Below are positions 1 to 64,000 of a stretch of 64,000 nucleotides of DNA, piece after piece (the stretch's first letter is position 1; each line of letters starts with the position of its first letter). A model generated the notes under the pieces. It had not been told where the DNA came from. It saw only the letters and a list, made by a program, of their open reading frames with translations, and did not search any database. The position numbers were made by a program, and so were the translations under genes. The stretch is from an uncultured Candidatus Saccharibacteria bacterium (GTDB taxonomy: Bacteria > Patescibacteriota > Minisyncoccia > Phycocordibacterales > Phycocordibacteraceae), in the NCBI GenBank assembly GCA_964550425.1, contig CAZJZB010000002.1:1626-65625 (forward strand), written 5' to 3'.

Positions 1-1
1 C

Positions 2-130
2 GAGCTAGAGCCCTTCAGGGAAGGTCTACATAAGTGGGGTGCAACCGCTTCAGTTTACAAACAGCTCGGCGTCGGCGCTGGTTTAACATTTGTAGTCGGA
101 TTAGTACTCAGAGCATTTGGGATTCTGTAG
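2..130 (+). CDS. 3' end (C-terminal fragment) of an upstream gene; hydrophobic tail ...GVGAGLTFVVGLVLRAFGIL*
   Basis: Frame 2 is open from the window edge to TAG at 128-130. The hydrophobic C-terminus suggests a membrane protein. Identity unknown. Confidence 0.3.
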   Translation, partial: ELEPFREGLHKWGATASVYKQLGVGAGLTFVVGLVLRAFGIL

Positions 131-185
131 TTTCTTTACATAGGGCTGCCTTATGTATTTATTCCAAAAGCTAGAAGGTATGTGA

Positions 186-299
186 ATGACGAAGTGGTAC
201 AATAGAGAAATGAACGACCCTTGGGACTTCGCAGTTATACAGATTCTCTTGTTCGTCATTCTGATATTGCTTAGTGTTGCTGTGTGGCACTTTTGGTGA
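186..299 (+). CDS. hypothetical small membrane protein (37 aa, MTKWYNREMNDPWDFAVIQILLFVILILLSVAVWHFW)
   Basis: ATG at 186, single hydrophobic helix, stop TGA at 297-299 immediately before the next small ORF. Not on the provided track (<60 aa). Speculative. Confidence 0.2.
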   Translation: MTKWYNREMNDPWDFAVIQILLFVILILLSVAVWHFW

Positions 300-301
300 A
301 A

Positions 302-490
302 ATGAAAAAGTTATTGGCTTTTGTCTTTTTATATCCAGTGGCCTTACTACTAGCTATGCTAGATAAGATTGGCGACGCCTTGAGCAATTTATTTGGCAAG
401 AAACGGATACGGGATTTAGAGGACAGGGTTGCTCAATCAGAACAAATAAACAAATACTTGATAGAGAAAACTTCTTCTAATCAGCACTAG
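302..490 (+). CDS. hypothetical small protein with N-terminal TM helix (MKKLLAFVFLYPVALLLAML...)
   Basis: ORF track 284..490 (GTG start). ATG at 302 gives a plausible signal-anchor-like N-terminus. No recognisable domain. Confidence 0.3.
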   Translation: MKKLLAFVFLYPVALLLAMLDKIGDALSNLFGKKRIRDLEDRVAQSEQINKYLIEKTSSNQH

Positions 491-651
491 GGCTTTGTAT
501 TAAATAGTGGAAGATTACGGCGGTTTTTGGTAGTATCAGAAAATCCGAGCCAGACCAATGAGGAACCGCAATCGTATGGAGTACCATACTGCTTGCTCGC
601 TCGGAGAATGTGAAAATGAGTGTCTGCACTTATTTTCACATTTCCTCGCTC

Positions 652-725
652 GCAAGCGTAGCTCAGTTGGTAGAGCACCCGACTGATACTCGGGCGGTCG
701 TAGGTTCGACCCCTACCGCTTGCAC
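652..725 (+). tRNA. tRNA-Ile (anticodon GAU)
   Basis: Canonical cloverleaf read directly. Acceptor is GCAAGCG/CGCTTGC, D-arm is GCTCAGTTGGTAGAGC, and the anticodon stem CCCGA/TCGGG carries loop CTGATAC (anticodon GAT). The T-arm is GTAGG-TTCGACC-CCTAC with discriminator C. CCA is not encoded. Confidence 0.85.
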
Positions 726-728
726 TAT

Positions 729-1286
729 ATGCACAAAATAACCAACACCTTCAGTAAGGAACCACAGGCGACGCTAGACCTGATAGCGACGTATGACCCG
801 CGAGTCATATCCTGGCTGGATAACAAAGTTAATCTGTTGTTAACTGACTATTTAGGAATAAGAAACTCGCCGTACGGGATTGTTAATATGAGTGACTATT
901 CATACTTGATTACTCCTGCTTTCAAAGCTCTCGAGGGTACCCTAATTCAAATTGCGCGAGAACTCGGTCTTAATGTCGAAAAGGCGGATATAAGAATAGG
1001 AGTAGTTTTTAGTGAGGAGAATCTTGAAATGTTTTACCAGGATGTATTGAATCAAATTGAAGATTTATCAAAAGAATCCAAGGCCGATATCACAATGTGG
1101 CTTAATGACGCACGTCGTTTTCTTCGTCATTTTCGTCATTCGCCAGCCCACTACGGTGGAGATACTAAACAGAACTGGGATCAAGCTTTTGCTGATGGTG
1201 ACCACGTGTTACGAATAATCAATGGTATGTGTTCCGTTTTGTTAGAAAGTGGGGTTTTTGAAAAAGCGAAAACCAAAAAGACGTAG
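729..1286 (+). CDS. hypothetical protein (185 aa) with a possible HEPN-like Rx4H motif (RRFLRH) near the C-terminus
   Basis: ORF track 720..1286 (TTG); the first ATG is at 729. Amino-acid composition is protein-like. It has motif NDARRFLRHFRHSPAHYGG and sits between the tRNA-Ile gene and tRNA-Ile fragments. The stop TAG at 1284-1286 lies inside a tRNA-like CGTAGCTCAG segment. Confidence 0.5.
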   Translation: MHKITNTFSKEPQATLDLIATYDPRVISWLDNKVNLLLTDYLGIRNSPYGIVNMSDYSYLITPAFKALEGTLIQIARELGLNVEKADIRIGVVFSEENLEMFYQDVLNQIEDLSKESKADITMWLNDARRFLRHFRHSPAHYGGDTKQNWDQAFADGDHVLRIINGMCSVLLESGVFEKAKTKKT

Positions 1287-1444
1287 CTCAGCTTGTAAGC
1301 CGTCGGAACGGCTTTTGCCGCGCCGCTCGCTCAGCAGTAAACTTTCTTTCATTTCATTCAAGAAAGTTTTCTCCTGCGTCATTCGGTCGAAATATAAGTG
1401 CAGACACTTTATTTCACCTCATTCCTTGTAGTAGATCACCCTGC

Positions 1445-1461
1445 CTGATACTCGGGCGGTC
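1445..1461 (+). repeat. 17-nt direct repeat of tRNA-Ile anticodon-loop/stem segment (identical to 683-699)
   Basis: Exact identity seen in sequence. Confidence 0.7.
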
Positions 1462-1521
1462 TTAGCGACCAGTTTTGTCCAAGAGCGAAGCGATTGGAAA
1501 CAAAACAGAAGTCCCGTGGGA

Positions 1522-1538
1522 GTTCGACCCCTACCGCT
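1522..1538 (+). repeat. 17-nt direct repeat of tRNA-Ile T-loop/acceptor segment (identical to 704-720)
   Basis: Exact identity seen in sequence. Confidence 0.7.
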
Positions 1539-1625
1539 CGCACCAATTAATACCACGAAAGAAAAGGCAGTTCATTTATACCCACGTTGCACGGTACTAC
1601 GGACACCTGTTGCTATACTGGTAAC

Positions 1626-2138
1626 ATGCGGCGAATGCTCATTATCATTGGATTGGCGCTTGTTGTTGCTATTGCTGCGTTCATTCTCTCCGGACCCGGA
1701 CAGCATCCCCAAAAGAATCCGCTCCATGATGTCGCCGAGGCAAATTTATCCCCGAGAGCCGTGCCGTTCACAAAGCTCGCGCGTGGCACCTATTCGACCG
1801 TAACTAAGCGCGTCAACTACCTCATTACCTCGCCGACCGAACTAGACGAACTTTGGCAGATGCTTGACGCGAAGGGGAACAAGCCCTCGGTCGATTTCAC
1901 ACAAAACGAGGTCATCGCGGTTTTTGCGGGGCAACAACAAGATGCACATCATGAGGTTACGGTCTCAGAGGTTCAGGATGCTGCCGCACGCACAATTTCT
2001 ATAACGTTCACAAATCCGAGCGCCAACTGTGCATCAAAGAAGGCCACCACTGCACCCTACGAGGTCATTGCGATACCGGCCACGTCACTTCCCATCACGC
2101 ACGAGAATATCTCTACGACCACTACCTGCTCGGAGTAA
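1626..2138 (+). CDS. hypothetical membrane-anchored/secreted protein (N-terminal TM helix MRRMLIIIGLALVVAIAAFIL)
   Basis: ORF track 1587..2138; start chosen at the ATG preceding the hydrophobic helix. No confident domain assignment. Confidence 0.45.
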   Translation: MRRMLIIIGLALVVAIAAFILSGPGQHPQKNPLHDVAEANLSPRAVPFTKLARGTYSTVTKRVNYLITSPTELDELWQMLDAKGNKPSVDFTQNEVIAVFAGQQQDAHHEVTVSEVQDAAARTISITFTNPSANCASKKATTAPYEVIAIPATSLPITHENISTTTTCSE

Positions 2139-2176
2139 GCGTGCATGAGGCGTGAGGGTGCGCTACGATTCGCGTC

Positions 2177-3931
2177 ATGGATGCAAAAGCGCATTTTCAT
2201 GGGAAGCGCATTACCGTGATGGGTCTCGGCCTCTTGGGCCGTGGCGTGGGGGATGCGCGGTATCTGGCCGAATGCGGTGCGGAGCTCATTGTGACCGACC
2301 TTAAAACGCGTGAGGAGCTCGCAGAATCGGTAGCGCAGTTGGAGTCATTCTCAAACATCACATTTATCTTTGGCGAACACCGACTCGAAGATTTCCGCGA
2401 CCGCGATCTCATCCTTAAGGCCGCAGGCGTTCCCTTTGATTCGCCCTATATTGCGGAGGCGAAGAAACACAAGATACCGGTCCGCATGAGCGCTGATTTA
2501 TTTGCGGAGATCTCAAAGATTTCCATCATCGGCGTGACGGGCACCCGCGGCAAATCGACCGTGGCGCACATGGTGTACGCCATTCTCAAAGAAGCCGGAA
2601 GGAAGGCCGTGCTCGGGGGGAACGTGCGCGGTGTTTCAAATCTTGAACTGTTAAAAGAGGTTACATCAGAACATACTGCCGTACTTGAACTTGACTCGTG
2701 GCAGCTACAAGGGTGGGGCGACGCGAAGATGAGCCCATATATCGCGGTATTTACCACACTCTACCCGGATCATTTGAACTATTATGGTTCGACTTCGCTC
2801 ACCACAGGCACGAACAATCTGGATGCATATTTAGCGGACAAAGCGAATATCTTCCGCTTCCAGAAGCCCGCGGATACGCTCATACTCGGCAAGCAGTGTG
2901 CACCGACTATCATTGATACGTACGGCGAGCAGATTGAATCAAAAACGTCCATCATTGACGAGACGAAGATTCCTGATACCTGGGTTCTGAAGGTTCCCGG
3001 GATGCATAATCGTTACGACGCCGCACTCGCGCTCGCTGCCGCTCGCGCGGCCGGCGCCCCTGACGAGACGAGCCGTAAGGCGCTCGAGGTGTTTGTCGGC
3101 GTCCCGGGCCGACTTGAGCTCGTGAGGGAGGTGAAAGGCGTGAAGATATATAACGACACTACCTCAACCACGCCAGAGGCAACACTTGCTGCACTCTCTG
3201 CGTTCGATCCGGCGCACACAATACTGGTCATGGGAGGCGCCGATAAGATCCTCGACATGGAAGTGCTGCTCGCACGTCTTCCAGAAACAAAGAAAGTCAT
3301 TGCGCTCGCCGGCAGTGGTACGGAACGTATCAAAAGCCAGTTGCCAGAAGGTACGGTGACGTACCATTCTATCTTTGATGCAACCGCCGCTGCGCTCTGC
3401 GCTGCCGGGCTTGGCGACATCGTCCTTCTCTCGCCGGCATTTGCTTCATTTGGCATGTTCAAGAACGAATTTGATCGCGGGGATCAGTTCAATACGCTGA
3501 TTCGCAACATACCCGATATAAGCTTGCTCAAGCCGAAAGTCAGAGAACTCGCAGGTCGGTTGATTACAGAGTGCGAGCGGCGAGGATTCGCCGTTGTTGT
3601 TTCTCGGGCGTTCCGCACATCCGAGGAGCAGGACGAATTCTATGCGCAGGGACGGACGAAATCGGGAGCAATCATCACTATGGCACAGGGAGGTTCATCT
3701 TTTCATAACTACGGAGTCGCATTTGATATAAAGCCAATAGTCACAGACGGCGATGAAAAGACGAGAGCGGAGCTATACCGGAAAGCGGGGAAGATTGGCA
3801 TGGACCTCGGGCTTGAATGGGGCGGGATCTGGAAAGAATTTGTAGATCCACCACACTTTCAGTACACAGCCGGGTACTCGATCGAGGACTTTAAAAATGG
3901 TCGAATAGAAGAGGAAAAATTTTCCCTATGA
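2177..3931 (+). CDS. murD: UDP-N-acetylmuramoylalanine--D-glutamate ligase (MurD) fused to a C-terminal peptidase M15 (CwlK/VanY-like, L-Ala-D-Glu peptidase-type) domain
   Basis: The N-terminal about 440 aa is a Mur ligase (ITVMGLGLLGRG Rossmann-like, GVTGTRGKST P-loop, MurD-like architecture). The C-terminal about 130 aa has the M15 SxHxxGxAxD (SFHNYGVAFD) and W...H (LEWGGIW...PPHFQ) motifs. Confidence 0.8.
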   Translation: MDAKAHFHGKRITVMGLGLLGRGVGDARYLAECGAELIVTDLKTREELAESVAQLESFSNITFIFGEHRLEDFRDRDLILKAAGVPFDSPYIAEAKKHKIPVRMSADLFAEISKISIIGVTGTRGKSTVAHMVYAILKEAGRKAVLGGNVRGVSNLELLKEVTSEHTAVLELDSWQLQGWGDAKMSPYIAVFTTLYPDHLNYYGSTSLTTGTNNLDAYLADKANIFRFQKPADTLILGKQCAPTIIDTYGEQIESKTSIIDETKIPDTWVLKVPGMHNRYDAALALAAARAAGAPDETSRKALEVFVGVPGRLELVREVKGVKIYNDTTSTTPEATLAALSAFDPAHTILVMGGADKILDMEVLLARLPETKKVIALAGSGTERIKSQLPEGTVTYHSIFDATAAALCAAGLGDIVLLSPAFASFGMFKNEFDRGDQFNTLIRNIPDISLLKPKVRELAGRLITECERRGFAVVVSRAFRTSEEQDEFYAQGRTKSGAIITMAQGGSSFHNYGVAFDIKPIVTDGDEKTRAELYRKAGKIGMDLGLEWGGIWKEFVDPPHFQYTAGYSIEDFKNGRIEEEKFSL

Positions 3932-5196
3932 AAAAGCTCCATTTTATCGGCATCGGCGGTATCGGGATGAGTGCCCTGGCGCAGTATTTTAAAGACCAAG
4001 GGGCAATAATGACGGGTTCAGATAGGGAATCGAGTCCGGTGACTGAGCTTCTGGAACAGAAGGGAATGAAAGTTGTGATAGGGCAGAGGTTCGAGAATGT
4101 GCCGACTGACGCAGAGATGGTCGTCTACAGCGATGCGGTCCCGGCGGACAACTCCGAACGCGTCCGTGCGGAGGAACTCGGTATTCCGCAGAAGTCGTAC
4201 TTTCAGATGATCGGCAGGGTTTCAGCGGAGAAGCGCACAGTCGCAGTCGCGGGTACGCACGGCAAGACGACCACGACCGGGATGCTTGCCAAGATTTTGA
4301 AAGACGCAGGAGTATCGCCAACGGCAATTATTGGTTCAATCGTGAAAGATTTTGATTCAAATTATCTGCATGGCGATTCTGATTTATTTGTTGTCGAGGC
4401 ATGTGAATATCGTGATCATCTTCTCGAACTCTTACCACAAGTCCTCGTGATCACAAATCTTGAGTGGGACCATACGGATTATTTCCCATCACTCAAAGCA
4501 TTACAAGACACATTTAAAAAAGCGATTGAGAGAGTTCCTGCGGACGGGGTTATTGTCACCGACCCGACCCATAAAAATATCGCGCCGCTTCTTGCTGCCG
4601 CGCGGGCGCATATTGCTGATTACACGCAAGAGCCCGCGTATACGCTCCGCCTACCTGGAGAATTCAACATGATGAATGCGCGCGCGGCCGCTGCGGCCGC
4701 GCGCGCCGCCCTTCCATCCATTTCAGACAAAATAATTGTCGAATCGCTTTCAGCATTCCAAGGCACATGGCGCCGTTTTGAATACAAAGGAAAAACTTCC
4801 AGCGGCGCGGATGTTTATGATGACTACGCCCACCATCCGACGGCGGTACAAGCGACTCTGAAAGCGCTTCGAGCGCAAACGAAAGGAAAGATCATTGTCG
4901 CCTTCCACCCACACCTTTTCAGTCGCACCAAGGATCTCCTCGATGAATTCGCCGTCGCCTTTGCCGACGCCGACCAAGTATTCATCGCGCCTATTTATGC
5001 TGCCCGCGAAGTGGATGACGGGACGATCTCAAGCGAATTACTCGCCAAACGTATCCGGGATGCCGGTACGGACGCGACCGCACTTGATTCTTTTAGCGCC
5101 ATTGAGCGCTCTCTCAGTGATGCCAAGAAAGGCGACACCATCATGGCAATGGGTGCCGGCGACATTTACAAGATCGCCGATGCGATTATTGTATGA
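3928..5196 (+). CDS. murC: UDP-N-acetylmuramate--L-alanine ligase (MurC)
   Basis: MKKLHFIGIGGIGMSALAQ N-terminus and AVAGTHGKTTTTGML P-loop, typical of MurC. ATGA overlap with murD. Confidence 0.85.
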   Translation: MKKLHFIGIGGIGMSALAQYFKDQGAIMTGSDRESSPVTELLEQKGMKVVIGQRFENVPTDAEMVVYSDAVPADNSERVRAEELGIPQKSYFQMIGRVSAEKRTVAVAGTHGKTTTTGMLAKILKDAGVSPTAIIGSIVKDFDSNYLHGDSDLFVVEACEYRDHLLELLPQVLVITNLEWDHTDYFPSLKALQDTFKKAIERVPADGVIVTDPTHKNIAPLLAAARAHIADYTQEPAYTLRLPGEFNMMNARAAAAAARAALPSISDKIIVESLSAFQGTWRRFEYKGKTSSGADVYDDYAHHPTAVQATLKALRAQTKGKIIVAFHPHLFSRTKDLLDEFAVAFADADQVFIAPIYAAREVDDGTISSELLAKRIRDAGTDATALDSFSAIERSLSDAKKGDTIMAMGAGDIYKIADAIIV

Positions 5197-5927
5197 ACAT
5201 GGGAACGTTTTCTAATATGGTCAAAGGAAAACTTTCGGTCGTCGCGACGCCTATCGGAAATCTGGAAGATATAACGCTGCGCGCTCTGCGTACGCTCAAA
5301 GAGTGCGACGTGATATATGCCGAAGATACACGCGTCGTTTCAAAGTTACTCGCAAGATACGATATTAAAAAACCGTTGCAGCGGCTCGATGCAGCAACGG
5401 AAATGAAGAAGGCGGATGAAATCATCGCTCGGCTTGAGGCGGACGAGCACGTGGCACTTGTCAGCGATGCTGGCACACCGGGGATTTCCGATCCCGGAGG
5501 GCAGCTTGTCGCTTCAGTGCGACAAGCTGCCCTCCGGTCCTTCGTAGCTTCACGCGAAGAAGGGCAGCAAATTATTATTGAAGCGATACCGGGGCCGTCC
5601 GCGCTCACCGCCGCACTTTCTATCGCAGGACTGGATGCGACTGGATTTACGTTTCTCGGATTTCTTCCGCATAAGAAAGGACGCCAAACCGCACTCAAAA
5701 AAATAGCGGTAAGCGAGATTCCGGTTGTGCTCTACGAATCGCCATACCGCATATTGAAACTGCTCAAAGAATTGGGGACCTTGGACATAGCAAAGATCAG
5801 TATTGCTCGTGAACTTACCAAAATCCACGAAGAGGTCATTGTAGGAAGCGTTCAAGAGGCGCAGGACTATTTCGCCGCGCACCCAGGGGCAGTGCGCGGC
5901 GAATTTGTCGTCATCGTAACGCCCTGA
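5193..5927 (+). CDS. rsmI: 16S rRNA (cytidine1402-2'-O)-methyltransferase RsmI (tetrapyrrole-methylase fold)
   Basis: GKLSVVATPIGNLEDITLRA...YAEDTR signature. ATGA overlap with murC; an internal ATG at 5217 is an alternative start. Confidence 0.8.
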   Translation: MNMGTFSNMVKGKLSVVATPIGNLEDITLRALRTLKECDVIYAEDTRVVSKLLARYDIKKPLQRLDAATEMKKADEIIARLEADEHVALVSDAGTPGISDPGGQLVASVRQAALRSFVASREEGQQIIIEAIPGPSALTAALSIAGLDATGFTFLGFLPHKKGRQTALKKIAVSEIPVVLYESPYRILKLLKELGTLDIAKISIARELTKIHEEVIVGSVQEAQDYFAAHPGAVRGEFVVIVTP

Positions 5928-5939
5928 TATACTCGACAC

Positions 5940-6092
5940 ATGTCTCGCGCAGGCACTCTCATCCTTCTGGGCGTTCTTGTCATCCTCGTACCTTTTTCGG
6001 GACTTCCGTCATCTATTCGTTCGTTGCTTGCGGTCATACTCGGCGTGTGTGTCCTCTGTATCGGCCTCATACTTCGGGCTCGGAGTGAGTGA
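5940..6092 (+). CDS. hypothetical small membrane protein (50 aa, two hydrophobic segments)
   Basis: ATG at 5940, MSRAGTLILLGVLVILVPFSG...VCVLCIGLILRARSE*. Fills the gap between rsmI and the ATPase gene. Below the track's 60-aa cutoff. Confidence 0.25.
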   Translation: MSRAGTLILLGVLVILVPFSGLPSSIRSLLAVILGVCVLCIGLILRARSE

Positions 6093-6113
6093 TTTTTGCT
6101 ATACTAAAACGTA

Positions 6114-7952
6114 ATGGAAAACCCAGAACGCGTTACCTACTTCGCGGCAACTGATTCGCGGGGGAAGTATGTGCCTTTCGGCATCAAGGCGAAGGACCGG
6201 GACCGCCACATGTACGTTATCGGCAAAACCGGCATGGGCAAGTCGACCTTGCTCGAGAACATGGCGATCCAGGATCTCAGGAACGGCGAAGGATTCGCTT
6301 TCATTGATCCGCACGGGGGAACCGTCGACCGGCTTCTCGATTATATTCCCGAAGACCGCATACAGGACGTGGTGTACTTCGCTCCGTTCGATCTAGAGCA
6401 TCCTATCGCGTTCAATGTGATGGAGGACGTCGGTTACGACAAGCGCCACCTCGTCGTGAGCGGCCTCATGGCGACTTTCAAGAAGATATGGGTAGACGCA
6501 TGGAGTTCCCGCATGGAGTACATTCTCACGAACACACTCCTTGCTCTGCTTGAGTATCCGGGCGCGACTCTTTTGGGCGTGAACCGCATGTATACGGACA
6601 AAGAGTATAGGAAAAAAGTCGTTGAAAACGTGAAAGATCCGGTCGTGAAGGACTTCTGGACGAAGGAGTACGCGGTCTACACTGACCGTTACACGCAGGA
6701 GGCGACGCCCGCCATCCAGAACAAAGTCGGCCAATTTACCGGCAACCCGCTCATCAGGAACATTATCGGGCAGCCGAAATCCTCATTTGATATTCGCACG
6801 ATGATGGACGAGAAGAAAATACTCATCATCAATCTTTCCAAGGGTCTCGTGGGAGAGACCAATATGCGGCTTCTCGGTTCCATGCTCACGACGCGCATAT
6901 TCCTCGCCGCGATGAGCCGTGCGAATCTTCCCGCCGAAGGCCTCAAGAAGCTCCCGAATTTTTATTTCTATGTTGATGAGTTCCAGAATTTCGCGAACGA
7001 GACCTTCGCGGAGATCCTCTCTGAGGCGCGCAAATATAAATTGAATCTCGTCATTGCGCATCAGTACATAGAGCAGATGGAAGAAGAAGTGCGCGATGCC
7101 GTCTTCGGCAACGTAGGCACGACAATCGTCTTCCGGGTGGGGCCTTTTGACGCCGAAGTGCTGGAGACCATTTTCATGCCAAGGTTCACGAAGGAGGACG
7201 TCGTCGTACTCGATCGCCGGCAGATATATCTCACGCTCATGATAGACGGGGTCGGATCGGAACCTTTCTCAGCGGTAACGATTCCTCCGATAGAGCCGCC
7301 ACCTTCCTCTCACAGAGAAAAAGTACTCGCCTCATCGCGCACGCAATTCACCGCGCTGCGCGCCGGAGTCGAGAAAACCATTATGGAAGAACTCGCTGCA
7401 AGCGGATTCTCCGAACCCGCGCCCGAAGCGCGGATGCGCAGAAAACCGACAGGTACAAATCCGCCCCTCCGTCAGAGTGCGGAACCGGTCAAATCGTTTA
7501 TGCCCCGCGAAGCGACTGGGTCCGTGCCGCTCGTGCAGGCGAAACATACTGTTGCGCCTCCTGTGAGTACGCGTCCGAATCTGCCGGTAAAAAACATCGC
7601 TACTTTTCCAGCAAAAAACATTCCCGTCTCCGGCGGGAAATCATCAGAAGACCTGAAGTCGATCCTGCGCACCATGACTGCGAAGACCGGCGCGGAGAGG
7701 GAAGAGAAGAAATCACAAAACCAACAGTCCCTCAAAGGAGTTCTTGCGGACGTATTAACGCGAGGTGAGCAACCGAAGAAAGCGCAACAATCCACGCCGG
7801 CCCGGCCGCCTTTGGAGGCCCCGCCGCAGCAGAATCTTCTTGCAGCAGCTCCAGCGACAGTCGGCACCTCGTCAAGTGTCCCGATGCGCGAGAAAAAGCC
7901 CTTCGAGGTTTCCGAAGATACGCTCCGAAAGGTGTTCAAAGACGAGACATAA
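6114..7952 (+). CDS. TraD/VirD4-like (FtsK/HerA superfamily, DUF87-type) P-loop ATPase with an about 230-aa Pro/Ala/Ser/Gln-rich disordered C-terminal tail
   Basis: Walker A is VIGKTGMGKST and Walker B is FYFYVDEFQNF...LNLVIAHQY. No N-terminal TM segment. The low-complexity tail runs from about 7250 to 7950. Confidence 0.7.
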   Translation: MENPERVTYFAATDSRGKYVPFGIKAKDRDRHMYVIGKTGMGKSTLLENMAIQDLRNGEGFAFIDPHGGTVDRLLDYIPEDRIQDVVYFAPFDLEHPIAFNVMEDVGYDKRHLVVSGLMATFKKIWVDAWSSRMEYILTNTLLALLEYPGATLLGVNRMYTDKEYRKKVVENVKDPVVKDFWTKEYAVYTDRYTQEATPAIQNKVGQFTGNPLIRNIIGQPKSSFDIRTMMDEKKILIINLSKGLVGETNMRLLGSMLTTRIFLAAMSRANLPAEGLKKLPNFYFYVDEFQNFANETFAEILSEARKYKLNLVIAHQYIEQMEEEVRDAVFGNVGTTIVFRVGPFDAEVLETIFMPRFTKEDVVVLDRRQIYLTLMIDGVGSEPFSAVTIPPIEPPPSSHREKVLASSRTQFTALRAGVEKTIMEELAASGFSEPAPEARMRRKPTGTNPPLRQSAEPVKSFMPREATGSVPLVQAKHTVAPPVSTRPNLPVKNIATFPAKNIPVSGGKSSEDLKSILRTMTAKTGAEREEKKSQNQQSLKGVLADVLTRGEQPKKAQQSTPARPPLEAPPQQNLLAAAPATVGTSSSVPMREKKPFEVSEDTLRKVFKDET

Positions 7953-7960
7953 TCATTTTT

Positions 7961-9379
7961 ATGCGCACACTCGGCTTGTTCATGCTAGCCATTCTCTTCC
8001 CTGCGTTTGCTCATGCCTCAGTCATCATCACCGAGATCATGTATGACTATCCCGGCACCGAAGGAAGCGGAGATCATGATTGGGTCGAGATATACAACAA
8101 CGGGCAATCAACGGTTGATCTTGGGGGTTCAACCGTGCGTTTTATGGAACGGGGGAACAATCATATTATTGCGTCGTTCAACGGAAGTTCGACACTACTT
8201 GCACCCGGTGCGGTGGCGGTAATTGCCAACAATCCCACACAGACCAAACTTGATTTCCCGAACATAGGACTCTTGCTTGATAGTTCATTTTCTTTGACGG
8301 GAACTACCACAGCGCTCGGCATCATTATTGACGGCATCAATGTTAGTCCGGTGACCTACACACCCGCACCCAGCGCATCAAATCTCGGCGATTCTCTCCA
8401 ACTGATTAATGGGGCCTGGAGTGCTGCGACACCGACGCCTGGCACGTATGCCGGAACATCTTCTTCCGCTGATGATTCCGGCGATTCTTCGATCTCCTCT
8501 TCCGATTCTTCATCGGTTGTCACAATTCAAACTTCTTCAAGCGGCGCGCCGGCTGAATATCTTCCTATACCGACGCTCCGCATAGTAACCGGGGGCGATC
8601 GTACGGTATCAACAGGAGCAGATACTGTATTCACCGCCGTCGTATATGACGGTAAAGGCAATAAGCGTGATGATGCTACGGTGCTATGGTCGTTTGGCGA
8701 CGGCATGCAGAGAACCGGTGCGAGCGTCTATCACAAGTATTACGATCCAGGCGAATATGTCGCGATTGTGCGCGCCACTACTTCCGACGGCGGAGATGCG
8801 CGAAGCGAAATGGTCATGACGGTGAAGAATGCCGGCATTAAAATTGTTTCAGTATCAACTCGCGGCATCACGCTGGAAAATACAGATTCGCGCATGCTCG
8901 ATCTCTCGCTCTGGCGTCTATCAATGGGCGGAAAAGAATTTAGAATACCGGAGGACACGCAGATTCTCGCCGGCAAGACAATTCTATTTCCGTCGCAGAT
9001 AATTCAACTCCCGATATCAGATACGGCATCGCTTCTGTATCCGAGTGGTGAGGTGGTGTTTGTGTACCCGCCATCGCTTCCAGCGAAGCAACCTTTCACT
9101 CCCGTGTCGAGTTATGAAAAAGTACAGGCGGTCCGCCTTGAGGAAGCTCCGGCGAGACAGGCCGAAGCAATTATCAGTACAAAAACGAACATTCAAACAC
9201 ATGAGGAAGCAGTAGCCGCCCCCGCAGCGACGACAAAGCTCGCCGCTGCGGGGGCGGCATTGCTCCCGTCTCAAGCACCGCCCGTCACCGCACCTGCTTC
9301 TGGTCTTCTCCATTCGCCATGGACACTCAGTTTCCTCGGCATCGTTGCGCTTGCCGCCAGTGCATTCATATTTCTCTAA
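7961..9379 (+). CDS. secreted cell-surface protein with lamin-tail domain(s) and a PKD domain, Ser-rich linker, C-terminal TM anchor
   Basis: Signal peptide MRTLGLFMLAILFPAFAHA. Lamin-tail-domain signature ITEIMYDYPGTEGSGDHDWVEIYN. PKD-like WSFGDG...YHKYYDPGEYVAIVRATTSDGG. C-terminal hydrophobic stretch LSFLGIVALAASAFIFL. Confidence 0.75.
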   Translation: MRTLGLFMLAILFPAFAHASVIITEIMYDYPGTEGSGDHDWVEIYNNGQSTVDLGGSTVRFMERGNNHIIASFNGSSTLLAPGAVAVIANNPTQTKLDFPNIGLLLDSSFSLTGTTTALGIIIDGINVSPVTYTPAPSASNLGDSLQLINGAWSAATPTPGTYAGTSSSADDSGDSSISSSDSSSVVTIQTSSSGAPAEYLPIPTLRIVTGGDRTVSTGADTVFTAVVYDGKGNKRDDATVLWSFGDGMQRTGASVYHKYYDPGEYVAIVRATTSDGGDARSEMVMTVKNAGIKIVSVSTRGITLENTDSRMLDLSLWRLSMGGKEFRIPEDTQILAGKTILFPSQIIQLPISDTASLLYPSGEVVFVYPPSLPAKQPFTPVSSYEKVQAVRLEEAPARQAEAIISTKTNIQTHEEAVAAPAATTKLAAAGAALLPSQAPPVTAPASGLLHSPWTLSFLGIVALAASAFIFL

Positions 9380-9418
9380 TGGCGTCAGTACAGCGATTTT
9401 CATACTAATCTTTCACGC

Positions 9419-10552
9419 ATGAAGCGCGTACTCATCTTCTCCCTCGCTTATTACCCGCATGTCGGCGGAGCTGAAGTCGCTCTCAAAGAAATCACCGACC
9501 GCCTGTCTGATAGTGAATTTCACATGCTCACACTCAACTTCGGCGCTGATGCACCGGAAGAAAAAATCGGGAATATTTTTGTACACCGGATAGGGAACAG
9601 CTCCTCGTATCTTTCTAAAATCTTGTTTGCGCCGCGCGCCGCAAGAGCGGCGCGCGTTCTCCATCAAACGCTTCATTTCGACGCTTTCTGGGCGCTGATG
9701 TCTTACATGCTGTTTCCCATCGTCCTGCTTCGCCTCATCGGAATTCGCGTGCCGTATCTGCTTTCGCTCCAAGAAGGCGATCCTTTCTCGCGTATGTTCA
9801 ATCGCTGGTTTATCCTCCCATTCCGACCACTCCTCTCTATCGGATTCCGAAATGCTTCGGCAGTGCAAGCTATCTCCACGTATCTTGCTCAGTGGGCAAC
9901 TATTATGGGTTTCAAAAAAGAGGTTGCAGTTATCCCAAATGGGGTAGATCTCGAACGTTTTACGGAAACCTCACATCCTACCATCGTGACCGCAGGCGTC
10001 GTTAATCTCATTACCGCCTCCCGCTTGGTCTACAAGAACGCGCTTGATGAGGTCATTCGGGCTCTCGCACTGCTGCCGGAAAACGTTCAGTTTGTAGTAT
10101 ATGGCAGCGGTCCTGACGAAAAGAAATTGCGTTCGCTCGCCGAAGATTTAAAGGTGTCAAACCGTGTACTCTTTAAAGGCCACAGGCCTCATGCTGATTT
10201 AGCTCGAGCATTTGCCACGGCCCATATCTTTATCCGTCCTTCGCGTTCAGAAGGAATGGGAAACTCGTTTGTTGAAGCGATGGCGGCTGGGCTGCCAGTT
10301 ATCGGGACGCAGGAGGGCGGCATCAGCGACTTCCTCTTTGATGCGAAAAGAAACCCCGATAAGGAGCCGACCGGCTGGGCGGTTGATGTTGATTCGCCAG
10401 AACAAGTCGCAGAAGCGGTTAGGGATATTCTTACTCATCCCGAACAGGTTGCGCAGATGACCGCGAATGCTAAACGCATGGTGACGGAGAAATATGATTG
10501 GAATCTCATCGCCAAGCAGATGCGGGGCATATTCGCTAGAATAGGCGTATGA
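9419..10552 (+). CDS. glycosyltransferase family 4 (GT-B, glycos_transf_1)
   Basis: Has the C-terminal GT4 motif RPSRSEGMGNSFVEAMAAGLPVIGT. Confidence 0.8.
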   Translation: MKRVLIFSLAYYPHVGGAEVALKEITDRLSDSEFHMLTLNFGADAPEEKIGNIFVHRIGNSSSYLSKILFAPRAARAARVLHQTLHFDAFWALMSYMLFPIVLLRLIGIRVPYLLSLQEGDPFSRMFNRWFILPFRPLLSIGFRNASAVQAISTYLAQWATIMGFKKEVAVIPNGVDLERFTETSHPTIVTAGVVNLITASRLVYKNALDEVIRALALLPENVQFVVYGSGPDEKKLRSLAEDLKVSNRVLFKGHRPHADLARAFATAHIFIRPSRSEGMGNSFVEAMAAGLPVIGTQEGGISDFLFDAKRNPDKEPTGWAVDVDSPEQVAEAVRDILTHPEQVAQMTANAKRMVTEKYDWNLIAKQMRGIFARIGV

Positions 10553-11643
10553 AGCTCGTCATCGCGACCCCCCTCTATCCGCCCGAAATAGGCGGTCCGG
10601 CGACCTACGTGAAGCTCTTAGAAGAGGGACTACCCAAGAGGGGTATCGGAGTTTCTGTGGTCAAATTTGGCGAGGTGCGGTATTTGCCGAAGCTTATCCG
10701 GCACTATGTCTACTACCGCCGCGTCCTCGCGGCGGCGCGCGGTGCCGACGCCGTTCTCGCGCTTGACCCGGTCTCGGTCGGCTTGCCGGCGATGAAGGCG
10801 GCGCAAAAGGCGGGGAAGCCCTTTGTCGTGAAGGTTGTGGGCGACTATGCGTGGGAGCAGGGTACCCAGCGGTTTGGCGTAAAGCAGAATCTAGATGAGT
10901 TCGTGCGCACGCCACAAAAATCTTTCTTCGTACGCAGAATGCAAAGAGTTCAGACGCTTGTGGCACAAAGCGCCGCACAGGTTATCGTGCCGAGCGAATA
11001 TCTGAAAGGTATCGTAACAGCGTGGGGCATCTCAAGCCAGAAGATACAGGTTATCTATAATGCCGTGTCTATCGATTCAATAGGGACAGTGCCTGAAGCC
11101 ATGAATAAACTACCGCGACCATTAGTTGTCTCTGTTGGTCGCCTCGTACCATGGAAGGGTATGGACCGCCTCATCGATGGAATGTGGGCAGCACGTAGAA
11201 AAGGGTCAAATGCCTCGCTGGTTATTGTGGGTAGCGGACCTCTAAAAACCGAACTTGAGAGGAAAGCAAGATTTCTACTAAAGGATAATTACTGGTTTGC
11301 TGGAGAGCTCTCGCATATTGATACACTCGCGGCCATCAAAGATGCCGATATTTTCGTCCTAAATTCTTCGTATGAAGGGCTTTCGCATGTCTTGATAGAG
11401 GCTCTCAAGCTTGGAACATGCATTCTCACCACGAACGCTGGAGGAAATGACGAGATTGTTGTACGAGGCACCGGGATTACCATTAAAGTCGGGGATGAAG
11501 CTCGATTTGCTTCGAGCCTTCGAATACTTATTGAACACCAGGAAGAACGATCTCGTCTTTCATCTGCTGCGAAACAATCCGGACAAAGGTTTTCGTTAGA
11601 AACTATGCTCTCTGCAACGGTTACGGCGTTGCAAAACATATGA
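10549..11643 (+). CDS. glycosyltransferase family 4
   Basis: The YPPEIGGPATYV N-terminus and SYEGLSHVLIEALKLGTCILTT motif are typical of GT4. ATGA overlap with the upstream gene. Confidence 0.8.
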   Translation: MKLVIATPLYPPEIGGPATYVKLLEEGLPKRGIGVSVVKFGEVRYLPKLIRHYVYYRRVLAAARGADAVLALDPVSVGLPAMKAAQKAGKPFVVKVVGDYAWEQGTQRFGVKQNLDEFVRTPQKSFFVRRMQRVQTLVAQSAAQVIVPSEYLKGIVTAWGISSQKIQVIYNAVSIDSIGTVPEAMNKLPRPLVVSVGRLVPWKGMDRLIDGMWAARRKGSNASLVIVGSGPLKTELERKARFLLKDNYWFAGELSHIDTLAAIKDADIFVLNSSYEGLSHVLIEALKLGTCILTTNAGGNDEIVVRGTGITIKVGDEARFASSLRILIEHQEERSRLSSAAKQSGQRFSLETMLSATVTALQNI

Positions 11644-12761
11644 AAGTCCTCTTTATTTCAAATGATCCGACGATATTTGATGCGGGGAGCGTTGCTCGCG
11701 GGCGCATGCGCACATACGCGGCGTTCATGGGAGAATTGCACATTCTGTCTTTTGCCGATCGAAATACAACAGAAGAGCAAGAACAAAATCTTTTTCTTCA
11801 TCCAGTGCATGCATGGGCATTCTTGCGCATTCGTGTGCTCGCGGAGCGGGCACACGAACTTATTCTGAAGCATGACATTGAAGTTGTCTCGGCGCAGGAC
11901 CCTTTTGAACATGGACTTGCCGCGCTACGGGCCGTGCAGGGCACGAACGCGAAGCTGCATATTCAAGTGCATACCGATTTTCTTTCACCATGGTTTGTGA
12001 AGGGTGGCACGTTACGCACCTCATTCCTCAATCGTTACCGCCGTAGGATCGCTGATCGTGTTTTGCCAGCGGCTAGCGGTGTCCGAGCAGTTTCCGAGCG
12101 CGTAAAGGATTCACTTGTGGCCCGCTATGGTTCGCGCATTCCCGAACCATCGGTCATTCCCCTTACGGTTTCTATGGAGATACCAACACGCGCATCATTG
12201 CCTACGCACACCTTCACTTTCGCACTCATTGCGGTCGGGCGCTTGGAGCCCGAGAAACGCATTGAGGATATCCTTACAGCACTCTCGCTTGTCATCAAGC
12301 AGTATCCGATACTAGGACTTTTCATCGTCGGCGATGGTCGCGAGCGCGGTCGGCTTGAACGCCTGACACGTACTCTTAATCTTGAGAAACATATCGTCTT
12401 TCTCGGAGAACGTTCCGACGCGCGAGCGCTTATGGGAAGCGCGCAGGCATTCATCCAAGCGAGCGCGTATGAGGGATATGGCCGTACGCTTATTGAGGCA
12501 GCGCTTGCCAGGATTCCTATCATCACGACCGATGTCGGCATCGTGGGGGAAATATTTAAAGACCATACAGATGTGCTTGTAGCGCCGGTTGCCAATCCCA
12601 AAGCTCTCTCGCTCAATATCATCAGATTCATAGAAGATACCGCGATGCGACAAGAACTTCCGAGGCACGCCGAAGATACTGCGCGAGTGCATCTTGCCGT
12701 ACAAGGGAATATCGCGGAACGCATCCGGGACGACCTCATAGGCACACTGCAGAAGATATGA
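11640..12761 (+). CDS. glycosyltransferase family 4
   Basis: Has the GT4 motif SAYEGYGRTLIEAALARIPIITTDVG. ATGA overlap. Confidence 0.8.
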   Translation: MKVLFISNDPTIFDAGSVARGRMRTYAAFMGELHILSFADRNTTEEQEQNLFLHPVHAWAFLRIRVLAERAHELILKHDIEVVSAQDPFEHGLAALRAVQGTNAKLHIQVHTDFLSPWFVKGGTLRTSFLNRYRRRIADRVLPAASGVRAVSERVKDSLVARYGSRIPEPSVIPLTVSMEIPTRASLPTHTFTFALIAVGRLEPEKRIEDILTALSLVIKQYPILGLFIVGDGRERGRLERLTRTLNLEKHIVFLGERSDARALMGSAQAFIQASAYEGYGRTLIEAALARIPIITTDVGIVGEIFKDHTDVLVAPVANPKALSLNIIRFIEDTAMRQELPRHAEDTARVHLAVQGNIAERIRDDLIGTLQKI

Positions 12762-13852
12762 CAACACGAGCGCAGAAACGCCTTACCATTTGTTTTTTTG
12801 GTTACGATGAGAAAGATGAAGGCGGACGCGCATGGACAATACGGACCGGTCTTGCTGAAAACGGTGTCACGATCAAACAGTGTCGGACGCTTGTTAACGG
12901 GTTTTTTCCGAAATATCGCAATCTATATCTGAAATGGAGAGACATATCAGCTGTGGATGCGATGTACGTTATTTTCATGGGCTACTATCTGATGCCGCTT
13001 GCGTGGTACCTCGCGCGCCGACGGGGGATTCCGGTAATACTCGATACGCTCGTATCGCAATATGATACCGAAGTCACAGATCGCAAGAGAGTGTCGCGTT
13101 TTAGTTTGCGTGCGTGGTTTTTATGGGCAGCGGATTTCATTTCCTGTTTCATTGCCGATGCGATTGTCGTTGATACGCGCGAGCATAAGAGATTTTTTGC
13201 CGAAAAGTTCTTCGTCAATCCTCGGAAGATTATCATCATTCCTGTCGGATGCCGTTCCGACCTCTTCAAACCGTTTCCTCATGTGAAGAAATCGGACGAT
13301 GAATGTACCGTTGAATTTCACGGGGGGTTTAGTCCATTACATGGCGTCGAATACATCATGGAGGCAGCAAAAATTCTGCAGGATAAGAATGAGAATGTAC
13401 ATTTTGAGATTACCGGCAGAGGGCAAATGTTTGCAGAGATCACTCATATGGCTAGAGAGCTTCATCTCGCGAACGTTGCATTTTTTGATATGAAACCAAT
13501 AGAAGAACTTCCTCGTTCTATTGCGCGAGGCGATATATGTCTCGGTGTATTTGGAACGAGCGCAAAGGCATTGCGTATTATTCCAAATAAGGTTTATGAA
13601 TGTCTCAGTTGCGGAAAGCCGGTCATCACCGAACGTTCCCCGGCCGCGCTTGAGATGTTGCACGATCGCGAAGATGTCTACATGGTAGAGCCAGGTAATG
13701 GGACCAATCTTGCCGAGAAAATCTTGGAACTGAAACACAACTCAGCGGAGCGCGCCCGTCTCGGCGAGCGCGCCCGCGCCATCTCGCTTGCCGCATTCTC
13801 CTCGCATACAATCACTCTTCCGCTCGTAGAGTGGCTCGAATCACACGCATGA
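12758..13852 (+). CDS. glycosyltransferase, GT4-like
   Basis: Has the C-terminal motif KVYECLSCGKPVITERS and Rossmann-like halves. ATGA overlap. Confidence 0.7.
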   Translation: MTTRAQKRLTICFFGYDEKDEGGRAWTIRTGLAENGVTIKQCRTLVNGFFPKYRNLYLKWRDISAVDAMYVIFMGYYLMPLAWYLARRRGIPVILDTLVSQYDTEVTDRKRVSRFSLRAWFLWAADFISCFIADAIVVDTREHKRFFAEKFFVNPRKIIIIPVGCRSDLFKPFPHVKKSDDECTVEFHGGFSPLHGVEYIMEAAKILQDKNENVHFEITGRGQMFAEITHMARELHLANVAFFDMKPIEELPRSIARGDICLGVFGTSAKALRIIPNKVYECLSCGKPVITERSPAALEMLHDREDVYMVEPGNGTNLAEKILELKHNSAERARLGERARAISLAAFSSHTITLPLVEWLESHA

Positions 13853-13917
13853 ATCCCGTTAGAAATCACGAACCACAACCAATAAACCGAAAAACATCGG
13901 GTTCTATTTCTAACGGG

Positions 13918-14901
13918 ATGAAGCTACTGATCATCACCCAAGTAGTTGATTCCGAAGACCCGATATTGGGATTTTTTCACCGTTGGATAGAGGAGTTTGC
14001 CAAGCATGTCGAGCGAGTCGAGGTTATTTGTCTCAAGGAGGGTCGCCACGTTCTGCCGGCACATGTACAGGTTCATTCTCTGGGCAAAGAACGTGGAGCA
14101 GTCGGGCGCGCCACGTACGCGCTACGCTTTCTCCTGCTTGCATGGCGCTTGCGGCGCGATTACAACGCGGTTTTCGTGCATATGAATCCCGAATACGTTA
14201 TGCTCGCCGGGCCGCTCTGGCGGCTCTGGGGCAAGCATGTCGCCTTATGGTACACACATAAAAGCGTCAATCTGAAATTACGGATAGCAGTTCTATTTGC
14301 ACATGTCGTTTTCACCGCCTCGATAGAGAGTTTCCGGTTGGGGACAGCGAAACTCCGCATCATGGGGCATGGCATCGATGTTGATTTTTTCTCTCCCGAT
14401 TCAAGCGTACAGCGAGGAACTACAGTGCTTTCAGTAGGTCGACTTTCCCCGATAAAGCGCCACGATATCGTCATTCGCGCGGCGAAGCATTTCCCAAATG
14501 ACGTCCATATCGCAGGCGATGGACCGGAAATGCGTCATTTAGAGAATCTAACAAAACATCTCTCCCTCGTTTCGCGCGTGCATTTTCTAGGATCGAAAAC
14601 ACAAGAACAATTGCGAGAAGAATACCGGCGGGCAGGCGTCTTCGTTCATGCGAGCGAGACGGGTAGTTTGGACAAAGTCGTGCTTGAAGCGCTCGCCTGC
14701 GGCCTCCCGGTCATTACGACGAGCGCGTCTTTAAAGAATCTTCCGGTCACTGTAGTGTCCGCCACGCCGGATGCCATCGCACAAGCAGTTATCAGCGTGC
14801 GAGACGCGAACGCGCAATCGCTCGTTACCTATGTACAAGAACATCATTCGCTGCAGCGTCTCGTTCCCACGATACTTGGTATTATGCGAGACACTATATG
14901 A
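13918..14901 (+). CDS. glycosyltransferase family 4
   Basis: ORF track 13831..14901; start chosen at MKLLIITQV (ATG 13918). Carries the motif ASETGSLDKVVLEALACGLPVITT. Confidence 0.75.
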   Translation: MKLLIITQVVDSEDPILGFFHRWIEEFAKHVERVEVICLKEGRHVLPAHVQVHSLGKERGAVGRATYALRFLLLAWRLRRDYNAVFVHMNPEYVMLAGPLWRLWGKHVALWYTHKSVNLKLRIAVLFAHVVFTASIESFRLGTAKLRIMGHGIDVDFFSPDSSVQRGTTVLSVGRLSPIKRHDIVIRAAKHFPNDVHIAGDGPEMRHLENLTKHLSLVSRVHFLGSKTQEQLREEYRRAGVFVHASETGSLDKVVLEALACGLPVITTSASLKNLPVTVVSATPDAIAQAVISVRDANAQSLVTYVQEHHSLQRLVPTILGIMRDTI

Positions 14902-15992
14902 AAATCGGATTCGTCGCAGAGCCCTATGAAGAGTCCGGTGCTTCCGGCATGGGCTATATGATTTGGGAGTTCTTGAAAAATCTGCCTGTTGCGGGAAGAA
15001 ACCACGAGTTCACCATCTATTCTTCTATGCCTATACGAAAAGATCTTGTACCAGTTCCTGTGCGCAATGTCATAGTCCCAAAAGGTTTTCTAGGGAAGTT
15101 TCTCTGGTTTTTATGGACAAAGGAAGATATAGATGTCCTCTTGTTTGTTACGCCGCTCCTGCCGCTCATACTGCCACATCGCATTGGGGCAGTGTCTATT
15201 TGTCCGGAACTAGTGAGTCAAAAAATAATGCCCGGATCGCTCCGCGACAAATTCTTGGCATTTCTTCGCGATTATATACTTATGCCGATATGCTTGCGGC
15301 GTGCTCTTAAAATCATCACTATCTCGCACGCTACAAAAGAAGATATAATTAAATATTATAAGATTCCATCAGAGGATATCTCCGTCATATACGTTGGTTT
15401 TCAGGACCTCAGCCCGTATAAAGACACAGCGCCCGTGGTTGATGAGAAAATCAAGCCATATTTCTTTTTTACTGGAAGGGTAAAACCGCGTAAAAATGTC
15501 CACGCGATAGTATCCGCATTCATACGATTCAAGAAACGGACGCACGCTGACTGCAAGCTTGTGATAGCAGGCAAGGCCGGTGGCGACTATTACCAATTGA
15601 TGCTTACAGAGCTTGAGAAAAATGGAATGCAAGCCGATGTATTTTTTGTCGGTTATGTGTCGACGGAATTGCTCTGTTCGTATTACATGCATGCGTTGGC
15701 GTTTGTCTTTCCGTCGCTAAACGAAGGGTTCGGCATGCCGGTTGTTGAGGCAATGAACCTTGGTGCGCCCGTTATTACCTCCTCTATTTCATCTCTACCC
15801 GAGGCGGCCGGAGACGCAGGGTTATTGGTTGATCCATATGATATCGAGGATATTAGCCGCGCTATGGAAAAAATATTTTCTGATTCCGGTCTGCGCGCGA
15901 CACTTATCGAAAGAGGATACGCGCAGGCAAAGAAATTCTCTTGGGAGAAAACAGCGAGAGAATATATGTCCGTCATAGAAGGGGTCATATGA
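14898..15992 (+). CDS. glycosyltransferase family 4
   Basis: Has the GT4 motif PSLNEGFGMPVVEAMNLGAPVITSS. ATGA overlap. Confidence 0.8.
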   Translation: MKIGFVAEPYEESGASGMGYMIWEFLKNLPVAGRNHEFTIYSSMPIRKDLVPVPVRNVIVPKGFLGKFLWFLWTKEDIDVLLFVTPLLPLILPHRIGAVSICPELVSQKIMPGSLRDKFLAFLRDYILMPICLRRALKIITISHATKEDIIKYYKIPSEDISVIYVGFQDLSPYKDTAPVVDEKIKPYFFFTGRVKPRKNVHAIVSAFIRFKKRTHADCKLVIAGKAGGDYYQLMLTELEKNGMQADVFFVGYVSTELLCSYYMHALAFVFPSLNEGFGMPVVEAMNLGAPVITSSISSLPEAAGDAGLLVDPYDIEDISRAMEKIFSDSGLRATLIERGYAQAKKFSWEKTAREYMSVIEGVI

Positions 15993-17086
15993 CACCGACC
16001 GATCACCTTACGCTGTATGTGAATCCTTCGTGGCGCCGTTCAGGTATCCATACGCCGCTCCTGAACCCATGGTGGGGTAATCCAAACGAGGAATCATCGG
16101 TCTTAGCAAAACAGCTCTTTGATACCTATTCGTTTGATACTGCGTACTACACCATCACTGATAACCTTGAAAAGGCCGATATGGTGTTCGCGCCCTATCG
16201 GCATAATTGGCTGTTACAGTTCGATACCGCTTTACTTGCGGAGTGTACTAATGCCGCACAAACTGCAAATCTTCCACTGCTCTTAGATGGTTGCGGAGAT
16301 GTTGAGCATCCCCTTGATATAGAAAACGCATTTATTCTTCGCATCGGCGGGTACCGTTTTATGAGCGAGCGTGGGAGGATACAGATACCACCTCTCGCGG
16401 ACGATCTCTTGGAGCGGTACAGGGCCGGCCGCCTTGATATTCGCAAAAAAACAGAAGGGAAGCCCATCGTCGGATTTGCGGGTTGGACCAAGCTCTCTCC
16501 CACGCAGTATCTCCGAACGGTTATAAAAGAGTTGCCGGTGCGCGCACGCGGCGTCATTGACGCACGATATCGAGCTTGTATCAAGGGCGTATTGTGGCGT
16601 CAAAAGGCGATACAGATACTAAAACACTCTTCCCTCGTAACGCTCACTCTCCGCGCGCGACATTCTTTTTCCGCGAGTCCAAAGACGGCAGAAGGCGATA
16701 TGTCGAAACTCCGAGAGGAAATGGTTGAGACCATACTGCAAAGCGATTACGCGCTTGATGTGCGCGGGGACGCAAACGATTCAACGCGGCTGTTTGAGAT
16801 ACTATCGCTGGGGCGCATTCCCGTTATCGTTGATACTGAACGAAACTTTCCTTTCAGCGACACAATTGATTACTCGTCTTTTGCGCTCATAATTGATTTC
16901 CGCGATATCAATCGTTTATCCGAACGGATAGCAGAATTTCATAAGAACATTTCGCCGGAACGATATGAACAGATGCAACAGAATGCTCGCGATGCCTACA
17001 TGAATTATTTCCGCATTGATGCGCTTATGCGGCCGATTGTAGAGGAACTACAAGCAAGAATGTCATCTAAAATCACTTTTCGCTAG
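15989..17086 (+). CDS. exostosin-like (GT47-type) glycosyltransferase domain protein
   Basis: Start at the ATG overlapping the upstream stop (MTPTDHL...). C-terminal RLFEILSLGRIPVIVDT...FPF resembles the exostosin-family signature. Moderate confidence. Confidence 0.6.
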   Translation: MTPTDHLTLYVNPSWRRSGIHTPLLNPWWGNPNEESSVLAKQLFDTYSFDTAYYTITDNLEKADMVFAPYRHNWLLQFDTALLAECTNAAQTANLPLLLDGCGDVEHPLDIENAFILRIGGYRFMSERGRIQIPPLADDLLERYRAGRLDIRKKTEGKPIVGFAGWTKLSPTQYLRTVIKELPVRARGVIDARYRACIKGVLWRQKAIQILKHSSLVTLTLRARHSFSASPKTAEGDMSKLREEMVETILQSDYALDVRGDANDSTRLFEILSLGRIPVIVDTERNFPFSDTIDYSSFALIIDFRDINRLSERIAEFHKNISPERYEQMQQNARDAYMNYFRIDALMRPIVEELQARMSSKITFR

Positions 17087-17916
17087 CGCCATGCGAAAAT
17101 CATATACGTATAAATAGTGTCTTTGCCGATCATCTGGTGCGGCAGTGCTGTGGACTGCACAAATGTATGGAACCCATGCGTCTTGAGCAAGGTAAGCATC
17201 TCACTCAGCGTTCGTGTGAAGAATCCAGGGATGTAATGGTACTCAAGCTGTATTGACGCAATATGCCGTAACGCATGTTGTGCTTCGAGTTCTTCCAGGA
17301 CATCAAGCTCTCCTCCTTCAATATCTATCTTGAGCAGATCAATCGCTTCATCGATATAGTGCGAAAGAGTATCAACTTCTACTTTATACGAGTTGAGAAC
17401 ACGACCACTCTTTCCCAAATGATGTGCGACGCTCCCTCCGCTACTTGTTGGCACTTTGTCCTCAACGAAAAACTCTGTCCTACCTTTTTCTTTTCCGAGT
17501 GCGTACGGGAATACCCGGACGTCCTTTCCCCAAGCATTTGCCTCGATATTTTTCTCTAGCACCGCCCGGGCGGCGGGATTTGGCTCAAAACACATAACGC
17601 GTGCATGAGGCGCACGGGTCTTGATATAGAGAAGCGACACGCCGATATTCGCTCCGCAGTCGATGACATTAATCGGCTCCTGTGTAGGTACGAGGGAATA
17701 GGTCTCTTTGAAGAAGATTTCTGTGAAAAGCCCTTCGAAGAAGGCAAGTGAGGGAAAATAAAATACATATGTTCCTACAGGGATGCGAGCAAGTTTTCCT
17801 CCGCGGGGTGGGTTGATCTTGTTCCTTATATGCGCCACCGTAAAGGCGCACGCCGCTCTAAAACCGATAAGCGCACGAAGCTGCGAAAAGTATCCAATGA
17901 ATCTGAAAAATTTCAT
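17083..17916 (-). CDS. FkbM-family SAM-dependent methyltransferase
   Basis: IDCGANIGVS...FEPNP and LLKIDIEGGELDVL signatures. Confidence 0.75.
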   Translation of the reverse strand: MKFFRFIGYFSQLRALIGFRAACAFTVAHIRNKINPPRGGKLARIPVGTYVFYFPSLAFFEGLFTEIFFKETYSLVPTQEPINVIDCGANIGVSLLYIKTRAPHARVMCFEPNPAARAVLEKNIEANAWGKDVRVFPYALGKEKGRTEFFVEDKVPTSSGGSVAHHLGKSGRVLNSYKVEVDTLSHYIDEAIDLLKIDIEGGELDVLEELEAQHALRHIASIQLEYHYIPGFFTRTLSEMLTLLKTHGFHTFVQSTALPHQMIGKDTIYTYMIFAWR

Positions 17917-17961
17917 TTCGGGCTCATTCTATCGCACTTTGTTAGATGCTACTATTGTGTC

Positions 17962-18336
17962 ATGCATATCCTGAAATTTTTTACGACGGGAATGATCGGA
18001 CTCAGTATAAATCTTGGCGCATTCCATATTCTGTATGTGCTTGGTGTGCCTTATCTCGCAGGATCTGCCACGGCATTGTTCGTTGCAATGCTCGTCGGCT
18101 TTGTACTCCAGAAATACTGGACATTTCAAGACCGCTCATCGGAGCGTATGCATATACAGTTCGCACTATACGCAGCGCTTGCGCTCGGTAATCTCGCAGT
18201 GAACACTTTCATCGTATTCCTTCTTGTCGAATACGCGAGCGCACACTACCTCATCGCACAAACCGTCGGAGCCGGTTTGGTTGCCACTACGAGTTACTTT
18301 ATCTACAGGTTTTATATATTTGCGGATGTGTCCTAG
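17962..18336 (+). CDS. GtrA-family membrane protein (polysaccharide synthesis/translocation accessory)
   Basis: Start at MHILKFFTTGMIGLSINLG. Four hydrophobic helices of GtrA-like size (about 124 aa). Confidence 0.7.
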   Translation: MHILKFFTTGMIGLSINLGAFHILYVLGVPYLAGSATALFVAMLVGFVLQKYWTFQDRSSERMHIQFALYAALALGNLAVNTFIVFLLVEYASAHYLIAQTVGAGLVATTSYFIYRFYIFADVS

Positions 18337-18383
18337 AGAAGTACCTCTTTCTTCACCTTCCCGCGCTTTGTGTATTACGGAAA

Positions 18384-19094
18384 TTATAGTGCCCCGAAGC
18401 GATATTTGAGCATCTCTATTATTGTAGGCACAATAACGCTCATTTTTGACCCAGAAGCAAGACCTTCAGTACGCGGCAAATGCGTGACAGGGAATTGTGC
18501 GACTTTAAACCCGGCCTTTTTCGTCTTAATGATCATTTCCGCATCAATAAAACAGCTCGAGCTCTTGATAGAGATATTCTCTAAAACGCGTCGTTTATAT
18601 ATCTTCATCGCACAATTGATATCGCGACACCGGATGAAAAATAAAAAGTAAATGAGTAAATTCCAGGCCTCAGATTGGACCTTGCGACGAAAGGAAACTG
18701 ATTTCTTCGTCGCATATCCACTTAAAACATCAGCGGTCTCGAGTAGGGTAAGGTAGGGTAAGAATTCTCGCACGTCATACTGATTGTCGCCATCGGTGTA
18801 CATTACATAATCATATTTCGCGGCAGCATATCCATCGCGGAGCGCAACTCCATAGCCCATGTTTTTAGCGTGATGTATCACCCGTACATTTGGGTATTTT
18901 TTTGCCAGCGCGTCCGCCACTTCTCCGGTCTTATCCGGACTGCCATCATGAACGATAATAATCTCGTACACGTCGGTTATTTCTTTTAAAAATTCGCTCA
19001 CGTGTGGCACCAGAACCGGCAGATTTTTTTCATCGTTATACGCCGGGCAGAAAAACGACACTGAACTTAATCTATATAGAGACTGCTCTTCCAT
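18384..19094 (-). CDS. GT2 glycosyltransferase, polyprenyl-phosphate sugar synthase type (DPM1/GtrB-like)
   Basis: Has FFCPAYNDEKNL, IIIVHDGSPDKT and DGDNQYD motifs. It is convergent with the GtrA-like gene. Confidence 0.8.
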   Translation of the reverse strand: MEEQSLYRLSSVSFFCPAYNDEKNLPVLVPHVSEFLKEITDVYEIIIVHDGSPDKTGEVADALAKKYPNVRVIHHAKNMGYGVALRDGYAAAKYDYVMYTDGDNQYDVREFLPYLTLLETADVLSGYATKKSVSFRRKVQSEAWNLLIYFLFFIRCRDINCAMKIYKRRVLENISIKSSSCFIDAEMIIKTKKAGFKVAQFPVTHLPRTEGLASGSKMSVIVPTIIEMLKYRFGAL

Positions 19095-19095
19095 A

Positions 19096-19854
19096 TTATT
19101 TTTTTATCGTCGTTGACGGAGAATCCCGCCAATATTCTCCAGCCTGTATCTGTATTGTTGCCATCGTTTCTTTCTCCATTGTTTCCTTCCACGTGGGTAA
19201 CTGTCGTGCCGCATCTATGACTTTCTTATAATGCGGATTAGCCACGAGAAGAACCTCTTCTGCAGAGACGAACGCAATATATACCGACTGCATTTCTTTG
19301 AATTTTTTTAATGCTTCTTGCACTTCCGGTTTTTCTGAGTATCCATTAGGATCGTGTAAGTCATTGATATGCGCAAGCATCGCTTGTGCTCTCGGGATAT
19401 GAAATTCATTAGCGATTACCACTGTATTATGCCAATCGTTTTGTACGATCAGTTTGATAAGTTCGATAAGTTCAGTGAAGGTAGAGTAGGATTCTTCTTG
19501 AATAATTATCTTTTCTTGTTGAACCCCCCTGTTTTGTAGTTCTTGTGCGGTAACACGCGCCATACTGGCAGGCATCTGTGGTATCAAGCTATTAGCGACT
19601 ACCGACGAGTTAGGAAAAAAACGATGCAGTTCTGCCGCGGCGATACTCCTGGCCTTCGCCCCACCAACCATCCCGTGTAGATCGGTATCCCCGTAGCCCA
19701 ACGATTTAAATTCGCCGGTGGCTTTATTTTCGACTACGCCACGAGCCAAGATAAATAGCACGTCTGGTTTACCCCCGCAGAGCTGTTCATAGATTCGTCT
19801 TTTCTCAGACTCTAATGCAGAAACATCGGGATTCGGAATATGCTCTCTGACCAT
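19096..19854 (-). CDS. DUF218 (YdcF/ElyC/SanA-like) family protein
   Basis: Conserved VVIANEFHIPRA motif (family HMPRA-like) and GGK... segment. Confidence 0.5.
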   Translation of the reverse strand: MVREHIPNPDVSALESEKRRIYEQLCGGKPDVLFILARGVVENKATGEFKSLGYGDTDLHGMVGGAKARSIAAAELHRFFPNSSVVANSLIPQMPASMARVTAQELQNRGVQQEKIIIQEESYSTFTELIELIKLIVQNDWHNTVVIANEFHIPRAQAMLAHINDLHDPNGYSEKPEVQEALKKFKEMQSVYIAFVSAEEVLLVANPHYKKVIDAARQLPTWKETMEKETMATIQIQAGEYWRDSPSTTIKK

Positions 19855-19916
19855 GTGTGCATTATTGTAGGTCTTGTTTTGTACTACGTCAAATCTGCTA
19901 TGATACTTTTATATCT

Positions 19917-21704
19917 ATGTTCAGGATAAAAGAATTTCTCCGGCAACACCGTCCCGCTGCAGTGCTTGTGGCGATTACGCTGATACTCACGACCATTCCA
20001 GTTCTTGATATATTTCTTGTCCTCGGTAACACCTGGCAGGGCATTACGCCTACGTTCGGCGACGAAACTTTTTATCTGGCGCGCGTACAGACAATAGTAA
20101 AAGGACATATCACTGCAGGCAATCCGTATTTTATGGAACACAGTGATGGTCCGCCACTGGTCATCTTTGCTGGCGTCTGGCTCAACGCTCTACCGCAGCT
20201 AGCGGGGTTCTCACTCAATGTATCGCTTCTCATCAACTTCGTTCTGTGGAGCTTAGTATTTGTCGCATCGCTCTACTGGCTTTTTCGAGAGTTACGGGTG
20301 CCTCCTTGGATAGCAGTGTTCGGTACGATGTTCCTCTATATACAGTCGTATTGGCACGTCTGGCGACCGGTTAATCTCCAGACGGTATACCCCCTTTATT
20401 TTCTATTCTATCTAACGCTTCTACGCCTTATTCGTGAACAGAGCCGCAAGAACATTATCCTCGTTGGTCTCACGACCGGTTCGACCTTCTACCTCTTCGC
20501 CTATCTATGGCAAACGATCGTCATCACGCTCGGTCTCCTCTTCTTATATGCACTCGCCAGAAAGGATTGGCCGCTCCTGAAGGCCACACTCCTCTCCTCA
20601 TGTATTGGAGGTGTCATTGGGCTTCCTGTCCCGCTTTACGCACTTTGGCTCTCTCATACCTCGCCATATTTCTGGGAAAGTGTCGGTCGTCTTGGACTCG
20701 TCAATACACATTTACCAATGGCTGAAGTCATTTATTCGGGTGGATGGATCGGCGCCGTACTCGCACTACTGGCGATTCTCTTTTGGCGTACCCGCGCTCT
20801 ACGCGAAGACAAAGAATTCATATTTCTCAGTCTGTTCCTCACACTGAGCGGGTTCGGTCTCTGGATTATGCAGGGGAGCAATCTCATCACGGGAAAATTA
20901 TTGGAGACCGGTGAGCACGTTCGTTTATTAATCCAACCATGGCTTGTATTTTCCACCATCAGCATTGGAGTATTTCTCTGGAAGCAGCGTACGCACATAT
21001 CAAAAGAACTTCGAACACTTTCAGTTATTGTGATCGCTCTGTTGTCAGCCGTGAGTGTGCAGTACGCCTATCAACGCTTCTCCCCGTTTCTTATTACACA
21101 AGTGGATCGCGGAGCATGGCAAACTGCACAGCTCTATGCGAAACCCTTTGCATGGCTCCAGAATGCAGAAAAGGATCCTGTTGTCGTATGGAGTAACCCC
21201 GAAAACTATCTAACAACCTATCTACCCATATTTACGAAACACCTCACGCTCTATACGTGGCCCGGAATGATGGAACTGGTGCCCGAGGGTGAAATTCATG
21301 AGCGGTATCTCATTGCTCACTATTTTAATAATCCGACCACGGCAGACCTCAGGAATGATCTAGCCAGGTACGTTGGGCGGCAAGACGCTGCTCATGCGGC
21401 AAAGACCATTGAGCGTAAAATAAAAATATGCCGAGTACTTTTCTTTTTCGAAAAGAACAAAAACTGCGGGATCATACCAACGCCCCAGAGTTTGCTCGGT
21501 GACCAGTTTTTTACTGACCTTGAGAAAAAGTTCCAAACGGATATAAAACTCAATATTAAAGCGTATCTCAAGAAATATCACGTCTCATATATTCTTAAAG
21601 ATAAGGTGCTGGACCCAGAGTATCATCCAGAGAAACTAGGAGCAGTATTGGTATACACTGATGATCGCTATGAAATCTACCACCTCTTGTATGACCACAA
21701 ATAA
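19917..21704 (+). CDS. large polytopic membrane protein, probable glycan-assembly membrane enzyme (GT-C-like or polymerase). Function not assigned.
   Basis: ORF track 19857..21704; start at MFRIKEFL (ATG 19917). More than 10 predicted hydrophobic helices followed by a soluble C-terminal domain. Confidence 0.55.
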   Translation: MFRIKEFLRQHRPAAVLVAITLILTTIPVLDIFLVLGNTWQGITPTFGDETFYLARVQTIVKGHITAGNPYFMEHSDGPPLVIFAGVWLNALPQLAGFSLNVSLLINFVLWSLVFVASLYWLFRELRVPPWIAVFGTMFLYIQSYWHVWRPVNLQTVYPLYFLFYLTLLRLIREQSRKNIILVGLTTGSTFYLFAYLWQTIVITLGLLFLYALARKDWPLLKATLLSSCIGGVIGLPVPLYALWLSHTSPYFWESVGRLGLVNTHLPMAEVIYSGGWIGAVLALLAILFWRTRALREDKEFIFLSLFLTLSGFGLWIMQGSNLITGKLLETGEHVRLLIQPWLVFSTISIGVFLWKQRTHISKELRTLSVIVIALLSAVSVQYAYQRFSPFLITQVDRGAWQTAQLYAKPFAWLQNAEKDPVVVWSNPENYLTTYLPIFTKHLTLYTWPGMMELVPEGEIHERYLIAHYFNNPTTADLRNDLARYVGRQDAAHAAKTIERKIKICRVLFFFEKNKNCGIIPTPQSLLGDQFFTDLEKKFQTDIKLNIKAYLKKYHVSYILKDKVLDPEYHPEKLGAVLVYTDDRYEIYHLLYDHK

Positions 21705-22569
21705 GTCAGCACCAGAAGGGAAACGTAGTACCTCCGAACACGGAGAAGATGCGGTTATCGAATGGATCTTCGGCGTTATCGGCGAAGGTGCGAAATGGTG
21801 TGTTGATCTAGGTGCACTGAACGGCACACACGGTAGCAACGTGTGGCGACTCATCAAAGAGTGTGGTTGGTCAGCGGTGCTGATCGAAGCCGACAAGACG
21901 TACTTTGAAAAACTTGAAAAGGAATTTGCCGATACCGACCGAGTTCACTGTATAAACGCTTTCGTATCTTTCGAGGGAGAACAATCGCTCGATGTCGTTT
22001 TTGCCCGTACACTCCTGCCGCAGTCGTTCGATTTATTTTCTCTTGATATCGATGGGAATGAATATCATGTATGGGATTCTCTGACCACCTATCGCCCACG
22101 AGTTATGTTGATCGAGTTTAATCCAACCATTCCGAACGAAGTGGTATTTATTCAACCACGTGATATGAAAGTTTTTCAGGGGTCTTCGCTTCGCGCCCTC
22201 ATTGCATTGGGGAAGCATAAGGGGTACGAACTGGTCGCCACGAACGACGTAAATGCCTTTTTTGTGCTCAAAGAATTATTTCCATTGTTTGCCATTGCTG
22301 ACAATTCAATTGATGCGCTCCATACCACCCACGAGTATGAGACAAAACTTTTTCAACTCTATGATGGGACGCTCCGCATTTCCGGCTATGATTGTCTCTT
22401 GTGGCACCACATCCCTCTTGATGTTGAAAAGATGCAAGTCCTGCCACCAAACGGTCGTCGTTACCCAGCTCATATCGACGAGAGCGAAAGTATGCGCACG
22501 TTCAAATATTGGGTGAGGAAATTTCCACTTTATCCGTTTCTTCAACGTATGCGTAAGTTGTTAAAGTAG
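21661..22569 (+). CDS. FkbM-like methyltransferase family protein
   Basis: WCVDLGALNGTHGS and FDLFSLDIDGNEYHV resemble the FkbM DxGAxxG and IDxEGxE signatures. The start is uncertain; ATG 21691 is an alternative that avoids a 44-nt overlap. Confidence 0.55.
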   Translation: MIAMKSTTSCMTTNKSAPEGKRSTSEHGEDAVIEWIFGVIGEGAKWCVDLGALNGTHGSNVWRLIKECGWSAVLIEADKTYFEKLEKEFADTDRVHCINAFVSFEGEQSLDVVFARTLLPQSFDLFSLDIDGNEYHVWDSLTTYRPRVMLIEFNPTIPNEVVFIQPRDMKVFQGSSLRALIALGKHKGYELVATNDVNAFFVLKELFPLFAIADNSIDALHTTHEYETKLFQLYDGTLRISGYDCLLWHHIPLDVEKMQVLPPNGRRYPAHIDESESMRTFKYWVRKFPLYPFLQRMRKLLK

Positions 22570-22643
22570 TAAGGGGAAGTAAGTTACTGTGGTATTTCTC
22601 TGGAGCACCTTTTAGTACGATCGCCGGGTTATAGTGAGTACCC

Positions 22644-23807
22644 ATGAAGCTTGTTTGCATCTCCCACTGGCGATTCCCGTCCGAGAAGACCATGGCCCCT
22701 TATATGATGAGGGTTTTGGAGTCGCTCGCCCGCGAAGGAATTGATGTGGAACTTTGGGCACCCCGCCGACAAAACCCGTCCGAGTTCACGCATACCGATC
22801 CTTTTGACTACCATCTCATTGAACGCAATTTCAAGATACGAAAATTGCCGGTGATAGATATTATGCCTTTGTCGGCGGGGAAGTTCGGATTCCTCCTCAT
22901 GCTCGGAACGTTCGTGGTATCGGTCTTCTTCAAGATGCTGTTCATGCGCGGGCGCAAAGATGCAATATTTTATTTCTTTGATCTCAGGGATGCATTCACG
23001 GCTCATTGGCTGAGCGATAACACTTTCTCAGAGGTACACATGTACTACAAGAGCGGTCTTGACTTTATCAATCGGCGCGGTTTTAAAAAACTGAGAGGCA
23101 TCATCGCGGCCACAAAACCCTTACAGACAGAGATCATGCGGGAATACGCTGTGCCGGAGGAAAAAATTCTCTATGCACCCTGCGGCGTGAATTTTGAACG
23201 ATTTGGTATTGATACGTCTCGGGTAGAGGCACGCACTAAGCTCGGTCTCCCGCAGGACAAGAAAATCGTGCTCTATGTCGGACATCTTTTCCCGGTCAAG
23301 GGCGTCAATGTTCTCTTTGACACCCATCAATATCTCGCGGCGAACGAGGTTATTTATTTTGTCGGTGGCACTGACGAAGATATAGATCATTTCAAGCAGA
23401 AATGGAAGAAGGCAGGATCGCCCCCAAACATCGTTATCGTGGGCCGAAAACCGCACGGAGACATTCCGCTATGGCTACGCGCGGCGGATGTTTTGAGCAT
23501 TCCCAATACCGCCAAAGATGCTGCCGGTGCAATCGAATCGTCACCCTCAAAACTCATTGAATACATGGCTTCCGGAGTGCCGATAGTCGCCTCGGACGTG
23601 CCGGGTATTCGCGACGTACTCGAGAGCAATATGGGATTTTTCTGCGCGCCAGACAGTCCAGAAGCTCTTAACCGTACCATACGTGAAGTTCTAATAGTCC
23701 CAAAAGAAGCAGAGCGTCGAGCAGCTGTCGCACGAGTTGCCGCACGCGGTCTTGGGTGGGATGCGCGCACACAGAAGATAAAAAAGTTTATAGAGAGTAC
23801 GATATAA
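22644..23807 (+). CDS. glycosyltransferase family 4
   Basis: Has the GT4 motif PSKLIEYMASGVPIVASDVPGI. Confidence 0.8.
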   Translation: MKLVCISHWRFPSEKTMAPYMMRVLESLAREGIDVELWAPRRQNPSEFTHTDPFDYHLIERNFKIRKLPVIDIMPLSAGKFGFLLMLGTFVVSVFFKMLFMRGRKDAIFYFFDLRDAFTAHWLSDNTFSEVHMYYKSGLDFINRRGFKKLRGIIAATKPLQTEIMREYAVPEEKILYAPCGVNFERFGIDTSRVEARTKLGLPQDKKIVLYVGHLFPVKGVNVLFDTHQYLAANEVIYFVGGTDEDIDHFKQKWKKAGSPPNIVIVGRKPHGDIPLWLRAADVLSIPNTAKDAAGAIESSPSKLIEYMASGVPIVASDVPGIRDVLESNMGFFCAPDSPEALNRTIREVLIVPKEAERRAAVARVAARGLGWDARTQKIKKFIESTI

Positions 23808-23819
23808 CAGAGGCGCCTT

Positions 23820-24467
23820 ATGTCCTTCCTTAAAAAAATCGTTCCAGTATCAGTGCATTACACTTTTTCAAATCTAAAGCGTAAGGTGTTTGGGTATACC
23901 GAGTATGCTCAGTTTGGGGAGGATGTGGTACTCGCAGAATTTTTTGAAGATACTCCGCACGGGATATATGTTGATGTCGGAGCACACCACCCCTATCGCT
24001 ATTCAAATACGTACCTGCTCTATAAAAAGGGTTGGCACGGAGTGAATATCGATCCCAATCCGCACACCATTGTACTCTTCAATAAAGCGCGCCCCGCCGA
24101 TACAAACATTTGCACTGGGGTCGGTCGCACAGGGACACTTACGTATTATCAATTCTCTGATCCGGCAGTGAACACGTTTAAAAAAGAAGAAGCGGAGAAG
24201 TGGAAGAAAAAGTCGTTTCTCAAATTTCTCGGGACGACTGATGTCGAGATTAAGCCGCTCTCAGTATTGGTCCACGGGCCGATAGACCTTCTTACCATTG
24301 ACGCCGAAGGAATGGATCTGGAAGTTCTTCAATCATATGACTGGGAGCACTACCCGAAGGCGATTGTGATAGAGGGAGACGAGGCGAAACAATTTCTCCT
24401 CCAGAAGGGTTATATGCTGTATGCGGAACGTGGTGCCTCGCGCGTCTATATGAAACTTAGAAAGTAA
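23820..24467 (+). CDS. FkbM-family methyltransferase
   Basis: YVDVGAHHP...NIDPNP and LLTIDAEGMDLEVL signatures. Confidence 0.75.
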   Translation: MSFLKKIVPVSVHYTFSNLKRKVFGYTEYAQFGEDVVLAEFFEDTPHGIYVDVGAHHPYRYSNTYLLYKKGWHGVNIDPNPHTIVLFNKARPADTNICTGVGRTGTLTYYQFSDPAVNTFKKEEAEKWKKKSFLKFLGTTDVEIKPLSVLVHGPIDLLTIDAEGMDLEVLQSYDWEHYPKAIVIEGDEAKQFLLQKGYMLYAERGASRVYMKLRK

Positions 24468-24474
24468 TAGGCCT

Positions 24475-24870
24475 TTATTCTTGTTCAACGAGGGTATGAA
24501 GTGGTACCTCAAGACGAAAAGTATCTTTCTCATATTCATCTCCACCTCGCAATCCATCGATAAAGGTAATCCATAATGAGTCCTCAAGAGCAACAAACTC
24601 ATGCACTTCTCCCGGCTCGAACGTCAAAAGATCATAGGGTTGCCATAACGTTTTTACTATAGGTCCCTCATTATTTTTTCGAGAATACACGTCAAACTTT
24701 CCTTGTATTAAAAAATCATGCTGCCGGGACACGTTGTGGTAATGGTTGCCGCGTACACCACCTTTTTTGGTAAAGATGATGGTGCAATGTTCCTTGGGCT
24801 CTTTGACGAAGATGTCAGTGATGGTGCCGCGTGCATCTTCAAAATTAATGTTCTTGTGTTCAAGTTGCAT
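24475..24870 (-). CDS. cupin-fold sugar 3,4-ketoisomerase-like protein (FdtA/WxcM C-terminal domain type)
   Basis: RGNHYH (RGxHxH) motif, about 130 aa, cupin beta-barrel pattern. Confidence 0.6.
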   Translation of the reverse strand: MQLEHKNINFEDARGTITDIFVKEPKEHCTIIFTKKGGVRGNHYHNVSRQHDFLIQGKFDVYSRKNNEGPIVKTLWQPYDLLTFEPGEVHEFVALEDSLWITFIDGLRGGDEYEKDTFRLEVPLHTLVEQE

Positions 24871-24880
24871 GTGGATGCCA

Positions 24881-26122
24881 TTATTGCATATGCGGGGTGA
24901 TAAATGAAATCTGGGGGTATTTTGGAGCGAGCTTACCTTTCAGAAACTCGGCAATATTCCACGGCAAGATGAGAGCATGTGTCACTGCACTAGTGATAGC
25001 TTCATCCGGCAAAATGGGGATATGCGAGCCGGGAGTATATTTGCCAATTTTAAGTGGCGAGGCGTCGGTAATGAAATCGAGCAGCGTTGAATCTATCCCG
25101 CAATAATTGAGAAGGGTGTTCCCCTTCGCTGGAGCGCCTATGCCAATAATGGTGCCCCCTCCGAGACGTACATCAAAGAGCTGCTTCACAAGAGCGTATT
25201 TAAATTGCCGCATGCGCGTAGATAGGCCGGTGTAGGTAGCGAGATCGTATAAATGTGCAGTATTTTCTCGCTCAATATTTTTCTCCACCACAGGAGATAG
25301 CTCCGTACCAAATCGTACATAGAGCCGCATCGAGCCGCCCATGTAATCGTTCTCAAGAATATCGGTAATCACCATACCAAACTTTTTGAAGTATTGGACG
25401 AGTGGCTTGATGGAAAAATATGACACATGTTCAAGATAGATCGTATCGAATGCCAACTTCTGTACGAGATGCAGTAAGTAGGGCGCTTCAATCACAAACG
25501 CTCCATCCGGGGCAAGCGTTGCAACAATATTGCGCATAAAGTCATCGAGGTCGCTAATGTGATTGAACGCGTTGGTTATAGTGATCGCTTTTGCCTTTCC
25601 AACTTTCAACACTTCTGCGGCCGCAGCATCGTTCCAAAAGTCATGAATAGTCGGGACATTGTTCTTGTCGGCGAGAAGAGCGATGTTATGTGCGGGCTCT
25701 ACTCCCAAAATATTCGCTCCAGTTCGATCTTTAAAAGCTTGCAGTAGTGTTCCAACCGAGCTCCCGATGTCGACTACCAAGTCGCCTCCGGTAATTCCAA
25801 CTCGCTCTGCAACGTCTCCTGCCATCTCTTTGAAATGTTCTATGGAAACTTTCGAATTACTTGAATCGTAACTGTAGTCGTGATCCTGGTACCGTGCCGT
25901 GGGCGGGACAACAAAAGAGTTCATCGCGTGGCCACAGCTCTGACACATGAGTACTTGGAGCGGGTAGGTTGCCTCAGGCAGGAGCAATTCTTCTTTTTTG
26001 AGAAAGGAGTCCGCAAGCGGGTGGAATCCGAGATCAAGGATGATCCTGAGGTCGCTTGAATTGCAAAGCGCGCAAGAAATGACGAGCATGATATGCCTAG
26101 TATATAGCGTCTCACTTTTCAC
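24881..26122 (-). CDS. NDP-hexose C-methyltransferase (TylCIII-like; Zn-ribbon + class I MTase + C-methyltransferase C-terminal domain)
   Basis: Has an N-terminal CxxC...CxxC, VVDIGSSVGTLL SAM motif and the C-terminal domain pattern. It is a paralog of 37385..38629. A GTG start at 26122 or ATG at 26088 are both possible. Confidence 0.75.
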   Translation of the reverse strand: MKSETLYTRHIMLVISCALCNSSDLRIILDLGFHPLADSFLKKEELLLPEATYPLQVLMCQSCGHAMNSFVVPPTARYQDHDYSYDSSNSKVSIEHFKEMAGDVAERVGITGGDLVVDIGSSVGTLLQAFKDRTGANILGVEPAHNIALLADKNNVPTIHDFWNDAAAAEVLKVGKAKAITITNAFNHISDLDDFMRNIVATLAPDGAFVIEAPYLLHLVQKLAFDTIYLEHVSYFSIKPLVQYFKKFGMVITDILENDYMGGSMRLYVRFGTELSPVVEKNIERENTAHLYDLATYTGLSTRMRQFKYALVKQLFDVRLGGGTIIGIGAPAKGNTLLNYCGIDSTLLDFITDASPLKIGKYTPGSHIPILPDEAITSAVTHALILPWNIAEFLKGKLAPKYPQISFITPHMQ

Positions 26123-26223
26123 TCATAGAGCTTGCATTTTATATAATAGTGTGATATAGTATAAATCGGTGGTATTTGGGGATTTCCCTCGGTACCGTGG
26201 TCTTTTAACGCTCTAGAAGGGAG

Positions 26224-27144
26224 GTGCCAATGAGCAATCAAAAGTTCTTTAAAATCCTGGCCGAGGGTACATTCATTCCCGAGCAGATCGACACCGAAAT
26301 CACAGTGTCGGGAATAACGATGGTGCGAAACAGTCAATCAGACGCCTTTATCGAGGGCGGATGGGAGATGCATCTGGCGAAGGGTAACAAACCCTGGCCG
26401 AACGACACTAAACCTGGACGCTATCGCACGGCCAACGTCGAGGTACAGGACAACCGACTCAAGCTCACCCTTGATCCCTGTGTTTCGTACAAGGATTTCC
26501 TAGCTTCCTTGTCGACAGTGTTCGAGGAGTATTATGGTCATGATGCCGTGCCCGATCCACTGGCGATCTCAGTGCTACTCCGCACCGCCGACAACCAGAC
26601 GTTACTGACGGTTCGGGATCAGAAGACCGATTACAAGCCCGGCGGCTGGCATGCCTCGACCGGCGGCTTCATGGAGATCAAGCGTAACGAGTCCCCGGTG
26701 GAGGCTGGCCTGCGCGAGCTCGAAGAAGAAACTGGCGTCCAACCAGGTGAACTGGACGGGCTCGTAGCTATCGGTGTGGTTTACAACCCGTGGACACTCC
26801 ATACCGACCTCATCCTCTCGGCCAAAACCCGGTTCACCGCAGCAGAGGTACTGGAGCGTAAGCACGACGACGAGAACGAACTTCTCTTCGTCGACACGAC
26901 TGCCGAGTCGTACGAGCACTGGATCGTCGGTGGCATGCACGCCAACGTGATCATTGCGATGGCGGCTCTGATAATGGTTGGTACGGACCTCTTCGGTCTG
27001 GAGTGGCGAGAAAAGATGCTCGACGCGCTCGCCGAGGGCAGCCGTAACTACGATTCGCTCGAAGTCCGGCAAAAGCTCGAGAAGCGCGACCTTACCAACT
27101 TTGCCAAAATGGTTGCCGACTATCGCAAAAAAAAAACAGCCTGA
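26224..27144 (+). CDS. NUDIX hydrolase with extra N-terminal domain
   Basis: Nudix box GGFMEIKRNESPVEAGLRELEEETGV. The gene is noticeably GC-richer than its neighbours. Confidence 0.75.
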   Translation: MPMSNQKFFKILAEGTFIPEQIDTEITVSGITMVRNSQSDAFIEGGWEMHLAKGNKPWPNDTKPGRYRTANVEVQDNRLKLTLDPCVSYKDFLASLSTVFEEYYGHDAVPDPLAISVLLRTADNQTLLTVRDQKTDYKPGGWHASTGGFMEIKRNESPVEAGLRELEEETGVQPGELDGLVAIGVVYNPWTLHTDLILSAKTRFTAAEVLERKHDDENELLFVDTTAESYEHWIVGGMHANVIIAMAALIMVGTDLFGLEWREKMLDALAEGSRNYDSLEVRQKLEKRDLTNFAKMVADYRKKKTA

Positions 27145-27161
27145 CGTAGACAGCATGGCTT

Positions 27162-27198
27162 GCTGCCTCATCCCCGAGTGGGTGAGGCAGCTTTTATT
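27162..27198 (+). terminator. Rho-independent terminator
   Basis: GCTGCCTCATCCCC-GAGT-GGGTGAGGCAGC hairpin followed by TTTTATTTA. Confidence 0.6.
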
Positions 27199-27215
27199 TA
27201 TAGTAGTATAGATTC

Positions 27216-27845
27216 ATGCAAATTCTTCTTACTGGTGCAGGGGGCGGGATCGGGAGCGCCACAAAAGCGGCACTTGAGGCGGCCGGAGCGCATGTTATCG
27301 CCGTAGATCGGCAGGATGCCGACTTGGCCTCGTATGAGGAGATGAAGGCGCTCTCCGAGCGAGTTGCCAAAGACGTGTCGCTCGACTGGCTCGTGTTTGC
27401 GCATGGGTTTATCAGCGCCGAGACAGAATTCGAGAAGCAAAAACCAGAAGAAATAAAATTAACCTTCGACCTCAACATCCTTTCAGTCATGTATCTTACG
27501 CAACTCCTTCTCCCCTCTTTGCGGCCAGGGGGCGGCGTTATTTTTATCTCCTCGAGTGCAGGGCTTAACCCCAATGGGAAATATGCCGCCTACTCGGCGT
27601 CGAAAGCGGCGGTAAACGCTTTTGCCAAAGCGCTCGCACGCAACAAAACAGGATATATGTTCTTGAGTGTGTGTCCCGGCCCTACTAACACTGCCATGCG
27701 TCTAAAAATCGGTGAAGACCCTCGGGCAGCACAATCGCCCGCTGTAGTCGCTCATCTCATCACACAATTAGTTTTTGGCACGGGCGAGTACCACAGTGGA
27801 GATGTTATCGTCGTACGCGACGGGAAGATATCGGTCGAATCCTGA
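27216..27845 (+). CDS. SDR-family oxidoreductase
   Basis: Has TGAGGGIGSA cofactor motif, catalytic YAAYSASKAA and the PG motif. Confidence 0.75.
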   Translation: MQILLTGAGGGIGSATKAALEAAGAHVIAVDRQDADLASYEEMKALSERVAKDVSLDWLVFAHGFISAETEFEKQKPEEIKLTFDLNILSVMYLTQLLLPSLRPGGGVIFISSSAGLNPNGKYAAYSASKAAVNAFAKALARNKTGYMFLSVCPGPTNTAMRLKIGEDPRAAQSPAVVAHLITQLVFGTGEYHSGDVIVVRDGKISVES

Positions 27846-27901
27846 TCAGGGTAACCGTGCATGTACTTGAGAATATGTGGTTGGCGATATAGAGTAGTCG
27901 C

Positions 27902-28429
27902 ATGCTTAGAAGCCGAACCGAAAACGCGATTGTGAGCATTAAGGATCTGCCGCGTCTGCGCAAAAAGTACCGCAATAAGCGTATAGTATTTTGCACGGGA
28001 TGTTTTGATCTAACACATCCGGGGCATGTGTTATTTTTTGAAGAATGCAAGAAGCAAGGAGACCTGCTCGTGGTCTGCGTCAGTGACGACGCCTTGGTGC
28101 GCAAGTATAAGAAGGGCAGACCGATACAGAATGAACATGTACGACTTAGGATGGTGGCCTCTCTCAAACCGGTAGACTATTGTTTTCTCCAACCCAAGAC
28201 ATCGTTTACATCGCTTGAGCAGATAAACGACTGGATAGGCGACATGTTTGCAAAGCTGAAGCCAGACGTGTATGTCATCAATGACGATGCAAACGGGGTT
28301 CCTCGCAGGAAACAAATGATGAAGGAGCATCCGGACGTGAAAATGCGGATTTTAAAACGCACGGCACCCAAAGAATTTGAAAAAATATCAACCTCGGGTA
28401 TTATCGAAAAAATACGCAAAATACCCTAA
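27902..28429 (+). CDS. cytidylyl/adenylyltransferase (RfaE domain II / TagD-like, HxGH nucleotidyltransferase)
   Basis: Has the HxGH nucleotidyltransferase motif FCTGCFDLTHPGHV, about 160 aa. Confidence 0.7.
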   Translation: MLRSRTENAIVSIKDLPRLRKKYRNKRIVFCTGCFDLTHPGHVLFFEECKKQGDLLVVCVSDDALVRKYKKGRPIQNEHVRLRMVASLKPVDYCFLQPKTSFTSLEQINDWIGDMFAKLKPDVYVINDDANGVPRRKQMMKEHPDVKMRILKRTAPKEFEKISTSGIIEKIRKIP

Positions 28430-28450
28430 ATGTAAGGCCTTTTCCAAAAA

Positions 28451-29446
28451 CTATTTCTTTCCTGGTTTAGGGTTCTTGAGATACCACTCTATTGTTTTCT
28501 GAAGGCCATCTTCAAGAGATGTCTTCGCTTCCCAGCCGATATCTTTTTTTATCTTCGATACATCTGCTAAACGGCGCTTCACGCTGCCTTCTGGAGAATT
28601 TTTAATATCAAGTGTTTGCGGTTTCCACCCCATCAACTCAAACATTTTCTCTATCAAATCAGAAATGACTGTCTCTTCGTGTGTGCCAATATGATAGGTA
28701 CCACCATCGGTCACGGGTGATTCCATGACCGCTTGTATCGCCTCAACTGCGTCGTCGATGTAGCAAAACGAGCGTGTATCGTCAGCACCAAAGATTGGAA
28801 ACGGCTCAACCTTGGCGCTCACTCTCCGGACTATCTCTGGGATGACATGCTCATATCCCGCGCGTGGCCCGTAGAAGTTATGTGGACGCACTATAGACAT
28901 ACGGAAATTGTACGCCTTCGCGTAGTGGATAAAGAAAAGCTCGCCGATGAGTTTCTGGCCGCCATACGACCAGCGCGGGTTGTACGTGTCAGCAATAACG
29001 AGAGGAACATTTTCTGGTGTCGGAATAGGAAGCTTGCCGAATGCCTCAAGTGCGCTAGCGTACGCCTCATTGGAAGAGGTATAGAGAATTTTTGCCCCCG
29101 GCTTATTATTTTTTGAACGGAACCATTCAAGCACATTCATCGTTGTTGAGACGCCGATGCGAAGCACCTCGTGCGGGATTTCGTAGAAAAATTTTGTCCC
29201 ATTGATGCCGACTAAATGGTAGACCTCATCGTACCCCGTGCCGATAGCATCCCATGCCTCTAGTCGTGTCAGGTCTGTCTCAATAAGCGTAACGTTCGGT
29301 AATGCGAGGAGCGTTGCGAGATCGGTATCGTGCCGACTGCGAAAGAAATTGTCTGCAATCGTAATGTCGTGGCCGGCTGTCGCAAGACGCTTCGAGAGAT
29401 GGTATCCGATAAACCCCGCCCCGCCCGTGATGAGGATTTTCTTCAT
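28451..29446 (-). CDS. NAD-dependent sugar epimerase/dehydratase (extended SDR)
   Basis: Start at MKKILITGGAGFIGYHL (ATG 29446). Catalytic YGGQK. The track ORF extends to 29614 but that extension overlaps the neighbouring gene. Confidence 0.8.
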   Translation of the reverse strand: MKKILITGGAGFIGYHLSKRLATAGHDITIADNFFRSRHDTDLATLLALPNVTLIETDLTRLEAWDAIGTGYDEVYHLVGINGTKFFYEIPHEVLRIGVSTTMNVLEWFRSKNNKPGAKILYTSSNEAYASALEAFGKLPIPTPENVPLVIADTYNPRWSYGGQKLIGELFFIHYAKAYNFRMSIVRPHNFYGPRAGYEHVIPEIVRRVSAKVEPFPIFGADDTRSFCYIDDAVEAIQAVMESPVTDGGTYHIGTHEETVISDLIEKMFELMGWKPQTLDIKNSPEGSVKRRLADVSKIKKDIGWEAKTSLEDGLQKTIEWYLKNPKPGKK

Positions 29447-29454
29447 TTCTCGCA

Positions 29455-30246
29455 CTATAGCACCGTCGTTTTGTAGCGTTTGTTTATCTCGACTATGTGA
29501 TCGAATAGAGACAAGTTCTCGGTTTCGCCCAACATTCGCTGCGCGTACTTTGCGAACGCGCTGGTGTCCTTGGGCAAGCACGACCCGCCAAAGCCGCGGA
29601 AGTTGTCGTTGCAATCGAGATATACAGGCGGTACCACGCGATGCTTAGTAATAGCGTTTTTTATCTTTTGATAATCAGCACCAGCTGCTTTCGTCACATC
29701 GTAAAACTGATTTGCGTACACGATACGGAGCGCGTTAAAGACGTTGAGGAAATATTTGCAGAACTCCGCCTCAAGTGGAGTCAGATATGCATAATTTTCA
29801 GGCAGGGGGTGATGCACTTTTTTAACCAGCTCGAAATCTTTCTCGTTGTATGCACCGACGATGCATATGTCGTGCTGTTCGACAAAGTCCGTATATGTAG
29901 CTTTTTCGCGCAAGAATTCCGGGCAAAATGCAAGGCGCAACTTTCGGTGCCGTGCGTGGAGTTTGTCGGTAGTTCCTGGTTCGACCGTCGACTTGATAGT
30001 CACGAGCCCTTTATATTTAGCTTTAGCGAGGTCCGCAACCACTTTTTCGACAACAGAGGTATTGCAGGTACCGTCTGGATTGGAGGGAGTTGGCACAGAA
30101 ATAAAGACCAGTTCAGAGGATAGAACGTCCTTGAGAGACGTTTCGGGAAGCTTAGTGTCAAACACATCTATGTCGTGGCCGATGCGGGAGAGACCGTGGT
30201 GCATGGTCTTACCGACAATGCCAACACCGATAATTCCTATATTCAT
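29455..30246 (-). CDS. UDP-glucose/GDP-mannose dehydrogenase-family protein, truncated form lacking the C-terminal UDP-binding domain
   Basis: NAD-binding MNIGIIGVGIVG and catalytic-Cys motif GFGGSCLPKD are present. The protein ends about 30 aa after the catalytic Cys (263 aa versus about 400-450 typical). Confidence 0.65.
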   Translation of the reverse strand: MNIGIIGVGIVGKTMHHGLSRIGHDIDVFDTKLPETSLKDVLSSELVFISVPTPSNPDGTCNTSVVEKVVADLAKAKYKGLVTIKSTVEPGTTDKLHARHRKLRLAFCPEFLREKATYTDFVEQHDICIVGAYNEKDFELVKKVHHPLPENYAYLTPLEAEFCKYFLNVFNALRIVYANQFYDVTKAAGADYQKIKNAITKHRVVPPVYLDCNDNFRGFGGSCLPKDTSAFAKYAQRMLGETENLSLFDHIVEINKRYKTTVL

Positions 30247-30325
30247 ACTGGGTGATAGTACCTCATTTTTAGTCGAAATTGCAACTAAAGTAACCAGGTA
30301 TGATACGATTAAGTTACTAGTAGCA

Positions 30326-31351
30326 ATGAAGATTTCGTTAACAAAAAATACGAAGGTGTATGTCGTAGCGCCTGCGGGAGTGGTAACTGGCGGTCCTGAG
30401 GACTTGTACGAGCTCGCGTACAGCTTGCGTGAGATGTATCCGAGAGTACGCGTGTATATGTATTATATCGCTAGGAGTGGTGTAGAAAACCCAATCGCTC
30501 CGGAGTACGAACATTTTGGTATGGAGCGCGCCACTACAATAGAAGACAGTGAGGATAATGTACTGATTCTCCCTGAGTATTACACAACCGAATTGCAGGA
30601 GCTTACCCGTATCAAAAAAGCGATCTGGTGGCTGGGAGTCGACGGCTACTATACATCTCCTGCACTTTCAAAAAATAAACGTTGGTTCAACAGCATGCTG
30701 CTGCGCCGTTTTAGGATCCAACGTTTCTTCTTCTTCAATAAGGAGCTTAGAAAGATCAAATGGAATTTTGTGCAAAACCGTCGCTTCTACGACCACCTCA
30801 CGCGTAAGGGGATGCCAAATATTTCTTATTTGATTGACCACGTAAACCCCATTTTTACCAATTACGAAATAGATGAATCGATTAAAGAGGACATCGTTTT
30901 GTATAATCCGGTCAAAGGGTATCGCTTTACTAGAAAACTCATAGCTGCCTCGCCGGACATCACGTTTATACCGACCTCATCTATACCACGTATGAGCGAG
31001 GAGGATAAAATAGCATTGATCAAACGCGCAAAAGTATACATAGATTTCGGCACTCACCCGGGCGGAGACCGGTTTCCTAAGGAGACGGCGCTGCTTGGTT
31101 GTTGCGTAATAACCGGCAAAGCCGGTACCGCAAACTATTTCGACGATGTGCCGATTCCACCCGACTATAAATTTTCTCAACCATACTTTATGGATCGTCT
31201 AACCATTTACCGGGTAAGGCGAAAGATAAAGCATTGCTTTGCAAACTACCACAACGAGGCGCGTCGATTCATACCTTTCCGTGAGCGCGCTCGGAGAGAT
31301 CATGAGACACACCTTTCCGACATCAAACACATCTTCTCGTATGAAGAATAG
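30326..31351 (+). CDS. hypothetical protein, possibly GT-B-like glycosyltransferase
   Basis: ORF track 29846..31351, but its 5' 480 nt overlap the UGDH-like gene on the other strand. Start chosen at MKISLTKNTKVYVVAPAGVVTGGPE. Weak GT-B-like motifs only. Confidence 0.4.
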   Translation: MKISLTKNTKVYVVAPAGVVTGGPEDLYELAYSLREMYPRVRVYMYYIARSGVENPIAPEYEHFGMERATTIEDSEDNVLILPEYYTTELQELTRIKKAIWWLGVDGYYTSPALSKNKRWFNSMLLRRFRIQRFFFFNKELRKIKWNFVQNRRFYDHLTRKGMPNISYLIDHVNPIFTNYEIDESIKEDIVLYNPVKGYRFTRKLIAASPDITFIPTSSIPRMSEEDKIALIKRAKVYIDFGTHPGGDRFPKETALLGCCVITGKAGTANYFDDVPIPPDYKFSQPYFMDRLTIYRVRRKIKHCFANYHNEARRFIPFRERARRDHETHLSDIKHIFSYEE

Positions 31352-32297
31352 GAAGGTTTTGACCTTCCGACCCGGCTCGATCGGTGATTGTTTGATGGGT
31401 AAGTATTTCTTGGAGCAGGTTCGGGCAACACATCCTGCTCTCACGGCTACTATTGCCGTACCGACGAGGGTCCAGATGGTGCGCGAACTTTTGGCGGCGT
31501 ATCCATGGATACACGTGGTGGAGATAAAAGCACTACGTCTACCTCGGCGTGATCTGGTTGTTACCCCCTATACCGGCGGCGTCTTCCCGCTGCGGACTAA
31601 ACTTTTTGCGCGTTTACTGGCTAAAAAATTAATCGGCTTTTCTGACCGCTCGCCGCTGAACCGTTTTTTGTACGACAAGGTTATAGAGCTTGTCGGCCGT
31701 TCGCGCGCTCCGCGTATCCTTGAGTGTGATGCTCTTGCGGCGGCGGGCATTCCGGTATCTTTTACGCAACCATCGTTTGCATATGTGCTGCAGCCGCAGC
31801 TTTTATCAAAACTTGGATTACAGGGGGGAAAATATGCTGTACTGCATCTTTTTTCCGGGAGCAATGCTCGGGGGCTCTCGCCGGATACTAAACGGTCATT
31901 GATTGAAGAGCTCGCAAAAATCTTGCCTGTGCCGCTGGTACTCACCGGCTCGCGCGCAGAAACTGATAGTCTGGGCGTATTGCCCGCGGGCGTATGTAGA
32001 GTAGAGACAACCATCCAAGAACTTGCGCACCTCATCGACCACGCGGCAGTGATAGTGTCACTCGATACAGGCGCCGCGCACATCGCCGCGCACCTGCGGA
32101 AACCTTTGGTGGTACTCGCCAGTTGTGTAGGAGTGCAGTGGTGGAACAAAGATATGTATGGTAGCGGCGTACCCACAGCACTTGTCACGCGATTAGACGT
32201 TTGTGAAGGCAATCACGATTATTCTGGCTATGCCAAATGTCTCGATGCCATCGACCCTGTCGAGGTCGCCAAGAGGGTGCGCGCCTTACTGCTATGA
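31341..32297 (+). CDS. glycosyltransferase family 9 (heptosyltransferase-like)
   Basis: GT9 hallmarks FRPGSIGDCLM and SLDTGAAHIAAHLRKP. Start at MKNRKVL (ATG 31341). Confidence 0.75.
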   Translation: MKNRKVLTFRPGSIGDCLMGKYFLEQVRATHPALTATIAVPTRVQMVRELLAAYPWIHVVEIKALRLPRRDLVVTPYTGGVFPLRTKLFARLLAKKLIGFSDRSPLNRFLYDKVIELVGRSRAPRILECDALAAAGIPVSFTQPSFAYVLQPQLLSKLGLQGGKYAVLHLFSGSNARGLSPDTKRSLIEELAKILPVPLVLTGSRAETDSLGVLPAGVCRVETTIQELAHLIDHAAVIVSLDTGAAHIAAHLRKPLVVLASCVGVQWWNKDMYGSGVPTALVTRLDVCEGNHDYSGYAKCLDAIDPVEVAKRVRALLL

Positions 32298-33367
32298 CCA
32301 TACATTTTTTCACATATGGGAATGAGCAGTCCGGATCGTCGCGTCAGCGAGCGTTTAAAGTTGCCAATGAACTGAACGCGCGTGGGATGCACGCTGTCGT
32401 ACATCGTCCTTCGACGATGTCGATGTCTCTTACTCCATGGCCAAAGAAAGGCGCGCTCATACTGCAACTTCTGCGCTCGCTCGCTTCTGTTAAAAAAGGA
32501 GATATCGTCTATTTACAAAGGACTATCTCAAACAAATATTTTTTTATCATTGTGGTTGTATATCTTTTCTTCTTTCGTCGGAAGATGATTTTTGACTTCG
32601 ATGACCCTGTCTATATCCATACATTTTTCAAGACAATGGTGTTTGTTAAAATGGCCAACGCAGTGATTGTGTGCAGCCATGGACAAAAAGAATGGGCCTT
32701 ACAATTTAATCCAAACGTACATCTGTTCCATATTTCGCTTGATTTCTCGGCGTATCGGAAATTTACAAAAGAATATGCGAATGAACAGAATCCTCTCATA
32801 ATTGGTTGGGTAGGGAATGGTCCGGAGCATATTGACCATTTTAAAATACTCGTTCCCGTCTTTAAAAAACTACTGACGGGAACAACTACCCCTTTCAAGT
32901 TTCGTCTTATCGGAGCACTCAAAAATAAAAATGTGTATGAGCTATTCGAAAATATTCATGACCTCAATGTTGAATATATAGATAGTTTGGATTGGACTGA
33001 TCCAGAGAGTGTCCCACGAGAAATTCAAAAATTTGATATCGGCGTCATGCCACATTTGTCTGACGGCAAATGGAACCAGAGTAAAACGGCCTTTAAGCAC
33101 CTTGAATATATGGCCTGCGGGGTCGCGACCATGGTGAGCACTTTCGGAGAGATGCCCTATATCTTCCGTGAAGGGGTAAATGGGTATATGGCGTCGAATA
33201 CAGACGAGTGGGTTTTGAAGCTTCAAAATCTTCTTTCAGACAAAGAGCTCCGGATGAAACTAGGGTTAGCCGGTCAGAAAACGGTTCAAGAGGGTTATTG
33301 CTACGAGGTAATGATTCCTCGCTTCATTGAGTTGATTAACTCGTTGTCAGAGAGTACCATTTCATGA
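32293..33367 (+). CDS. glycosyltransferase, GT4-like
   Basis: C-terminal motif FKHLEYMACGVATMVSTFGE. AT-rich gene. ATGA overlap. Confidence 0.7.
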
Positions 33368-34389
33368 TGCGAGGGTTTGGCAATACGACCATGGTAGTGC
33401 TTGGTGGAGCCGGTTTTATCGGCTCCAATTTCATTCGACAGGTGATATCAAAGTCCCCAAAAACTAAGATTGTCTGCGTTGATGCTCTTACCTATGCTGG
33501 CAATCGAGAAAATCTAAAAGGTCTTCCCGCAAAGCGCTTCGCGTTTATAAAAGGAGATATTACTGACACAGTGCACATGAAAAAGATTTTTATAAAGTAT
33601 GCTCCCTCATATGTGATTAATTTTGCAGCGGAGTCGCATGTCGATAGGAGTATTCACGGGGGAGCTGGAGTGTGTATACGGACAAATGTGTATGGCACCA
33701 CCGTACTGCTTGAAGCATTGCGGCACACACCATCGGTGAAGAAATTTGTACAGGTAAGCACCGACGAAGTGTATGGAGCCCTTTCGCTCAACTCGAAGAG
33801 TACATTTACTGAACAGTCACCGCTTGCCCCTAATTCCCCTTACGCCGCCTCAAAGGCCTCATCTGATCTTGTTGCCAGTGCCTACTACGCTACCTACGCG
33901 TTACCTATCGTGATTACTCGTTGTTCTAACAACTATGGTCCGTATGCGTATCCAGAGAAATTCATTCCTTACTCAATAACACGCCTTATGGAAGGGAAAT
34001 CTATCGCGCTCTACGGTGACGGGAAATACGTACGTGACTGGATTCATGTGGAGGATCACTGTAGAGCCCTAGTCCTCGCTTTAGTGAAGGGAATACCTGG
34101 TGAGATATATAACGTTGGTGCAAATGATGAAGTAGATAATCTTACCCTGGCAAAAAACATACTCAAATACTTCAAGAAAGATATGTCGGCGCTCACTTTT
34201 GTGAAGGATCGACCCGGTCACGATCGTCGGTATGCCATTGATGCTTCCAAAATTAAGAAAGAATTGGGGTGGAAACCGAAACATTCATTTCGCACCTCAT
34301 TCAACCCAACTATCGCGTGGTATGTACAAAATGCAGGGTGGGCGCGCCGCGCGCTGAAACGTACTGGTATAGCGAACATTCATATATGA
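33364..34389 (+). CDS. rfbB: dTDP-glucose 4,6-dehydratase
   Basis: Has GGAGFIGSNF, TDEVYG, YAASKASSD and DRPGHDRRYAID motifs. Confidence 0.9.
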   Translation: MMRGFGNTTMVVLGGAGFIGSNFIRQVISKSPKTKIVCVDALTYAGNRENLKGLPAKRFAFIKGDITDTVHMKKIFIKYAPSYVINFAAESHVDRSIHGGAGVCIRTNVYGTTVLLEALRHTPSVKKFVQVSTDEVYGALSLNSKSTFTEQSPLAPNSPYAASKASSDLVASAYYATYALPIVITRCSNNYGPYAYPEKFIPYSITRLMEGKSIALYGDGKYVRDWIHVEDHCRALVLALVKGIPGEIYNVGANDEVDNLTLAKNILKYFKKDMSALTFVKDRPGHDRRYAIDASKIKKELGWKPKHSFRTSFNPTIAWYVQNAGWARRALKRTGIANIHI

Positions 34390-35102
34390 AAGGAGTGATT
34401 CTTGCTGGGGGGCTCGGTATGCGATTGTATCCGCTTACCAAAATAACCAATAAGCATCTCTTGCCGGTATACGACAAGCCGATGATACTGTATCCGCTCG
34501 AGACATTGAAGCGCTCCGACATAACTGACATTATGATTGTTTGTGGCCGGGAGCACGCAGGGCATTTTATGCAGTTTTTGGGCTCGGGAAAAGAGTTCGG
34601 GGTAAAGATGTCCTACGCGCTTCAAGATGCGAATAATGGCGGCATTGCTGATGCACTTTCTTATGCAGAAGATTTTGCTGAAGGTGCGCCTATTGCCGTC
34701 ATTCTCGGCGATAATATATTCGAGCATGATTTTAAAAAAGCGGTGAATAGGTATACGGGTGGTGCGACAGTGTTCTTTAAGAAGGTAAAAGATCCAAAAC
34801 GATTCGGTGTCCCCGTATTCTCAAAAGACGGAAAGAAGATTCTGCGTATTGAAGAGAAGCCGAAAAAACCGAAGTCGCCTTACGCTCAGACGGGGTTCTG
34901 GATTCTTGAGCCAAGCGTTTTCTCTGTCGTGAAAACGCTTAAACCGTCCGGGCGCGGAGAGCTGGAAATGACTGATGCCATCAATCATTATGTGCGTGCG
35001 GGGAGTATTTCTTTTGATGTTGTGCGCGGAGCATGGCTTGATGCTGGCACGATAGAATCTTTGCACCGTGCCTCGGTATTTATACGAAATAAGAAAGTAT
35101 AA
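34386..35102 (+). CDS. rmlA: glucose-1-phosphate thymidylyltransferase-like sugar nucleotidyltransferase (short form)
   Basis: MKGVILAGGLGMRLYPLT nucleotidyltransferase motif. ATGA overlap with rfbB. Operon context with rmlB/C/D. Confidence 0.7.
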   Translation: MKGVILAGGLGMRLYPLTKITNKHLLPVYDKPMILYPLETLKRSDITDIMIVCGREHAGHFMQFLGSGKEFGVKMSYALQDANNGGIADALSYAEDFAEGAPIAVILGDNIFEHDFKKAVNRYTGGATVFFKKVKDPKRFGVPVFSKDGKKILRIEEKPKKPKSPYAQTGFWILEPSVFSVVKTLKPSGRGELEMTDAINHYVRAGSISFDVVRGAWLDAGTIESLHRASVFIRNKKV

Positions 35103-35109
35103 TTAAAAT

Positions 35110-35664
35110 ATGGCATCTTCATCACTTGAAATCAAAGAGCTCGATTTGCCGGGCGTGTTGCTCTTGCAACCGAAGCGGTACGATGATGCCCGCGGCTTTT
35201 TCGTGGAAACTTTTCACCACAAGGATCTGGCAGCTGTCGGTATCACCAGTGCTTTTGTACAAGACAACCTCTCATATTCAAAAAAGAATGTTCTTCGCGG
35301 CATGCATTTCCAGAAGAAGCCACATGCGCAAGCGAAACTCGTGCGTTGTGTATCGGGAGAGATATATGACGTGGTCGCTGACTACGATCGGGACTCGGCG
35401 ACCTTTGGAAAAAGTGTCGCGGTACATCTTACTGGAGAAAAACAGAATATGCTCTACGTTCCTCCCGAATATGCTCACGGTTTCTGCGTTCTCTCTAATG
35501 AGGCAGTGGTTGAATATAAAGTAGATGATTACTACCATCCCGAAAGTGCCTTTGGTCTACGGTATGATGATCCAGTATTTGAGATCGCATGGCCGCTGCA
35601 CGATCCCATTCTCTCAGAACAAGACAAGAAATGGCCGTTACTTGCATCAATCCGGGATTATTAA
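35110..35664 (+). CDS. rfbC: dTDP-4-dehydrorhamnose 3,5-epimerase
   Basis: RmlC cupin signature DDARGFFVETF...RGMHFQ. Confidence 0.85.
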   Translation: MASSSLEIKELDLPGVLLLQPKRYDDARGFFVETFHHKDLAAVGITSAFVQDNLSYSKKNVLRGMHFQKKPHAQAKLVRCVSGEIYDVVADYDRDSATFGKSVAVHLTGEKQNMLYVPPEYAHGFCVLSNEAVVEYKVDDYYHPESAFGLRYDDPVFEIAWPLHDPILSEQDKKWPLLASIRDY

Positions 35665-35682
35665 TGTGGCTACACACCTTCC

Positions 35683-36522
35683 ATGACCAACAACCCCACG
35701 CACGATCTCTTTGCGAAGACGCTCATTACAGGATCGGATGGTATGGTCGGTAGCTACATACATTTTGGAGTTCGTATGAATCATCATTCTCTCGATGTAA
35801 CAAATCTCTCGAATGTTATGTCCGTATGTACAGAACATATGCCGCGCATCATCATCCACTTCGCCGCCGCTACCGATCTCACACGTTGTCAACAGGATCC
35901 CGCATATGCCTATACAGTGAATTCTGTTGGGACGTATAATCTCGCTCTTGCCGCACGCCGTATTGGTGCCAAGCTTGTATACATTTCGACATTTGCTGTG
36001 TTTGACGGCACCAAGGAAGAACCATACACGGAGACTGACATTCCAAATCCGCTAAACATATACGGTCATTCAAAATATCTTGGCGAGCTTGCTGCGCGGG
36101 GTATTCTTGATGATTTCCTTCTCGTGCGTGCTTCGTGGATATTTGGCGGCGGTAAAGATAAGGATATAAAGTTTGTAGGGAAGATCTTGAAGCAGCTCGA
36201 TAAGGATGAAATAAAAGTAATTACTGATAAACGCGGCTCGCCGACGTATGCAAAGGATTTGGTTGCGAGTATTCGGCAGCTTATTGTGGAGAATAAAAAA
36301 GGGATATATAACGTGGGAAATGTTGGGAGTGCGACTCGATATGACATCGCCAATGAGATCAAGTCGATTATGGGAGCACAAACAAAGATTATTCCGATTA
36401 CATCAGCTGATTTTCCACTCGTGTACCCGATTGGAGCAAATGAAGGCATGGTGTCGAGAGTCCCTATACGGTCTTGGCAAGAAGCGTTACGAGAATATAT
36501 AGAAACAGAATGGAAAAAATAA
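35683..36522 (+). CDS. rfbD: dTDP-4-dehydrorhamnose reductase
   Basis: RmlD-like: LITGSDGMVG, YGHSKYLGE catalytic YxxxK, about 280 aa. Confidence 0.8.
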   Translation: MTNNPTHDLFAKTLITGSDGMVGSYIHFGVRMNHHSLDVTNLSNVMSVCTEHMPRIIIHFAAATDLTRCQQDPAYAYTVNSVGTYNLALAARRIGAKLVYISTFAVFDGTKEEPYTETDIPNPLNIYGHSKYLGELAARGILDDFLLVRASWIFGGGKDKDIKFVGKILKQLDKDEIKVITDKRGSPTYAKDLVASIRQLIVENKKGIYNVGNVGSATRYDIANEIKSIMGAQTKIIPITSADFPLVYPIGANEGMVSRVPIRSWQEALREYIETEWKK

Positions 36523-37388
36523 TACTAAAGAAAAGTGTTGAAGAGAAAGCTGCGGAGAGATCGCGGTCCGTGGAGAGAATATATGCAGCAGCACTTGAAC
36601 AGCACACACAGTTCAAACAGATTCCTGAACAAGATATCAAGGAGGTTATAGGAACAGCTCTTGAAGAGATAGAGAAATTAGAAAGGGCAGGCAATCTTTC
36701 GGATGCTCTTACTGCTCTTACGCTCGAAGTGGCTGAGAGTATTTCGGCGTTGTGGGTACTTTCGGGTCCCGGGAGCTATGATGAACCAGCTAAAGAAGAT
36801 CGCTATAAGAATTATTCTTGGGCTAGAGGTATGGACAGAGCGCGTCTTTCTTACGGAGCTCTTCTTTCTCGGAAGATTTCAGAAAAACTTTCCAGTGAGA
36901 TTCTGAAAGGATCTATAAGTAAAGTTCCTGCAAGAATACAAAAAGCTCGTGAATTGATAGCTGAGCATGGTCCAACCATCATATACAACGGTACAGAACT
37001 CGAGAATTCAGTGGCACGAGATGTGCTTACCAGGGAGGGTATCATCATTCCACCCGAGAGGGCTATAATTGCAGGAGAAGGTATAGACAATACGGTCGAT
37101 CAAATAAAGGATTTTAAATTTCCAGAAGAATTACATCAATCAGGTGGTGAAATTGGTATCGTCTCGCATGCTCCTCACATAATGCGCATTATCCATATGT
37201 TAAGTCAGTACCAAACGCTTCCCAAAGATATGACTGTGCGACTCTTTCCCATGGTCACACCACAAGGAGGAAAGGAAGAATATGCGGACAATGAAATCAA
37301 AGGTCTTTTATACTATGTTTTCTTGGCAAAAAAAGCTCAACCCACCGCCTACCCGGCGCTCATCCATGGAGAGAAGCACCTATCGTGA
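36510..37388 (+). CDS. DUF218 (YdcF/ElyC-like) family protein
   Basis: Start at MEKIILKK (ATG 36510, 13-nt overlap with rfbD). Motif GIVSHAPHIMR (family HMPRA-like). Confidence 0.5.
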   Translation: MEKIILKKSVEEKAAERSRSVERIYAAALEQHTQFKQIPEQDIKEVIGTALEEIEKLERAGNLSDALTALTLEVAESISALWVLSGPGSYDEPAKEDRYKNYSWARGMDRARLSYGALLSRKISEKLSSEILKGSISKVPARIQKARELIAEHGPTIIYNGTELENSVARDVLTREGIIIPPERAIIAGEGIDNTVDQIKDFKFPEELHQSGGEIGIVSHAPHIMRIIHMLSQYQTLPKDMTVRLFPMVTPQGGKEEYADNEIKGLLYYVFLAKKAQPTAYPALIHGEKHLS

Positions 37389-38629
37389 ACGAAACTTTTA
37401 TGCAAGATTATATTCATAAAACAACGTGCCGTGTATGCGAAGGGACAGATGTAGTACAAGTGCTTGATTTGGGTTCTACGCCGCCCGCAAACGCGTATCT
37501 GAAAAAAGAGGATCTGGAGAAACCAGAAAAGTTTTTTCCGTTGGTACTGTATTTTTGTAGAACATGCTCGCTTGCACAACTTCTAGATGTGGTGAATCCA
37601 GAAATTCTATTTAAAGATTATCATTTCTTAACCGGTGCGAGTTCTCCGTCAATCATACATTTTAAACGTTATGCAGAGGAGGCGATACTGCCGCTCATAA
37701 CTTCACCGAACGACCTCGTGATTGATATAGGCGGGAACGATGGCATACTTCTGAGCTATGTTAAAGATTTTGCACGCGTGCTTAACGTTGATCCTGCCGA
37801 CAATCTAGCTCCCCTTTCAGAAGGAAACGGCGTGCCGTTCTATCCGGCATTCTTCACTTCAAAAGTCGCCAATGATATTCTGAAAGAATACGGAGAGGCG
37901 AAGGTCGTCGTCGCGAATAATGTGTTCGCCCATACCGACCCAATTCGAGATGTATTCAAGGGGGTATCGAAACTCATTGGAGAGGATGGGACGTTTATAT
38001 TTGAAGTGCATTGGGCAAAACACCTCATCGAAAGTTGCGTATTTGATCAAATCTATCATGAGCATCTTTGTTTCTACTCATTGCACGCAGCGAAATATCT
38101 CGTTGAGGCGGTAGGGATGAAGATATTCGATGTTGCTATTGTCCCCGAGCAGGGTCAGTCACTTCGAGTGTATGCCAGTAAGAAGAGGGCTGAAAGAGAT
38201 TCAGTCAATGAAATTTTGAATATTGAGAAAAAAGCGGGGTTGACTGATGAGAAGACATTTCTTGCTTTTGGGAAAAAAGTAAGCGCCAATAAGGAGAAGC
38301 TTCGGATACTTCTCCTGGATTTAAAAGCGAAAGGGAAGAGTATTATCGGCTATGGAGCTCCCGCTAAAGGCAACACACTTCTCAATTACTACGAGATTGG
38401 GCCAGACATTCTTGACTACCTCACCGACACCACGATCCTCAAGCAGGGGCTCTATAGTCCAGGCATGCATATCCCCATTGTCTCGCCAGAGAAACTTCTC
38501 ACCAACACTCCCGATTATATTCTCCTTCTTGCCTGGAATTTCAAAGATGCGGTTTTGGAAAAGGAAAAAACACTTCGAGCGAAAGGGGTCAAATTCATCA
38601 GCACGGTACCGCAGATAGAAATCCTCTAA
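37385..38629 (+). CDS. NDP-hexose C-methyltransferase (TylCIII-like), paralog of 24881..26122
   Basis: Zn-ribbon CRVCEG...CRTCS, SAM motif VIDIGGNDGILL and the C-methyltransferase C-terminal pattern. GTGA overlap with the upstream gene (ATG at 37400 is an alternative start). Confidence 0.75.
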   Translation: MNETFMQDYIHKTTCRVCEGTDVVQVLDLGSTPPANAYLKKEDLEKPEKFFPLVLYFCRTCSLAQLLDVVNPEILFKDYHFLTGASSPSIIHFKRYAEEAILPLITSPNDLVIDIGGNDGILLSYVKDFARVLNVDPADNLAPLSEGNGVPFYPAFFTSKVANDILKEYGEAKVVVANNVFAHTDPIRDVFKGVSKLIGEDGTFIFEVHWAKHLIESCVFDQIYHEHLCFYSLHAAKYLVEAVGMKIFDVAIVPEQGQSLRVYASKKRAERDSVNEILNIEKKAGLTDEKTFLAFGKKVSANKEKLRILLLDLKAKGKSIIGYGAPAKGNTLLNYYEIGPDILDYLTDTTILKQGLYSPGMHIPIVSPEKLLTNTPDYILLLAWNFKDAVLEKEKTLRAKGVKFISTVPQIEIL

Positions 38630-38638
38630 GTCCACTCA

Positions 38639-39325
38639 TTAGATCTTCCTCCCGTAGTATTCAATAGTCGCATCATTGTAAAATAGTTGCTCCGTCTTAA
38701 AACCGAGGTGAGTCATCATTTCGCGCACCAAATTTTTATCAAACACATGGAAATGTGTATAAATTTGTGGGTTCGTTATGTAATTTGCATACCAGGCGTC
38801 GTAGTCATGGTAGACCAGCTCTTTTGTAGCATCAAAGTTCTTTAGAAATTCTTCAGTATGCGTTTTGTCGTCCAACCCAGTATTATTCTTGTAGTCGTCT
38901 ATGAGATGTTCGAAAGGAGTAAGCGAGCGCTTATGATCAAAAGTCCTTTTGTAATAGGGAATACCGGCGTACATGAGACCATCCTTTTTTAAGATTCTTT
39001 TCCATTCATAAAGTGCCTTCAACGGATTCGTGAGGTGTTCAATCGTTCCGGAGGACGCCACGAAATCAACGCTCTCGTCTGCGAGCATAGGCAAAGAGTG
39101 TGCATCTGCTTTTATATCAACGGTATTTTTTCTGTCATGATAGGTGTCGCTAATGTTTACCTCGATTACTTTTTTTGCTCGAGCTATCCTGCCATCCAAT
39201 ATACGTATTGCACCGCCAACCTTCAGAACAGTCGTATTGTCCCAGTTCATACGTCGTATGGACATCGGTATGGTGAGACGGGAAAAATATTGTCTGTATT
39301 TGTTGAGCAGATAATCTTGTATCAT
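38639..39325 (-). CDS. class I SAM-dependent methyltransferase (Methyltransf_11-like)
   Basis: Motifs VDFVASSGTIEHL and LKKDGLM. Confidence 0.7.
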   Translation of the reverse strand: MIQDYLLNKYRQYFSRLTIPMSIRRMNWDNTTVLKVGGAIRILDGRIARAKKVIEVNISDTYHDRKNTVDIKADAHSLPMLADESVDFVASSGTIEHLTNPLKALYEWKRILKKDGLMYAGIPYYKRTFDHKRSLTPFEHLIDDYKNNTGLDDKTHTEEFLKNFDATKELVYHDYDAWYANYITNPQIYTHFHVFDKNLVREMMTHLGFKTEQLFYNDATIEYYGRKI

Positions 39326-39405
39326 GACGTAAAAATGCAGTACGAGACACTATTGCATCGCCTCAGCGATTGTGCAAGGGTCAGAAACCCCGGGCGGTAT
39401 CTGTT

Positions 39406-39414
39406 TGTTATAAT
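39406..39414 (+). promoter_or_regulatory. putative extended -10 promoter element (TGTTATAAT) 16 nt upstream of the ATG at 39430
   Basis: Seen in the divergent intergenic region 39326-39429. No clear -35 element. Confidence 0.3.
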
Positions 39415-39429
39415 CTGCAAGCACTCGAA

Positions 39430-41337
39430 ATGGAAAAACGAGAAAACGAGATACATAAAAGAACCGTACTTTTTCTCTCCGAGATCGGTCACGTCTCCCA
39501 AGCAGAGAAATTCATAGCAGAGCATCCAGACCTCAAAACAGAGGGGTATATGATTGTGGCGCTTGATATTACTATCGAGTGGGAGCTCGCCCGCAAAGGG
39601 GTGCCCTACTCCTCGGGGAGAGAGTATCGCACCCATGACGCGAGCCCTCTGACTCTATCGGAAGAGTGGGTAACTGCTCTTTTTAAAGATACGAGATGGC
39701 AGTTCTTTTCGTATCGGGGAGTGTCGCTCTTGCGAGTGTATTTTTTCTCCCTCCAAACATATCTCACTCCGCTCCTTTATTACATAGATATTGTAACAAA
39801 TGTTCTCGCGCGGCATCCTTCCGTAACGCGTTGCATTGTGTTCCCCCCGCTTCGTTCTGCACCGCCCGCGGGTGACGATTTTATCCCGCAAGAAAAAGAC
39901 GTGCTTATGGACGCTGTTCGTGAGGTCGCCACACAGATAGGTAAAGAACTATTAGTGCCAGGGGGTATTCCCAATTTCGGCGCGCGCAATGGCTCAACAG
40001 TATTTGCATATAAACGTGCACTTTTCAGCGTCTGCATTAGTGTACTCAACATTCTGGTTGCGCTTGTGCGGCCCCCCAAGCACATAACGATCCTCGTAAG
40101 TGATTACTGGAGGAATCTTGCACCCTTACTTCCACATCTAAACGGGGCCGAAGTACTGCTCCTTGGCCGAATGGAGGCATTTAAGGCCGGATTTAAAAAT
40201 ATTTTTACTTACCGCATGCGCTTTCTGCACAGCGACTCGTTTGTTTCTCGGGATCCAACACAGCACAAAGATGTTCACTTTCTTTTTGAGCGCGAGTGGC
40301 GCTCTCTGCAAGCATCGGGTGCGGTACATTTACCAGAGTTTAAGGGAATATCGCTCAACCCTCTTTTCAGCAAGGTGCTTAACGCGTGTATTACGAACGT
40401 TCTCACAAAAACACTTGACACTATCGACAACATGCATGCGCTACTTGCGTCTTATAAACCCGACATAGTCCTCTTGCGCATATCAACGAGTCCTAACCAG
40501 GCACATTTTCCCGTCCTAGCTCAGGTTGCACGCGCACACGGTATACCATCGATTGAGATACAGCATGGATTGGGATATTACGGTCCCGGATCGTTAGATC
40601 TGCGGCATCTCGCCGAATACACGGGGGTCTATGGAACGCTCACTGCTCGCGAGATGAAACAGGTTGGGGATGACTATACAACACCAGTCATTATCGGCTC
40701 GCCGCGTTTTGATATATATACTCCCGTACCCCGCGCATCAGAAGAGAGAGATTCTCAAAGCACTGTATCGGTTGTCGTTATTGCACCACTGTCGCACCTC
40801 GGCATCTTAGACACATATGACGTTGAAGAGTATTTTCAAGAGGTAGCGTCGGCGCTCGAAAAAGTCAAAAACGTTACAGCTACTATCAAACTCCGTCCAG
40901 GATCAGGGGGAGTGTCGTTTTATGAACATATTATTGCAAGTGCTTTTGCGGGAGTGCCCCACCATATCGTGAGCGATGAGCCGCTCGTCGAACTATATAA
41001 AAAAACGGACATTGTGATCTCCGGCTACTCCACTGCCGCACTTGAGGCGCTAGCGTGCGGAAAGCCACTCATATATTTTGCGCTTTCTCCCGGGGAGCAG
41101 ATGATGGGGCTTCATCATTTTTCTCTATATGCAGAGCACCAGGCGATGCGTATTGCCACAACTAAAGAGCACCTTGAGGTGGCGCTTGCGGAGCTTGTGG
41201 CAGACTCACAAAAACGTGCAGAACTTGAGGATGGAGCGAAGGCGTTTATGAAAGAACAGTACCTTTTTGATGGCAAGTCAGGCGAGCGAGCTGCGGCGCT
41301 TATTGAGGTCCTTGCCAAAGGGAAGGGATCTCGTTGA
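39430..41337 (+). CDS. large soluble protein with TagB/TagF- or capsule-synthesis (KpsC/KpsS)-like C-terminal GT-B domain; candidate glycosyl/glycerophosphotransferase
   Basis: The C-terminus has IIGSPRFD and DIVISGYSTAALEALACGKPLIYF, reminiscent of the CDP-glycerol glycerophosphotransferase / capsule-synthesis family. The N-terminal half is unassigned. The track uses a TTG start at 39370. Confidence 0.45.
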   Translation: MEKRENEIHKRTVLFLSEIGHVSQAEKFIAEHPDLKTEGYMIVALDITIEWELARKGVPYSSGREYRTHDASPLTLSEEWVTALFKDTRWQFFSYRGVSLLRVYFFSLQTYLTPLLYYIDIVTNVLARHPSVTRCIVFPPLRSAPPAGDDFIPQEKDVLMDAVREVATQIGKELLVPGGIPNFGARNGSTVFAYKRALFSVCISVLNILVALVRPPKHITILVSDYWRNLAPLLPHLNGAEVLLLGRMEAFKAGFKNIFTYRMRFLHSDSFVSRDPTQHKDVHFLFEREWRSLQASGAVHLPEFKGISLNPLFSKVLNACITNVLTKTLDTIDNMHALLASYKPDIVLLRISTSPNQAHFPVLAQVARAHGIPSIEIQHGLGYYGPGSLDLRHLAEYTGVYGTLTAREMKQVGDDYTTPVIIGSPRFDIYTPVPRASEERDSQSTVSVVVIAPLSHLGILDTYDVEEYFQEVASALEKVKNVTATIKLRPGSGGVSFYEHIIASAFAGVPHHIVSDEPLVELYKKTDIVISGYSTAALEALACGKPLIYFALSPGEQMMGLHHFSLYAEHQAMRIATTKEHLEVALAELVADSQKRAELEDGAKAFMKEQYLFDGKSGERAAALIEVLAKGKGSR

Positions 41338-41360
41338 GGAATAGAGGGTACTTCGGTACT

Positions 41361-41717
41361 ATGGTGTCTATGAAGGTAACAGGTATAGGAGTTGATGTGG
41401 CCGATATTGCGCGATTTCGGACGTCGAAGATGCGCCGTAACGAGCGGTTCGTTCACAACATTTTTAGCAAAAACGAGCGGGACTACTGTTTTTCCTACCG
41501 CGACCCGGCACCGCATCTGGCGGGCGCCTTTGCGGCCAAAGAGGCGGTTCGCAAGGTCTACGGCGACGAACCGATACTGCTTGCCGATATTGAAGTACGT
41601 CATCGTCCATCAGGGAAGCCAGAGATTTGGATTAACGGCAGGCGTTCGCGCACTTTCCTCATCTCAATCTCACACAATTCCACTATGGCAATTGCAATCG
41701 CTCTCAAGCAATCATGA
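41361..41717 (+). CDS. acpS: holo-[acyl-carrier-protein] synthase (4'-phosphopantetheinyl transferase)
   Basis: GIGVDVADIARF and ISISHNSTMAIAIAL signatures, about 118 aa. Confidence 0.8.
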   Translation: MVSMKVTGIGVDVADIARFRTSKMRRNERFVHNIFSKNERDYCFSYRDPAPHLAGAFAAKEAVRKVYGDEPILLADIEVRHRPSGKPEIWINGRRSRTFLISISHNSTMAIAIALKQS

Positions 41718-42751
41718 AAAAATGCATCGTACTTGATCTGGATAACACACTCTGGGGAGGTGTCATTGGTGAAGACGGGTTCGACAACATCGCGCTGTCG
41801 CTCACACCACCCGGCGCGAGCTTCATCGCGTTCCAACAAGCACTTCGAGACCTTCATGACCGGGGAATCATTCTGGCCATTAACAGCAGCAATAATCCTG
41901 ACGATGCGCTACACGTGATACGCAACCACCCGAACATGATTCTCAAAGAGAATCATTTCGCCACACGGCGTATTAATTGGAACGACAAGGTTAAGAATAT
42001 GCGCGAACTTGCCACCGAGCTCAACATCGGCCTCGACTCGATGGTGTTTCTCGATGACAGTCCTCTTAATCGTGAGGCAATGCGTACTTTTTTGCCAGAA
42101 GTGGAGACGCCAGATTTGCCAGTCGACCCTTCAAAATATGTAAAGTTTCTCCATGCACTCCCTTATTTCGAGAATGAAGCCATCACTGACGAAGATAAAA
42201 TGCGTGGAAATTTATATGTTACGGAACGGCTTCGCAAAGAAACAGAGAAGCATTTCGAGAGCCGCGAAGCGTTTCTAAAAAGTTTGGGAATAGAACTCAC
42301 TATGTATGAAGACAATCCTTCATCGCTTGCGCGACTCGCGCAGCTCACCGAGAAGACGAATCAATTCAACGTAAAGAAACGGCCACTCCGTGAGGAAGAA
42401 ATTGAAGCGTACATGCGGGATAAGACACATGCAATATTCCACGCGCGCGCGATTGATCAATTTGGTGATCAGGGAATTATCGCCTTTGCGCTCGTGCGTA
42501 AAGAAAAAGAATTGTGGCATATCGAATCCCTGCTCATGAGTTGTCGAGTCATTGGGCGCAGCATTGAAGATGCTTTTATCGCAGCAATCGCACGAAGAGC
42601 CGAGAGTGAAGACGCTCACGACCTTGGTATCACCTTCGAGCCATCCGAGAAGAATGATCCTGCGCGCATAGCGGTCGAGCGTCTGTTTAAGGGAGCGCTG
42701 CGCGCTCCCGTGGTAGAATTCAAGACACCGGATTGGATCACGCTCGTATGA
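41714..42751 (+). CDS. HAD-superfamily subfamily IIIC / FkbH-like domain protein (candidate glyceryl-ACP forming enzyme)
   Basis: N-terminal CIVLDLDNTLWGGVIGEDG (FkbH/HAD-IIIC hallmark), HAD motifs and a C-terminal acyltransferase-like region. Confidence 0.7.
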   Translation: MKKCIVLDLDNTLWGGVIGEDGFDNIALSLTPPGASFIAFQQALRDLHDRGIILAINSSNNPDDALHVIRNHPNMILKENHFATRRINWNDKVKNMRELATELNIGLDSMVFLDDSPLNREAMRTFLPEVETPDLPVDPSKYVKFLHALPYFENEAITDEDKMRGNLYVTERLRKETEKHFESREAFLKSLGIELTMYEDNPSSLARLAQLTEKTNQFNVKKRPLREEEIEAYMRDKTHAIFHARAIDQFGDQGIIAFALVRKEKELWHIESLLMSCRVIGRSIEDAFIAAIARRAESEDAHDLGITFEPSEKNDPARIAVERLFKGALRAPVVEFKTPDWITLV

Positions 42752-42978
42752 AAGATTTCAACACGCTCGTAGCCGAGCATTTCAAGATAGCGGGAACGGC
42801 GATTAAAGATACCCTCAGTGCAAAGGATATCCCCGAGTGGGATTCCATGAATTATCTACTCTTCATTGCTGATGTTGAAAAAGCGTATGAGGTGTCATTC
42901 AGTATGGACGAAGTACTTGGCGCGCAAACACTTGGAGATATAAAAAAGGTGTTGCGCGCCAAATTAATCAATATATGA
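42733..42978 (+). CDS. acyl carrier protein (DltC/ACP-like, phosphopantetheine Ser in EWDSMNY)
   Basis: An 81-aa acidic helical protein with a DSM motif at the canonical ACP position. Confidence 0.7.
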   Translation: MDHARMKDFNTLVAEHFKIAGTAIKDTLSAKDIPEWDSMNYLLFIADVEKAYEVSFSMDEVLGAQTLGDIKKVLRAKLINI

Positions 42979-43400
42979 CGCCTGCTGATGACAGATCATT
43001 TATCTCTCTGCAAGTCGGTGACACATCCTCTTTTGAACGTCGTATCTCAGAGGACGATGTACGGGCATTTGCCGTACTTTCCGGCGACTATAACCCACTC
43101 CATATGGACGATGCATATGCTCGTTCCACGCCGTTTGGCGGTAGGGTTGTGCACGGTATGCTTCTCGCGGCTATGATCTCACGTCTGGTCGGAATGCAAT
43201 TGCCGGGGAAGCGGGCTCTCCTAATGAAAGAATCCCTTGAATTTAAAAAGCCGATACGTATCGGGGATATGGTGAAAGTTGAAGGAGCGGTTGTAAACGT
43301 GAGTATCGCGACGCATATCGTTGAGTTAGAGATACACATATATGCAGAGAGCATCATAGTTGTGACAGGGCATGTGCAGGTACAAGTGCGCGATGAATAA
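42975..43400 (+). CDS. MaoC-like (R)-specific hydratase/dehydratase (hotdog fold)
   Basis: LSGDYNPLHMD...VVHGML hotdog-fold signature. Confidence 0.75.
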   Translation: MTPADDRSFISLQVGDTSSFERRISEDDVRAFAVLSGDYNPLHMDDAYARSTPFGGRVVHGMLLAAMISRLVGMQLPGKRALLMKESLEFKKPIRIGDMVKVEGAVVNVSIATHIVELEIHIYAESIIVVTGHVQVQVRDE

Positions 43401-44118
43401 CATGAACACAGGCAACCATAGCAAATCTCTGGCGGTCGTTTCAGGCGGTACAGGATACCTCGGTACAGCCATAGCCACAGAACTGAAGAATGCAGGGTGG
43501 AGAGTGGTCTCGCTCTCAAAAAGCGCCTCAAAATCTAACGACGAAGTATATACGTGCGACATTGCGAATGAAAAAGATGTCCGTGAGGCGATAGCGAGCA
43601 TCACGAAAATCCATGGTCCTCTTTCAGCATGTATCCACGCAGCTTCACCGCCCTTAGAACGTATACCAATTCTTTCAGTTCCGACCGCATCGTTTGACGC
43701 GGCTCTTAACACGAATGCCCGTGCAGCGTTCCTTCTTGCGAGGGAGATGGCCGAACATATGGCGGAGAATGCTGTGTTTATTGGCATAACAACACACGCT
43801 ATTGAACCAGGCACGCTACAGCCGCACGGTGCCTATATACCGGCTAAATATGCACTCCGCGGATTTTTGCGGGCACTATCAGCAGAAACGAAAAAGTCCG
43901 GCATCCGCGTCTATGCCGTTGCGCCAGGATTTCTTCCTGGTGGATTGAATAAGGGTATACCCAAAACCATACAGGATTTTTTCGCACGTAAGAGCGGTAC
44001 CGACTCCGAATCACCAAAAGAGATTGCCACTCTCATACGAAGGCTATGCGTTGGCGATACCAAGTTTCCCCCCGGCTCTTCAATAGCTTTCCCCTCTCTC
44101 GTCGCCAGCCCTCTGTAG
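43372..44118 (+). CDS. SDR-family reductase (3-oxoacyl-ACP reductase-like)
   Basis: AVVSGGTGYLGTAIA and catalytic YIPAKYAL motifs. Start uncertain (MNNMNTG at about 43393 is possible). Confidence 0.7.
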   Translation: MCRYKCAMNNMNTGNHSKSLAVVSGGTGYLGTAIATELKNAGWRVVSLSKSASKSNDEVYTCDIANEKDVREAIASITKIHGPLSACIHAASPPLERIPILSVPTASFDAALNTNARAAFLLAREMAEHMAENAVFIGITTHAIEPGTLQPHGAYIPAKYALRGFLRALSAETKKSGIRVYAVAPGFLPGGLNKGIPKTIQDFFARKSGTDSESPKEIATLIRRLCVGDTKFPPGSSIAFPSLVASPL

Positions 44119-44216
44119 GGAGGCGGAACCTTTTGTTTTCTTCGTTGGTTGTAGCTCTGTATGGAAAGAACTGGGGACACTTGCCATAGGTCCATATTTG
44201 TGCGATACTATTTCTT

Positions 44217-45239
44217 ATGGGTCTAAAACAGTTGAGCGGCAAGACAGTGCTTATTACCGGAGGCACCGGTTCTTTTGGCAAAAACTTTGCTAAACACATT
44301 CTCGCCAACTCGAAACTTAAAAAGTTGATTATTTTTTCTCGCGATGAATTGAAGCAGTTCCAAATGGAGGCAGAAATAAGTGATAAACGAGTGAGGTTTT
44401 TTATTGGCGATGTACGCGATCTCCCGCGGCTCGAGCGCGCCTTTGACGGGGTTGATGTTGTTATTCATGCCGCAGCGCTTAAACAAGTCCCAGCGCTTGA
44501 ATACAATCCATTTGAAGCGGTTAAGACGAATATTTTGGGAAGTCAAAATGTTATTGAGGCAGCACTTGATCAGCGCGTGCAGAAAGTCGTGCTTGTATCA
44601 ACTGATAAGGCAGCGATGCCAGTCAATCTCTATGGTTCCACCAAGCTCTGCGCAGAGAAACTTTTCATAGCAGGTAATGCCTACAGTGCTACCGGCGAGA
44701 CGTCCTTCAGTGTTGTTCGCTACGGAAATGTCATTGGCAGTCGCGGGAGTATCATCGATAAACTTATCTCCTTAAACAAAAGCGGACCGCATACGGTGCA
44801 CGTTACCGATGAGCGTATGACGCGTTTCTGGATAGACCTTGAGCAATCCTTCCGTATTGTCCTCTTTGCTCTCGAGCATATGGCGGGTGGAGAAATCTTC
44901 ATACCCAAGGCACCTGCGATGAAGATGACCGATCTCTTTGACATTCTTGCGCCCAAAGCCAAGCGCAGCGTCATTGGTATTCGTCCGGGAGAGAAGATCC
45001 ACGAAGTGCTTCTCACGAAGGAGGAGGCACGCCACGCACGAGAATTAAAAGAGTATTTCGTCGTTCTACCGGAGCACGCGAATTCTGAGAGACAACAGAA
45101 AGGTCTCCTCAAGCACCTTAAGAACGGCAAAGCACTTGAATCAGAATTTCATCTAACGAGCGATACCACTGACAATCGTTTGTCGCGCAAGACGCTCCTT
45201 CAGATAGTTGCGAATATGGAGAAGACCATAAAAAATTAA
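44217..45239 (+). CDS. UDP-N-acetylglucosamine 4,6-dehydratase, CapD/PseB/FnlA-like
   Basis: VLITGGTGSFGKNF, YGSTKLCAEKL, RYGNVIGSRGS and TRFWI signatures. Confidence 0.8.
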   Translation: MGLKQLSGKTVLITGGTGSFGKNFAKHILANSKLKKLIIFSRDELKQFQMEAEISDKRVRFFIGDVRDLPRLERAFDGVDVVIHAAALKQVPALEYNPFEAVKTNILGSQNVIEAALDQRVQKVVLVSTDKAAMPVNLYGSTKLCAEKLFIAGNAYSATGETSFSVVRYGNVIGSRGSIIDKLISLNKSGPHTVHVTDERMTRFWIDLEQSFRIVLFALEHMAGGEIFIPKAPAMKMTDLFDILAPKAKRSVIGIRPGEKIHEVLLTKEEARHARELKEYFVVLPEHANSERQQKGLLKHLKNGKALESEFHLTSDTTDNRLSRKTLLQIVANMEKTIKN

Positions 45240-46147
45240 TGGTCCCATACTCTACAGAGGACTTAAACGAGACCGACACTAAGTTGACCATAGCAGTGAA
45301 TGGTTCGCGCGGACTTCTCGGCTATACACTGCTCCGTACGCCAATGACAGGACGCGCTCCTATTGCACTTAGTGCAGACATACGCGACGCACAGGCAGTA
45401 TTCACGGAAATAGAAGCACTCAAGCCACAATTGGTAATTCATACGGCGGCAAAGACGGATGTTGCTGAGTGTGAGCGCAATCCTGAAGAAGCGAGAGCAG
45501 TGAATGTTGAGGGAACAAAAAATGTAGTAGATGCCGCACGCGCCGTTGGTGCACGTCTTATATACATATCAACAGCATCTGTATTTTCTGGGCGTGAAGG
45601 GAATTATAGAGAAAAGGATATTCCAGAGCCAATGAATGTGTATAATACAACAAAACGTGATGGAGAAGCCGCAGTATCGGCATATGAAAAAGGCATGATA
45701 CTTCGACTAAATCTTATAGGGATACATCCAGAGGGTTCGCGCGGAAAGAATTTTATGGAGTGGCTTGTTGATTCCGTCCGTGCGAATAATGATCTGACGT
45801 TATTCAACGACCAGTTTATTAATCCTCTCTCAAATTGGACGGTAGCCGCACGTATCAAAATGATAATTGAAAAAAACGTGCAAGAAAAAATCCTGCACAT
45901 CGGCAGTACAGACCGTTTATCTAAAGCAGAGATAGGGAAGTTGGTACTCGCACGATTCCAAAATTATTGCGGGAACGTAACGGAAAGAAGTATTGATAAC
46001 GTTGTCGACGGAGTAATTCGTCCGAAACAGATGTGGCTCAATGTAGATAAAGTTCTCGGGCATGAAATTACATTGCCAACACTTACAAGTGAGGTAGCGA
46101 CTATTCTTGAAAAATATAAGAAATCCGTGCTACATTCGGGCATATGA
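45239..46147 (+). CDS. NAD(P)-dependent sugar-nucleotide reductase/epimerase (RmlD-like fold)
   Basis: Rossmann N-terminus and YNTTKRDGE catalytic YxxxK. TAATG overlap with the dehydratase. Confidence 0.65.
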   Translation: MVPYSTEDLNETDTKLTIAVNGSRGLLGYTLLRTPMTGRAPIALSADIRDAQAVFTEIEALKPQLVIHTAAKTDVAECERNPEEARAVNVEGTKNVVDAARAVGARLIYISTASVFSGREGNYREKDIPEPMNVYNTTKRDGEAAVSAYEKGMILRLNLIGIHPEGSRGKNFMEWLVDSVRANNDLTLFNDQFINPLSNWTVAARIKMIIEKNVQEKILHIGSTDRLSKAEIGKLVLARFQNYCGNVTERSIDNVVDGVIRPKQMWLNVDKVLGHEITLPTLTSEVATILEKYKKSVLHSGI

Positions 46148-47865
46148 GGAAGAAAAACATTACTATTCTTGGAATTTCTTATAACTCAACGGCTGAAGCG
46201 GCAATAATCAAAAATGGCGTAGTAGTCTGCGCCATAGCCGAGGAACGTCTCAACAGGATAAAAAATTGGTATGGCATACCAAAGCGATCGATTGAGTGGG
46301 TACTCCAAGAAGCGGGTCTTACCATGAGTGATATTGATATAATCGCGACCCACGATGGGACGAATATAGAAGAAGACAGAAAACCTCTGTTTGAACGACA
46401 AGCCGAACTGATACGCGCATCAGAAACGATTGATAGCAAAAGAAAGGAAGCACAACTGAAAATATTGTGGGAGAAGTTCAAGCATGTTGAAGAGGTAATC
46501 CATCATCGACATGTTACGTACATCAAGGAACTAGAGTCATTTGGTCCGCCGGTGTACAGGGTTAGCCATCACACGGCGCATGCCGCAAGTGCGTATTTTA
46601 CGAGCGGGTGGGATAACTGCTATGTGTTAACCGCCGATGGATGGGGTAGTGACATGTCGAACGGATTGTACCAATGTCGCCAGGGCAAGCTGAAGGAAGT
46701 GAGCAATTCATCAATTATAGATTCACTCGGTTATTTTTACGGCAGTATTACCAAACATCTTGGATTCAAGCCACACAGGCACGAAGGCAAGGTGTTAGGA
46801 CTCTCTGGCCATGGCAACCCAAAGAAGTTGGAACTATTTTTTTCTAGAATGATCGGATTTGACCATACACGTAAGTCATTTCGGGGATTTATGGAGAATG
46901 GTTATTATGTACCTATTTTCGACAACCCGTGGCTCGCTGAAGCATTGCGCAACGAATCAAGAGAAGATATTGCGGCTGGAGCCCAACGAGTTCTCGAGGA
47001 TGTGATTCTTGAATATGTTAAAACAATGGTGCCGACGAAGAGTAAATTGTGCCTTGCGGGAGGAATTTTTGCTAACGTGCTACTAAACCAAAAAATCGCA
47101 TTACTACCGAAAATGGCAGAAATTTATGTGTATCCGAATATGGGCGATGGTGGACTTGCAGTGGGGAGCGCATTGTATGCATATTCACAATTAACTTCTC
47201 TGCGTCCAAAAGTTATTGACACCGTATACTGGGGGCCAGAATATTCGGCTAAAGACATAGAAAGTGTTTTGAAAAATAGCAATGTGTTATACAAAAAAAT
47301 TAAGAATATTGAAACGGTTACTGCTCGATTGCTAGCCGATGGACATGTCGTGGCGCGTTTCAACGGGAAAATGGAAAATGGTCCTCGTTCGTTAGGCAAC
47401 CGTTCGGTTCTCTACAGACCTGATGACCCATCGGTAAATGATTGGTTAAATAAAAAATTAAAGCGTACTGAATTTATGCCATTTGCACCGGTAACTCTTG
47501 TTGAACATGCTCGTGAGTGTTACCGAGGATGGAAGAAGTACGCTCGGCCGGCGACTTTCATGACCGTAACCTGTGATTGCACCAGAATTATGAAGAAAAT
47601 GTCTCCTGGAGTGGTGCACGTGGACGGCACGGCAAGACCGCAATATATAAGCCGCTCTCAAAATCAAAGTTGCTATAAGATTCTTAAAGAATTCTACAAA
47701 CGTACCGGGAATCCCAATCTAATCAATACTAGTTTCAATATGCACGAAGAACCGATCGTGTGTTCGCCATACGATGCGGTCAGAGCTTTTCTTGACTCGG
47801 ATCTGCCTTATCTTGCTATTGGAGATTATTTGGTTACTCCTAATGGTGCGGGTAAAAGTGCATGA
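46144..47865 (+). CDS. carbamoyltransferase (NodU/CmcH family)
   Basis: N-terminal ILGISYNSTAEAAI...HHTAHAASAYF and a C-terminal carbamoyltransferase domain, about 570 aa. Confidence 0.8.
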   Translation: MRKKNITILGISYNSTAEAAIIKNGVVVCAIAEERLNRIKNWYGIPKRSIEWVLQEAGLTMSDIDIIATHDGTNIEEDRKPLFERQAELIRASETIDSKRKEAQLKILWEKFKHVEEVIHHRHVTYIKELESFGPPVYRVSHHTAHAASAYFTSGWDNCYVLTADGWGSDMSNGLYQCRQGKLKEVSNSSIIDSLGYFYGSITKHLGFKPHRHEGKVLGLSGHGNPKKLELFFSRMIGFDHTRKSFRGFMENGYYVPIFDNPWLAEALRNESREDIAAGAQRVLEDVILEYVKTMVPTKSKLCLAGGIFANVLLNQKIALLPKMAEIYVYPNMGDGGLAVGSALYAYSQLTSLRPKVIDTVYWGPEYSAKDIESVLKNSNVLYKKIKNIETVTARLLADGHVVARFNGKMENGPRSLGNRSVLYRPDDPSVNDWLNKKLKRTEFMPFAPVTLVEHARECYRGWKKYARPATFMTVTCDCTRIMKKMSPGVVHVDGTARPQYISRSQNQSCYKILKEFYKRTGNPNLINTSFNMHEEPIVCSPYDAVRAFLDSDLPYLAIGDYLVTPNGAGKSA

Positions 47866-48545
47866 AAGTCTCTATCATCATTCGTGCATATAATTCCGAA
47901 ACAACACTTGCGCGGGCGATAGAGAGTGCTTTGCATCAGGACTTTCCTAGTGACCAGTATGAAGTGATTGTACTAGACGATGGTTCTACCGATGGCACCC
48001 AAACAGTTGCAAAACGTTTCGAAAAGGATAAACGCATACGCTATATTTTTCAAGAAAACAAAGGGCACATTGCAGCTGCAAACAGGGGATTTAAAGAAAG
48101 CCAAGGACTCTACGTTACCCTACTGGATGCAGACGACGAATTTCTCCCGACGCTACTTTCCACCATGATAGCTGAGTTTGAAAAAGATTCAGAAATTGAT
48201 TTGGTATATTCAGATTACAAAGAAGAATACAATGGTACGGAACGAGGCGTGAGGGTGAAGCATGTGTTAGAGACCACCGGAGCAGGAATCATATATCGTA
48301 AAGACCGTTTGGAAGAAGTCGGATTATGGAACAAGGATCTATTGTTTCCCGAATGCGACCTTATACTTCGTACCTCAAGCAGATGGAAATTCGCCTATGT
48401 ACCCGAACCGCTTTTCATATACCACAGAAGAACGAACAGTTTGACCGGTGATGGTACCTACGAGGAACGAGGAAGAGCGCAACTTATATCGCTACATCCT
48501 GATAAAATTGATGAGATCTCTCACATCCGCTCGTATGCACTATGA
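47862..48545 (+). CDS. GT2 glycosyltransferase
   Basis: Has VSIIIRAYNSE, VIVLDDGSTDGT and LDADDE (DxD) motifs. Confidence 0.8.
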   Translation: MKVSIIIRAYNSETTLARAIESALHQDFPSDQYEVIVLDDGSTDGTQTVAKRFEKDKRIRYIFQENKGHIAAANRGFKESQGLYVTLLDADDEFLPTLLSTMIAEFEKDSEIDLVYSDYKEEYNGTERGVRVKHVLETTGAGIIYRKDRLEEVGLWNKDLLFPECDLILRTSSRWKFAYVPEPLFIYHRRTNSLTGDGTYEERGRAQLISLHPDKIDEISHIRSYAL

Positions 48546-49678
48546 ATACACGACCATTACTAATTAACGAACGCATTATTGGTGCAGGCCACCCCACATT
48601 TGTTATTGCTGAAATATCGGGCAACCATCATCAGAAGTATGAAGAGGCCGAGACGCTCGTGCATGTAGCGAAGGATGCAGGCGCTGATGCAGTGAAACTT
48701 CAAACCTATACCGCCGATACAATCACACTCAATTCGGATAAAGAATATTTCAGAGTGAGCGGTAAAGATCAGCCGGATACATGGAAGGGAGAAACACTCT
48801 ACAATCTCTATACAACAGCCTATACGCCGTGGGAGTGGCAGCCGAAATTAAAAAAACTTGCTGACGACATCGGCATACTTCTCTTTTCCACTCCCTTTGA
48901 CGATACAGCAGTAGATTTTCTAGAGAAAGAGGTGGAAGTCAGTTTTTACAAAATCGCTTCGTATGAGGCAGTACATATTCCGCTACTGCGAAAAGTGGCC
49001 TCGACGGGGAAGCCGGTTATTATTTCAGTTGGTTTTGCTGACGAAGAAGAAATAGCGCTCGCTATAGAAACACTGAAGAATAATGGAGCGTCGGATGTGG
49101 TGGTTCTGCACTGCGTCACTACTTATTCGGATACGCCAAGATTTTTTAATATGAACCTTACGACTATTGATGACATCAGGAATCGTTTTAGCGTTGAAGC
49201 TGGTTTTTCTGACAATAACGCCGGCATTGTTGCGCCTATCATCGCCGCTGTGGTCCACAAGGCCGTTGCAGTAGAGAAACACATCACGCTCTCACGAGCT
49301 CTGGGAGGACCCGACGCGCGCTTCTCACTTCAGCCCGATGAACTGCGGGAGATGGTTACTCGTATACGGAAGGGCGAGAGAGAAGGAATCGAGGCAGCAC
49401 TTGAGGGTGTCGGGACTATGGCAGATGTTGCGGAAGTAAATGGGGTAGTGAACTATGGCCCGGCTTCACCACAAGAGGCGGAGAATAGAATATTCCGCCC
49501 CTCTATCTGGGTGAAGAAGGATATAAAAAAAGGCGAAACACTGACACTTGAAAATATCCGTGTCGCGCGACCCGCTCACGGGCTCGCACCAAAGTTCTTT
49601 GATGACGTACTTGGTACCGTAGCCACGCGCGATATCGAGGCGGCCACTCCTTTTTCGTGGGATCTAGTGTCTACATAG
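48542..49678 (+). CDS. nonulosonic acid synthase (NeuB/PseI/LegI family) with C-terminal SAF domain
   Basis: Has FVIAEISGNHHQ and TIM-barrel NeuB motifs, plus a C-terminal SAF/antifreeze-like domain. Confidence 0.85.
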   Translation: MNTRPLLINERIIGAGHPTFVIAEISGNHHQKYEEAETLVHVAKDAGADAVKLQTYTADTITLNSDKEYFRVSGKDQPDTWKGETLYNLYTTAYTPWEWQPKLKKLADDIGILLFSTPFDDTAVDFLEKEVEVSFYKIASYEAVHIPLLRKVASTGKPVIISVGFADEEEIALAIETLKNNGASDVVVLHCVTTYSDTPRFFNMNLTTIDDIRNRFSVEAGFSDNNAGIVAPIIAAVVHKAVAVEKHITLSRALGGPDARFSLQPDELREMVTRIRKGEREGIEAALEGVGTMADVAEVNGVVNYGPASPQEAENRIFRPSIWVKKDIKKGETLTLENIRVARPAHGLAPKFFDDVLGTVATRDIEAATPFSWDLVST

Positions 49679-49682
49679 AGCT

Positions 49683-50306
49683 ATGGAACAACTCATCGGA
49701 ATACTCAATTACGGTCTTGGTAACTTAAGTTCGATTTCTCACGCACTTACATCACTTGGCGTTGCTCACGAAATACTCACGTCTCCTAATGCCCTGACGC
49801 GGGTGAGTCATATCATCCTACCGGGCGTTGGGTCATTTAAAGAGGGAATGGCCGGTCTAGAACGTGCAGGCTTTATAGAGCCATTGCGTCAAGCGGTGTT
49901 AATCGGAAAAAAACCACTCCTCGGTATCTGTCTCGGTATGCAGTTACTAGCCGACGTAGGACTCGAGCATGGCGAGCACGCTGGGCTCTCTTTTCTAGCT
50001 GGTCGTGTCGAGCGCATACCCGCGGAAGTACACAAATTACCCCTGCCACACATAGGGTGGAATTCCGTACATTTCTCAGAAGGAAAAAGAATAACAAGAG
50101 GATTGACGCAAGATACTGACTTCTACTTTGTGCACAGTTATCATTTTCTTCCTACTGAAGAAGAAGTTATTGCTGGTGTCACTGAATATGGTATTCAGAT
50201 TGCCGCGATCGTGGAGAAGGGCAATATATTTGGTACGCAATTTCACCCTGAGAAGAGCGGCGAGGAAGGCCTCAAGATTCTTAAGAATTTCTCAGAAATA
50301 GTATAA
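49683..50306 (+). CDS. glutamine amidotransferase, HisH-like (WbuY-type)
   Basis: IGILNYGLGNL, GICLGMQLL (catalytic Cys) and HSYHF triad residues. Confidence 0.8.
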   Translation: MEQLIGILNYGLGNLSSISHALTSLGVAHEILTSPNALTRVSHIILPGVGSFKEGMAGLERAGFIEPLRQAVLIGKKPLLGICLGMQLLADVGLEHGEHAGLSFLAGRVERIPAEVHKLPLPHIGWNSVHFSEGKRITRGLTQDTDFYFVHSYHFLPTEEEVIAGVTEYGIQIAAIVEKGNIFGTQFHPEKSGEEGLKILKNFSEIV

Positions 50307-50308
50307 GT

Positions 50309-51127
50309 ATGCTTAAGCCCCGTCTCATACCCGTCCTCCTTTTTAAAAACGGCGTTCTGGTGCGCAGTCAGCATTTCGATTTCTTTCAATCGACCGGCGA
50401 TCCTATAGGACAGGTGGAGCGATTTACACAGTGGAAAGCAGATGAGCTTATCTATCTTGATATTTCGCGCGTTGATATCTACAACGCGCAGGGAACGATG
50501 CAAAATATTGGCTCCACGACCTCGGGCAAGGATACCGGCGCAGCTGCCTCTCACAATTTTATTGAAGTGATACAGGCCGTCGCTCAGAAATGCTTCGTAC
50601 CGCTTACGGTGGGCGGCAAGATACGCACGATAGACGATATCCGGGTACGTCTCAAAAGCGGGGCGGATAAAGTCAGCATTAACAGCATGGCGTTTGAGAA
50701 TCCGGCCTTTATTACTGAAGCGGCACAGGTCTTCGGCAGCCAATGCATCGTCGTCTCTATCGACGTACGGAAATCAGTGAATGGATGGGACGTATATTCG
50801 CACAACGGAGAACGCGCGACTGGACGACAGGCAGTAGCGTGGGCTGTCGAGGCCGCCGAACGTGGAGCAGGCGAGATACTGCTTGGTTCTATAGATTGTG
50901 ATGGAGCGGGAGACGGGTATGACACTGAACTCATAAACGCGGTCGCACACGCCGTTGCAGTGCCAGTTATCGCGCTTGGTGGAGTAGGCACGTTCGAACA
51001 CTTTGTAGAAGGGCTCCATGCGGGTGCAAGCGCGGTCGCTGCCGCTAACATATTCCACTTCACCGAACAAAGCATCATTAATGCGAAACGCTACCTGCAA
51101 CACTCCGGCGTTGCTGTGAGATTATAG
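50309..51127 (+). CDS. imidazole-glycerol-phosphate synthase cyclase-like subunit, HisF-like (WbuZ-type)
   Basis: LIPVLLFKNGVLVRS and LTVGGKIRT (HisF TIM barrel). Confidence 0.8.
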   Translation: MLKPRLIPVLLFKNGVLVRSQHFDFFQSTGDPIGQVERFTQWKADELIYLDISRVDIYNAQGTMQNIGSTTSGKDTGAAASHNFIEVIQAVAQKCFVPLTVGGKIRTIDDIRVRLKSGADKVSINSMAFENPAFITEAAQVFGSQCIVVSIDVRKSVNGWDVYSHNGERATGRQAVAWAVEAAERGAGEILLGSIDCDGAGDGYDTELINAVAHAVAVPVIALGGVGTFEHFVEGLHAGASAVAAANIFHFTEQSIINAKRYLQHSGVAVRL

Positions 51128-51147
51128 AGGGGAGTATACTCACGCAT

Positions 51148-52374
51148 ATGACCCGCGCCTCTCCAGAGTTACGTCCGTCAGACATGCCGGCAATGATCTA
51201 TTGCACGCGTTGCACCTACCCAATTATCGCGGTCAATTTAACGATTGGAACGAATGGCGTCTGCAGCGGTTGTCGCGTACATGACGAAAAGGAGGCACTC
51301 GACTGGTCCGCACGCGAGGAAGAATTTAAAAAGCTGCTGTACTCATATCGCACAGACGGCAAGAACTACGATTGCATCATTCCTGTATCCGGCGGCAAGG
51401 ACAGCCATTTTCAGGTTTGGTATATCAAGGAAAAGCTCGGGTTGAATCCGCTTCTCGTGACGTATTACACGCACAACTACACTCCTACCGCTGAGGCAAA
51501 TTTACGCAATATAAGCAAGCATTTTGGCGTCGACCATTATATTTTTACGCCGAGTTACAAGATGATTCAGAAAATGAATCTTGCCGGTTTCGAAATGATG
51601 GGTGACATGAGTTGGCACTTCCATGCTGGCGTGAATACCTTGCCGTTCCAAATGGCAGTGAAGTTCAATGTGCCTCTTGTCATCTACGGCGAGCATGGAT
51701 TTATGGATTTAGCAGGACAATTCCAATTTGCCGATCGGCCGGAGTTTACGGCGCGTTACCGCAAAGAGCATCAGCTGCGCGGATATGATTGGCAAGATTT
51801 TATCGGCAAAGAAGGCCTTACCGAAAAAGACCTACTATGGGCGCAATACCCCTCAGATAAAGAAATAGCTCAAGTGGGGGTGCGCGGTATTTATATGGGT
51901 GTCTATGTCTACTGGGATGCTAACAAGCATGGTAAAAAAGTAGAAGAAGAATTTGGATTTAAACCCAATCCCGAGCCATTTGAGCGCACCTATCGCCGCG
52001 CATCAAATGTGGACGACATCCATGAGAACGGCATCAAGGACTATCTGAAATTTGTTAAGTTCGGCTACGGCCGAGGGACCGACCACACCGCAAAAGATAT
52101 TCGCCTTGGCAGTATGACCCGCGACGAGGGCATCAAGCTCGTGCGCCAGTATGATGCTGTCGTCCCGCGCAAATCACTCGAACATTTCTTGACGATGACC
52201 GGTATGAGTGAAGAAGAGTTTTGGCCGATTACCGACTCCTTCCATGATCCGCGGGTGTGGTGGATACGGGGCGGGGAGTGGTGGAAAGATACACTATGGG
52301 GGACTCCGGAGCCATTTGGCAAGGTCCATTTGTCTCCCGATAAGCAAAAAATGTATCGTCACGTCATAACATAG
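51148..52374 (+). CDS. N-acetyl sugar amidotransferase (WbuX/PseA-like PP-loop ATP pyrophosphatase)
   Basis: Has an N-terminal Cys cluster CTRCTYP...CSGC and the PP-loop motif IPVSGGKDS. It is co-located with the HisH/HisF-like pair. Confidence 0.75.
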   Translation: MTRASPELRPSDMPAMIYCTRCTYPIIAVNLTIGTNGVCSGCRVHDEKEALDWSAREEEFKKLLYSYRTDGKNYDCIIPVSGGKDSHFQVWYIKEKLGLNPLLVTYYTHNYTPTAEANLRNISKHFGVDHYIFTPSYKMIQKMNLAGFEMMGDMSWHFHAGVNTLPFQMAVKFNVPLVIYGEHGFMDLAGQFQFADRPEFTARYRKEHQLRGYDWQDFIGKEGLTEKDLLWAQYPSDKEIAQVGVRGIYMGVYVYWDANKHGKKVEEEFGFKPNPEPFERTYRRASNVDDIHENGIKDYLKFVKFGYGRGTDHTAKDIRLGSMTRDEGIKLVRQYDAVVPRKSLEHFLTMTGMSEEEFWPITDSFHDPRVWWIRGGEWWKDTLWGTPEPFGKVHLSPDKQKMYRHVIT

Positions 52375-52375
52375 T

Positions 52376-53056
52376 ATGAATCAGGCACCGATTGTACTCG
52401 TTATTATTCCCATCAAGGAACGCTCAACGCGATTGCCAGGGAAGAATCTCAAAGACCTCTGCGGTAAACCAATGATGGCGTATCCGATTGAGGCGGCAAA
52501 AGGTGCGAAGGGAGTGAGTCGTGTCATCGTCACCACAGAATCAGAGAAGATAAAAGAAATAGCGCTCAAGTACGGAGCGGAGGTACCTTTTTTGCGGCCA
52601 ATGGAGCTCACGGAAGATGCAGTGACTTCACAGCAGGTGTTAGTGCATGCGCTCGATGAGCTCAAGAAACTTGAGGACTACGAACCCGACTATGTACTCC
52701 TCCTTTATCCGACCTCGCCACTTCTCTCGCGAGAGAGAATAGAGCAGGCTATCGCACTCGCCATTGAGAAGAATGCTGATTCAGTTATCAGCGGCCATTA
52801 TGACAAAGGGCATTACTGGCTACCCGAAGGCGATGCATGGAAACGTCTCTACCCGACTAAGCTAGTGAACAGCCAGTACCAGAGGCCTCTTTTTGTAGAA
52901 AATGGGGCCCTCTATATGACACGTGCTTCTATTGTGCGCACTCAGATAGTCGCCAACCAGGCACAAGTGCTTTTGATGAAGCCAGATGAAAACGTGGATG
53001 TGGATTATCCCGAAGATTTCATAAAAGCGGAGTCGATGCTTAAGAACGGGGCATAG
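52376..53056 (+). CDS. CMP-nonulosonic acid synthetase (acylneuraminate cytidylyltransferase family)
   Basis: VLVIIPIKERSTRLPGKNL N-terminus of the CTP_transf_3 family. Confidence 0.8.
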   Translation: MNQAPIVLVIIPIKERSTRLPGKNLKDLCGKPMMAYPIEAAKGAKGVSRVIVTTESEKIKEIALKYGAEVPFLRPMELTEDAVTSQQVLVHALDELKKLEDYEPDYVLLLYPTSPLLSRERIEQAIALAIEKNADSVISGHYDKGHYWLPEGDAWKRLYPTKLVNSQYQRPLFVENGALYMTRASIVRTQIVANQAQVLLMKPDENVDVDYPEDFIKAESMLKNGA

Positions 53057-53098
53057 TAGCCTTTAGCATTCTATGCAGGTTATAGTTGTAAACCACCC

Positions 53099-54874
53099 AT
53101 GAAAGTCACGATATTGACGCTCTGGCGTATATTCAATCGTTATCGCTGGCATATCGCTGCGCTTGTTGTGCTAAGTTTCTTGAGCGCCATACTGGAAGGC
53201 ATCGGTATTAACTCCGCTATTCCGCTGATCTCGTTTTTCACTGGCGCAAACAGTGCACCGACCGATGTCATCACGCATGCGATCAAAGCGCTGTTCGATT
53301 TCCTACGTATACCTTTCAGCTTCCGGTATCTCCTCGGCTTCATACTCGGACTCTTCATCCTGCGCGCCGTATCAATGGTGGTATTCGGCTATATCCGTGG
53401 ATGGATAAGTGCCGACTTTCTCGGCAAAGAGAGCGAGGATGTGCTTCGTCGGACGCTCCTGTCGTCGTGGCCTTTTCTTCTGAAACAGAGAATAGGAACC
53501 GTGCACAACACGCTCGTGCGAGACGTCCAGCAAACCTGCGGACTTCTCGGGATTATCGCGCAAGTCGTACAGTCCTTCAGCGGATTCCTGATGTATCTCA
53601 TCGTGGCTGTAAACATTTCGCCAACGATGACGTTCTACACGCTCGGCGGCGGTGCATTCATTCTGCTCATAGTGAGGCCACTTATCCGACGTACGCGGAA
53701 CATCGGAGAACGTGCAGCCGGAGTGGAGAAACAATTCTCGCAATTCCTGAGTGAACACATTATCGGCATGAAGTCCATCAAGGCGGCCGGTGCTGAACGC
53801 GCCGCGCTCGTTGATGGTACCGCGCACATACAAGTATTACGCACGTTCTCGATTCGTCAGGCATTTGTGCAGTCCGTCAGCTCTAGCGTCTTCCAGCCGG
53901 CCATCCTTGTCCTTGTCGTTGTGCTTTTTATACTGACGTATAATTCGCCCGGATTCAACATTATTTCATTCGCAGCGGCACTCTATCTCATTCAAAAGAT
54001 ATTCACGTATCTTGAGTCCGGCCAGAATGCACTCATCGGCATGAGCCAATTCTTGCCGTACGCGCAGAATGTGTACAACTTCAAGAAAATGCTTTCGGAA
54101 CATCGCGAACAGCCGGCGAAAGAAGGGAAGCCGTTCGTTTTCAATAATTCGCTTTCCTTCGACCACGTAACGTTCTCGTATGCCGGATCGCCATCCGTAC
54201 TAAAGGATGTATCATTCTCGATTGCCAAAGGAGAAACCATCGGTCTCATCGGTCCGTCGGGGGCGGGCAAGACCTCCATTGCCGACCTCCTCTTACGTCT
54301 ATTCCGCCCCACCGAGGGCAATGTCTATTTGGACGGACTGTCGGCGGATGATATCAACGTGGCGGAATGGAGGAAGCATTTCGGATATGTTTCCCAGGAC
54401 GTGTTTCTCTTCAACGGCACGATTGAAGAGAATATCCGATTCTATCGCTCCGAACTATCCTTGGACGATATTACCGAAGCGGCAAAACAGGCCAATATCT
54501 ATGACTTCATAATTGGATTGCCGGACGGTTTTCAGACGTTCACCGGTGATAACGGTGTGATGCTCTCGGGAGGTCAGCGCCAACGCATCGTGCTTGCGCG
54601 TGCGCTCGCAGGCAGACCTTCTCTTCTCATTCTTGACGAAGCGACAAGCGCGCTTGATTCGGCTTCGGAGAAGCTCATACAGGAGTCCATCCATAACTTG
54701 CACGGCAACGTGACGGTATGTATCATCGCGCACCGTTTGAGTACCATTGAGCATTCTGATCGCCTGCTTGTTCTTGATCACGGGAAGATTATCGAAGAAG
54801 GTACGCCGAGCGAGCTTCTGGCACGGCCGGATTCCTACTTTTCAAAACATCACGGGTCTCACAAATCGGTATAG
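53099..54874 (+). CDS. ABC exporter, fused permease/ATPase (MsbA-like)
   Basis: Six TM helices plus an NBD with GPSGAGKTS (Walker A), LSGGQRQR and ILDEATSALD. Confidence 0.85.
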   Translation: MKVTILTLWRIFNRYRWHIAALVVLSFLSAILEGIGINSAIPLISFFTGANSAPTDVITHAIKALFDFLRIPFSFRYLLGFILGLFILRAVSMVVFGYIRGWISADFLGKESEDVLRRTLLSSWPFLLKQRIGTVHNTLVRDVQQTCGLLGIIAQVVQSFSGFLMYLIVAVNISPTMTFYTLGGGAFILLIVRPLIRRTRNIGERAAGVEKQFSQFLSEHIIGMKSIKAAGAERAALVDGTAHIQVLRTFSIRQAFVQSVSSSVFQPAILVLVVVLFILTYNSPGFNIISFAAALYLIQKIFTYLESGQNALIGMSQFLPYAQNVYNFKKMLSEHREQPAKEGKPFVFNNSLSFDHVTFSYAGSPSVLKDVSFSIAKGETIGLIGPSGAGKTSIADLLLRLFRPTEGNVYLDGLSADDINVAEWRKHFGYVSQDVFLFNGTIEENIRFYRSELSLDDITEAAKQANIYDFIIGLPDGFQTFTGDNGVMLSGGQRQRIVLARALAGRPSLLILDEATSALDSASEKLIQESIHNLHGNVTVCIIAHRLSTIEHSDRLLVLDHGKIIEEGTPSELLARPDSYFSKHHGSHKSV

Positions 54875-54883
54875 AATGCCCGT

Positions 54884-55975
54884 ATGGATAGGAGACAGTA
54901 TCTCACGATAACCGCTGGCATCATGATGTCAGCATTTCTGTTTGTGCCGATAATGGAATTTGTTGATGCCAATGATTACAACATACTTTCTACCGACCCC
55001 ACGACAGGGCTCTATCGATATATACAAAATAGCTCATTCAGGACGACAAGCGATTGTTATGAAAATACGGTAGTAGTCAATAACCTGGGTTTCCACGGAC
55101 CTCAAGTGTCTCCCGAAAAAGGGAAGAACACATTCAGGATTATCTTGATAGGAAGTTCATATGTTTCGGCAATACAAGTTCCTGTAGAAGCTATGTTTTC
55201 AAGGATTCTTGAGGAAAAACTTAATGCTGATCCCAGTCGTCCCTACACCTACGAGGTGATTCCAATCGCGATTGGCGGGCAGAGCAAAATGCTTCTTGAT
55301 ATATTTTATTACCTCAAGTACGGCTCCGTGCTCAATCCCGATCTCGTCATTGATGTTGAGAGTGGTAATGAACTGATTGATGAACACACGATCGATACGT
55401 CCGTTCTAGATGCGCAGGGAAATATCGTGGTACAAACCCCTAAAGGTAGTGAAAGCAAAACAGTCGCCTTTGTTCGTGCAGTAAGTCGAAACTCCAAGTT
55501 TCTTGTAAACCTCTACAATCGAACCCTCATATTTAAGAGCAATCTAGAATCCTTCTTTTCCGCACCATTTGCATCAACAGCACCTCCTCCTCTCGTACCG
55601 GATTCCATTATGGCAAAAAAACATGCAGAAGCAGAACAAGTACTCTGGCAAAACAAAGAAAAAATGTTAAGCACTTTTGCAAAGTATGTAGAAAAAGATG
55701 GCGCGCAATTCCTATATGCGTCATGGACTGGTTCGTGGGTAGCAACTGGAACGGCTGCAGAATTCCCCCAGTATGGGCAGAAAATTGCCGAACGGAATAA
55801 TTTTCATTATGTTGACCTCGTACCGGTGTTCCAATCAGAAGAAGCGGCATCTGGCAGACAAGGTACCTATACGTGTGATACTCACTGGAATAGTGAAGGT
55901 AATCGTTATAGTGCCGACGCTTTCTTTCTATACCTCACGGATCATCCTGTGTTGTTGTCTAGAAAATCACTATGA
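54884..55975 (+). CDS. DltD/AlgJ/AlgX-like SGNH-type protein (polysaccharide O-acyl transfer accessory)
   Basis: Has an N-terminal TM anchor and the CDTHWN motif (the DxHW of AlgJ/AlgX/DltD). Confidence 0.65.
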   Translation: MDRRQYLTITAGIMMSAFLFVPIMEFVDANDYNILSTDPTTGLYRYIQNSSFRTTSDCYENTVVVNNLGFHGPQVSPEKGKNTFRIILIGSSYVSAIQVPVEAMFSRILEEKLNADPSRPYTYEVIPIAIGGQSKMLLDIFYYLKYGSVLNPDLVIDVESGNELIDEHTIDTSVLDAQGNIVVQTPKGSESKTVAFVRAVSRNSKFLVNLYNRTLIFKSNLESFFSAPFASTAPPPLVPDSIMAKKHAEAEQVLWQNKEKMLSTFAKYVEKDGAQFLYASWTGSWVATGTAAEFPQYGQKIAERNNFHYVDLVPVFQSEEAASGRQGTYTCDTHWNSEGNRYSADAFFLYLTDHPVLLSRKSL

Positions 55976-57450
55976 CCTTTATCTCAATCGCTTTTGTCGT
56001 CTTCTTTGTTGCGATAGTAGTCGCGTACTACGTGTGCCCACAGCGTTATAGATGGGCGCTTCTGCTTGCTGGTAGCTGTTACTTCTACATTGCCTTCGTG
56101 CCTAAGTACATTTTTATCCTCTTTTTTATTATTATTGTCAGCTTCATCCTTGCCAAGCAGGTTGAGCGGAACATTGGGAAGGGGAGGCAAATCCTGTTTA
56201 TCGCGAGTGTAGTTATTATTGCCAGCGTTCTATTTATATTTAAATACTTTAACTTCTTTAACGAAAATGTCGGCGCAATCGCGAGTGTGCTGCATTGGAA
56301 TTATTCAATAGAGTTCCTCTCAATACTCCTCCCGCTCGGGCTCTCATTTCACACGTTCCAGATAATCAGTTATCTCATAGAAGTGTACAGAGGCAAGTAC
56401 CCGGCAGAACAGCATCTCGGGCACTATTCACTCTACGTAATGTTCTTCCCACAGCTTGTCGCAGGTCCCATCGAGAGACCAGCACACTTACTACCGCAAT
56501 TTAAGAGAGCGATCGTTTTTGATAAAAACAACATACTTTCTGGGTTGCGACTCATGGCTTGGGGATTCTTCAAGAAAATAGTTATTGCAGACAGGTTTGC
56601 AGTTTCGGTCAATTATATATACGCGAACATTGCCGATGTCTCTGGGCCGAGCATACTATTTGCAATGCTGGCGTTCTCTCTCCAGCTCTATGCAGATTTC
56701 TCCGGTTATACCGACATAGCACGCGGTAGCGCACGCGTGCTCGGTATTGAGCTTGTTCGCAATTTTGACCAACCCTATTTTTCTCGTTCAGTTGAAGAAT
56801 TCTGGCGCCGCTGGCACATATCCCTTTCATTTTGGTTTCGAGACTACGTGTACCTTCCACTTGTTTGGAAGAGAAGAGAATGGGGCATCTGGTGGATGTA
56901 TTGCGCAATCGTCATTACATTTGTTCTAGTTGGAGCGTGGCACGGAGCTGCATGGACGTATGTCGTTATGGGCATCTTATTTGGTTGTTACATAATCATA
57001 GGTCGTCTTACGAAGTCAATGCGTCAGACATTCGCGGTATGGATCGGCCTCACGCGCACTCCTCGCTTGCACACCTTGGTGCGGACAGCCATAACTTTTG
57101 CACTGGTGAGTGTCGCCTTCGTCTTTTTCCGTTCTCAGGATCTACCGAGCGCGATGTCTTTTTTGAGGCAGATGTTCGCAGGATGGAATATTTCGTTCGA
57201 ACAATTTATAGAAGGATATATCGTTCACCCATTCGCAATGATTGGAATGAAAAACACCGAGTTAGGCATTTCACTCGTCGTTGTGGCAATCCTCTTTTTT
57301 GTTGAAAATCTTGAGCGCCGCGGGTGTCTTAATGAGTTTCTTAGCAGAAAGTCGTTATTTACCCGCTCTGTATTCTACAGTTCTATAGTTCTTGCCATTG
57401 TCCTTCTTGGCATGTTCACCGCCAGCACCTTTATTTACTTTCAGTTTTGA
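55972..57450 (+). CDS. MBOAT-family membrane-bound O-acyltransferase (AlgI/DltB/PatA-like)
   Basis: Polytopic. It carries the conserved MBOAT His region FHTFQIISYLIEVYRG and the downstream WRRWHISLSFWFRDYVY. ATGA overlap with the DltD-like gene. Confidence 0.85.
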   Translation: MTFISIAFVVFFVAIVVAYYVCPQRYRWALLLAGSCYFYIAFVPKYIFILFFIIIVSFILAKQVERNIGKGRQILFIASVVIIASVLFIFKYFNFFNENVGAIASVLHWNYSIEFLSILLPLGLSFHTFQIISYLIEVYRGKYPAEQHLGHYSLYVMFFPQLVAGPIERPAHLLPQFKRAIVFDKNNILSGLRLMAWGFFKKIVIADRFAVSVNYIYANIADVSGPSILFAMLAFSLQLYADFSGYTDIARGSARVLGIELVRNFDQPYFSRSVEEFWRRWHISLSFWFRDYVYLPLVWKRREWGIWWMYCAIVITFVLVGAWHGAAWTYVVMGILFGCYIIIGRLTKSMRQTFAVWIGLTRTPRLHTLVRTAITFALVSVAFVFFRSQDLPSAMSFLRQMFAGWNISFEQFIEGYIVHPFAMIGMKNTELGISLVVVAILFFVENLERRGCLNEFLSRKSLFTRSVFYSSIVLAIVLLGMFTASTFIYFQF

Positions 57451-57509
57451 GCGGATCGGTTTGTTTGCAAGAATGTGCTATAATTTCTTGTGATATGCAG
57501 TCAGGAGAT

Positions 57510-59675
57510 ATGGCGAAACAGATTGTGAGATGGGTCGCGCTCGGAGCGCTTTTTCTTATTCCGCTCGCGCCGCTTATGGTCGCGAACAGCTATTTTTTCC
57601 CTTTCATCACCGGCAAAGCGTTTTACTTACGCATCCTCATCGAGATAGTGGTTGTCGCGTGGGTGGTACTGGCGCTTCTTGATAAAGAATATCGTCCGCG
57701 CTACTCGCTCATCGGTGCGACAGTTGTCGGTTTCGTTGCTTGGATGTTCGTAGCGGACGTGTTCGCATTGAATGTCGTGAAGGCCTTCTGGAGCAATTTT
57801 GAACGCATGGAGGGTTGGGTGCTTCTTATTCATTTGCTCGGTTTCTTCTTTGCGGCGAGCGCAGTACTACGGGTGGAAAAAAAATGGCGTGCATGGTTCT
57901 TCACATCCCTTGGCGTTGCAGCGGTTATTTCCGGATATGCTCTTCTTCAGATGAACGGCTCTCTTGCGATACATCAGGGCGCAGCGCGCATCGATGCGTC
58001 ACTCGGCAATTCCGCCTATCTTGCGATTTATCTCCTGTTTAATACCTTCATCGCACTCTGGCTCGCCTTAACCTCAAGACACGCATGGGTGAAATGGTTA
58101 CTGATCGCTTTTGCGGTGCTTGAGGCGGTACTTATATTCTTTACCGAAACGCGCGGTACTATCATCGGACTCGCACTCGCACTCGCACTTGCAGCTCTTC
58201 TAACGGCGCTCACGGCGGGGAAACACGCCCGCCGCGCTGCGGCGGGCGCATTCGTTTTTATTCTGATTCTTGTGGGCAGCTTCTATCTTGCACGCAATTC
58301 TGACTTCGTACAAAACAATCACGTTCTGCAGCGCGTCGCCTCTATTTCGCTCAACGATGGCCAGACCCGCTTCACTATTTGGAACATGGCATGGAAAGGG
58401 GCTCTGGAGCGTCCTCTCACCGGCTGGGGACAGGAGGGTTTCAACTACGTTTTCAATAAATACTATGATTCGTCCCTCTATCATCAGGAGCCGTGGTTTG
58501 ACCGCGCGCATAATGCTTTCATCGACTGGCTTTCCGCAGGCGGCATACCGGCATTCCTGCTCTATCTCGCGCTCTATGCTTCTGCCGTAGTACTGCTCTG
58601 GAAGAGTTCAGAACTCTCGAGAAGCGAACGCATTGCTCTCACCGCCGCGCTAATCGGGTACGCCGTCCACAACCTCTTTGTTTTTGACAATCTCTACTCA
58701 TATATATATTTCTTTGTGCTCCTGGCGCTTATCGATTCACAGGTCGCACGGCCTTTCGAGCGACTTGAACAGGCGCCCGAGCTTGATGCTGCGGACGGTA
58801 TGACCTACGCGCTTCCTATCGCTATCGTTGTCGCGGTTACGCTCATCTGGACCGTAAATATTTCCGGGATGCGCACGGCGAAAGGACTCATCACCGCATT
58901 GTCGCCTTCCGCTGCCGGTCTTTCAACTAATTTTGCCGTCTTTGAGAATTTCGCGGCGCACCCACCTCTTCTTGGCATGCAGGAAGTACGGGAACAGATG
59001 GTCGCCTTCGCGGGTAGAGTGGTAGGGAGCCAACAAACGACTAATGAGGATAAACAGCGGGCGGTCTTGCTTGCAATCACCGAGATGCAGAAACAAGTTG
59101 CCGCGTATCCGCTTGACACGCGCGAACATCTCCAGCTCGCGCAAGCATATCGGATAGCTGGCGACAATACTTCGGCACTTAAGGAAATTATGACCGCCGC
59201 AGAACTCTCGCCAGGAAAAGAGGAAATCTGGATTCAGGCGGGCGCGACTGAATGGGATTTGGGCGATGCCGCCGCCGTGCAGAAGAATTTCAATACCGCG
59301 TACGAGCTCGGCCCGCAATTTCCGGACCTAGCCGTGTATGCCGCCGCCGGAAACATCATTGTCGGTGATATTGAGAGGGCCGATCAGATCCTGCTCGCCG
59401 CCTATGGTTCCGAAAGCGTGGACAGCGATGTTCTTGCTGCCGCATACTATCGAACCCAGAATTGGCTCCGCCTCATCGCTCTGTTGAAAGCGCGCACTGA
59501 TAAACCCGATGCAGGGGCTGATGCATGGTTCTCTCTTGCGGCGGCTTATTACAGCATGGGTGATAAGGCGAACGCCGTTACAACGATCAATACCGCTATG
59601 GCGCGGTATCCGGATGCCGCCGCCCAGGGCGCTGCCGCTCTAGAACAGATACAAGGAAAGGCGGCTGGGCAATGA
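57510..59675 (+). CDS. O-antigen ligase/polymerase-like (Wzy_C) membrane protein with C-terminal TPR-like domain
   Basis: Start chosen at MAKQIVRW (ATG 57495 or track start 57447 also possible). About 10 TM helices, then a soluble Ala-rich helical repeat region. Confidence 0.65.
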   Translation: MAKQIVRWVALGALFLIPLAPLMVANSYFFPFITGKAFYLRILIEIVVVAWVVLALLDKEYRPRYSLIGATVVGFVAWMFVADVFALNVVKAFWSNFERMEGWVLLIHLLGFFFAASAVLRVEKKWRAWFFTSLGVAAVISGYALLQMNGSLAIHQGAARIDASLGNSAYLAIYLLFNTFIALWLALTSRHAWVKWLLIAFAVLEAVLIFFTETRGTIIGLALALALAALLTALTAGKHARRAAAGAFVFILILVGSFYLARNSDFVQNNHVLQRVASISLNDGQTRFTIWNMAWKGALERPLTGWGQEGFNYVFNKYYDSSLYHQEPWFDRAHNAFIDWLSAGGIPAFLLYLALYASAVVLLWKSSELSRSERIALTAALIGYAVHNLFVFDNLYSYIYFFVLLALIDSQVARPFERLEQAPELDAADGMTYALPIAIVVAVTLIWTVNISGMRTAKGLITALSPSAAGLSTNFAVFENFAAHPPLLGMQEVREQMVAFAGRVVGSQQTTNEDKQRAVLLAITEMQKQVAAYPLDTREHLQLAQAYRIAGDNTSALKEIMTAAELSPGKEEIWIQAGATEWDLGDAAAVQKNFNTAYELGPQFPDLAVYAAAGNIIVGDIERADQILLAAYGSESVDSDVLAAAYYRTQNWLRLIALLKARTDKPDAGADAWFSLAAAYYSMGDKANAVTTINTAMARYPDAAAQGAAALEQIQGKAAGQ

Positions 59676-60736
59676 GAAGGAAATCAGAATCCAACGTCAC
59701 GACGAGTAAGGGAGGTATAGTTTCCACGCATGTTCCGCTCGCGCCATTCACGACGTTTGGTGTCGGAGGAGAGGCGCGTTTTTTCATAGAGGCGCACACC
59801 GAAAAAGATATTAAAGATGCGATAACGCTTGCACGACAACATGCTCTTCCACTGTTCGCGTTAGGCGGAGGCAGCAATGTGCTTGTACCGGACGCGGGCA
59901 TTGTCGGCGTTGTGCTGAAAATAGCGATGAGCGATATCGTATGTGAAAAGGAAGGTGATGAAACGTTGCTTGTTGCGGGCGCCGGTGCTCTCTGGGATGA
60001 CGTCGTCGACAATGCGGGTGCGCGCGGCCTCTTTGGCATTGAGAATCTTGCGGGTATCCCCGGCACGGTTGGAGGCGCCGCAGTACAGAACATCGGCGCT
60101 TATGGTGCGGAGCTGGAAAATGTATTCGCGTACGCCGATGTCATTGATAGTGCGACTAGTTCGCCTCGGCGCATTACTCGTGCGGAAGCGGCATTCGCCT
60201 ACCGCACCAGTTTTTTCAAAGAGCATCGCGAACATATTATTACGCGCGTTGCAGTACGGCTCTTTGAGCGCGCAAAACCGAATATTTCCTACGCCGATCT
60301 CGTCCGTGCAAGTGCAGAGGGCGTGCCGCTTGCGACGCCCGTTGAGATTGCGCGCGCCGTCCGCACCATCCGCAGTAAAAAATTCCCTTCCACGTCCGGA
60401 GAAGGGACCGTCGGCTCGTTCTTCAAGAACCCCATAATCTCGAGTGAGATTTTCCCATCGCTCATCAGGCGTTTCCCTGGTCTTCCTGCGTTTCCACAAG
60501 CAGACGGTCGCATAAAAGTGTCGCTCGCATGGATTCTGGACCACGTACTGTCGCTTAAAGGGTTCGCTAAAGGTCCAGTGCGGTTGTATGAACACCATCC
60601 GCTCGTTATTGTCGCTCGCGCCGGCGCGCGCGCGGCGGACATTGACGCTTTTGCGCGCGACATTGAAGAGCGCGTGCTCGCCGCCACCGGTATCACTATT
60701 GAACGGGAGGCGGAAATGTTCGGTACCCCTCGATAA
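59672..60736 (+). CDS. murB: UDP-N-acetylenolpyruvoylglucosamine reductase
   Basis: FTTFGVGGEARFF, LGGGSNVLV and MurB C-terminal domain motifs. Confidence 0.85.
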   Translation: MRRKSESNVTTSKGGIVSTHVPLAPFTTFGVGGEARFFIEAHTEKDIKDAITLARQHALPLFALGGGSNVLVPDAGIVGVVLKIAMSDIVCEKEGDETLLVAGAGALWDDVVDNAGARGLFGIENLAGIPGTVGGAAVQNIGAYGAELENVFAYADVIDSATSSPRRITRAEAAFAYRTSFFKEHREHIITRVAVRLFERAKPNISYADLVRASAEGVPLATPVEIARAVRTIRSKKFPSTSGEGTVGSFFKNPIISSEIFPSLIRRFPGLPAFPQADGRIKVSLAWILDHVLSLKGFAKGPVRLYEHHPLVIVARAGARAADIDAFARDIEERVLAATGITIEREAEMFGTPR

Positions 60737-60777
60737 CTTTCACAAAAAAATCCCTTAGGATTTTTTGTGAAAGTTAT
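60733..60777 (+). terminator. long near-perfect palindromic stem-loop (about 19-bp stem, loop CTTAG) overlapping the murB stop; candidate terminator/regulatory hairpin
   Basis: ATAACTTTCACAAAAAAATCC / GGATTTTTTGTGAAAGTTAT read directly. No clean downstream U-tract. Confidence 0.4.
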
Positions 60778-60909
60778 CCACACTCTGCAATTTTTTGTCA
60801 CACAAAGTTTTTATACGCGCGATAATGATACGTAGAAACGTTTGTGCATGACATATTTCAGGCACAGACGGGTCGACATATCAACCACGATTTCTAATTT
60901 GCAACCACC

Positions 60910-60975
60910 ATGGCAAAAAAGCGCAAGGCCGCAAAGAAAGCGACGAAGAAACGCACGGCAAAGAAGCGCCGCTAG
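60910..60975 (+). CDS. tiny Lys/Arg-rich ORF (21 aa, MAKKRKAAKKATKKRTAKKRR)
   Basis: ATG at 60910. It is followed by two hairpins and sits in the murB-secA intergenic region. Could be a small basic protein or non-coding. Confidence 0.25.
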   Translation: MAKKRKAAKKATKKRTAKKRR

Positions 60976-61011
60976 TTCTCTATCTGCCTGAATCTATCAG
61001 GCAGAAAAGAA

Positions 61012-61047
61012 GAAACGTCCCGTCTCTACGGCGGGACGTTCTTTCTT
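61012..61047 (+). terminator. Rho-independent terminator
   Basis: AACGTCCCG-loop-CGGGACGTT followed by CTTTCTTTT. Confidence 0.55.
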
Positions 61048-61085
61048 TTAGTCCATAGGCGGATTATGTGGTATAGTGCGGCATA

Positions 61086-63617
61086 ATGTTCGGACTCTCC
61101 CGTTTTTTCTCAAAAAATCAATCCGCGACCTTTCTAAAGACCGCGGCTAGAAGTGTTGCGGCGATAAATGCGCACTCTGAGGAACTGAAAGAAATTCCGG
61201 ACTCTGCTCTGCGCGCTCGGATGCTCGAAGTGCGCACCCGCGCACAAGAGGCGGGCATGACACTCGTGGCCGACCTCCCGTTAGTATTCGCGCTTGTGCG
61301 CGAAGCGGCACATCGTACGCGCAGTGAGCGTCATTTCGATGTGCAACTTATCGGCGGTCTTGCACTCACGGAGGGTAACATCGCTGAAATGCGCACTGGC
61401 GAGGGAAAGACGCTTGTCGCGACGTTACCAGCAACTTTTCATGCGCTTTCCGGCAAAGGCGTACAGATCGTTACGGTAAACGATTATCTCGCGCGCCGCG
61501 ACACCACCTGGATGGGTCAGGTCTATGACTATTTCGGTCTGACCGTCGGCGTTGTTACCTCCACCGGCGCGTACCGTTACGACGCATCACACGTTGCAAA
61601 AGAAGAAGACGCAGAACGCGATGTGGAAGGATCCTTCAAAGTGTTCTACGACTATTTGCATCCCGCAACCAAAAAAGAGGCGTACGCGTGCGACATCACC
61701 TATGTCACCAACAATGAACTCGGTTTCGATTATCTGCGCGACAACACAGCGTACGATGCATCGCAGGTCGTGCAGCGTCCGTTCAACTATGCGATCATCG
61801 ACGAAGTTGACTCCATTCTGATAGACGAGGCGCGCACACCACTCATTATTTCGGGACCCGCGCCCGATGCGCAGATGTTCTACGAGCGCTTCGCAGGCAT
61901 TGTCCGTGGCATGAACGAGAGTGAGGATTATACTGTTGATGAGAAACAAAAAGCCGTTCAAATAACGGAGGAAGGAATGCATAAAGCCGAAGCCGCACTC
62001 GGCCTGGAGAACCTCTACACCGAAGGCGGAATAAAATACGCGCACCATCTCGAAACGGCAGTACGAGCAAAAGCGCTTTTCCACAGGGATAAGGAATATG
62101 TGGTGCGTGACAATGAGATTGTCATCGTGGATGAGTTTACGGGAAGGATGCAGCCGGGTCGGCGCTGGTCGGAAGGCCTCCATCAGGCGATTGAGGCGAA
62201 AGAGGGTGTGAAGATACACGAGGAAACGCGCACCTATGCAACCGTCACGTTCCAAAATCTCTTCCGCATGTATAAGCGGCTTGCCGGTATGACCGGCACC
62301 GCGCTTTCTTCGGAGGAGGAATTCTATACGGTGTACGGACTCGAGGTTGTTGCGGTGCCGACCAATAAACCCTTGGAACGCAAAGATCATGACGACCTCA
62401 TCTTCCAAACGGCGGCGGGAAAATATCGCGCCGTCGCGCGAGCCGTGAAAGAGCGGCATCTGAAGGGACAGCCGGTTCTCGTCGGGACGGTCTCCGTCGA
62501 GGATAACGAGACAGTAAGCACATATCTCGCAAATGAGGGTGTGCCGCATGAAGTGCTGAACGCGAAGAATCATGAACGCGAGGGAGAAATCATCGCGAAT
62601 GCGGGGAAAGAAGGATGTGTGACGGTCGCAACCAATCTTGCGGGTCGCGGCGTTGATATCAAGCTCGGGGGTGCGCTCGCGTCAAACGAAGAGCGCGCTT
62701 TGGTCCTTAGGAATGGGGGTCTGGCGGTCATCGGCACCGAGCGGCACGATGCGCGCCGCATCGACGATCAACTACGCGGTCGTTCCGGCCGCCAGGGCGA
62801 TCCGGGTGAGACGCGTTTCTATGTTTCCCTGGAGGATAAGCTTATGCGTGTTTTTGCATCCGAGACCCTGAAGAAGGTTATGGGGCGCTTCGGCATTCCA
62901 GAAGACGAACCCATTGAGAGTGCGATGATTACACGGTCTCTGGAGACCGCACAGGGACGCATTGAAGGATTTAACTTCGATTCGCGCAAGCAGGTACTTG
63001 CCTACGACGATGTGATGAATACGCAGCGTCTGGCGATGTATGCGCGGCGCCGCGCCGCGCTCCTCGGAAGCGATGCGGAAGTAGAAGGACTCATTCGCGA
63101 GTTTATCGGGGATGGCGAAGTGGCGCTCGTCGCGTTTGAAGCGAAGAAAACTGATCTTGGTGCCGCATTCGCCACACATCTGCGGCGCCTCCTTCTGCAG
63201 GTGATAGATACTTTTTGGCTTGAACACCTTGAAACCATGGACTACCTGCGTCACTCGGTATCGCTCCGGGCCTACGGTCAAAGGGATCCTCTCATAGAAT
63301 ACCGGCGGGAGGGGCTTACGCGATTTCGCCAACTTGAAGAGAATATCCGAGCGGCGGTCGTCGAGGCCTTGCCGCGTCTCATGTCTGCGGAGGACATTCG
63401 TTTGGCCAACCAGCGGGCGGCAGAGGAAGCAAAAGTCCGGGCGGCGCTTACGACCGGACATGAAGAGGAAAACGGCCCACAGATGCCTATCAAAAAAACG
63501 CTTGAATATGGCCGTAATGATTTCGTCACTATTAAGAAAGGCGATAAAACCCAAACACTCAAATTCAAAAAAGCAGAACCTCTGCTGTTAGAGGGGTGGG
63601 AAATAGTACAGCAGTAG
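61086..63617 (+). CDS. secA: preprotein translocase ATPase SecA
   Basis: DEAD-like motor motifs (MRTGEGKTLVATLP, IIDEVDSILIDEARTPLIISG), preprotein cross-linking and helical scaffold regions, 843 aa. Confidence 0.9.
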   Translation: MFGLSRFFSKNQSATFLKTAARSVAAINAHSEELKEIPDSALRARMLEVRTRAQEAGMTLVADLPLVFALVREAAHRTRSERHFDVQLIGGLALTEGNIAEMRTGEGKTLVATLPATFHALSGKGVQIVTVNDYLARRDTTWMGQVYDYFGLTVGVVTSTGAYRYDASHVAKEEDAERDVEGSFKVFYDYLHPATKKEAYACDITYVTNNELGFDYLRDNTAYDASQVVQRPFNYAIIDEVDSILIDEARTPLIISGPAPDAQMFYERFAGIVRGMNESEDYTVDEKQKAVQITEEGMHKAEAALGLENLYTEGGIKYAHHLETAVRAKALFHRDKEYVVRDNEIVIVDEFTGRMQPGRRWSEGLHQAIEAKEGVKIHEETRTYATVTFQNLFRMYKRLAGMTGTALSSEEEFYTVYGLEVVAVPTNKPLERKDHDDLIFQTAAGKYRAVARAVKERHLKGQPVLVGTVSVEDNETVSTYLANEGVPHEVLNAKNHEREGEIIANAGKEGCVTVATNLAGRGVDIKLGGALASNEERALVLRNGGLAVIGTERHDARRIDDQLRGRSGRQGDPGETRFYVSLEDKLMRVFASETLKKVMGRFGIPEDEPIESAMITRSLETAQGRIEGFNFDSRKQVLAYDDVMNTQRLAMYARRRAALLGSDAEVEGLIREFIGDGEVALVAFEAKKTDLGAAFATHLRRLLLQVIDTFWLEHLETMDYLRHSVSLRAYGQRDPLIEYRREGLTRFRQLEENIRAAVVEALPRLMSAEDIRLANQRAAEEAKVRAALTTGHEEENGPQMPIKKTLEYGRNDFVTIKKGDKTQTLKFKKAEPLLLEGWEIVQQ

Positions 63618-63643
63618 GTAGTTTATAGAAGGTAGAATGTAGT

Positions 63644-63997
63644 ATGAAAGAATACCAACCAAGTGCTTTTAAGAATCTGATTGTCTGGCGCAAGAGTATG
63701 GATGTCGCGCGGCTTTCCTATGCACTTGCAAACAGACTGCCGAAGGAAGAACAGTTTGGCTTAGCGAATCAAATACGACGCTGCGCAGTATCCATTCCAT
63801 CGAATATCGCAGAAGGTTCTAAGAGGAGCGGCAAAAAGGAATTTAAGCAATTCCTACGCATCGCTGCGGGCTCAGCAGCCGAACTCGAAACACAACTGCT
63901 TCTTTCGAAAGATTTATACGAAAACAACCCGGAAAGTGCATTATCGCTATTAAATGAAGTTGAACGTATGATTGAATCGTTGTCTCGGAAGATCTGA
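63644..63997 (+). CDS. four-helix-bundle protein (23S rRNA intervening-sequence protein family)
   Basis: A 117-aa helical protein with the WRKSMDVARLSYALANRLPKEEQFGLANQIRRCAVSIPSNIAEG pattern typical of this family. Confidence 0.7.
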   Translation: MKEYQPSAFKNLIVWRKSMDVARLSYALANRLPKEEQFGLANQIRRCAVSIPSNIAEGSKRSGKKEFKQFLRIAAGSAAELETQLLLSKDLYENNPESALSLLNEVERMIESLSRKI

Positions 63998-64000
63998 CTA

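Follow-up and report, generated by a model that had tools for sequence, protein, structure and literature searches.

FkbH-type enzymes convert 1,3-bisphosphoglycerate into a glyceryl-S-enzyme and then into glyceryl-ACP (PMC9057759). In the FkbH loading modules of trans-AT polyketide synthases (PKS), the net reaction leads from 1,3-bisphosphoglycerate to a lactyl-thioester, yielding D-lactate-ACP (PMC7901079). The O-acetylation systems PatA/PatB and AlgI/AlgJ/AlgX use acetyl-CoA as the donor and are stated to have no carrier protein; an FxYxxF acyl-shuttle motif and a conserved His are described for MBOAT systems, and MBOATs known to have a fused FxYxxF tail use acyl-CoA (PMC12148441). Three-carbon hydroxy-acids also occur on bacterial sugars, such as Pse5(R-lactyl)7Ac in Psychrobacter marincola and N-(R)-2-hydroxypropionyl-perosamine in V. 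cholerae O144 (PMC7281560). The modifying genes for Pse5Am7Gra of T. forsythia have been reported as not known (PMC5378307). C. jejuni has di-O-methylglyceroyl-Pse, with the FkbH-domain gene cj1302 nearby. The literature that could be searched contains no characterised FkbH-like protein from a glycan locus.

The 64-kb stretch of DNA analysed here (the window) comes from an uncultured CPR bacterium of Paceibacterota type and carries five co-directional genes (41361-44118, forward strand) in the order AcpS, FkbH, carrier, MaoC and SDR (Table 1). Their overlapping ends agree with the original prediction. The genes are translationally coupled, with ATGA start-stop overlaps at the AcpS/FkbH, FkbH/carrier and carrier/MaoC junctions, and the SDR start falls either 8 nt upstream or 2 nt downstream of the MaoC stop (candidates 43372, 43393 and 43402). 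Profile matches support all five predicted identities, that of the carrier being borderline because its score falls just below the PP-binding gathering score of 20.8. The AcpS start at 41361 is unchanged, and its 118-aa product is as called on the source contig. The carrier contains the predicted DSM serine motif but is probably not 81 aa long, since the most likely start is the ATG at 42748, which gives the 76-aa protein annotated on the source contig, rather than the TTG at 42733.

Table 1. Features of the cassette and of the surrounding glycan locus in the window.
Feature	Coordinates	Strand	Evidence
TagB/Glyphos_transf-like glycosyltransferase, 655 aa, directly upstream of AcpS	39370..41337	+	C-terminus weakly matches BFO_1060 family (8e-7) and TIGR04396
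AcpS-type 4'-phosphopantetheinyl transferase, 118 aa	41361..41717	+	PF01648 52.9 bits; TIGR00556 60 bits
FkbH-type bifunctional enzyme, 345 aa	41714..42751	+	TIGR01686 296 bits; TIGR01681 76 bits
Dedicated acyl carrier protein, 76 aa	42748..42978	+	PP-binding 20.7 bits, borderline
MaoC/PhaJ-type (R)-specific 3-hydroxyacyl-thioester dehydratase (predicted), 141 aa	42975..43400	+	PF01575 (MaoC_dehydratas) 83 bits
SDR, 238-248 aa depending on the start chosen	43372..44118	+	adh_short_C2 96 bits; adh_short 68 bits
Nonulosonic-acid module between cassette and MBOAT pair	44217..53056	+	TIGR/Pfam profile matches
Membrane-anchored SGNH-fold protein, 363 aa, MBOAT partner	54884..55975	+	AF2 model, fold match
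DltB-like MBOAT, 492 aa	55972..57450	+	PF03062 67 bits; TIGR04091 DltB 159 bits, under cut-off 375

The FkbH-like identity was confirmed by a TIGR01686 score about twice the cut-off (146.65 bits). The protein consists of an N-terminal HAD-IIIC phosphatase domain and a C-terminal GNAT-fold acyltransferase domain; both folds are seen in its AF2 model, and the HAD half matches PDB 3slr. Residues D8, D10, T12, S58, K92, D114, D115 and C277 are 100% conserved among 81 homologues. In the carrier, the phosphopantetheine-attachment Ser lies in the motif E-W-D-S-M, with the Ser invariant and the Trp 98% conserved among 55 sequences. The catalytic Asp/Cys arrangement and the carrier Ser, whose loss the original prediction had named as counter-evidence, are thus both present. 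A profile of the carrier family (25 homologues) matches solved ACPs in the PDB, best 2lml (7e-22). The closest solved structure to the MaoC protein is PhaJ (1iq6, 2e-25), and its catalytic D-x-N-P-L-H motif reads DYNPLH. The SDR is closest to acetoacetyl-CoA reductases and FabG (~1e-17), and its translation shows a YxxxK motif. As a counterpoint to the lactyl scheme proposed below, these closest structures correspond to the PhaJ/PhaB pair of 3-hydroxybutyryl chemistry.

The cassette probably makes a glycerate-derived acyl-carrier for glycan decoration. AcpS, with its domain assigned from sequence, is presumed to phosphopantetheinylate the 76-aa carrier. FkbH would then use 1,3-bisphosphoglycerate to form glyceryl-S-Cys277, with dephosphorylation by the HAD domain, and its GNAT-fold domain would hand the glycerate to the carrier. 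This loading chemistry is proposed by analogy with the OzmB/FkbH mechanism, all catalytic residues being present. The PhaJ-like dehydratase would take off the 3-hydroxyl to give a 2-hydroxyacryloyl group, equivalent to a pyruvoyl-carrier, and reduction by the SDR would give a lactyl-carrier, whether the SDR acts as a keto-reductase or as an enoyl-reductase. The lactyl-carrier is suggested by FkbH loading modules that yield D-lactyl-ACP, and lactyl as the end product is a tentative assignment, with slightly less than an even chance of being right.

The original prediction had considered methoxymalonyl-like tailoring by FkbG/I/K-type oxidation and O-methylation. This has no gene basis here: no homologues of FkbK (3-hydroxyacyl-CoA dehydrogenase), FkbI (acyl-CoA dehydrogenase) or FkbG adjoin the cassette, and the tailoring pair consists of a dehydratase and a reductase, which favours lactyl over glyceroyl or methoxy products. 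FkbM-type methyltransferases, predicted to be nearby, are present but lie 17-24 kb from the cassette. It is very improbable that the cassette provides a hydroxymalonyl-/methoxymalonyl-ACP-type extender, or a glyceryl unit for a tetronate, to a PKS/NRPS pathway elsewhere in the genome. Such a role is the only one experimentally established for FkbH-ACP pairs; plasmid-borne homologues (35–39% identity) lie within PKS/tetronate clusters, and some members of the family, few in number, occur as domains within proteins 2,500–5,700 aa long. Besides the missing Fkb partners, however, no ketosynthase (KS) was found anywhere in the window, consistent with the predicted lack of a PKS or fatty-acid synthase. 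Patescibacteria genomes are also small. In a survey of 82 related loci, none has a KS match or modular PKS, and PKS are absent from every related contig examined. Glycan-type neighbours are found in 67 of these loci, so the expected linkage to glycan rather than PKS genes holds in relatives.

The same survey bears on the origin of the acyl group. FkbH and the carrier form the invariant core of the cassette, a carrier homologue adjoining FkbH in 62/82 loci, whereas AcpS lies within the cassette in 19 and MaoC is present in 25. The alternative that the acyl group is not glycerate-derived appears improbable. In that case, MaoC, SDR and carrier would form a PhaJ/PhaB/FabG-kind pathway to a short 3-hydroxyacyl group (e.g., 3-hydroxybutyryl), and the FkbH-like protein would be a phosphatase only, or an acyltransferase for another substrate. 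The structural matches of MaoC and SDR agree with this, nonulosonic-type sugars often carry 3-hydroxybutyryl as an N-acyl group, and KASIII-type condensing enzymes occur in eight related loci, often accompanied by a second carrier as well as MaoC and SDR. However, neither a condensing enzyme nor a malonyl transferase was found in the window or in close relatives, leaving nothing to build a C4 chain. The invariant FkbH-carrier core and the occurrence of MaoC without KASIII in 31 loci also argue against it, and the catalytic Cys and all HAD residues of FkbH are invariant, in keeping with the characterised chemistry of glyceryl transfer. A MaoC gene without an adjacent SDR (21 loci in all, 19 of them without a KASIII gene; also L168) fits the lactyl scheme poorly unless the reductase is encoded elsewhere.

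The cassette lies where it was predicted, between methyltransferase-rich sugar genes (rml and C-methyltransferases) upstream and a nonulosonic-acid module downstream. This module encodes PseB, an RmlD-like reductase translationally coupled to PseB, a carbamoyltransferase, GT2, PseI, HisH, HisF/WbuZ, a WbuX amidotransferase and a PseF-like cytidylyltransferase. PseB (440 bits, cut-off 407.75), PseI (377 bits, cut-off 340.25) and WbuX (343 bits, cut-off 203.2) exceed their cut-offs, PseF (139 bits) is under its cut-off of 205.7, and the other genes were assigned from Pfam. Orthologues of the 655-aa glycosyltransferase hold the same place upstream of the cassette in relatives, the copy in L167 being 79% identical. 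BFO_1060/Tanf_01245 are transferases of Pse/Leg derivatives (PMC5420450), and the weak match to this family makes the glycosyltransferase a candidate transferase for nonulosonic acid.

Co-occurrence of the cassette with neuB/CMP-synthetase genes, as originally suggested, is seen in close relatives but not in the wider family. Every close relative examined that has enough contig (L001, L003, L083, L084, L085, L167 and L168) houses the cassette in a NeuB/cytidylyltransferase/PseB-like locus, while NeuB/PseI is present in only 8/82 loci. The cassette is a general glycan-acylation module and is not restricted to nonulosonic acids. The FkbH-carrier core is most tightly linked to acyltransferase genes, and generic glycan genes rarely adjoin it. 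An MBOAT occurs in 14 loci, always on the same strand and within two genes of the core in 13; an AAC(3)-like N-acyltransferase (NAT) occurs in 7 loci, directly adjoining in 6; and LbH/KASIII-type enzymes are linked in 16. These output types are mutually exclusive and never occur together in one of the 82 loci.

A DltB-like MBOAT-SGNH pair, overlooked in the original prediction, lies about 11 kb downstream of the cassette. The SGNH gene overlaps the MBOAT gene by ATGA. The SGNH protein has no Pfam match over threshold (only ALGX, E 0.003), but its AF2 model consists of an N-terminal helix and an SGNH fold, with TesA (4jgg, TMt 0.80) and PatB (7tjb) among the matches, and G90, S92 and H334 are invariant. 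The closest solved structures to the MBOAT are DltB 8jem and 6bug (~1e-30); it ends in the acyl-shuttle motif FIYFQF, a case of the conserved C-terminal FxYxxF, and His324 is also conserved. These features make the MBOAT a candidate acceptor of the acyl-carrier thioester, and the modelled SGNH protein a candidate final acyltransferase outside the membrane. The pair would carry the acyl group across the membrane via the FIYFQF tyrosine to a hydroxyl of the exported glycan, in a Dlt-like pathway with FkbH in place of DltA and a hydroxy-acid in place of D-alanine. As a whole, this Dlt-like route from the five-gene operon through the MBOAT-SGNH pair, placing a lactyl/glyceroyl-type acyl group on an exported surface glycan, has in our view an even chance of being correct.

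MBOAT orthologues lie directly 3' of the cassette in L167, L168, L170, L171, L004, L006 and L086, and MBOAT-SGNH orthologues directly behind it in four of six related Patescibacteria contigs. The order in L167 is AcpS-FkbH-ACP-MaoC-SDR-[347 aa]-MBOAT, and L168, L170 and L171 are similar. Identity of L167 to the window is 78% for FkbH and 58% for MBOAT; in both L167 and L168, the protein encoded between cassette and MBOAT is 42% identical to the SGNH protein of the window. In a neighbour-joining tree without bootstrap support, the MBOAT of the window clusters with those adjoining the cassette in L004, L006 and L086, a grouping that may reflect taxonomy. In the window, the pair does not adjoin the cassette but begins 10.8 kb beyond the SDR end, behind nonulosonic-acid and ABC genes. 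Among MBOAT orthologues on long contigs, the two nearest to that of the window (L166, 75%; L169, 63%) share its ABC-SGNH-MBOAT arrangement, but neither FkbH nor a carrier is encoded within 10 kb of them. Among 80 metagenomic MBOATs 33–54% identical to that of the window, a single one is linked to the cassette and a further four adjoin a carrier gene. Most MBOATs of this type function without the cassette, with acetyl-CoA as the presumed donor. In this genome, the odds that the MBOAT-SGNH pair delivers the acyl group are a little below even.

Alternatively, the acyl-carrier may be used in the cytoplasm to N-/O-acylate a pseudaminic-type nonulosonic acid or nucleotide-sugar precursor, the MBOAT-SGNH pair being an unrelated acetyl-CoA O-acetyltransferase. 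We consider this unlikely, at roughly one chance in four. The NeuB-type setting of the cassette in close relatives and the cassette-free MBOAT orthologues in L166 and L169 are in its favour. Pseudaminic acids with N-glyceroyl or N-(R)-lactyl groups have been described but have no genes assigned to them, and cj1302 belongs to the C. jejuni flagellin glycosylation locus. In L001, L002, L003, L013, L017, L018, L084 and L085, an AAC(3)-family acyltransferase (PF02522) is encoded immediately beside the cassette, and relatives with this arrangement probably use the same acyl-carrier to N-acylate a nonulosonic-acid precursor. In the 64-kb window, however, no homologues of NAT (PF02522), LbH, GNAT or FemAB-like acyltransferases were found, nor any DegT or class-III aminotransferase to supply a free amine, PseB being coupled to the RmlD-like reductase instead. 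Transfer to an amino sugar, as originally proposed, thus lacks a candidate enzyme here, and the MBOAT-SGNH pair is the likeliest taker of the acyl group. NAT and MBOAT outputs never adjoin one cassette, and the pair is the sole output type of the window. To our knowledge, the route from a carrier to a DltB-like MBOAT has so far been described for D-alanine on teichoic acids only; if the Dlt-like proposal is true, this route extends to a three-carbon hydroxy-acid.

Compared with the FkbH/OzmB and FkbJ/OzmE systems, which make glyceryl-ACP for methoxymalonyl-ACP and tetronates, the FkbH protein is of the same family (345 aa versus 366 aa in OzmB), shares the HAD motifs and catalytic Cys, and likewise has a small dedicated ACP encoded adjacent. 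It differs in lacking FkbK/FkbI/FkbG partners and a PKS consumer, in its MaoC-SDR tailoring and in its setting, glycan biosynthesis in a CPR bacterium. The loading module of bryostatin BryA has the domain order DH-KR-FkbH-ACP. BryA-type modules, which provide a D-lactyl starter, combine the same activities (FkbH, carrier, dehydratase and reductase), but here these are four free-standing proteins with a product predicted for a glycan instead of a polyketide. Since the dehydratase is a single hot-dog MaoC/PhaJ protein and the reductase a classical SDR, they are analogous, not homologous, to PKS DH/KR domains.

Glyceroyl and lactyl nonulosonic acids of T. forsythia, C. jejuni and P. marincola would be expected to need the gene content seen here, namely PseB, PseI, cytidylyltransferase, WbuX/HisH/HisF acetamidino machinery and a glycerate-type cassette. 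The window differs in that it encodes neither the aminotransferase nor the N-acyltransferase that an N-linked acyl group would require, and its glycan is predicted from gene content; FkbH genes are a putative link to the published structures. The MBOAT with fused C-terminal FxYxxF, the separate SGNH protein and the cell-envelope polymer locus are as in PatA/PatB and AlgI/AlgJ/AlgX, but orthologous MBOAT-SGNH pairs sit inside the AcpS-FkbH-ACP operon in several genomes. Dlt D-alanylation likewise has a small carrier with its own loading enzyme, a DltB-type MBOAT, an SGNH partner with an N-terminal membrane helix and an FxYxxF acyl-shuttle tyrosine motif, and lactate differs from alanine in having a hydroxyl in place of the amino group. 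In contrast to Dlt, loading here would be by FkbH rather than adenylating DltA, FxYxxF is fused to the C-terminal end of the MBOAT, as it is in PatA/AlgI, rather than residing on a DltX microprotein, and the MBOAT pair is distant from the cassette, its carrier dependence being putative.

All five genes of the cassette that the original prediction had proposed are real, and every family assignment was confirmed by family searches (see table). ATGA start/stop overlaps are present at the AcpS/FkbH, FkbH/carrier and carrier/MaoC junctions, and the SDR starts a few bases from the MaoC stop. Promoter and terminator scans of 38.5-58 kb gave counts equal to the shuffle expectation. FkbH scores above its family cut-off. 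The carrier protein taken alone is borderline for Pfam PP-binding (20.7 bits against a gathering score of 20.8), but a 25-homologue profile of its family finds 129 ACP sequences of known structure at E values up to 1, the best being 7e-22. All 55 sequences compared keep the Ser of its E-W-D-S-M motif, which lies at the start of helix 2. ATG 42748 is the most probable start of the carrier gene; it gives a protein of 76 aa and is the start called on the 78-kb source contig.

Features of the window and of the related loci compared with it
Feature	Position (nt)	Strand	Evidence or content
AcpS	within 41361-44118	+	PF01648, 52.9 bits
FkbH	within 41361-44118	+	TIGR01686, 296 bits (cut-off 146.65); HAD-IIIC TIGR01681
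Carrier protein (ACP)	within 41361-44118	+	
MaoC	within 41361-44118	+	MaoC_dehydratas PF01575, 83 bits
SDR	within 41361-44118	+	adh_short_C2, 96 bits
TagB/Glyphos_transf-like protein	39370-41337		655 aa; C-terminus weakly matches BFO_1060 family
Nonulosonic-acid module	44217-53056		PseB 440 bits (cut-off 407.75); PseI 376.9 bits (cut-off 340.25)
SGNH protein	54884-55975	+	ATGA-coupled upstream of MBOAT; no significant Pfam hit, sequence-level evidence weak
MBOAT	55972-57450	+	PF03062, 67 bits; DltB best solved relative (~1e-30)
MBOAT - Wzy_C/TPR protein - MurB - SecA order	57447-63617		Wzy_C/TPR protein ~720-765 aa
Mur ligase/carboxypeptidase fusion	2177-3931		584 aa; MurD-like N-terminal, middle and C-terminal domains, then C-terminal VanY/Peptidase_M15
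Coupling protein and surface protein	6114-9379		TrwB/TraG-like; lamin-tail/PKD-domain
Glycosyltransferase run	9419-17086		six GT4 genes in a row, then GT47 (exostosin-like)
Methyltransferases	17083-26122, 37385-38629		three FkbM-type (one weak match), two TylC3-like sugar C-methyltransferases
Overlapping ORFs	28451-30246	-	epimerase/dehydratase (387 aa); UDP-glucose dehydrogenase N-terminal/central fragment (263 aa)
TagB/Glyphos_transf-like protein, L001	7745-9640		
TagB/Glyphos_transf-like protein, L083	5429-7306		
TagB/Glyphos_transf-like protein, L167	1838-3715		
Methyltransferase, L084	11035-11994		319 aa
Cassette variant, L170	14050-17136		

The TIGR01686 match spans residues 2-324 of FkbH. 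In an alignment of 81 bacterial and archaeal homologues, the residues of the HAD motifs DxDxT, S/T, K and DD (D8, D10, T12, S58, K92, D114 and D115) are each 100% conserved, as is Cys277. Because it is the only invariant cysteine, Cys277 is taken as the putative equivalent of the OzmB acylation site. An AlphaFold model shows an N-terminal HAD domain matching PDB 3slr and a confidently predicted C-terminal half with a GNAT acyltransferase fold, which contains Cys277; the R-x-x-G-x-S loop right after this cysteine resembles the GNAT pantetheine-binding motif. Thus the residues on which the original prediction depends, the Cys/Asp arrangement of FkbH and the Ser of the carrier, are in place. The closest FkbH homologues (60-91% identity) are all about 345 aa and come from Paceibacterota/Parcubacteria metagenome bins. 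Clustered at 50% identity, the family has 5,555 representatives at E <= 1e-30, most of them about 560-630 aa with an additional N-terminal region and a few being domains of giant synthases; the short form found here is essentially a Patescibacteria speciality. Homologues from a plasmid collection, at 35-39% identity, belong to PKS/tetronate clusters (Methylosinus pOB3b3 and a Ralstonia megaplasmid) and were dropped as models for the glycan type.

In the established FkbH/OzmB reaction, 1,3-bisphosphoglycerate is converted to glyceryl-S-enzyme and then to glyceryl-ACP (PMC9057759). MaoC has a hot-dog domain with a hydratase-2 motif (catalytic Asp and His), DYNPLH aligning opposite DFNPLH of PhaJ 1iq6, and is predicted to be a PhaJ-type (R)-3-hydroxyacyl-thioester dehydratase with DYNPLH as its catalytic motif. 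One caveat is that, among solved structures, the closest relatives of the MaoC/SDR pair act in 3-hydroxybutyryl chemistry; a condensing enzyme to build a C4 unit is not present in the window. A glyceryl-thioester is itself a 3-hydroxyacyl thioester, so that dehydration of the glyceryl-carrier by MaoC would give 2-hydroxyacryloyl, tautomerising to pyruvoyl. Reduction of this intermediate by the SDR with two electrons, whether at the keto group or at the double bond, would then yield lactyl-carrier. The net reaction of this route is that of FkbH loading modules, from 1,3-BPG and ACP to D-lactate-ACP (PMC7901079). The cassette is a concrete gene set, with predicted carrier mass shifts of +88, then +70, then +72 Da.

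The original prediction also drew on methoxymalonyl-ACP biosynthesis. This analogy was rejected because FkbG/I/K-type genes are absent: no FkbK-type 3-hydroxyacyl-CoA dehydrogenase, FkbI-type acyl-CoA dehydrogenase or FkbG O-methyltransferase lies by FkbH and the carrier, among the cassette genes or their neighbours. As no ketosynthase occurs anywhere in the window or in 82 FkbH-centred related loci either, a methoxymalonyl/hydroxymalonyl route was rejected, and the predicted lack of a polyketide consumer of the ACP in the window stands. The FkbM-type methyltransferases described as nearby are present in the window but lie 17-24 kb from the cassette, not adjoining it. A variant locus, L084, carries a methyltransferase between FkbH and the carrier, which may make an O-methylated acyl group.

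A scan for FkbH loci with one genome per species retrieved 80 loci, with identities of 38-70%. They are spread over many bacterial phyla and also include 12 archaeal bins (Nitrososphaeria, DPANN lineages, one Methanosarcinales and one Promethearchaeota); two metagenomic loci brought the set to 82. A carrier gene adjoins FkbH in 62 of these 82 loci, the one observation that bears on the predicted loading of glycerate from 1,3-bisphosphoglycerate onto a cognate ACP. MaoC, AcpS and SDR genes occur in 25, 19 and 17 loci, respectively. Glycan-type neighbours (GT2, GT4, epimerases, DegT, Bac_transf, deacetylases) were found in 67/82 loci and a ketosynthase in 0/82. Therefore, the cassette is a general glycan-locus module, not a polyketide module, and a linkage to PKS genes, which would speak against a role in sugar decoration, is not seen in these 82 loci. 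The proposed co-occurrence with neuB/CMP-synthetase genes holds for the close Paceibacterota clade, in which the cassette lies consistently inside NeuB/cytidylyltransferase/PseB-like loci, but not for the wider family, where only 8/82 loci contain a NeuB/PseI gene. In the same close clade a carbamoyltransferase is often present and a TagB-like transferase usually sits just upstream of the cassette.

As a caveat on the lactyl scheme, 21 loci have MaoC with no SDR next to it, and 19 of these also lack a KASIII gene. The order FkbH(long)-ACP-MaoC(-AcpS) with no adjacent SDR was observed in L020, from a bacterial Acidiferrobacteraceae bin, and in the Nitrososphaeria/Thaumarchaeota loci L007-L011, L019 and L022. 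A dehydratase-only cassette would give a pyruvoyl-type thioester, and we know of no glycan substituent that accounts for one. FkbH loci of ammonia-oxidising archaea are often found by a divergent LbH acyltransferase and a DUF3473 polysaccharide deacetylase; in L022, an MBOAT is directly upstream of FkbH.

Neighbour clustering showed that no genes are linked to the FkbH-carrier core more tightly than acyltransferases, generic glycan genes being seldom adjacent. DltB-like MBOATs occur in 14 loci (13 within two genes of the core, all co-directional), PF02522 (AAC(3)-like) acyltransferases, here NAT, in 7 (6 directly adjacent), LbH acyltransferases in 21 (8 adjacent) and KASIII-like enzymes in 8 (5 adjacent). 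Counted within five genes of the core, the outputs exclude one another: 13 of the 82 loci have MBOAT only, 8 LbH only, 7 NAT only and 8 KASIII with or without LbH, no output being identified in 46. Our reading is that these enzymes are alternative ways of delivering the group from one and the same acyl-carrier. A correlation between the presence of an aminotransferase and that of a NAT was dropped because L001 has a NAT with no DegT gene in view.

For the window itself, an AAC(3)-like N-acyltransferase was rejected as the output, since the L001 and L084 proteins gave no tblastn match there. FemAB-like, KASIII, formyltransferase and Epimerase_2 queries likewise found no match by tblastn, and no DegT, class-III aminotransferase, GNAT or LbH gene is present in the 64 kb (Pfam and tblastn). 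The original prediction had the acyl group pass from the carrier to an amino sugar or nonulosonic acid. Such a cytoplasmic route would need an acyltransferase encoded outside the window, and we consider it unlikely. Products of the kind it envisages do exist: N-glyceroyl is carried by Tannerella Pse5Am7Gra, for which the installing genes are described as unknown (PMC5378307), and N-(R)-lactyl by Psychrobacter marincola pseudaminic acid and V. cholerae O144 perosamine, in a paper that assigns no genes (PMC7281560). Campylobacter jejuni makes di-O-methylglyceroyl-Pse and has an FkbH-domain gene, cj1302, in its glycosylation locus (PMC7099621). In the open-access literature we found one remark on cj1302 concerning FkbH in a pseudaminic-acid pathway and nothing beyond, no paper giving cj1302 a function, and none linking FkbH with MBOAT/Dlt.

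The window does encode an MBOAT-SGNH pair. In the MBOAT, His324 is invariant and the C-terminus reads FIYFQF, the FxYxxF acyl-shuttle motif; in DltX and PatA the acyl group is borne by the tyrosine of this motif (PMC12148441). In the AF2 model of the SGNH protein, a membrane helix at the N-terminus precedes an SGNH fold that matches, among other structures, TesA (TMt 0.80), GDSL esterases and PatB; the protein also has an invariant Gly-x-Ser and an invariant His. In related Patescibacteria, orthologues of the pair come straight after the cassette. In the related contig L167 the order is AcpS-FkbH-ACP-MaoC-SDR-[347 aa]-MBOAT, followed by nonulosonic-acid genes and an ABC exporter; its identities to the window are 78% for FkbH, 79% for the glycosyltransferase, 58% for the MBOAT and 42% for the SGNH protein. 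L168 has the same arrangement without the SDR, and L170 shares it too, with a second carrier and SDR by a PF02522 acyltransferase and a DUF4910/DUF2172 protein in addition to its MBOAT-SGNH output. An MBOAT directly follows the SDR in L171, which has a long-form FkbH, and in L004, L006 and L086. The MBOAT of the window clusters with those of L004, L006 and L086 in an NJ tree (no bootstrap). The window differs from the L167 type by a rearrangement that places nonulosonic-acid and ABC genes between the cassette and the MBOAT-SGNH pair. This split arrangement is shared with its nearest relative, the 27.8-kb contig L083 (FkbH 87% and SGNH protein 86% identical).

These embedded pairs (L167, L168, L170, L171) and cassette-adjacent MBOATs (L004, L006, L086) argue for a carrier-thioester donor. 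Against it stand L166 and L169, with closer MBOAT orthologues (75% and 63%) in the order ABC-SGNH-MBOAT but neither FkbH nor carrier within 10 kb. A reverse association test on 80 metagenomic loci centred on MBOATs 33-54% identical to that of the window points the same way: only the top match (1/80) is cassette-linked, 4 others have a carrier gene next door, and 75/80 have no carrier within reach. MBOAT identity alone is thus no predictor of cassette linkage, which lowered our confidence. The cassette is evidently dispensable for many MBOATs of this type, which, by analogy with PatA, probably use acetyl-CoA. In view of L166, L169 and the 80 MBOAT loci, we place acyl delivery by the MBOAT-SGNH pair in this genome slightly below an even chance. 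In the metagenomic MBOAT loci L137, L141, L142 and L145, a carrier of the same W-D-S family is immediately upstream and no FkbH is within reach, perhaps a sign that there are more carrier-dependent MBOAT systems, with loading enzymes other than FkbH.

Upstream of the cassette lie rmlBACD, sugar C-methyltransferases and the TagB-like glycosyltransferase. A TagB/Glyphos_transf-like protein of 620-655 aa is directly upstream of AcpS in the window, L001, L083 and L167; its N-terminal ~490 residues match no family. Members of the BFO_1060 family are Tannerella Pse/Leg-derivative transferases (PMC5420450). Downstream are PseB, which overlaps an RmlD-like reductase by 1 base, then a NodU-type O-carbamoyltransferase, a small GT2, PseI, HisH/HisF/WbuX acetamidino machinery, a PseF-like cytidylyltransferase (TIGR03584 138.6 bits against a cut-off of 205.7; PF02348 76.7 bits) and an ABC exporter. 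The 363-aa SGNH protein, MBOAT, Wzy_C/TPR protein, MurB and SecA follow. Neither Pfam nor tblastn yielded candidates in the 64 kb for the pseudaminic steps PseC (aminotransferase) and PseH (N-acetyltransferase), and the general family searches showed no PseG-like gene there; the genes for PseC, PseH and PseG could lie outside the window. Because no aminotransferase, N-acetyltransferase or PseG-like gene was seen, PseB overlaps the RmlD-like reductase and a carbamoyltransferase is present, what the module suggests is not classical 5,7-diamino pseudaminic acid but a 7-hydroxy (3,5,9-trideoxy) nonulosonic acid bearing a 5-acetamidino group and O-linked carbamoyl or acyl groups.

Other parts of the window were also annotated. 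The order MBOAT - Wzy_C/TPR protein - MurB - SecA recurs in L166, L169 and L171, and the O-antigen-ligase-like Wzy_C/TPR protein may transfer the completed glycan to its ultimate acceptor. The glycosyltransferase run is co-directional with mostly overlapping genes; a long heteroglycan with many methyl groups is the apparent product of the locus. The Mur ligase/D-Ala-D-Ala carboxypeptidase fusion is unusual in joining peptidoglycan synthesis and trimming activities, and the genes for the coupling and surface proteins separate the Mur ligase genes from the glycan locus. The two minus-strand ORFs overlap by ~160 nt, and a 501-aa plus-strand ORF without family match overlaps both; a frameshift, a gene fusion or a wrongly called ORF could account for this region.

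Judged by its sequences, the cassette is best described as a free-standing FkbH-ACP module, with dehydratase and reductase, for a glycan and not a polyketide, and its probable partner is a Dlt-like MBOAT-SGNH transfer system. The original prediction survives in its five genes and partly in its glyceroyl/hydroxyacyl sugar decoration, but not in methoxymalonyl tailoring. We tentatively propose, as a possibility that we rate on the doubtful side, that FkbH-carrier cassettes are the loading half of an unrecognised, widespread Dlt-like pathway that occurs in Patescibacteria and many other bacterial phyla as well as in several archaeal lineages. In this pathway a private carrier would bear a hydroxy-acid derived from glycolysis, either glycerate or the lactate formed from it by dehydration and reduction, which an MBOAT with fused acyl-shuttle tyrosine and its SGNH partner would then attach as an ester to an extracytoplasmic glycopolymer. 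If true, this would be the first time that genes are assigned to the glyceroyl and lactyl groups of bacterial glycans, which shape antigenicity on pseudaminic acid and other sugars of bacteria. CPR bacteria are generally reported to lack fatty-acid synthesis, and a glycan-acylation role would explain why they keep AcpS and ACP. The cassette points to an elaborate acylated surface glycan, which may matter for the CPR episymbiotic lifestyle.

According to a recent generalisation, Dlt is the only MBOAT-SGNH system for polymer acylation that has a carrier protein (PMC12148441). The comparative gene-order data contradict it: an MBOAT lies inside an AcpS-FkbH-ACP operon in at least 13/82 loci from unrelated phyla and in four further Patescibacteria contigs. 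The predicted pathway would be the second kind of carrier-protein-dependent MBOAT-SGNH system after D-alanylation. The window resembles the Dlt pathway in its MBOAT with catalytic His and acyl-shuttle FxYxxF motif, here fused to the MBOAT instead of on DltX, and in its membrane-anchored SGNH partner. It differs in having FkbH in place of the adenylating DltA, no AMP-binding enzyme being found in the cassette or the window, and FkbH would fill the loading role of DltA on the carrier.

Follow-up and report, generated by a model that had tools for sequence, protein, structure and literature searches.

A pseudaminic-acid-type locus in which reduction and O-carbamoylation may take the place of amination and N-acetylation

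Introduction

How might a bacterium build a sialic-acid-like sugar from a locus in which neither the aminotransferase nor the N-acetyltransferase of such pathways can be recognized? The question is raised by a cluster of sialic-acid-like sugar genes from an uncultured groundwater bacterium, which lies in the 64-kb stretch of DNA analyzed here (the window). A sequence-only reading of this DNA had listed the genes and offered three explanations for the gap: the pathway is non-canonical, it draws on genes encoded elsewhere, or the cluster serves two different sugars. Here, we compare the cluster with related loci and propose a pathway and a product.

The gene cluster

The cluster (44217-53056) comprises nine intact, tightly packed genes, all on the + strand, with stops and starts that overlap or nearly abut in most cases. 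Their order is PseB, an RmlD-like reductase, a NodU/TobZ-type carbamoyltransferase, a short GT2, PseI, the HisH/HisF/WbuX trio and a PseF-like cytidylyltransferase. The open reading frames and coordinates agree exactly with those of the sequence-only reading, and the Pfam and NCBIfam models bear out its gene list.

The first gene (44217..45239, +) belongs to the PseB family and is predicted to encode an inverting UDP-GlcNAc 4,6-dehydratase. It passes the TIGR03589 equivalog model (440 bits, cut-off 407.75), its best solved relative is H. pylori FlaA1 (PseB; PDB 2GN4, 353 bits), the STDKA...YGSTK motifs are kept, and it is 83-85% identical to PseB of the related loci L004 and L086. Known PseB enzymes, from which its activity is taken, convert UDP-GlcNAc to UDP-2-acetamido-2,6-dideoxy-beta-L-arabino-hexos-4-ulose. 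An FnlA identity was rejected (250 bits, cut-off 730), and neither FnlB nor FnlC types are present in the window; the earlier suggestion of an L-FucNAm sugar made by an FnlA/WbuXYZ set is thus not sustained.

The second gene (45239..46147, +) encodes an RmlD-like SDR reductase (RmlD_sub_bind, 166 bits) with a YxxxK motif, which scores about 80 bits against RmlDs in the PDB and 152 bits against the rmlD model, under its cut-off of 224 and with an alignment that starts at residue 17. The third (46144..47865, +) encodes a carbamoyltransferase of the NodU/CmcH/TobZ family (Carbam_trans_N, 154 bits; Carbam_trans_C, 189 bits; PDB 7XB6, 217 bits; TobZ 3VEN, 203 bits). The fourth (47862..48545, +) encodes a short soluble GT2 of 227 aa with DDG and DADD motifs (Glycos_transf_2, 120 bits).

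The synthase (48542..49678, +) carries a SAF domain, is without an N-terminal GNAT (PseH) domain and is a PseI equivalog (TIGR03586, 377 bits against a cut-off of 340; NeuB model, 250 against 400) rather than the KDO8P/DAHP synthase that the sequence-only reading had considered. Its closest relative is the PseI part of a GNAT::PseI fusion (P0002, 88% identity). The acetamidino-forming trio consists of a HisH-like glutaminase subunit of the WbuY type (49683..50306, +; TIGR01855, 224 bits), a HisF-like cyclase/ammonia-channel subunit of the WbuZ type (50309..51127, +; WbuZ, 264 bits against 300; HisF, 236 bits; both slightly under cut-off; AglZ/HisF2, 212 bits) and a WbuX/PseA-type PP-loop N-acetyl sugar amidotransferase with an SGGKDS motif (51148..52374, +; TIGR03573, 343 bits against 203), which are 90, 94 and 91% identical, respectively, to the copies in locus L003. 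The last gene (52376..53056, +) encodes a PseF-like CMP-nonulosonate synthetase (CTP_transf_3, 77 bits; PseF model, 139 bits, under the 206 cut-off) that shares 87.5% identity with its counterpart in L003, a canonical locus.

The missing enzymes

Pfam or NCBIfam scans of all window open reading frames of at least 150 aa detected no DegT, GNAT/hexapeptide, Epimerase_2 or PseG match. A six-frame tblastn search of the 64 kb with 19 queries from related loci (PseC/DegT, GNAT/PseH-like, PseG-like, formyltransferase, class-III aminotransferase and DUF218) likewise returned no aminotransferase, acyltransferase or PseG-type match. The exceptions were a DUF218 gene (19096-19854, 3e-16) and a stretch of 15 residues, encoded at the very start of the reductase gene, that matches PseC (E 0.009); all other matches were short, with E > 0.1. 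These searches uphold the earlier remark that PseC, PseH, PseG and NeuC types are absent from the 64 kb. The same types are also absent from the 10 kb past the window's 3' end, which encodes Obg, GatB, an HTH protein and a giant protein. The search covered one contig of the genome, and the ENA contig extends only ~0.8 kb upstream of the window.

An exchanged module

Contigs of close relatives, whose flanking genes show 85-90% nucleotide identity to the window, have the order PseB-PseC-DUF218-GNAT::PseI-HisH-HisF-WbuX-PseF. The window is 79-90% identical in nucleotide sequence to two of them, L003 and L004, over PseB and again from PseI through the ABC exporter, and has the reductase, carbamoyltransferase and GT2 where these loci have PseC (an equivalog, 477 bits against a cut-off of 423.5), DUF218 and the GNAT part of the GNAT::PseI fusion. 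Comparative evidence thus points to a module swap rather than an omission, with the reductase and carbamoyltransferase predicted to stand in for the aminotransferase and N-acetyltransferase. Since the relatives hold PseC and PseH exactly where these two genes sit, genes elsewhere need not be invoked; of the explanations offered earlier, the evidence favors a non-canonical pathway.

The reductase itself appears to preserve a trace of the exchange. Its N-terminus, MVPYSTEDLNETDTK, matches that of PseC, MIPYSTQDINEADIK, at 10 of 15 positions, and its homologs in other phyla are without this PseC-like extension. Codons 1-15 (45239-45283) are therefore best read as a relic of the pseC 5' end, a fossil of the swap.

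The arrangement recurs in L086, from another aquifer metagenome (same gene order, carbamoyltransferase 89% identical), and in L173 (same gene order, reductase 80% identical). The window pseI is a mosaic, L086-like in codons 1-18 and L003-like in the rest; hisH is likewise L003-like, and the genes upstream of pseI are L086-like. Because of this mosaic, and because the module is accompanied in L086 by a PseI that shares only 48% identity with that of the window, specificity of the window PseI for the proposed new substrate is an assumption. The high identity (87-94%) of PseI, WbuX, HisF and PseF to their counterparts in a canonical-Pse relative is most easily explained by a near-isosteric substrate.

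The short GT2 belongs to a tight family of ~28 proteins of 217-235 aa, the majority of which come from the candidate phyla radiation. In 4/4 candidate-phyla-radiation contexts its gene directly precedes those for an N-acyltransferase and NeuB/PseI, and these loci have no PseG. The family occupies the position of PseG beside PseI in canonical loci as well, and the window protein may be a non-orthologous replacement for this UDP-sugar hydrolase.

The carbamoyltransferase across phyla

In a neighbor-joining tree, the window carbamoyltransferase falls in a 54-member clade spanning many bacterial and archaeal phyla, which holds 40/40 of the NeuB-linked and 35/36 of the reductase-linked loci; among the 107 carbamoyltransferases outside it, none is NeuB-linked and one is reductase-linked. 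Grouping loci by identity to the window protein (at least 46%, n=37; at most 43%, n=86) gives the same picture: the reductase is adjacent in 23/37 versus 1/86, while 31/37 versus 0/86 have a NeuB-family gene no more than 10 kb away and 20/37 versus 0/86 a PseG-like gene at such a distance. DegT genes lie within 10 kb in 5/37 versus 5/86, and a class-III aminotransferase occurs in 15 of the 37 high-identity loci. The three DegT-family N-termini read (L010-L012, of the five DegT-bearing loci) are without the PseC-type motif. The clade is tied to the reductase, often through overlapping or abutting genes, and not to glycosyltransferases. Loci such as L011, L090 and L091 have the order PseB-(PseG)-reductase-carbamoyltransferase-NeuB.

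The window reductase in turn clusters with carbamoyltransferase-adjacent reductases, apart from true RmlDs. Its closest homologs without the relic (65% identity) are in L171 and L172, PseB/NeuB loci that hold the reductase and a DegT-type (not PseC-equivalog) aminotransferase without a carbamoyltransferase, so this type of reductase does not in every case take the place of amination.

Neighboring genes

Contiguously upstream lies what appears to be a carrier-protein acyl-donor module (41334..44118, all +): a PPTase (41334-41717; ACPS, 53 bits), FkbH (41714-42751; TIGR01686, 296 bits), a carrier protein (42748-42978; PP-binding, 20.9 bits against 20.8), a MaoC-domain dehydratase (42975-43400) and an SDR (43372-44118; adh_short). 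It seems to travel with the PseB-reductase-carbamoyltransferase genes, being syntenic in L086 (~81% nucleotide identity) and in the same order in L173. A gene at 39370..41337 (+) travels with them as well; its C-terminal region matches the BFO_1060-family glycosyltransferase model (28.5 bits, E 8e-7), TIGR04396 and, weakly, GT-B C-terminal Pfam models, which tentatively suggests a nonulosonic-acid transferase. BFO_1060 is the T. forsythia homolog of a nonulosonic-acid-derivative transferase (PMC5420450). This module and candidate transferase had been missed by the sequence-only reading, as had the replacement role of the reductase and carbamoyltransferase and the position of the GT2 in the PseG slot. 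Downstream, an MsbA/PglK-like ABC exporter (53099..54874, +; ABC_membrane and ABC_tran; HepA, MsbA and PglK models at 233-346 bits, all under cut-off) follows PseF, as in L003, L086, L171 and L172, and is probably the flippase for a lipid-linked glycan.

Proposed pathway

We propose, with a probability of roughly 55%, that the locus encodes a pathway of the pseudaminic-acid type, but with reduction and O-carbamoylation at C4 instead of amination and N-acetylation. PseB would convert UDP-GlcNAc to the 4-keto sugar, which the RmlD-like reductase would reduce to a UDP-6-deoxy-L-HexNAc, most simply 6-deoxy-L-AltNAc. The NodU/TobZ-type enzyme, using carbamoyl phosphate and ATP, would then carbamoylate the new 4-OH, giving a 4-O-carbamoyl group that is isosteric with 4-NHAc, the substituent expected from PseC and PseH. 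UDP removal, the weakest step, would probably fall to the short GT2, or else to a DUF218 protein. PseI and PEP would yield 5-acetamido-7-O-carbamoyl-3,5,9-trideoxy-non-2-ulosonic acid, HisH/HisF/WbuX would convert its sole N-acetyl, at N5, to acetamidino, and the PseF-like enzyme would form the CMP-sugar; the steps from carbamoylation to amidine formation are given in one possible order. The BFO_1060-like transferase, the ABC flippase and a Wzy_C/TPR protein would place the sugar on the surface glycan. The predicted product is 5-acetamidino-7-O-carbamoyl-3,5,9-trideoxy-nonulosonic acid, with the carbamoyl position suggested by gene linkage and the logic of the swap. PseF accepts varied N5 and N7 substituents (PMC11040635), and F. 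nucleatum ATCC 25586 contains L-6dAltNAc and 5-acetimidoylamino-3,5,9-trideoxy-non-2-ulosonic acid (PMC13014188, PMC7371886).

Alternative explanations

The product might instead be a 7-hydroxy (3,5,9-trideoxy) 5-acetamidino acid as in F. nucleatum 25586, with the carbamoyl group elsewhere, either on the nonulosonic acid (at O4 or O8) or on a different sugar of the glycan, added post-assembly or at the CMP-sugar stage. We regard this as unlikely. The uncarbamoylated acid has precedent, NodU/TobZ relatives modify varied hydroxyls on finished glycosides, and L171 and L172 combine PseB, reductase and NeuB without a carbamoyltransferase, an arrangement in which the synthase can apparently be supplied with the reduced sugar on its own. 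However, genes of the carbamoyltransferase clade show linkage to the reductase and not to glycosyltransferases; O4 and O8 exist in ordinary Pse too, yet so few of the high-identity loci (5/37) have a DegT-family gene nearby; and the close match of PseI and PseF (87-88% identity) to their counterparts in a canonical locus is easier to reconcile with an isosteric substituent at C7 than with a free hydroxyl.

It is rather improbable that two sugars are made, namely a UDP-activated carbamoylated 6-deoxy-L-HexNAc (from PseB, reductase and carbamoyltransferase) transferred by the GT2, and a Pse5Am7Ac-type sugar (from PseI, WbuXYZ and PseF) for which other parts of the genome would provide PseC, PseH and PseG. 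Both L-6dAltNAc and a nonulosonic acid occur in the F. nucleatum O-chain, GT2 enzymes are normally transferases, and a single contig was searched. Against this, the relatives keep PseC/PseH inside the locus at the exact swapped position, the reductase retains PseC start codons, genomes of the candidate phyla radiation are small, canonical loci too have a member of the short GT2 family in the PseG slot, and other phyla place reductase and carbamoyltransferase between PseB/PseG and NeuB with no PseC. A non-functional mosaic or strain-chimeric assembly, from which no coherent pathway could be inferred, is very improbable: the metagenomic origin and the shift of pseI from L086-like to L003-like near codon 18 would be consistent with one, but the nine frames are intact and tightly packed, the same proteins are on record from NCBI, ENA and Logan assemblies, and L086 independently has the reductase-carbamoyltransferase-GT2-PseI order. 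Both flanks, moreover, are 10-20% divergent from L086 and L003, which marks the window as a third lineage rather than a splice of the two.

Comparison with known systems

Reductase and carbamoyltransferase genes in the aminotransferase and N-acetyltransferase slots of relatives thus lead us to predict, for the reduction-carbamoylation pathway, an undescribed nine-carbon sugar bearing an O-carbamoyl in place of an N-acetyl group; our search of the literature turned up no carbamoylated nonulosonic acid. The nearest chemical precedent is the 5-acetimidoylamino-3,5,9-trideoxy acid of Fusobacterium nucleatum, which is uncarbamoylated and as such a precedent for the 7-hydroxy route. Among the related loci, L003 and L004 have PseC and GNAT (PseH) where the window has the reductase and the carbamoyltransferase.

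Gene content of the nonulosonate locus

The locus consists of nine close-packed open reading frames (ORFs) on the plus strand between positions 44217 and 53056, in agreement with the coordinates and gene list drawn up from the sequence alone. Families were assigned with Pfam and NCBIfam models, and a protein is called an equivalog where its score lies above the NCBIfam cut-off. The first gene (44217-45239) encodes a PseB equivalog (TIGR03589, 440 vs. 407.75 bits; FnlA, 250 vs. 730 bits), whose top solved relative is Helicobacter pylori PseB/FlaA1 (2GN4, 353 bits) and in which the catalytic STDKA...YxxxK region is conserved. It is followed by an RmlD_sub_bind reductase (45239-46147) that scores 152 vs. 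224 bits with the rmlD model and ~80 bits against RmlD structures, and by a carbamoyltransferase (46144-47865) with Carbam_trans_N and Carbam_trans_C domains (154 and 189 bits). The latter matches the 7XB6, TobZ, NovN and GdmN structures at ~190-217 bits; its residues 16-565 align to 7XB6 over near full length, and TobZ aligns in two stretches (203 bits). A glycosyltransferase of family GT2 (47862-48545, 227 aa, 120 bits) precedes a PseI equivalog with a SAF domain (48542-49678; PseI, 377 vs. 340 bits; NeuB, 250 vs. 400 bits). The remaining genes encode HisH (49683-50306, 224 vs. 105 bits), a WbuZ/HisF protein slightly under its cut-off (50309-51127, 264 vs. 300 bits), a WbuX protein with the SGGKDS motif (51148-52374, 343 vs. 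203 bits) and a PseF-like cytidylyltransferase (52376-53056). This last protein lies under the cut-off of the PseF model (139 vs. 206 bits) and is 87.5% identical to the product of the gene at the PseF position of L003, a related locus of canonical type.

The sequence-only reading had held that the window carries no aminotransferase or N-acetyltransferase, and both ORF family scans and six-frame tblastn bear this out. Family scans of all window ORFs of at least 150 aa found no DegT, GNAT, hexapeptide acetyltransferase, Epimerase_2 (NeuC) or PseG protein. The six-frame tblastn search used 19 queries from related loci (PseC/DegT, PseH-like GNAT, PseG-like, formyltransferase, class-III aminotransferase and DUF218 types) and returned no aminotransferase, acyltransferase or PseG-type match in the window except one 15-residue PseC match; TIGR03590/PseG-like sequences matched neither the window ORFs nor the six-frame translation. 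The sole strong match was that of a DUF218 query to a gene on the minus strand (19096-19854); by the family scans the window also has a weak second DUF218 gene at 36474-37388. As to whether the canonical genes lie just outside the window, a case that the same reading had raised, the 10 kb past the 3′ end (75.8-kb ENA contig ERZ27284378, k139_522600) encode Obg, GatB, an HTH protein and a giant protein and none of the missing Pse genes, while the contig ends ~0.8 kb upstream; the absence of PseC, PseH and PseG thus covers one contig of the genome. Just past the window (L002 16969-22532) lies a gene whose product, 2317 aa or longer, has no recorded domain.

A module swap relative to canonical loci

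The closest PseI relative among the matches listed (P0002, 88% identity) is a GNAT::PseI fusion with the GNAT domain at its N-terminus. The gene order of the related loci L003-L005 is PseB, a 47-aa ORF, PseC, DUF218, GNAT::PseI, HisH, HisF, WbuX, cytidylyltransferase and ABC exporter, and their DegT protein is a PseC equivalog (477 vs. 423.5 bits). The pseB gene of the window is 79% identical in nucleotide sequence to that of L004, and the stretch that runs from the pseI core up to and including the ABC exporter is 85-90% identical to L003. Between these shared blocks the window has 3.4 kb (reductase, carbamoyltransferase and GT2) vs. 2.5 kb in the relatives (PseC, DUF218 and the GNAT domain).

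On this alignment the gap is a module swap, and two junction details favour a swap over coincidence. At the left junction, the reductase N-terminus (MVPYSTEDLNETDTK) matches the L003 PseC N-terminus (MIPYSTQDINEADIK) at 10 of 15 positions, and the DNA is similar too. The RmlD homology of the reductase does not begin until residue 17, where the GxxGxxG motif lies, and the PseC-like leader is absent from the reductase homologs of other phyla. Because the leader matches PseC and the RmlD homology begins behind it, the reductase must have been joined in frame to the 5′ end of pseC, and this 15-residue relic, fused to the reductase, is all that the window retains of PseC. At the right junction, which lies in pseI and removes the GNAT domain cleanly, codons 1-18 are like the allele of a further relative, L086, and the remainder is L003-like.

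L086 comes from a Hainich aquifer metagenome, the same source as L003, and carries FkbH, a carrier protein, MaoC, SDR, PseB, reductase, carbamoyltransferase, GT2, PseI, HisH, HisF, WbuX, PseF and ABC exporter in that order. Its carbamoyltransferase is 89% identical to that of the window and its other proteins are 82-92% identical, except for HisH (68%) and PseI (48%), the latter being a strong PseI equivalog in its own right (481 bits). A third sample yielded L173, with rmlBACD, methyltransferases, the FkbH module, PseB, the reductase and a truncated next gene. From the comparison of L003/L004, L086 and L173 we therefore distinguish three versions of the locus, namely the canonical L003/L004 type, the L086 type and that of the window, which combines an L086-type upstream half with L003-type pseI and hisH. 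Relatives of the locus come from 0.1 µm-filtered groundwater samples, and the named sources of homologs are Kaiserbacteria, Minisyncoccia, Paceibacterota and Wildermuthbacteria; on these grounds the organism probably belongs to the candidate phyla radiation (Patescibacteria). A Fic/RhuM-domain gene (L003 7481-8446) lies between the cytidylyltransferase and the ABC exporter of L003 and is absent from the window and from L086.

The reductase-carbamoyltransferase pair across phyla

A carbamoyltransferase search of species-representative genomes and metagenomes gave at least 160 loci, the neighbours of which were scored by tblastn. We compared loci whose carbamoyltransferase is at least 46% identical to that of the window (37 with a usable upstream flank) with those at 43% or less (86 loci). 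Among the loci so sampled, the reductase is adjacent in 23 of 37 vs. 1 of 86 and within 10 kb in 29 of 37 vs. 2 of 86. A NeuB-family gene lies within the same distance in 31/37 vs. 0/86, a PseG-like gene in 20/37 vs. 0/86 and DegT in 5/37 vs. 5/86; a class-III aminotransferase is present in 15 of the 37 high-identity loci. A neighbor-joining tree places the window in a clade of 54 sequences to which every one of the 40 NeuB-linked loci and 35 of the 36 reductase-linked loci belong (14 of the 54 members have no NeuB-family gene in the retrieved DNA), vs. no NeuB-linked and one reductase-linked locus for the 107 sequences outside it. The clade ranges over Methanosarcinales, Thaumarchaeota, Omnitrophota, Nitrospinota, Rhodospirillales, Methyloligellaceae, Thermodesulfobacteriota, Pelagibacteraceae and the candidate phyla radiation. 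Gene order varies, from PseB-reductase-carbamoyltransferase-NeuB-HisH-HisF-WbuX...CMP-transferase-PseG-PseI (L011) to PseB-PseG-reductase-carbamoyltransferase-NeuB-CMP-transferase (L090, L091) and NeuB-reductase-carbamoyltransferase in a marine group. The PseG-like neighbours of the cross-phylum loci score under the TIGR03590 cut-off (113 vs. 153.55 bits), and the DegT genes of L010-L012 are without the PseC-type N-terminus. In a tree, the window reductase and the carbamoyltransferase-adjacent reductases split from bona fide RmlDs. By linkage and phylogeny, the reductase and carbamoyltransferase are a conserved nonulosonate module across phyla.

Among the matches listed, the nearest reductase homologs without the PseC-derived leader (65% identical) belong to L171 and L172, whose gene order is PseB, GFO oxidoreductase, DegT, a 309-aa protein, reductase, NeuB, PpgS-type GT2, CMP-transferase, ABC exporter, Wzy_C and MurB. 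Neither has a carbamoyltransferase, and their DegT lies below the PseC equivalog cut-off (239 vs. 423.5 bits). These gene sets suggest that carbamoylation may not be needed for use of the reduced sugar, and that reduction can occur alongside some amination. Both loci occupy the same chromosomal site as the others (ABC exporter, Wzy_C and MurB downstream); the oxidoreductase is of the GFO/IDH/MocA type, the 309-aa protein has a faint Epimerase_2 match, the synthase is under both the NeuB and PseI cut-offs, and L171 additionally has WbuX, an amidase and a GNAT protein.

Many clade loci (L008, L009, L011, L015-L017, L090, L091, L103, L117 and L120) hold two NeuB-family synthases. One of them, often directly after the carbamoyltransferase, fits NeuB better (in L011, 248 vs. 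210 bits for PseI, both under cut-off), and the other is more PseI-like. A recurrent companion set of nonulosonate loci (L006, L007, L009, L012, L015-L017, L166 and L169; e.g., L012 1981-8049 and 14635-15981) comprises a class-III aminotransferase resembling glutamate-1-semialdehyde aminomutase (PRK06209, 405 bits), a KidO-like aldo-keto reductase, an SpsF-like cytidylyltransferase, a small GNAT protein and a DUF4910-like protein; this set is absent from the window.

Alternative readings of the locus

Several other readings of these genes have to be weighed. The sequence-only reading had offered an L-FucNAm product of an FnlA/WbuXYZ set, and a WbuXYZ trio is indeed present; the scores of the dehydratase with the PseB and FnlA models rule this out, as does the absence of FnlB and FnlC, the window having no WbcJ/FnlB-type or Epimerase_2 match. 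The reductase could also be simply the RmlD of the locus, but the window has a full rmlBACD set at 33364-36522, from which the reductase groups apart, and this reading is likewise ruled out. That the carbamoyltransferase is a generic neighbour is excluded by linkage confined to one clade.

Two further possibilities were considered. The missing genes might be present as small or unannotated ORFs, which the six-frame tblastn and the family scans of ORFs of at least 150 aa rule out. A synthase specialised for a new substrate might accompany the module; this is not supported by L086, where the module goes with a very typical PseI, nor by the window, where PseI is 88% identical to the allele of a canonical locus.

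Proposed pathway and product

The most far-reaching reading, to which we assign a probability of about 40%, is that the reductase and carbamoyltransferase define an unrecognised and widespread class of nonulosonic acids. These “pseudo-pseudaminic” acids would be 7-O-carbamoyl-3,5,9-trideoxy compounds whose O-carbamoyl group mimics the 7-N-acetyl group isosterically. Their makers would be bacteria and archaea of the candidate phyla radiation, Omnitrophota, Nitrospinota, Alphaproteobacteria (including Pelagibacteraceae), Thermodesulfobacteriota, Thaumarchaeota and Methanosarcinales. In that case the window would show the swap from PseC/PseH to the new route in progress, with the short GT2 as a GT-A-fold counterpart to PseG, a GT-B hydrolase.

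Gene content, family membership, the swap and the linkage are observed; for the enzymatic steps, family knowledge suggests the following. PseB would give the UDP-4-keto-6-deoxy-L-arabino sugar, the RmlD-type SDR would reduce it at C4 and the TobZ/NodU-type enzyme would O-carbamoylate the product via carbamoyl-AMP. In our main reading, the acceptor would be the hydroxyl made by the reductase, i.e., O4 of the hexose and O7 of the nonulosonic acid, a site suggested by linkage only. PseI would then condense the sugar with PEP, WbuXYZ would amidinate the N-acetyl group and PseF would form the CMP-sugar. The O-CO-NH2 group is isosteric with NH-CO-CH3. This would account for the ability of PseI, HisF, WbuX and PseF, at 87-94% identity to their counterparts in the canonical locus, to serve both versions, and for the specific replacement of PseC and PseH by the reductase-carbamoyltransferase pair. 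Since a single N-acetyl group remains, the amidino group is expected on N5, as in the Fusobacterium nucleatum acid and Tannerella forsythia Pse5Am7Gra. The predicted product is 5-acetamidino-7-O-carbamoyl-3,5,9-trideoxy-non-2-ulosonic acid (335.1329 Da; CMP form, [M-H]- 639.1669). The calculated monoisotopic mass is 336.1169 for the 5-acetamido-7-O-carbamoyl acid, 293.1111 and 292.1271 for the corresponding 7-OH acids (CMP forms, 597.1451 and 596.1611) and 334.1376 for canonical Pse5Ac7Ac (CMP form, 638.1716). PseF tolerates varied N5 and N7 substituents (PMC11040635).

The weakest step of the proposed pathway is UDP release. The short GT2, which sits in the PseG slot of the window, belongs to a tight family of 217-235 aa found mostly in the candidate phyla radiation. 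In all four candidate-phyla-radiation contexts examined it stands directly before GNAT or formyltransferase and NeuB/PseI, with no PseG; the one archaeal homolog found (Haladaptatus) is in an unrelated context. DUF218 is an alternative candidate for this step, judged from its gene neighbourhoods and fusions: it is free-standing between PseC and PseI in L003 (1763-2377) and fused elsewhere to PseI (P0007) or to a DegT aminotransferase (L166 5319-7106), and L170 has both the short GT2 and DUF218 (9584-10210). In these bacteria DUF218 turns up with Pse genes again and again, and substitution for PseG is one possibility.

Surroundings of the locus

Upstream of the locus, and syntenic in L086 and L173, are genes for a PPTase, FkbH, a carrier protein, a MaoC dehydratase and an SDR (41334-44118; FkbH, 296 bits; carrier protein, 76 aa), and further upstream lies a 655-aa protein (39370-41337) weakly similar to the T. 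forsythia BFO_1060 family of nonulosonate transferases. On the downstream side, a PglK/MsbA-like ABC exporter is followed by genes for an AlgX-like SGNH protein and a DltB-like MBOAT protein (both within 54884-57450; TIGR04091, 159 bits for the latter), a Wzy_C+TPR protein and MurB. These surroundings suggest, by family resemblance, a lipid-linked glycan that would be capped with the nonulosonate, flipped and passed to an acceptor at the surface, and that would receive O-acyl groups extracellularly from the carrier protein. The regions 41334-44118 and 54884-57450 together resemble Dlt/Alg-style O-acylation of an exported glycan, with a glycerate-derived group (possibly lactyl or glyceroyl) on the carrier protein. 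The Pse locus of the Kaiserbacteria contig L166 is flanked by FkbH and PPTase too. These nonulosonate loci of the candidate phyla radiation share an ending in which MurB comes after the Wzy_C (O-antigen-ligase-like) + TPR protein of ~700-800 aa (window 57447-59675; L167, L169, L170 and L171); the Wzy_C protein may be a PglL-type O-oligosaccharyltransferase or a cell-wall-acceptor ligase in bacteria thought to be without an outer membrane.

The glycan island of the window spans ~50 kb, which is very large for a probably small genome. It includes a tandem array of six GT4 glycosyltransferase genes with one GT47-like gene (9419-17086), several FkbM-type methyltransferases after the GT4 run (17083-26122) and, beside the rmlBACD set, sugar C-methyltransferases at 24881-26122 (minus strand) and 37385-38629. 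Elsewhere in the window are a MurD-like Mur ligase with a C-terminal VanY/peptidase M15 D-Ala-D-Ala carboxypeptidase domain (2177-3931), followed by a second Mur ligase (3928-5196), as well as an RnlA-toxin-like DBD protein (720-1286), a TraG/VirD4-like coupling protein (6114-7952) and a secreted lamin-tail and PKD protein (7961-9379).

Significance

Nonulosonic acids cap surface glycans and influence recognition by phages, predators and immune lectins. To our knowledge, their known diversity is almost wholly a matter of the N-acyl groups that a 5,7-diamino skeleton carries. If our main reading is true, there would be a second general route to C7 decoration, reduction followed by O-carbamoylation, encoded in many uncultured lineages that include abundant marine and groundwater groups. 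It would offer a genetic explanation for 7-hydroxy “trideoxy” acids like the F. nucleatum sugar, and its 4-ketoreductase and sugar-nucleotide O-carbamoyltransferase would be new enzymes for the synthesis of Pse analogues. The three versions of the locus, the PseC start codons on the reductase and the breakpoint in pseI make a clear example of recombination exchanging glycan-pathway modules in candidate-phyla-radiation populations.

Comparison with known systems

Neither a carbamoylated nonulosonic acid nor a pathway of this kind came up in a full-text literature search, and because the coverage was incomplete we call them undescribed only provisionally. With the canonical CMP-Pse pathway of Helicobacter and Campylobacter (PseB, PseC, PseH, PseG, PseI and PseF) the window shares PseB and PseI equivalogs, a PseF-like enzyme and the overall logic in which UDP-GlcNAc is converted to a 6-deoxy-L-hexosamine, condensed with PEP and activated with CMP. 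It differs in having an RmlD-like reductase, a carbamoyltransferase and a short GT2 in place of PseC, PseH and PseG, and the predicted product has oxygen rather than nitrogen at C7. Despite its Pse-like logic, the locus is thus not a member of the canonical Pse type, because three of the features that define that type (PseC, PseH and PseG) are missing.

Like the WbuX/WbuY/WbuZ, PseA and AglXYZ systems, the window combines a PP-loop WbuX-family enzyme with HisH-like and HisF-like subunits, of which WbuX passes the NCBIfam cut-off and WbuZ/HisF falls just under its equivalog cut-offs. This trio is predicted to turn a sugar N-acetyl group into N-acetimidoyl, and its substrate would be a single N-acetyl (N5) if our main reading is right. 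The carbamoyltransferase has the two-domain Kae1-like and YrdC-like architecture of the NodU/NolO/CmcH/TobZ/GdmN O-carbamoyltransferases and matches the TobZ, GdmN and NovN structures at about 200 bits. It falls well under the NodU equivalog cut-off (122 vs. 1000 bits), and its clade is separate from that group, being tied to PseB, the reductase and NeuB rather than to Nod-factor or antibiotic clusters. The WbvB/WbvR route leads to UDP-L-RhaNAc and L-QuiNAc, and the FnlA/B/C route to L-FucNAc. Both resemble the window in using a Polysacc_synt_2 4,6-dehydratase and then a reductase on a UDP-4-keto-6-deoxy-HexNAc, whereas in the window the dehydratase is PseB-type, there is no 2-epimerase and the pair is embedded among Pse genes.

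The protein O-glycosylation system of T. forsythia (Pse5Am7Gra/Leg) likewise has a 5-acetamidino nonulosonic acid with an unusual 7-substituent. The window has a BFO_1060-family transferase-like protein nearby (the weakly similar 655-aa protein, 28.5 bits) and an FkbH module able to make a glyceryl-carrier-protein. Unlike the acid predicted for the window, the T. forsythia sugar has a 5,7-diamino skeleton that bears an N-glyceroyl group.

The nearest chemical precedent is the O-chain of F. nucleatum 25586, which contains L-6dAltNAc and 5-acetimidoylamino-3,5,9-trideoxy-non-2-ulosonic acid (Vinogradov et al. 2017, in PMC13014188 and PMC7371886). No carbamoyl group is reported for it, the configuration is tentatively L-glycero-L-gluco, and the literature searched gave no description of the genes for this acid. 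Compared by sugar chemistry alone, the window gene content (PseB, a 4-reductase candidate, PseI and WbuXYZ) fits a 7-hydroxy route. The F. nucleatum acid carries 7-OH rather than 7-N together with 5-acetamidino (PMC13014188, PMC7371886), and it co-occurs with 6-deoxy-L-AltNAc, the sugar that PseB and a 4-reductase would give.
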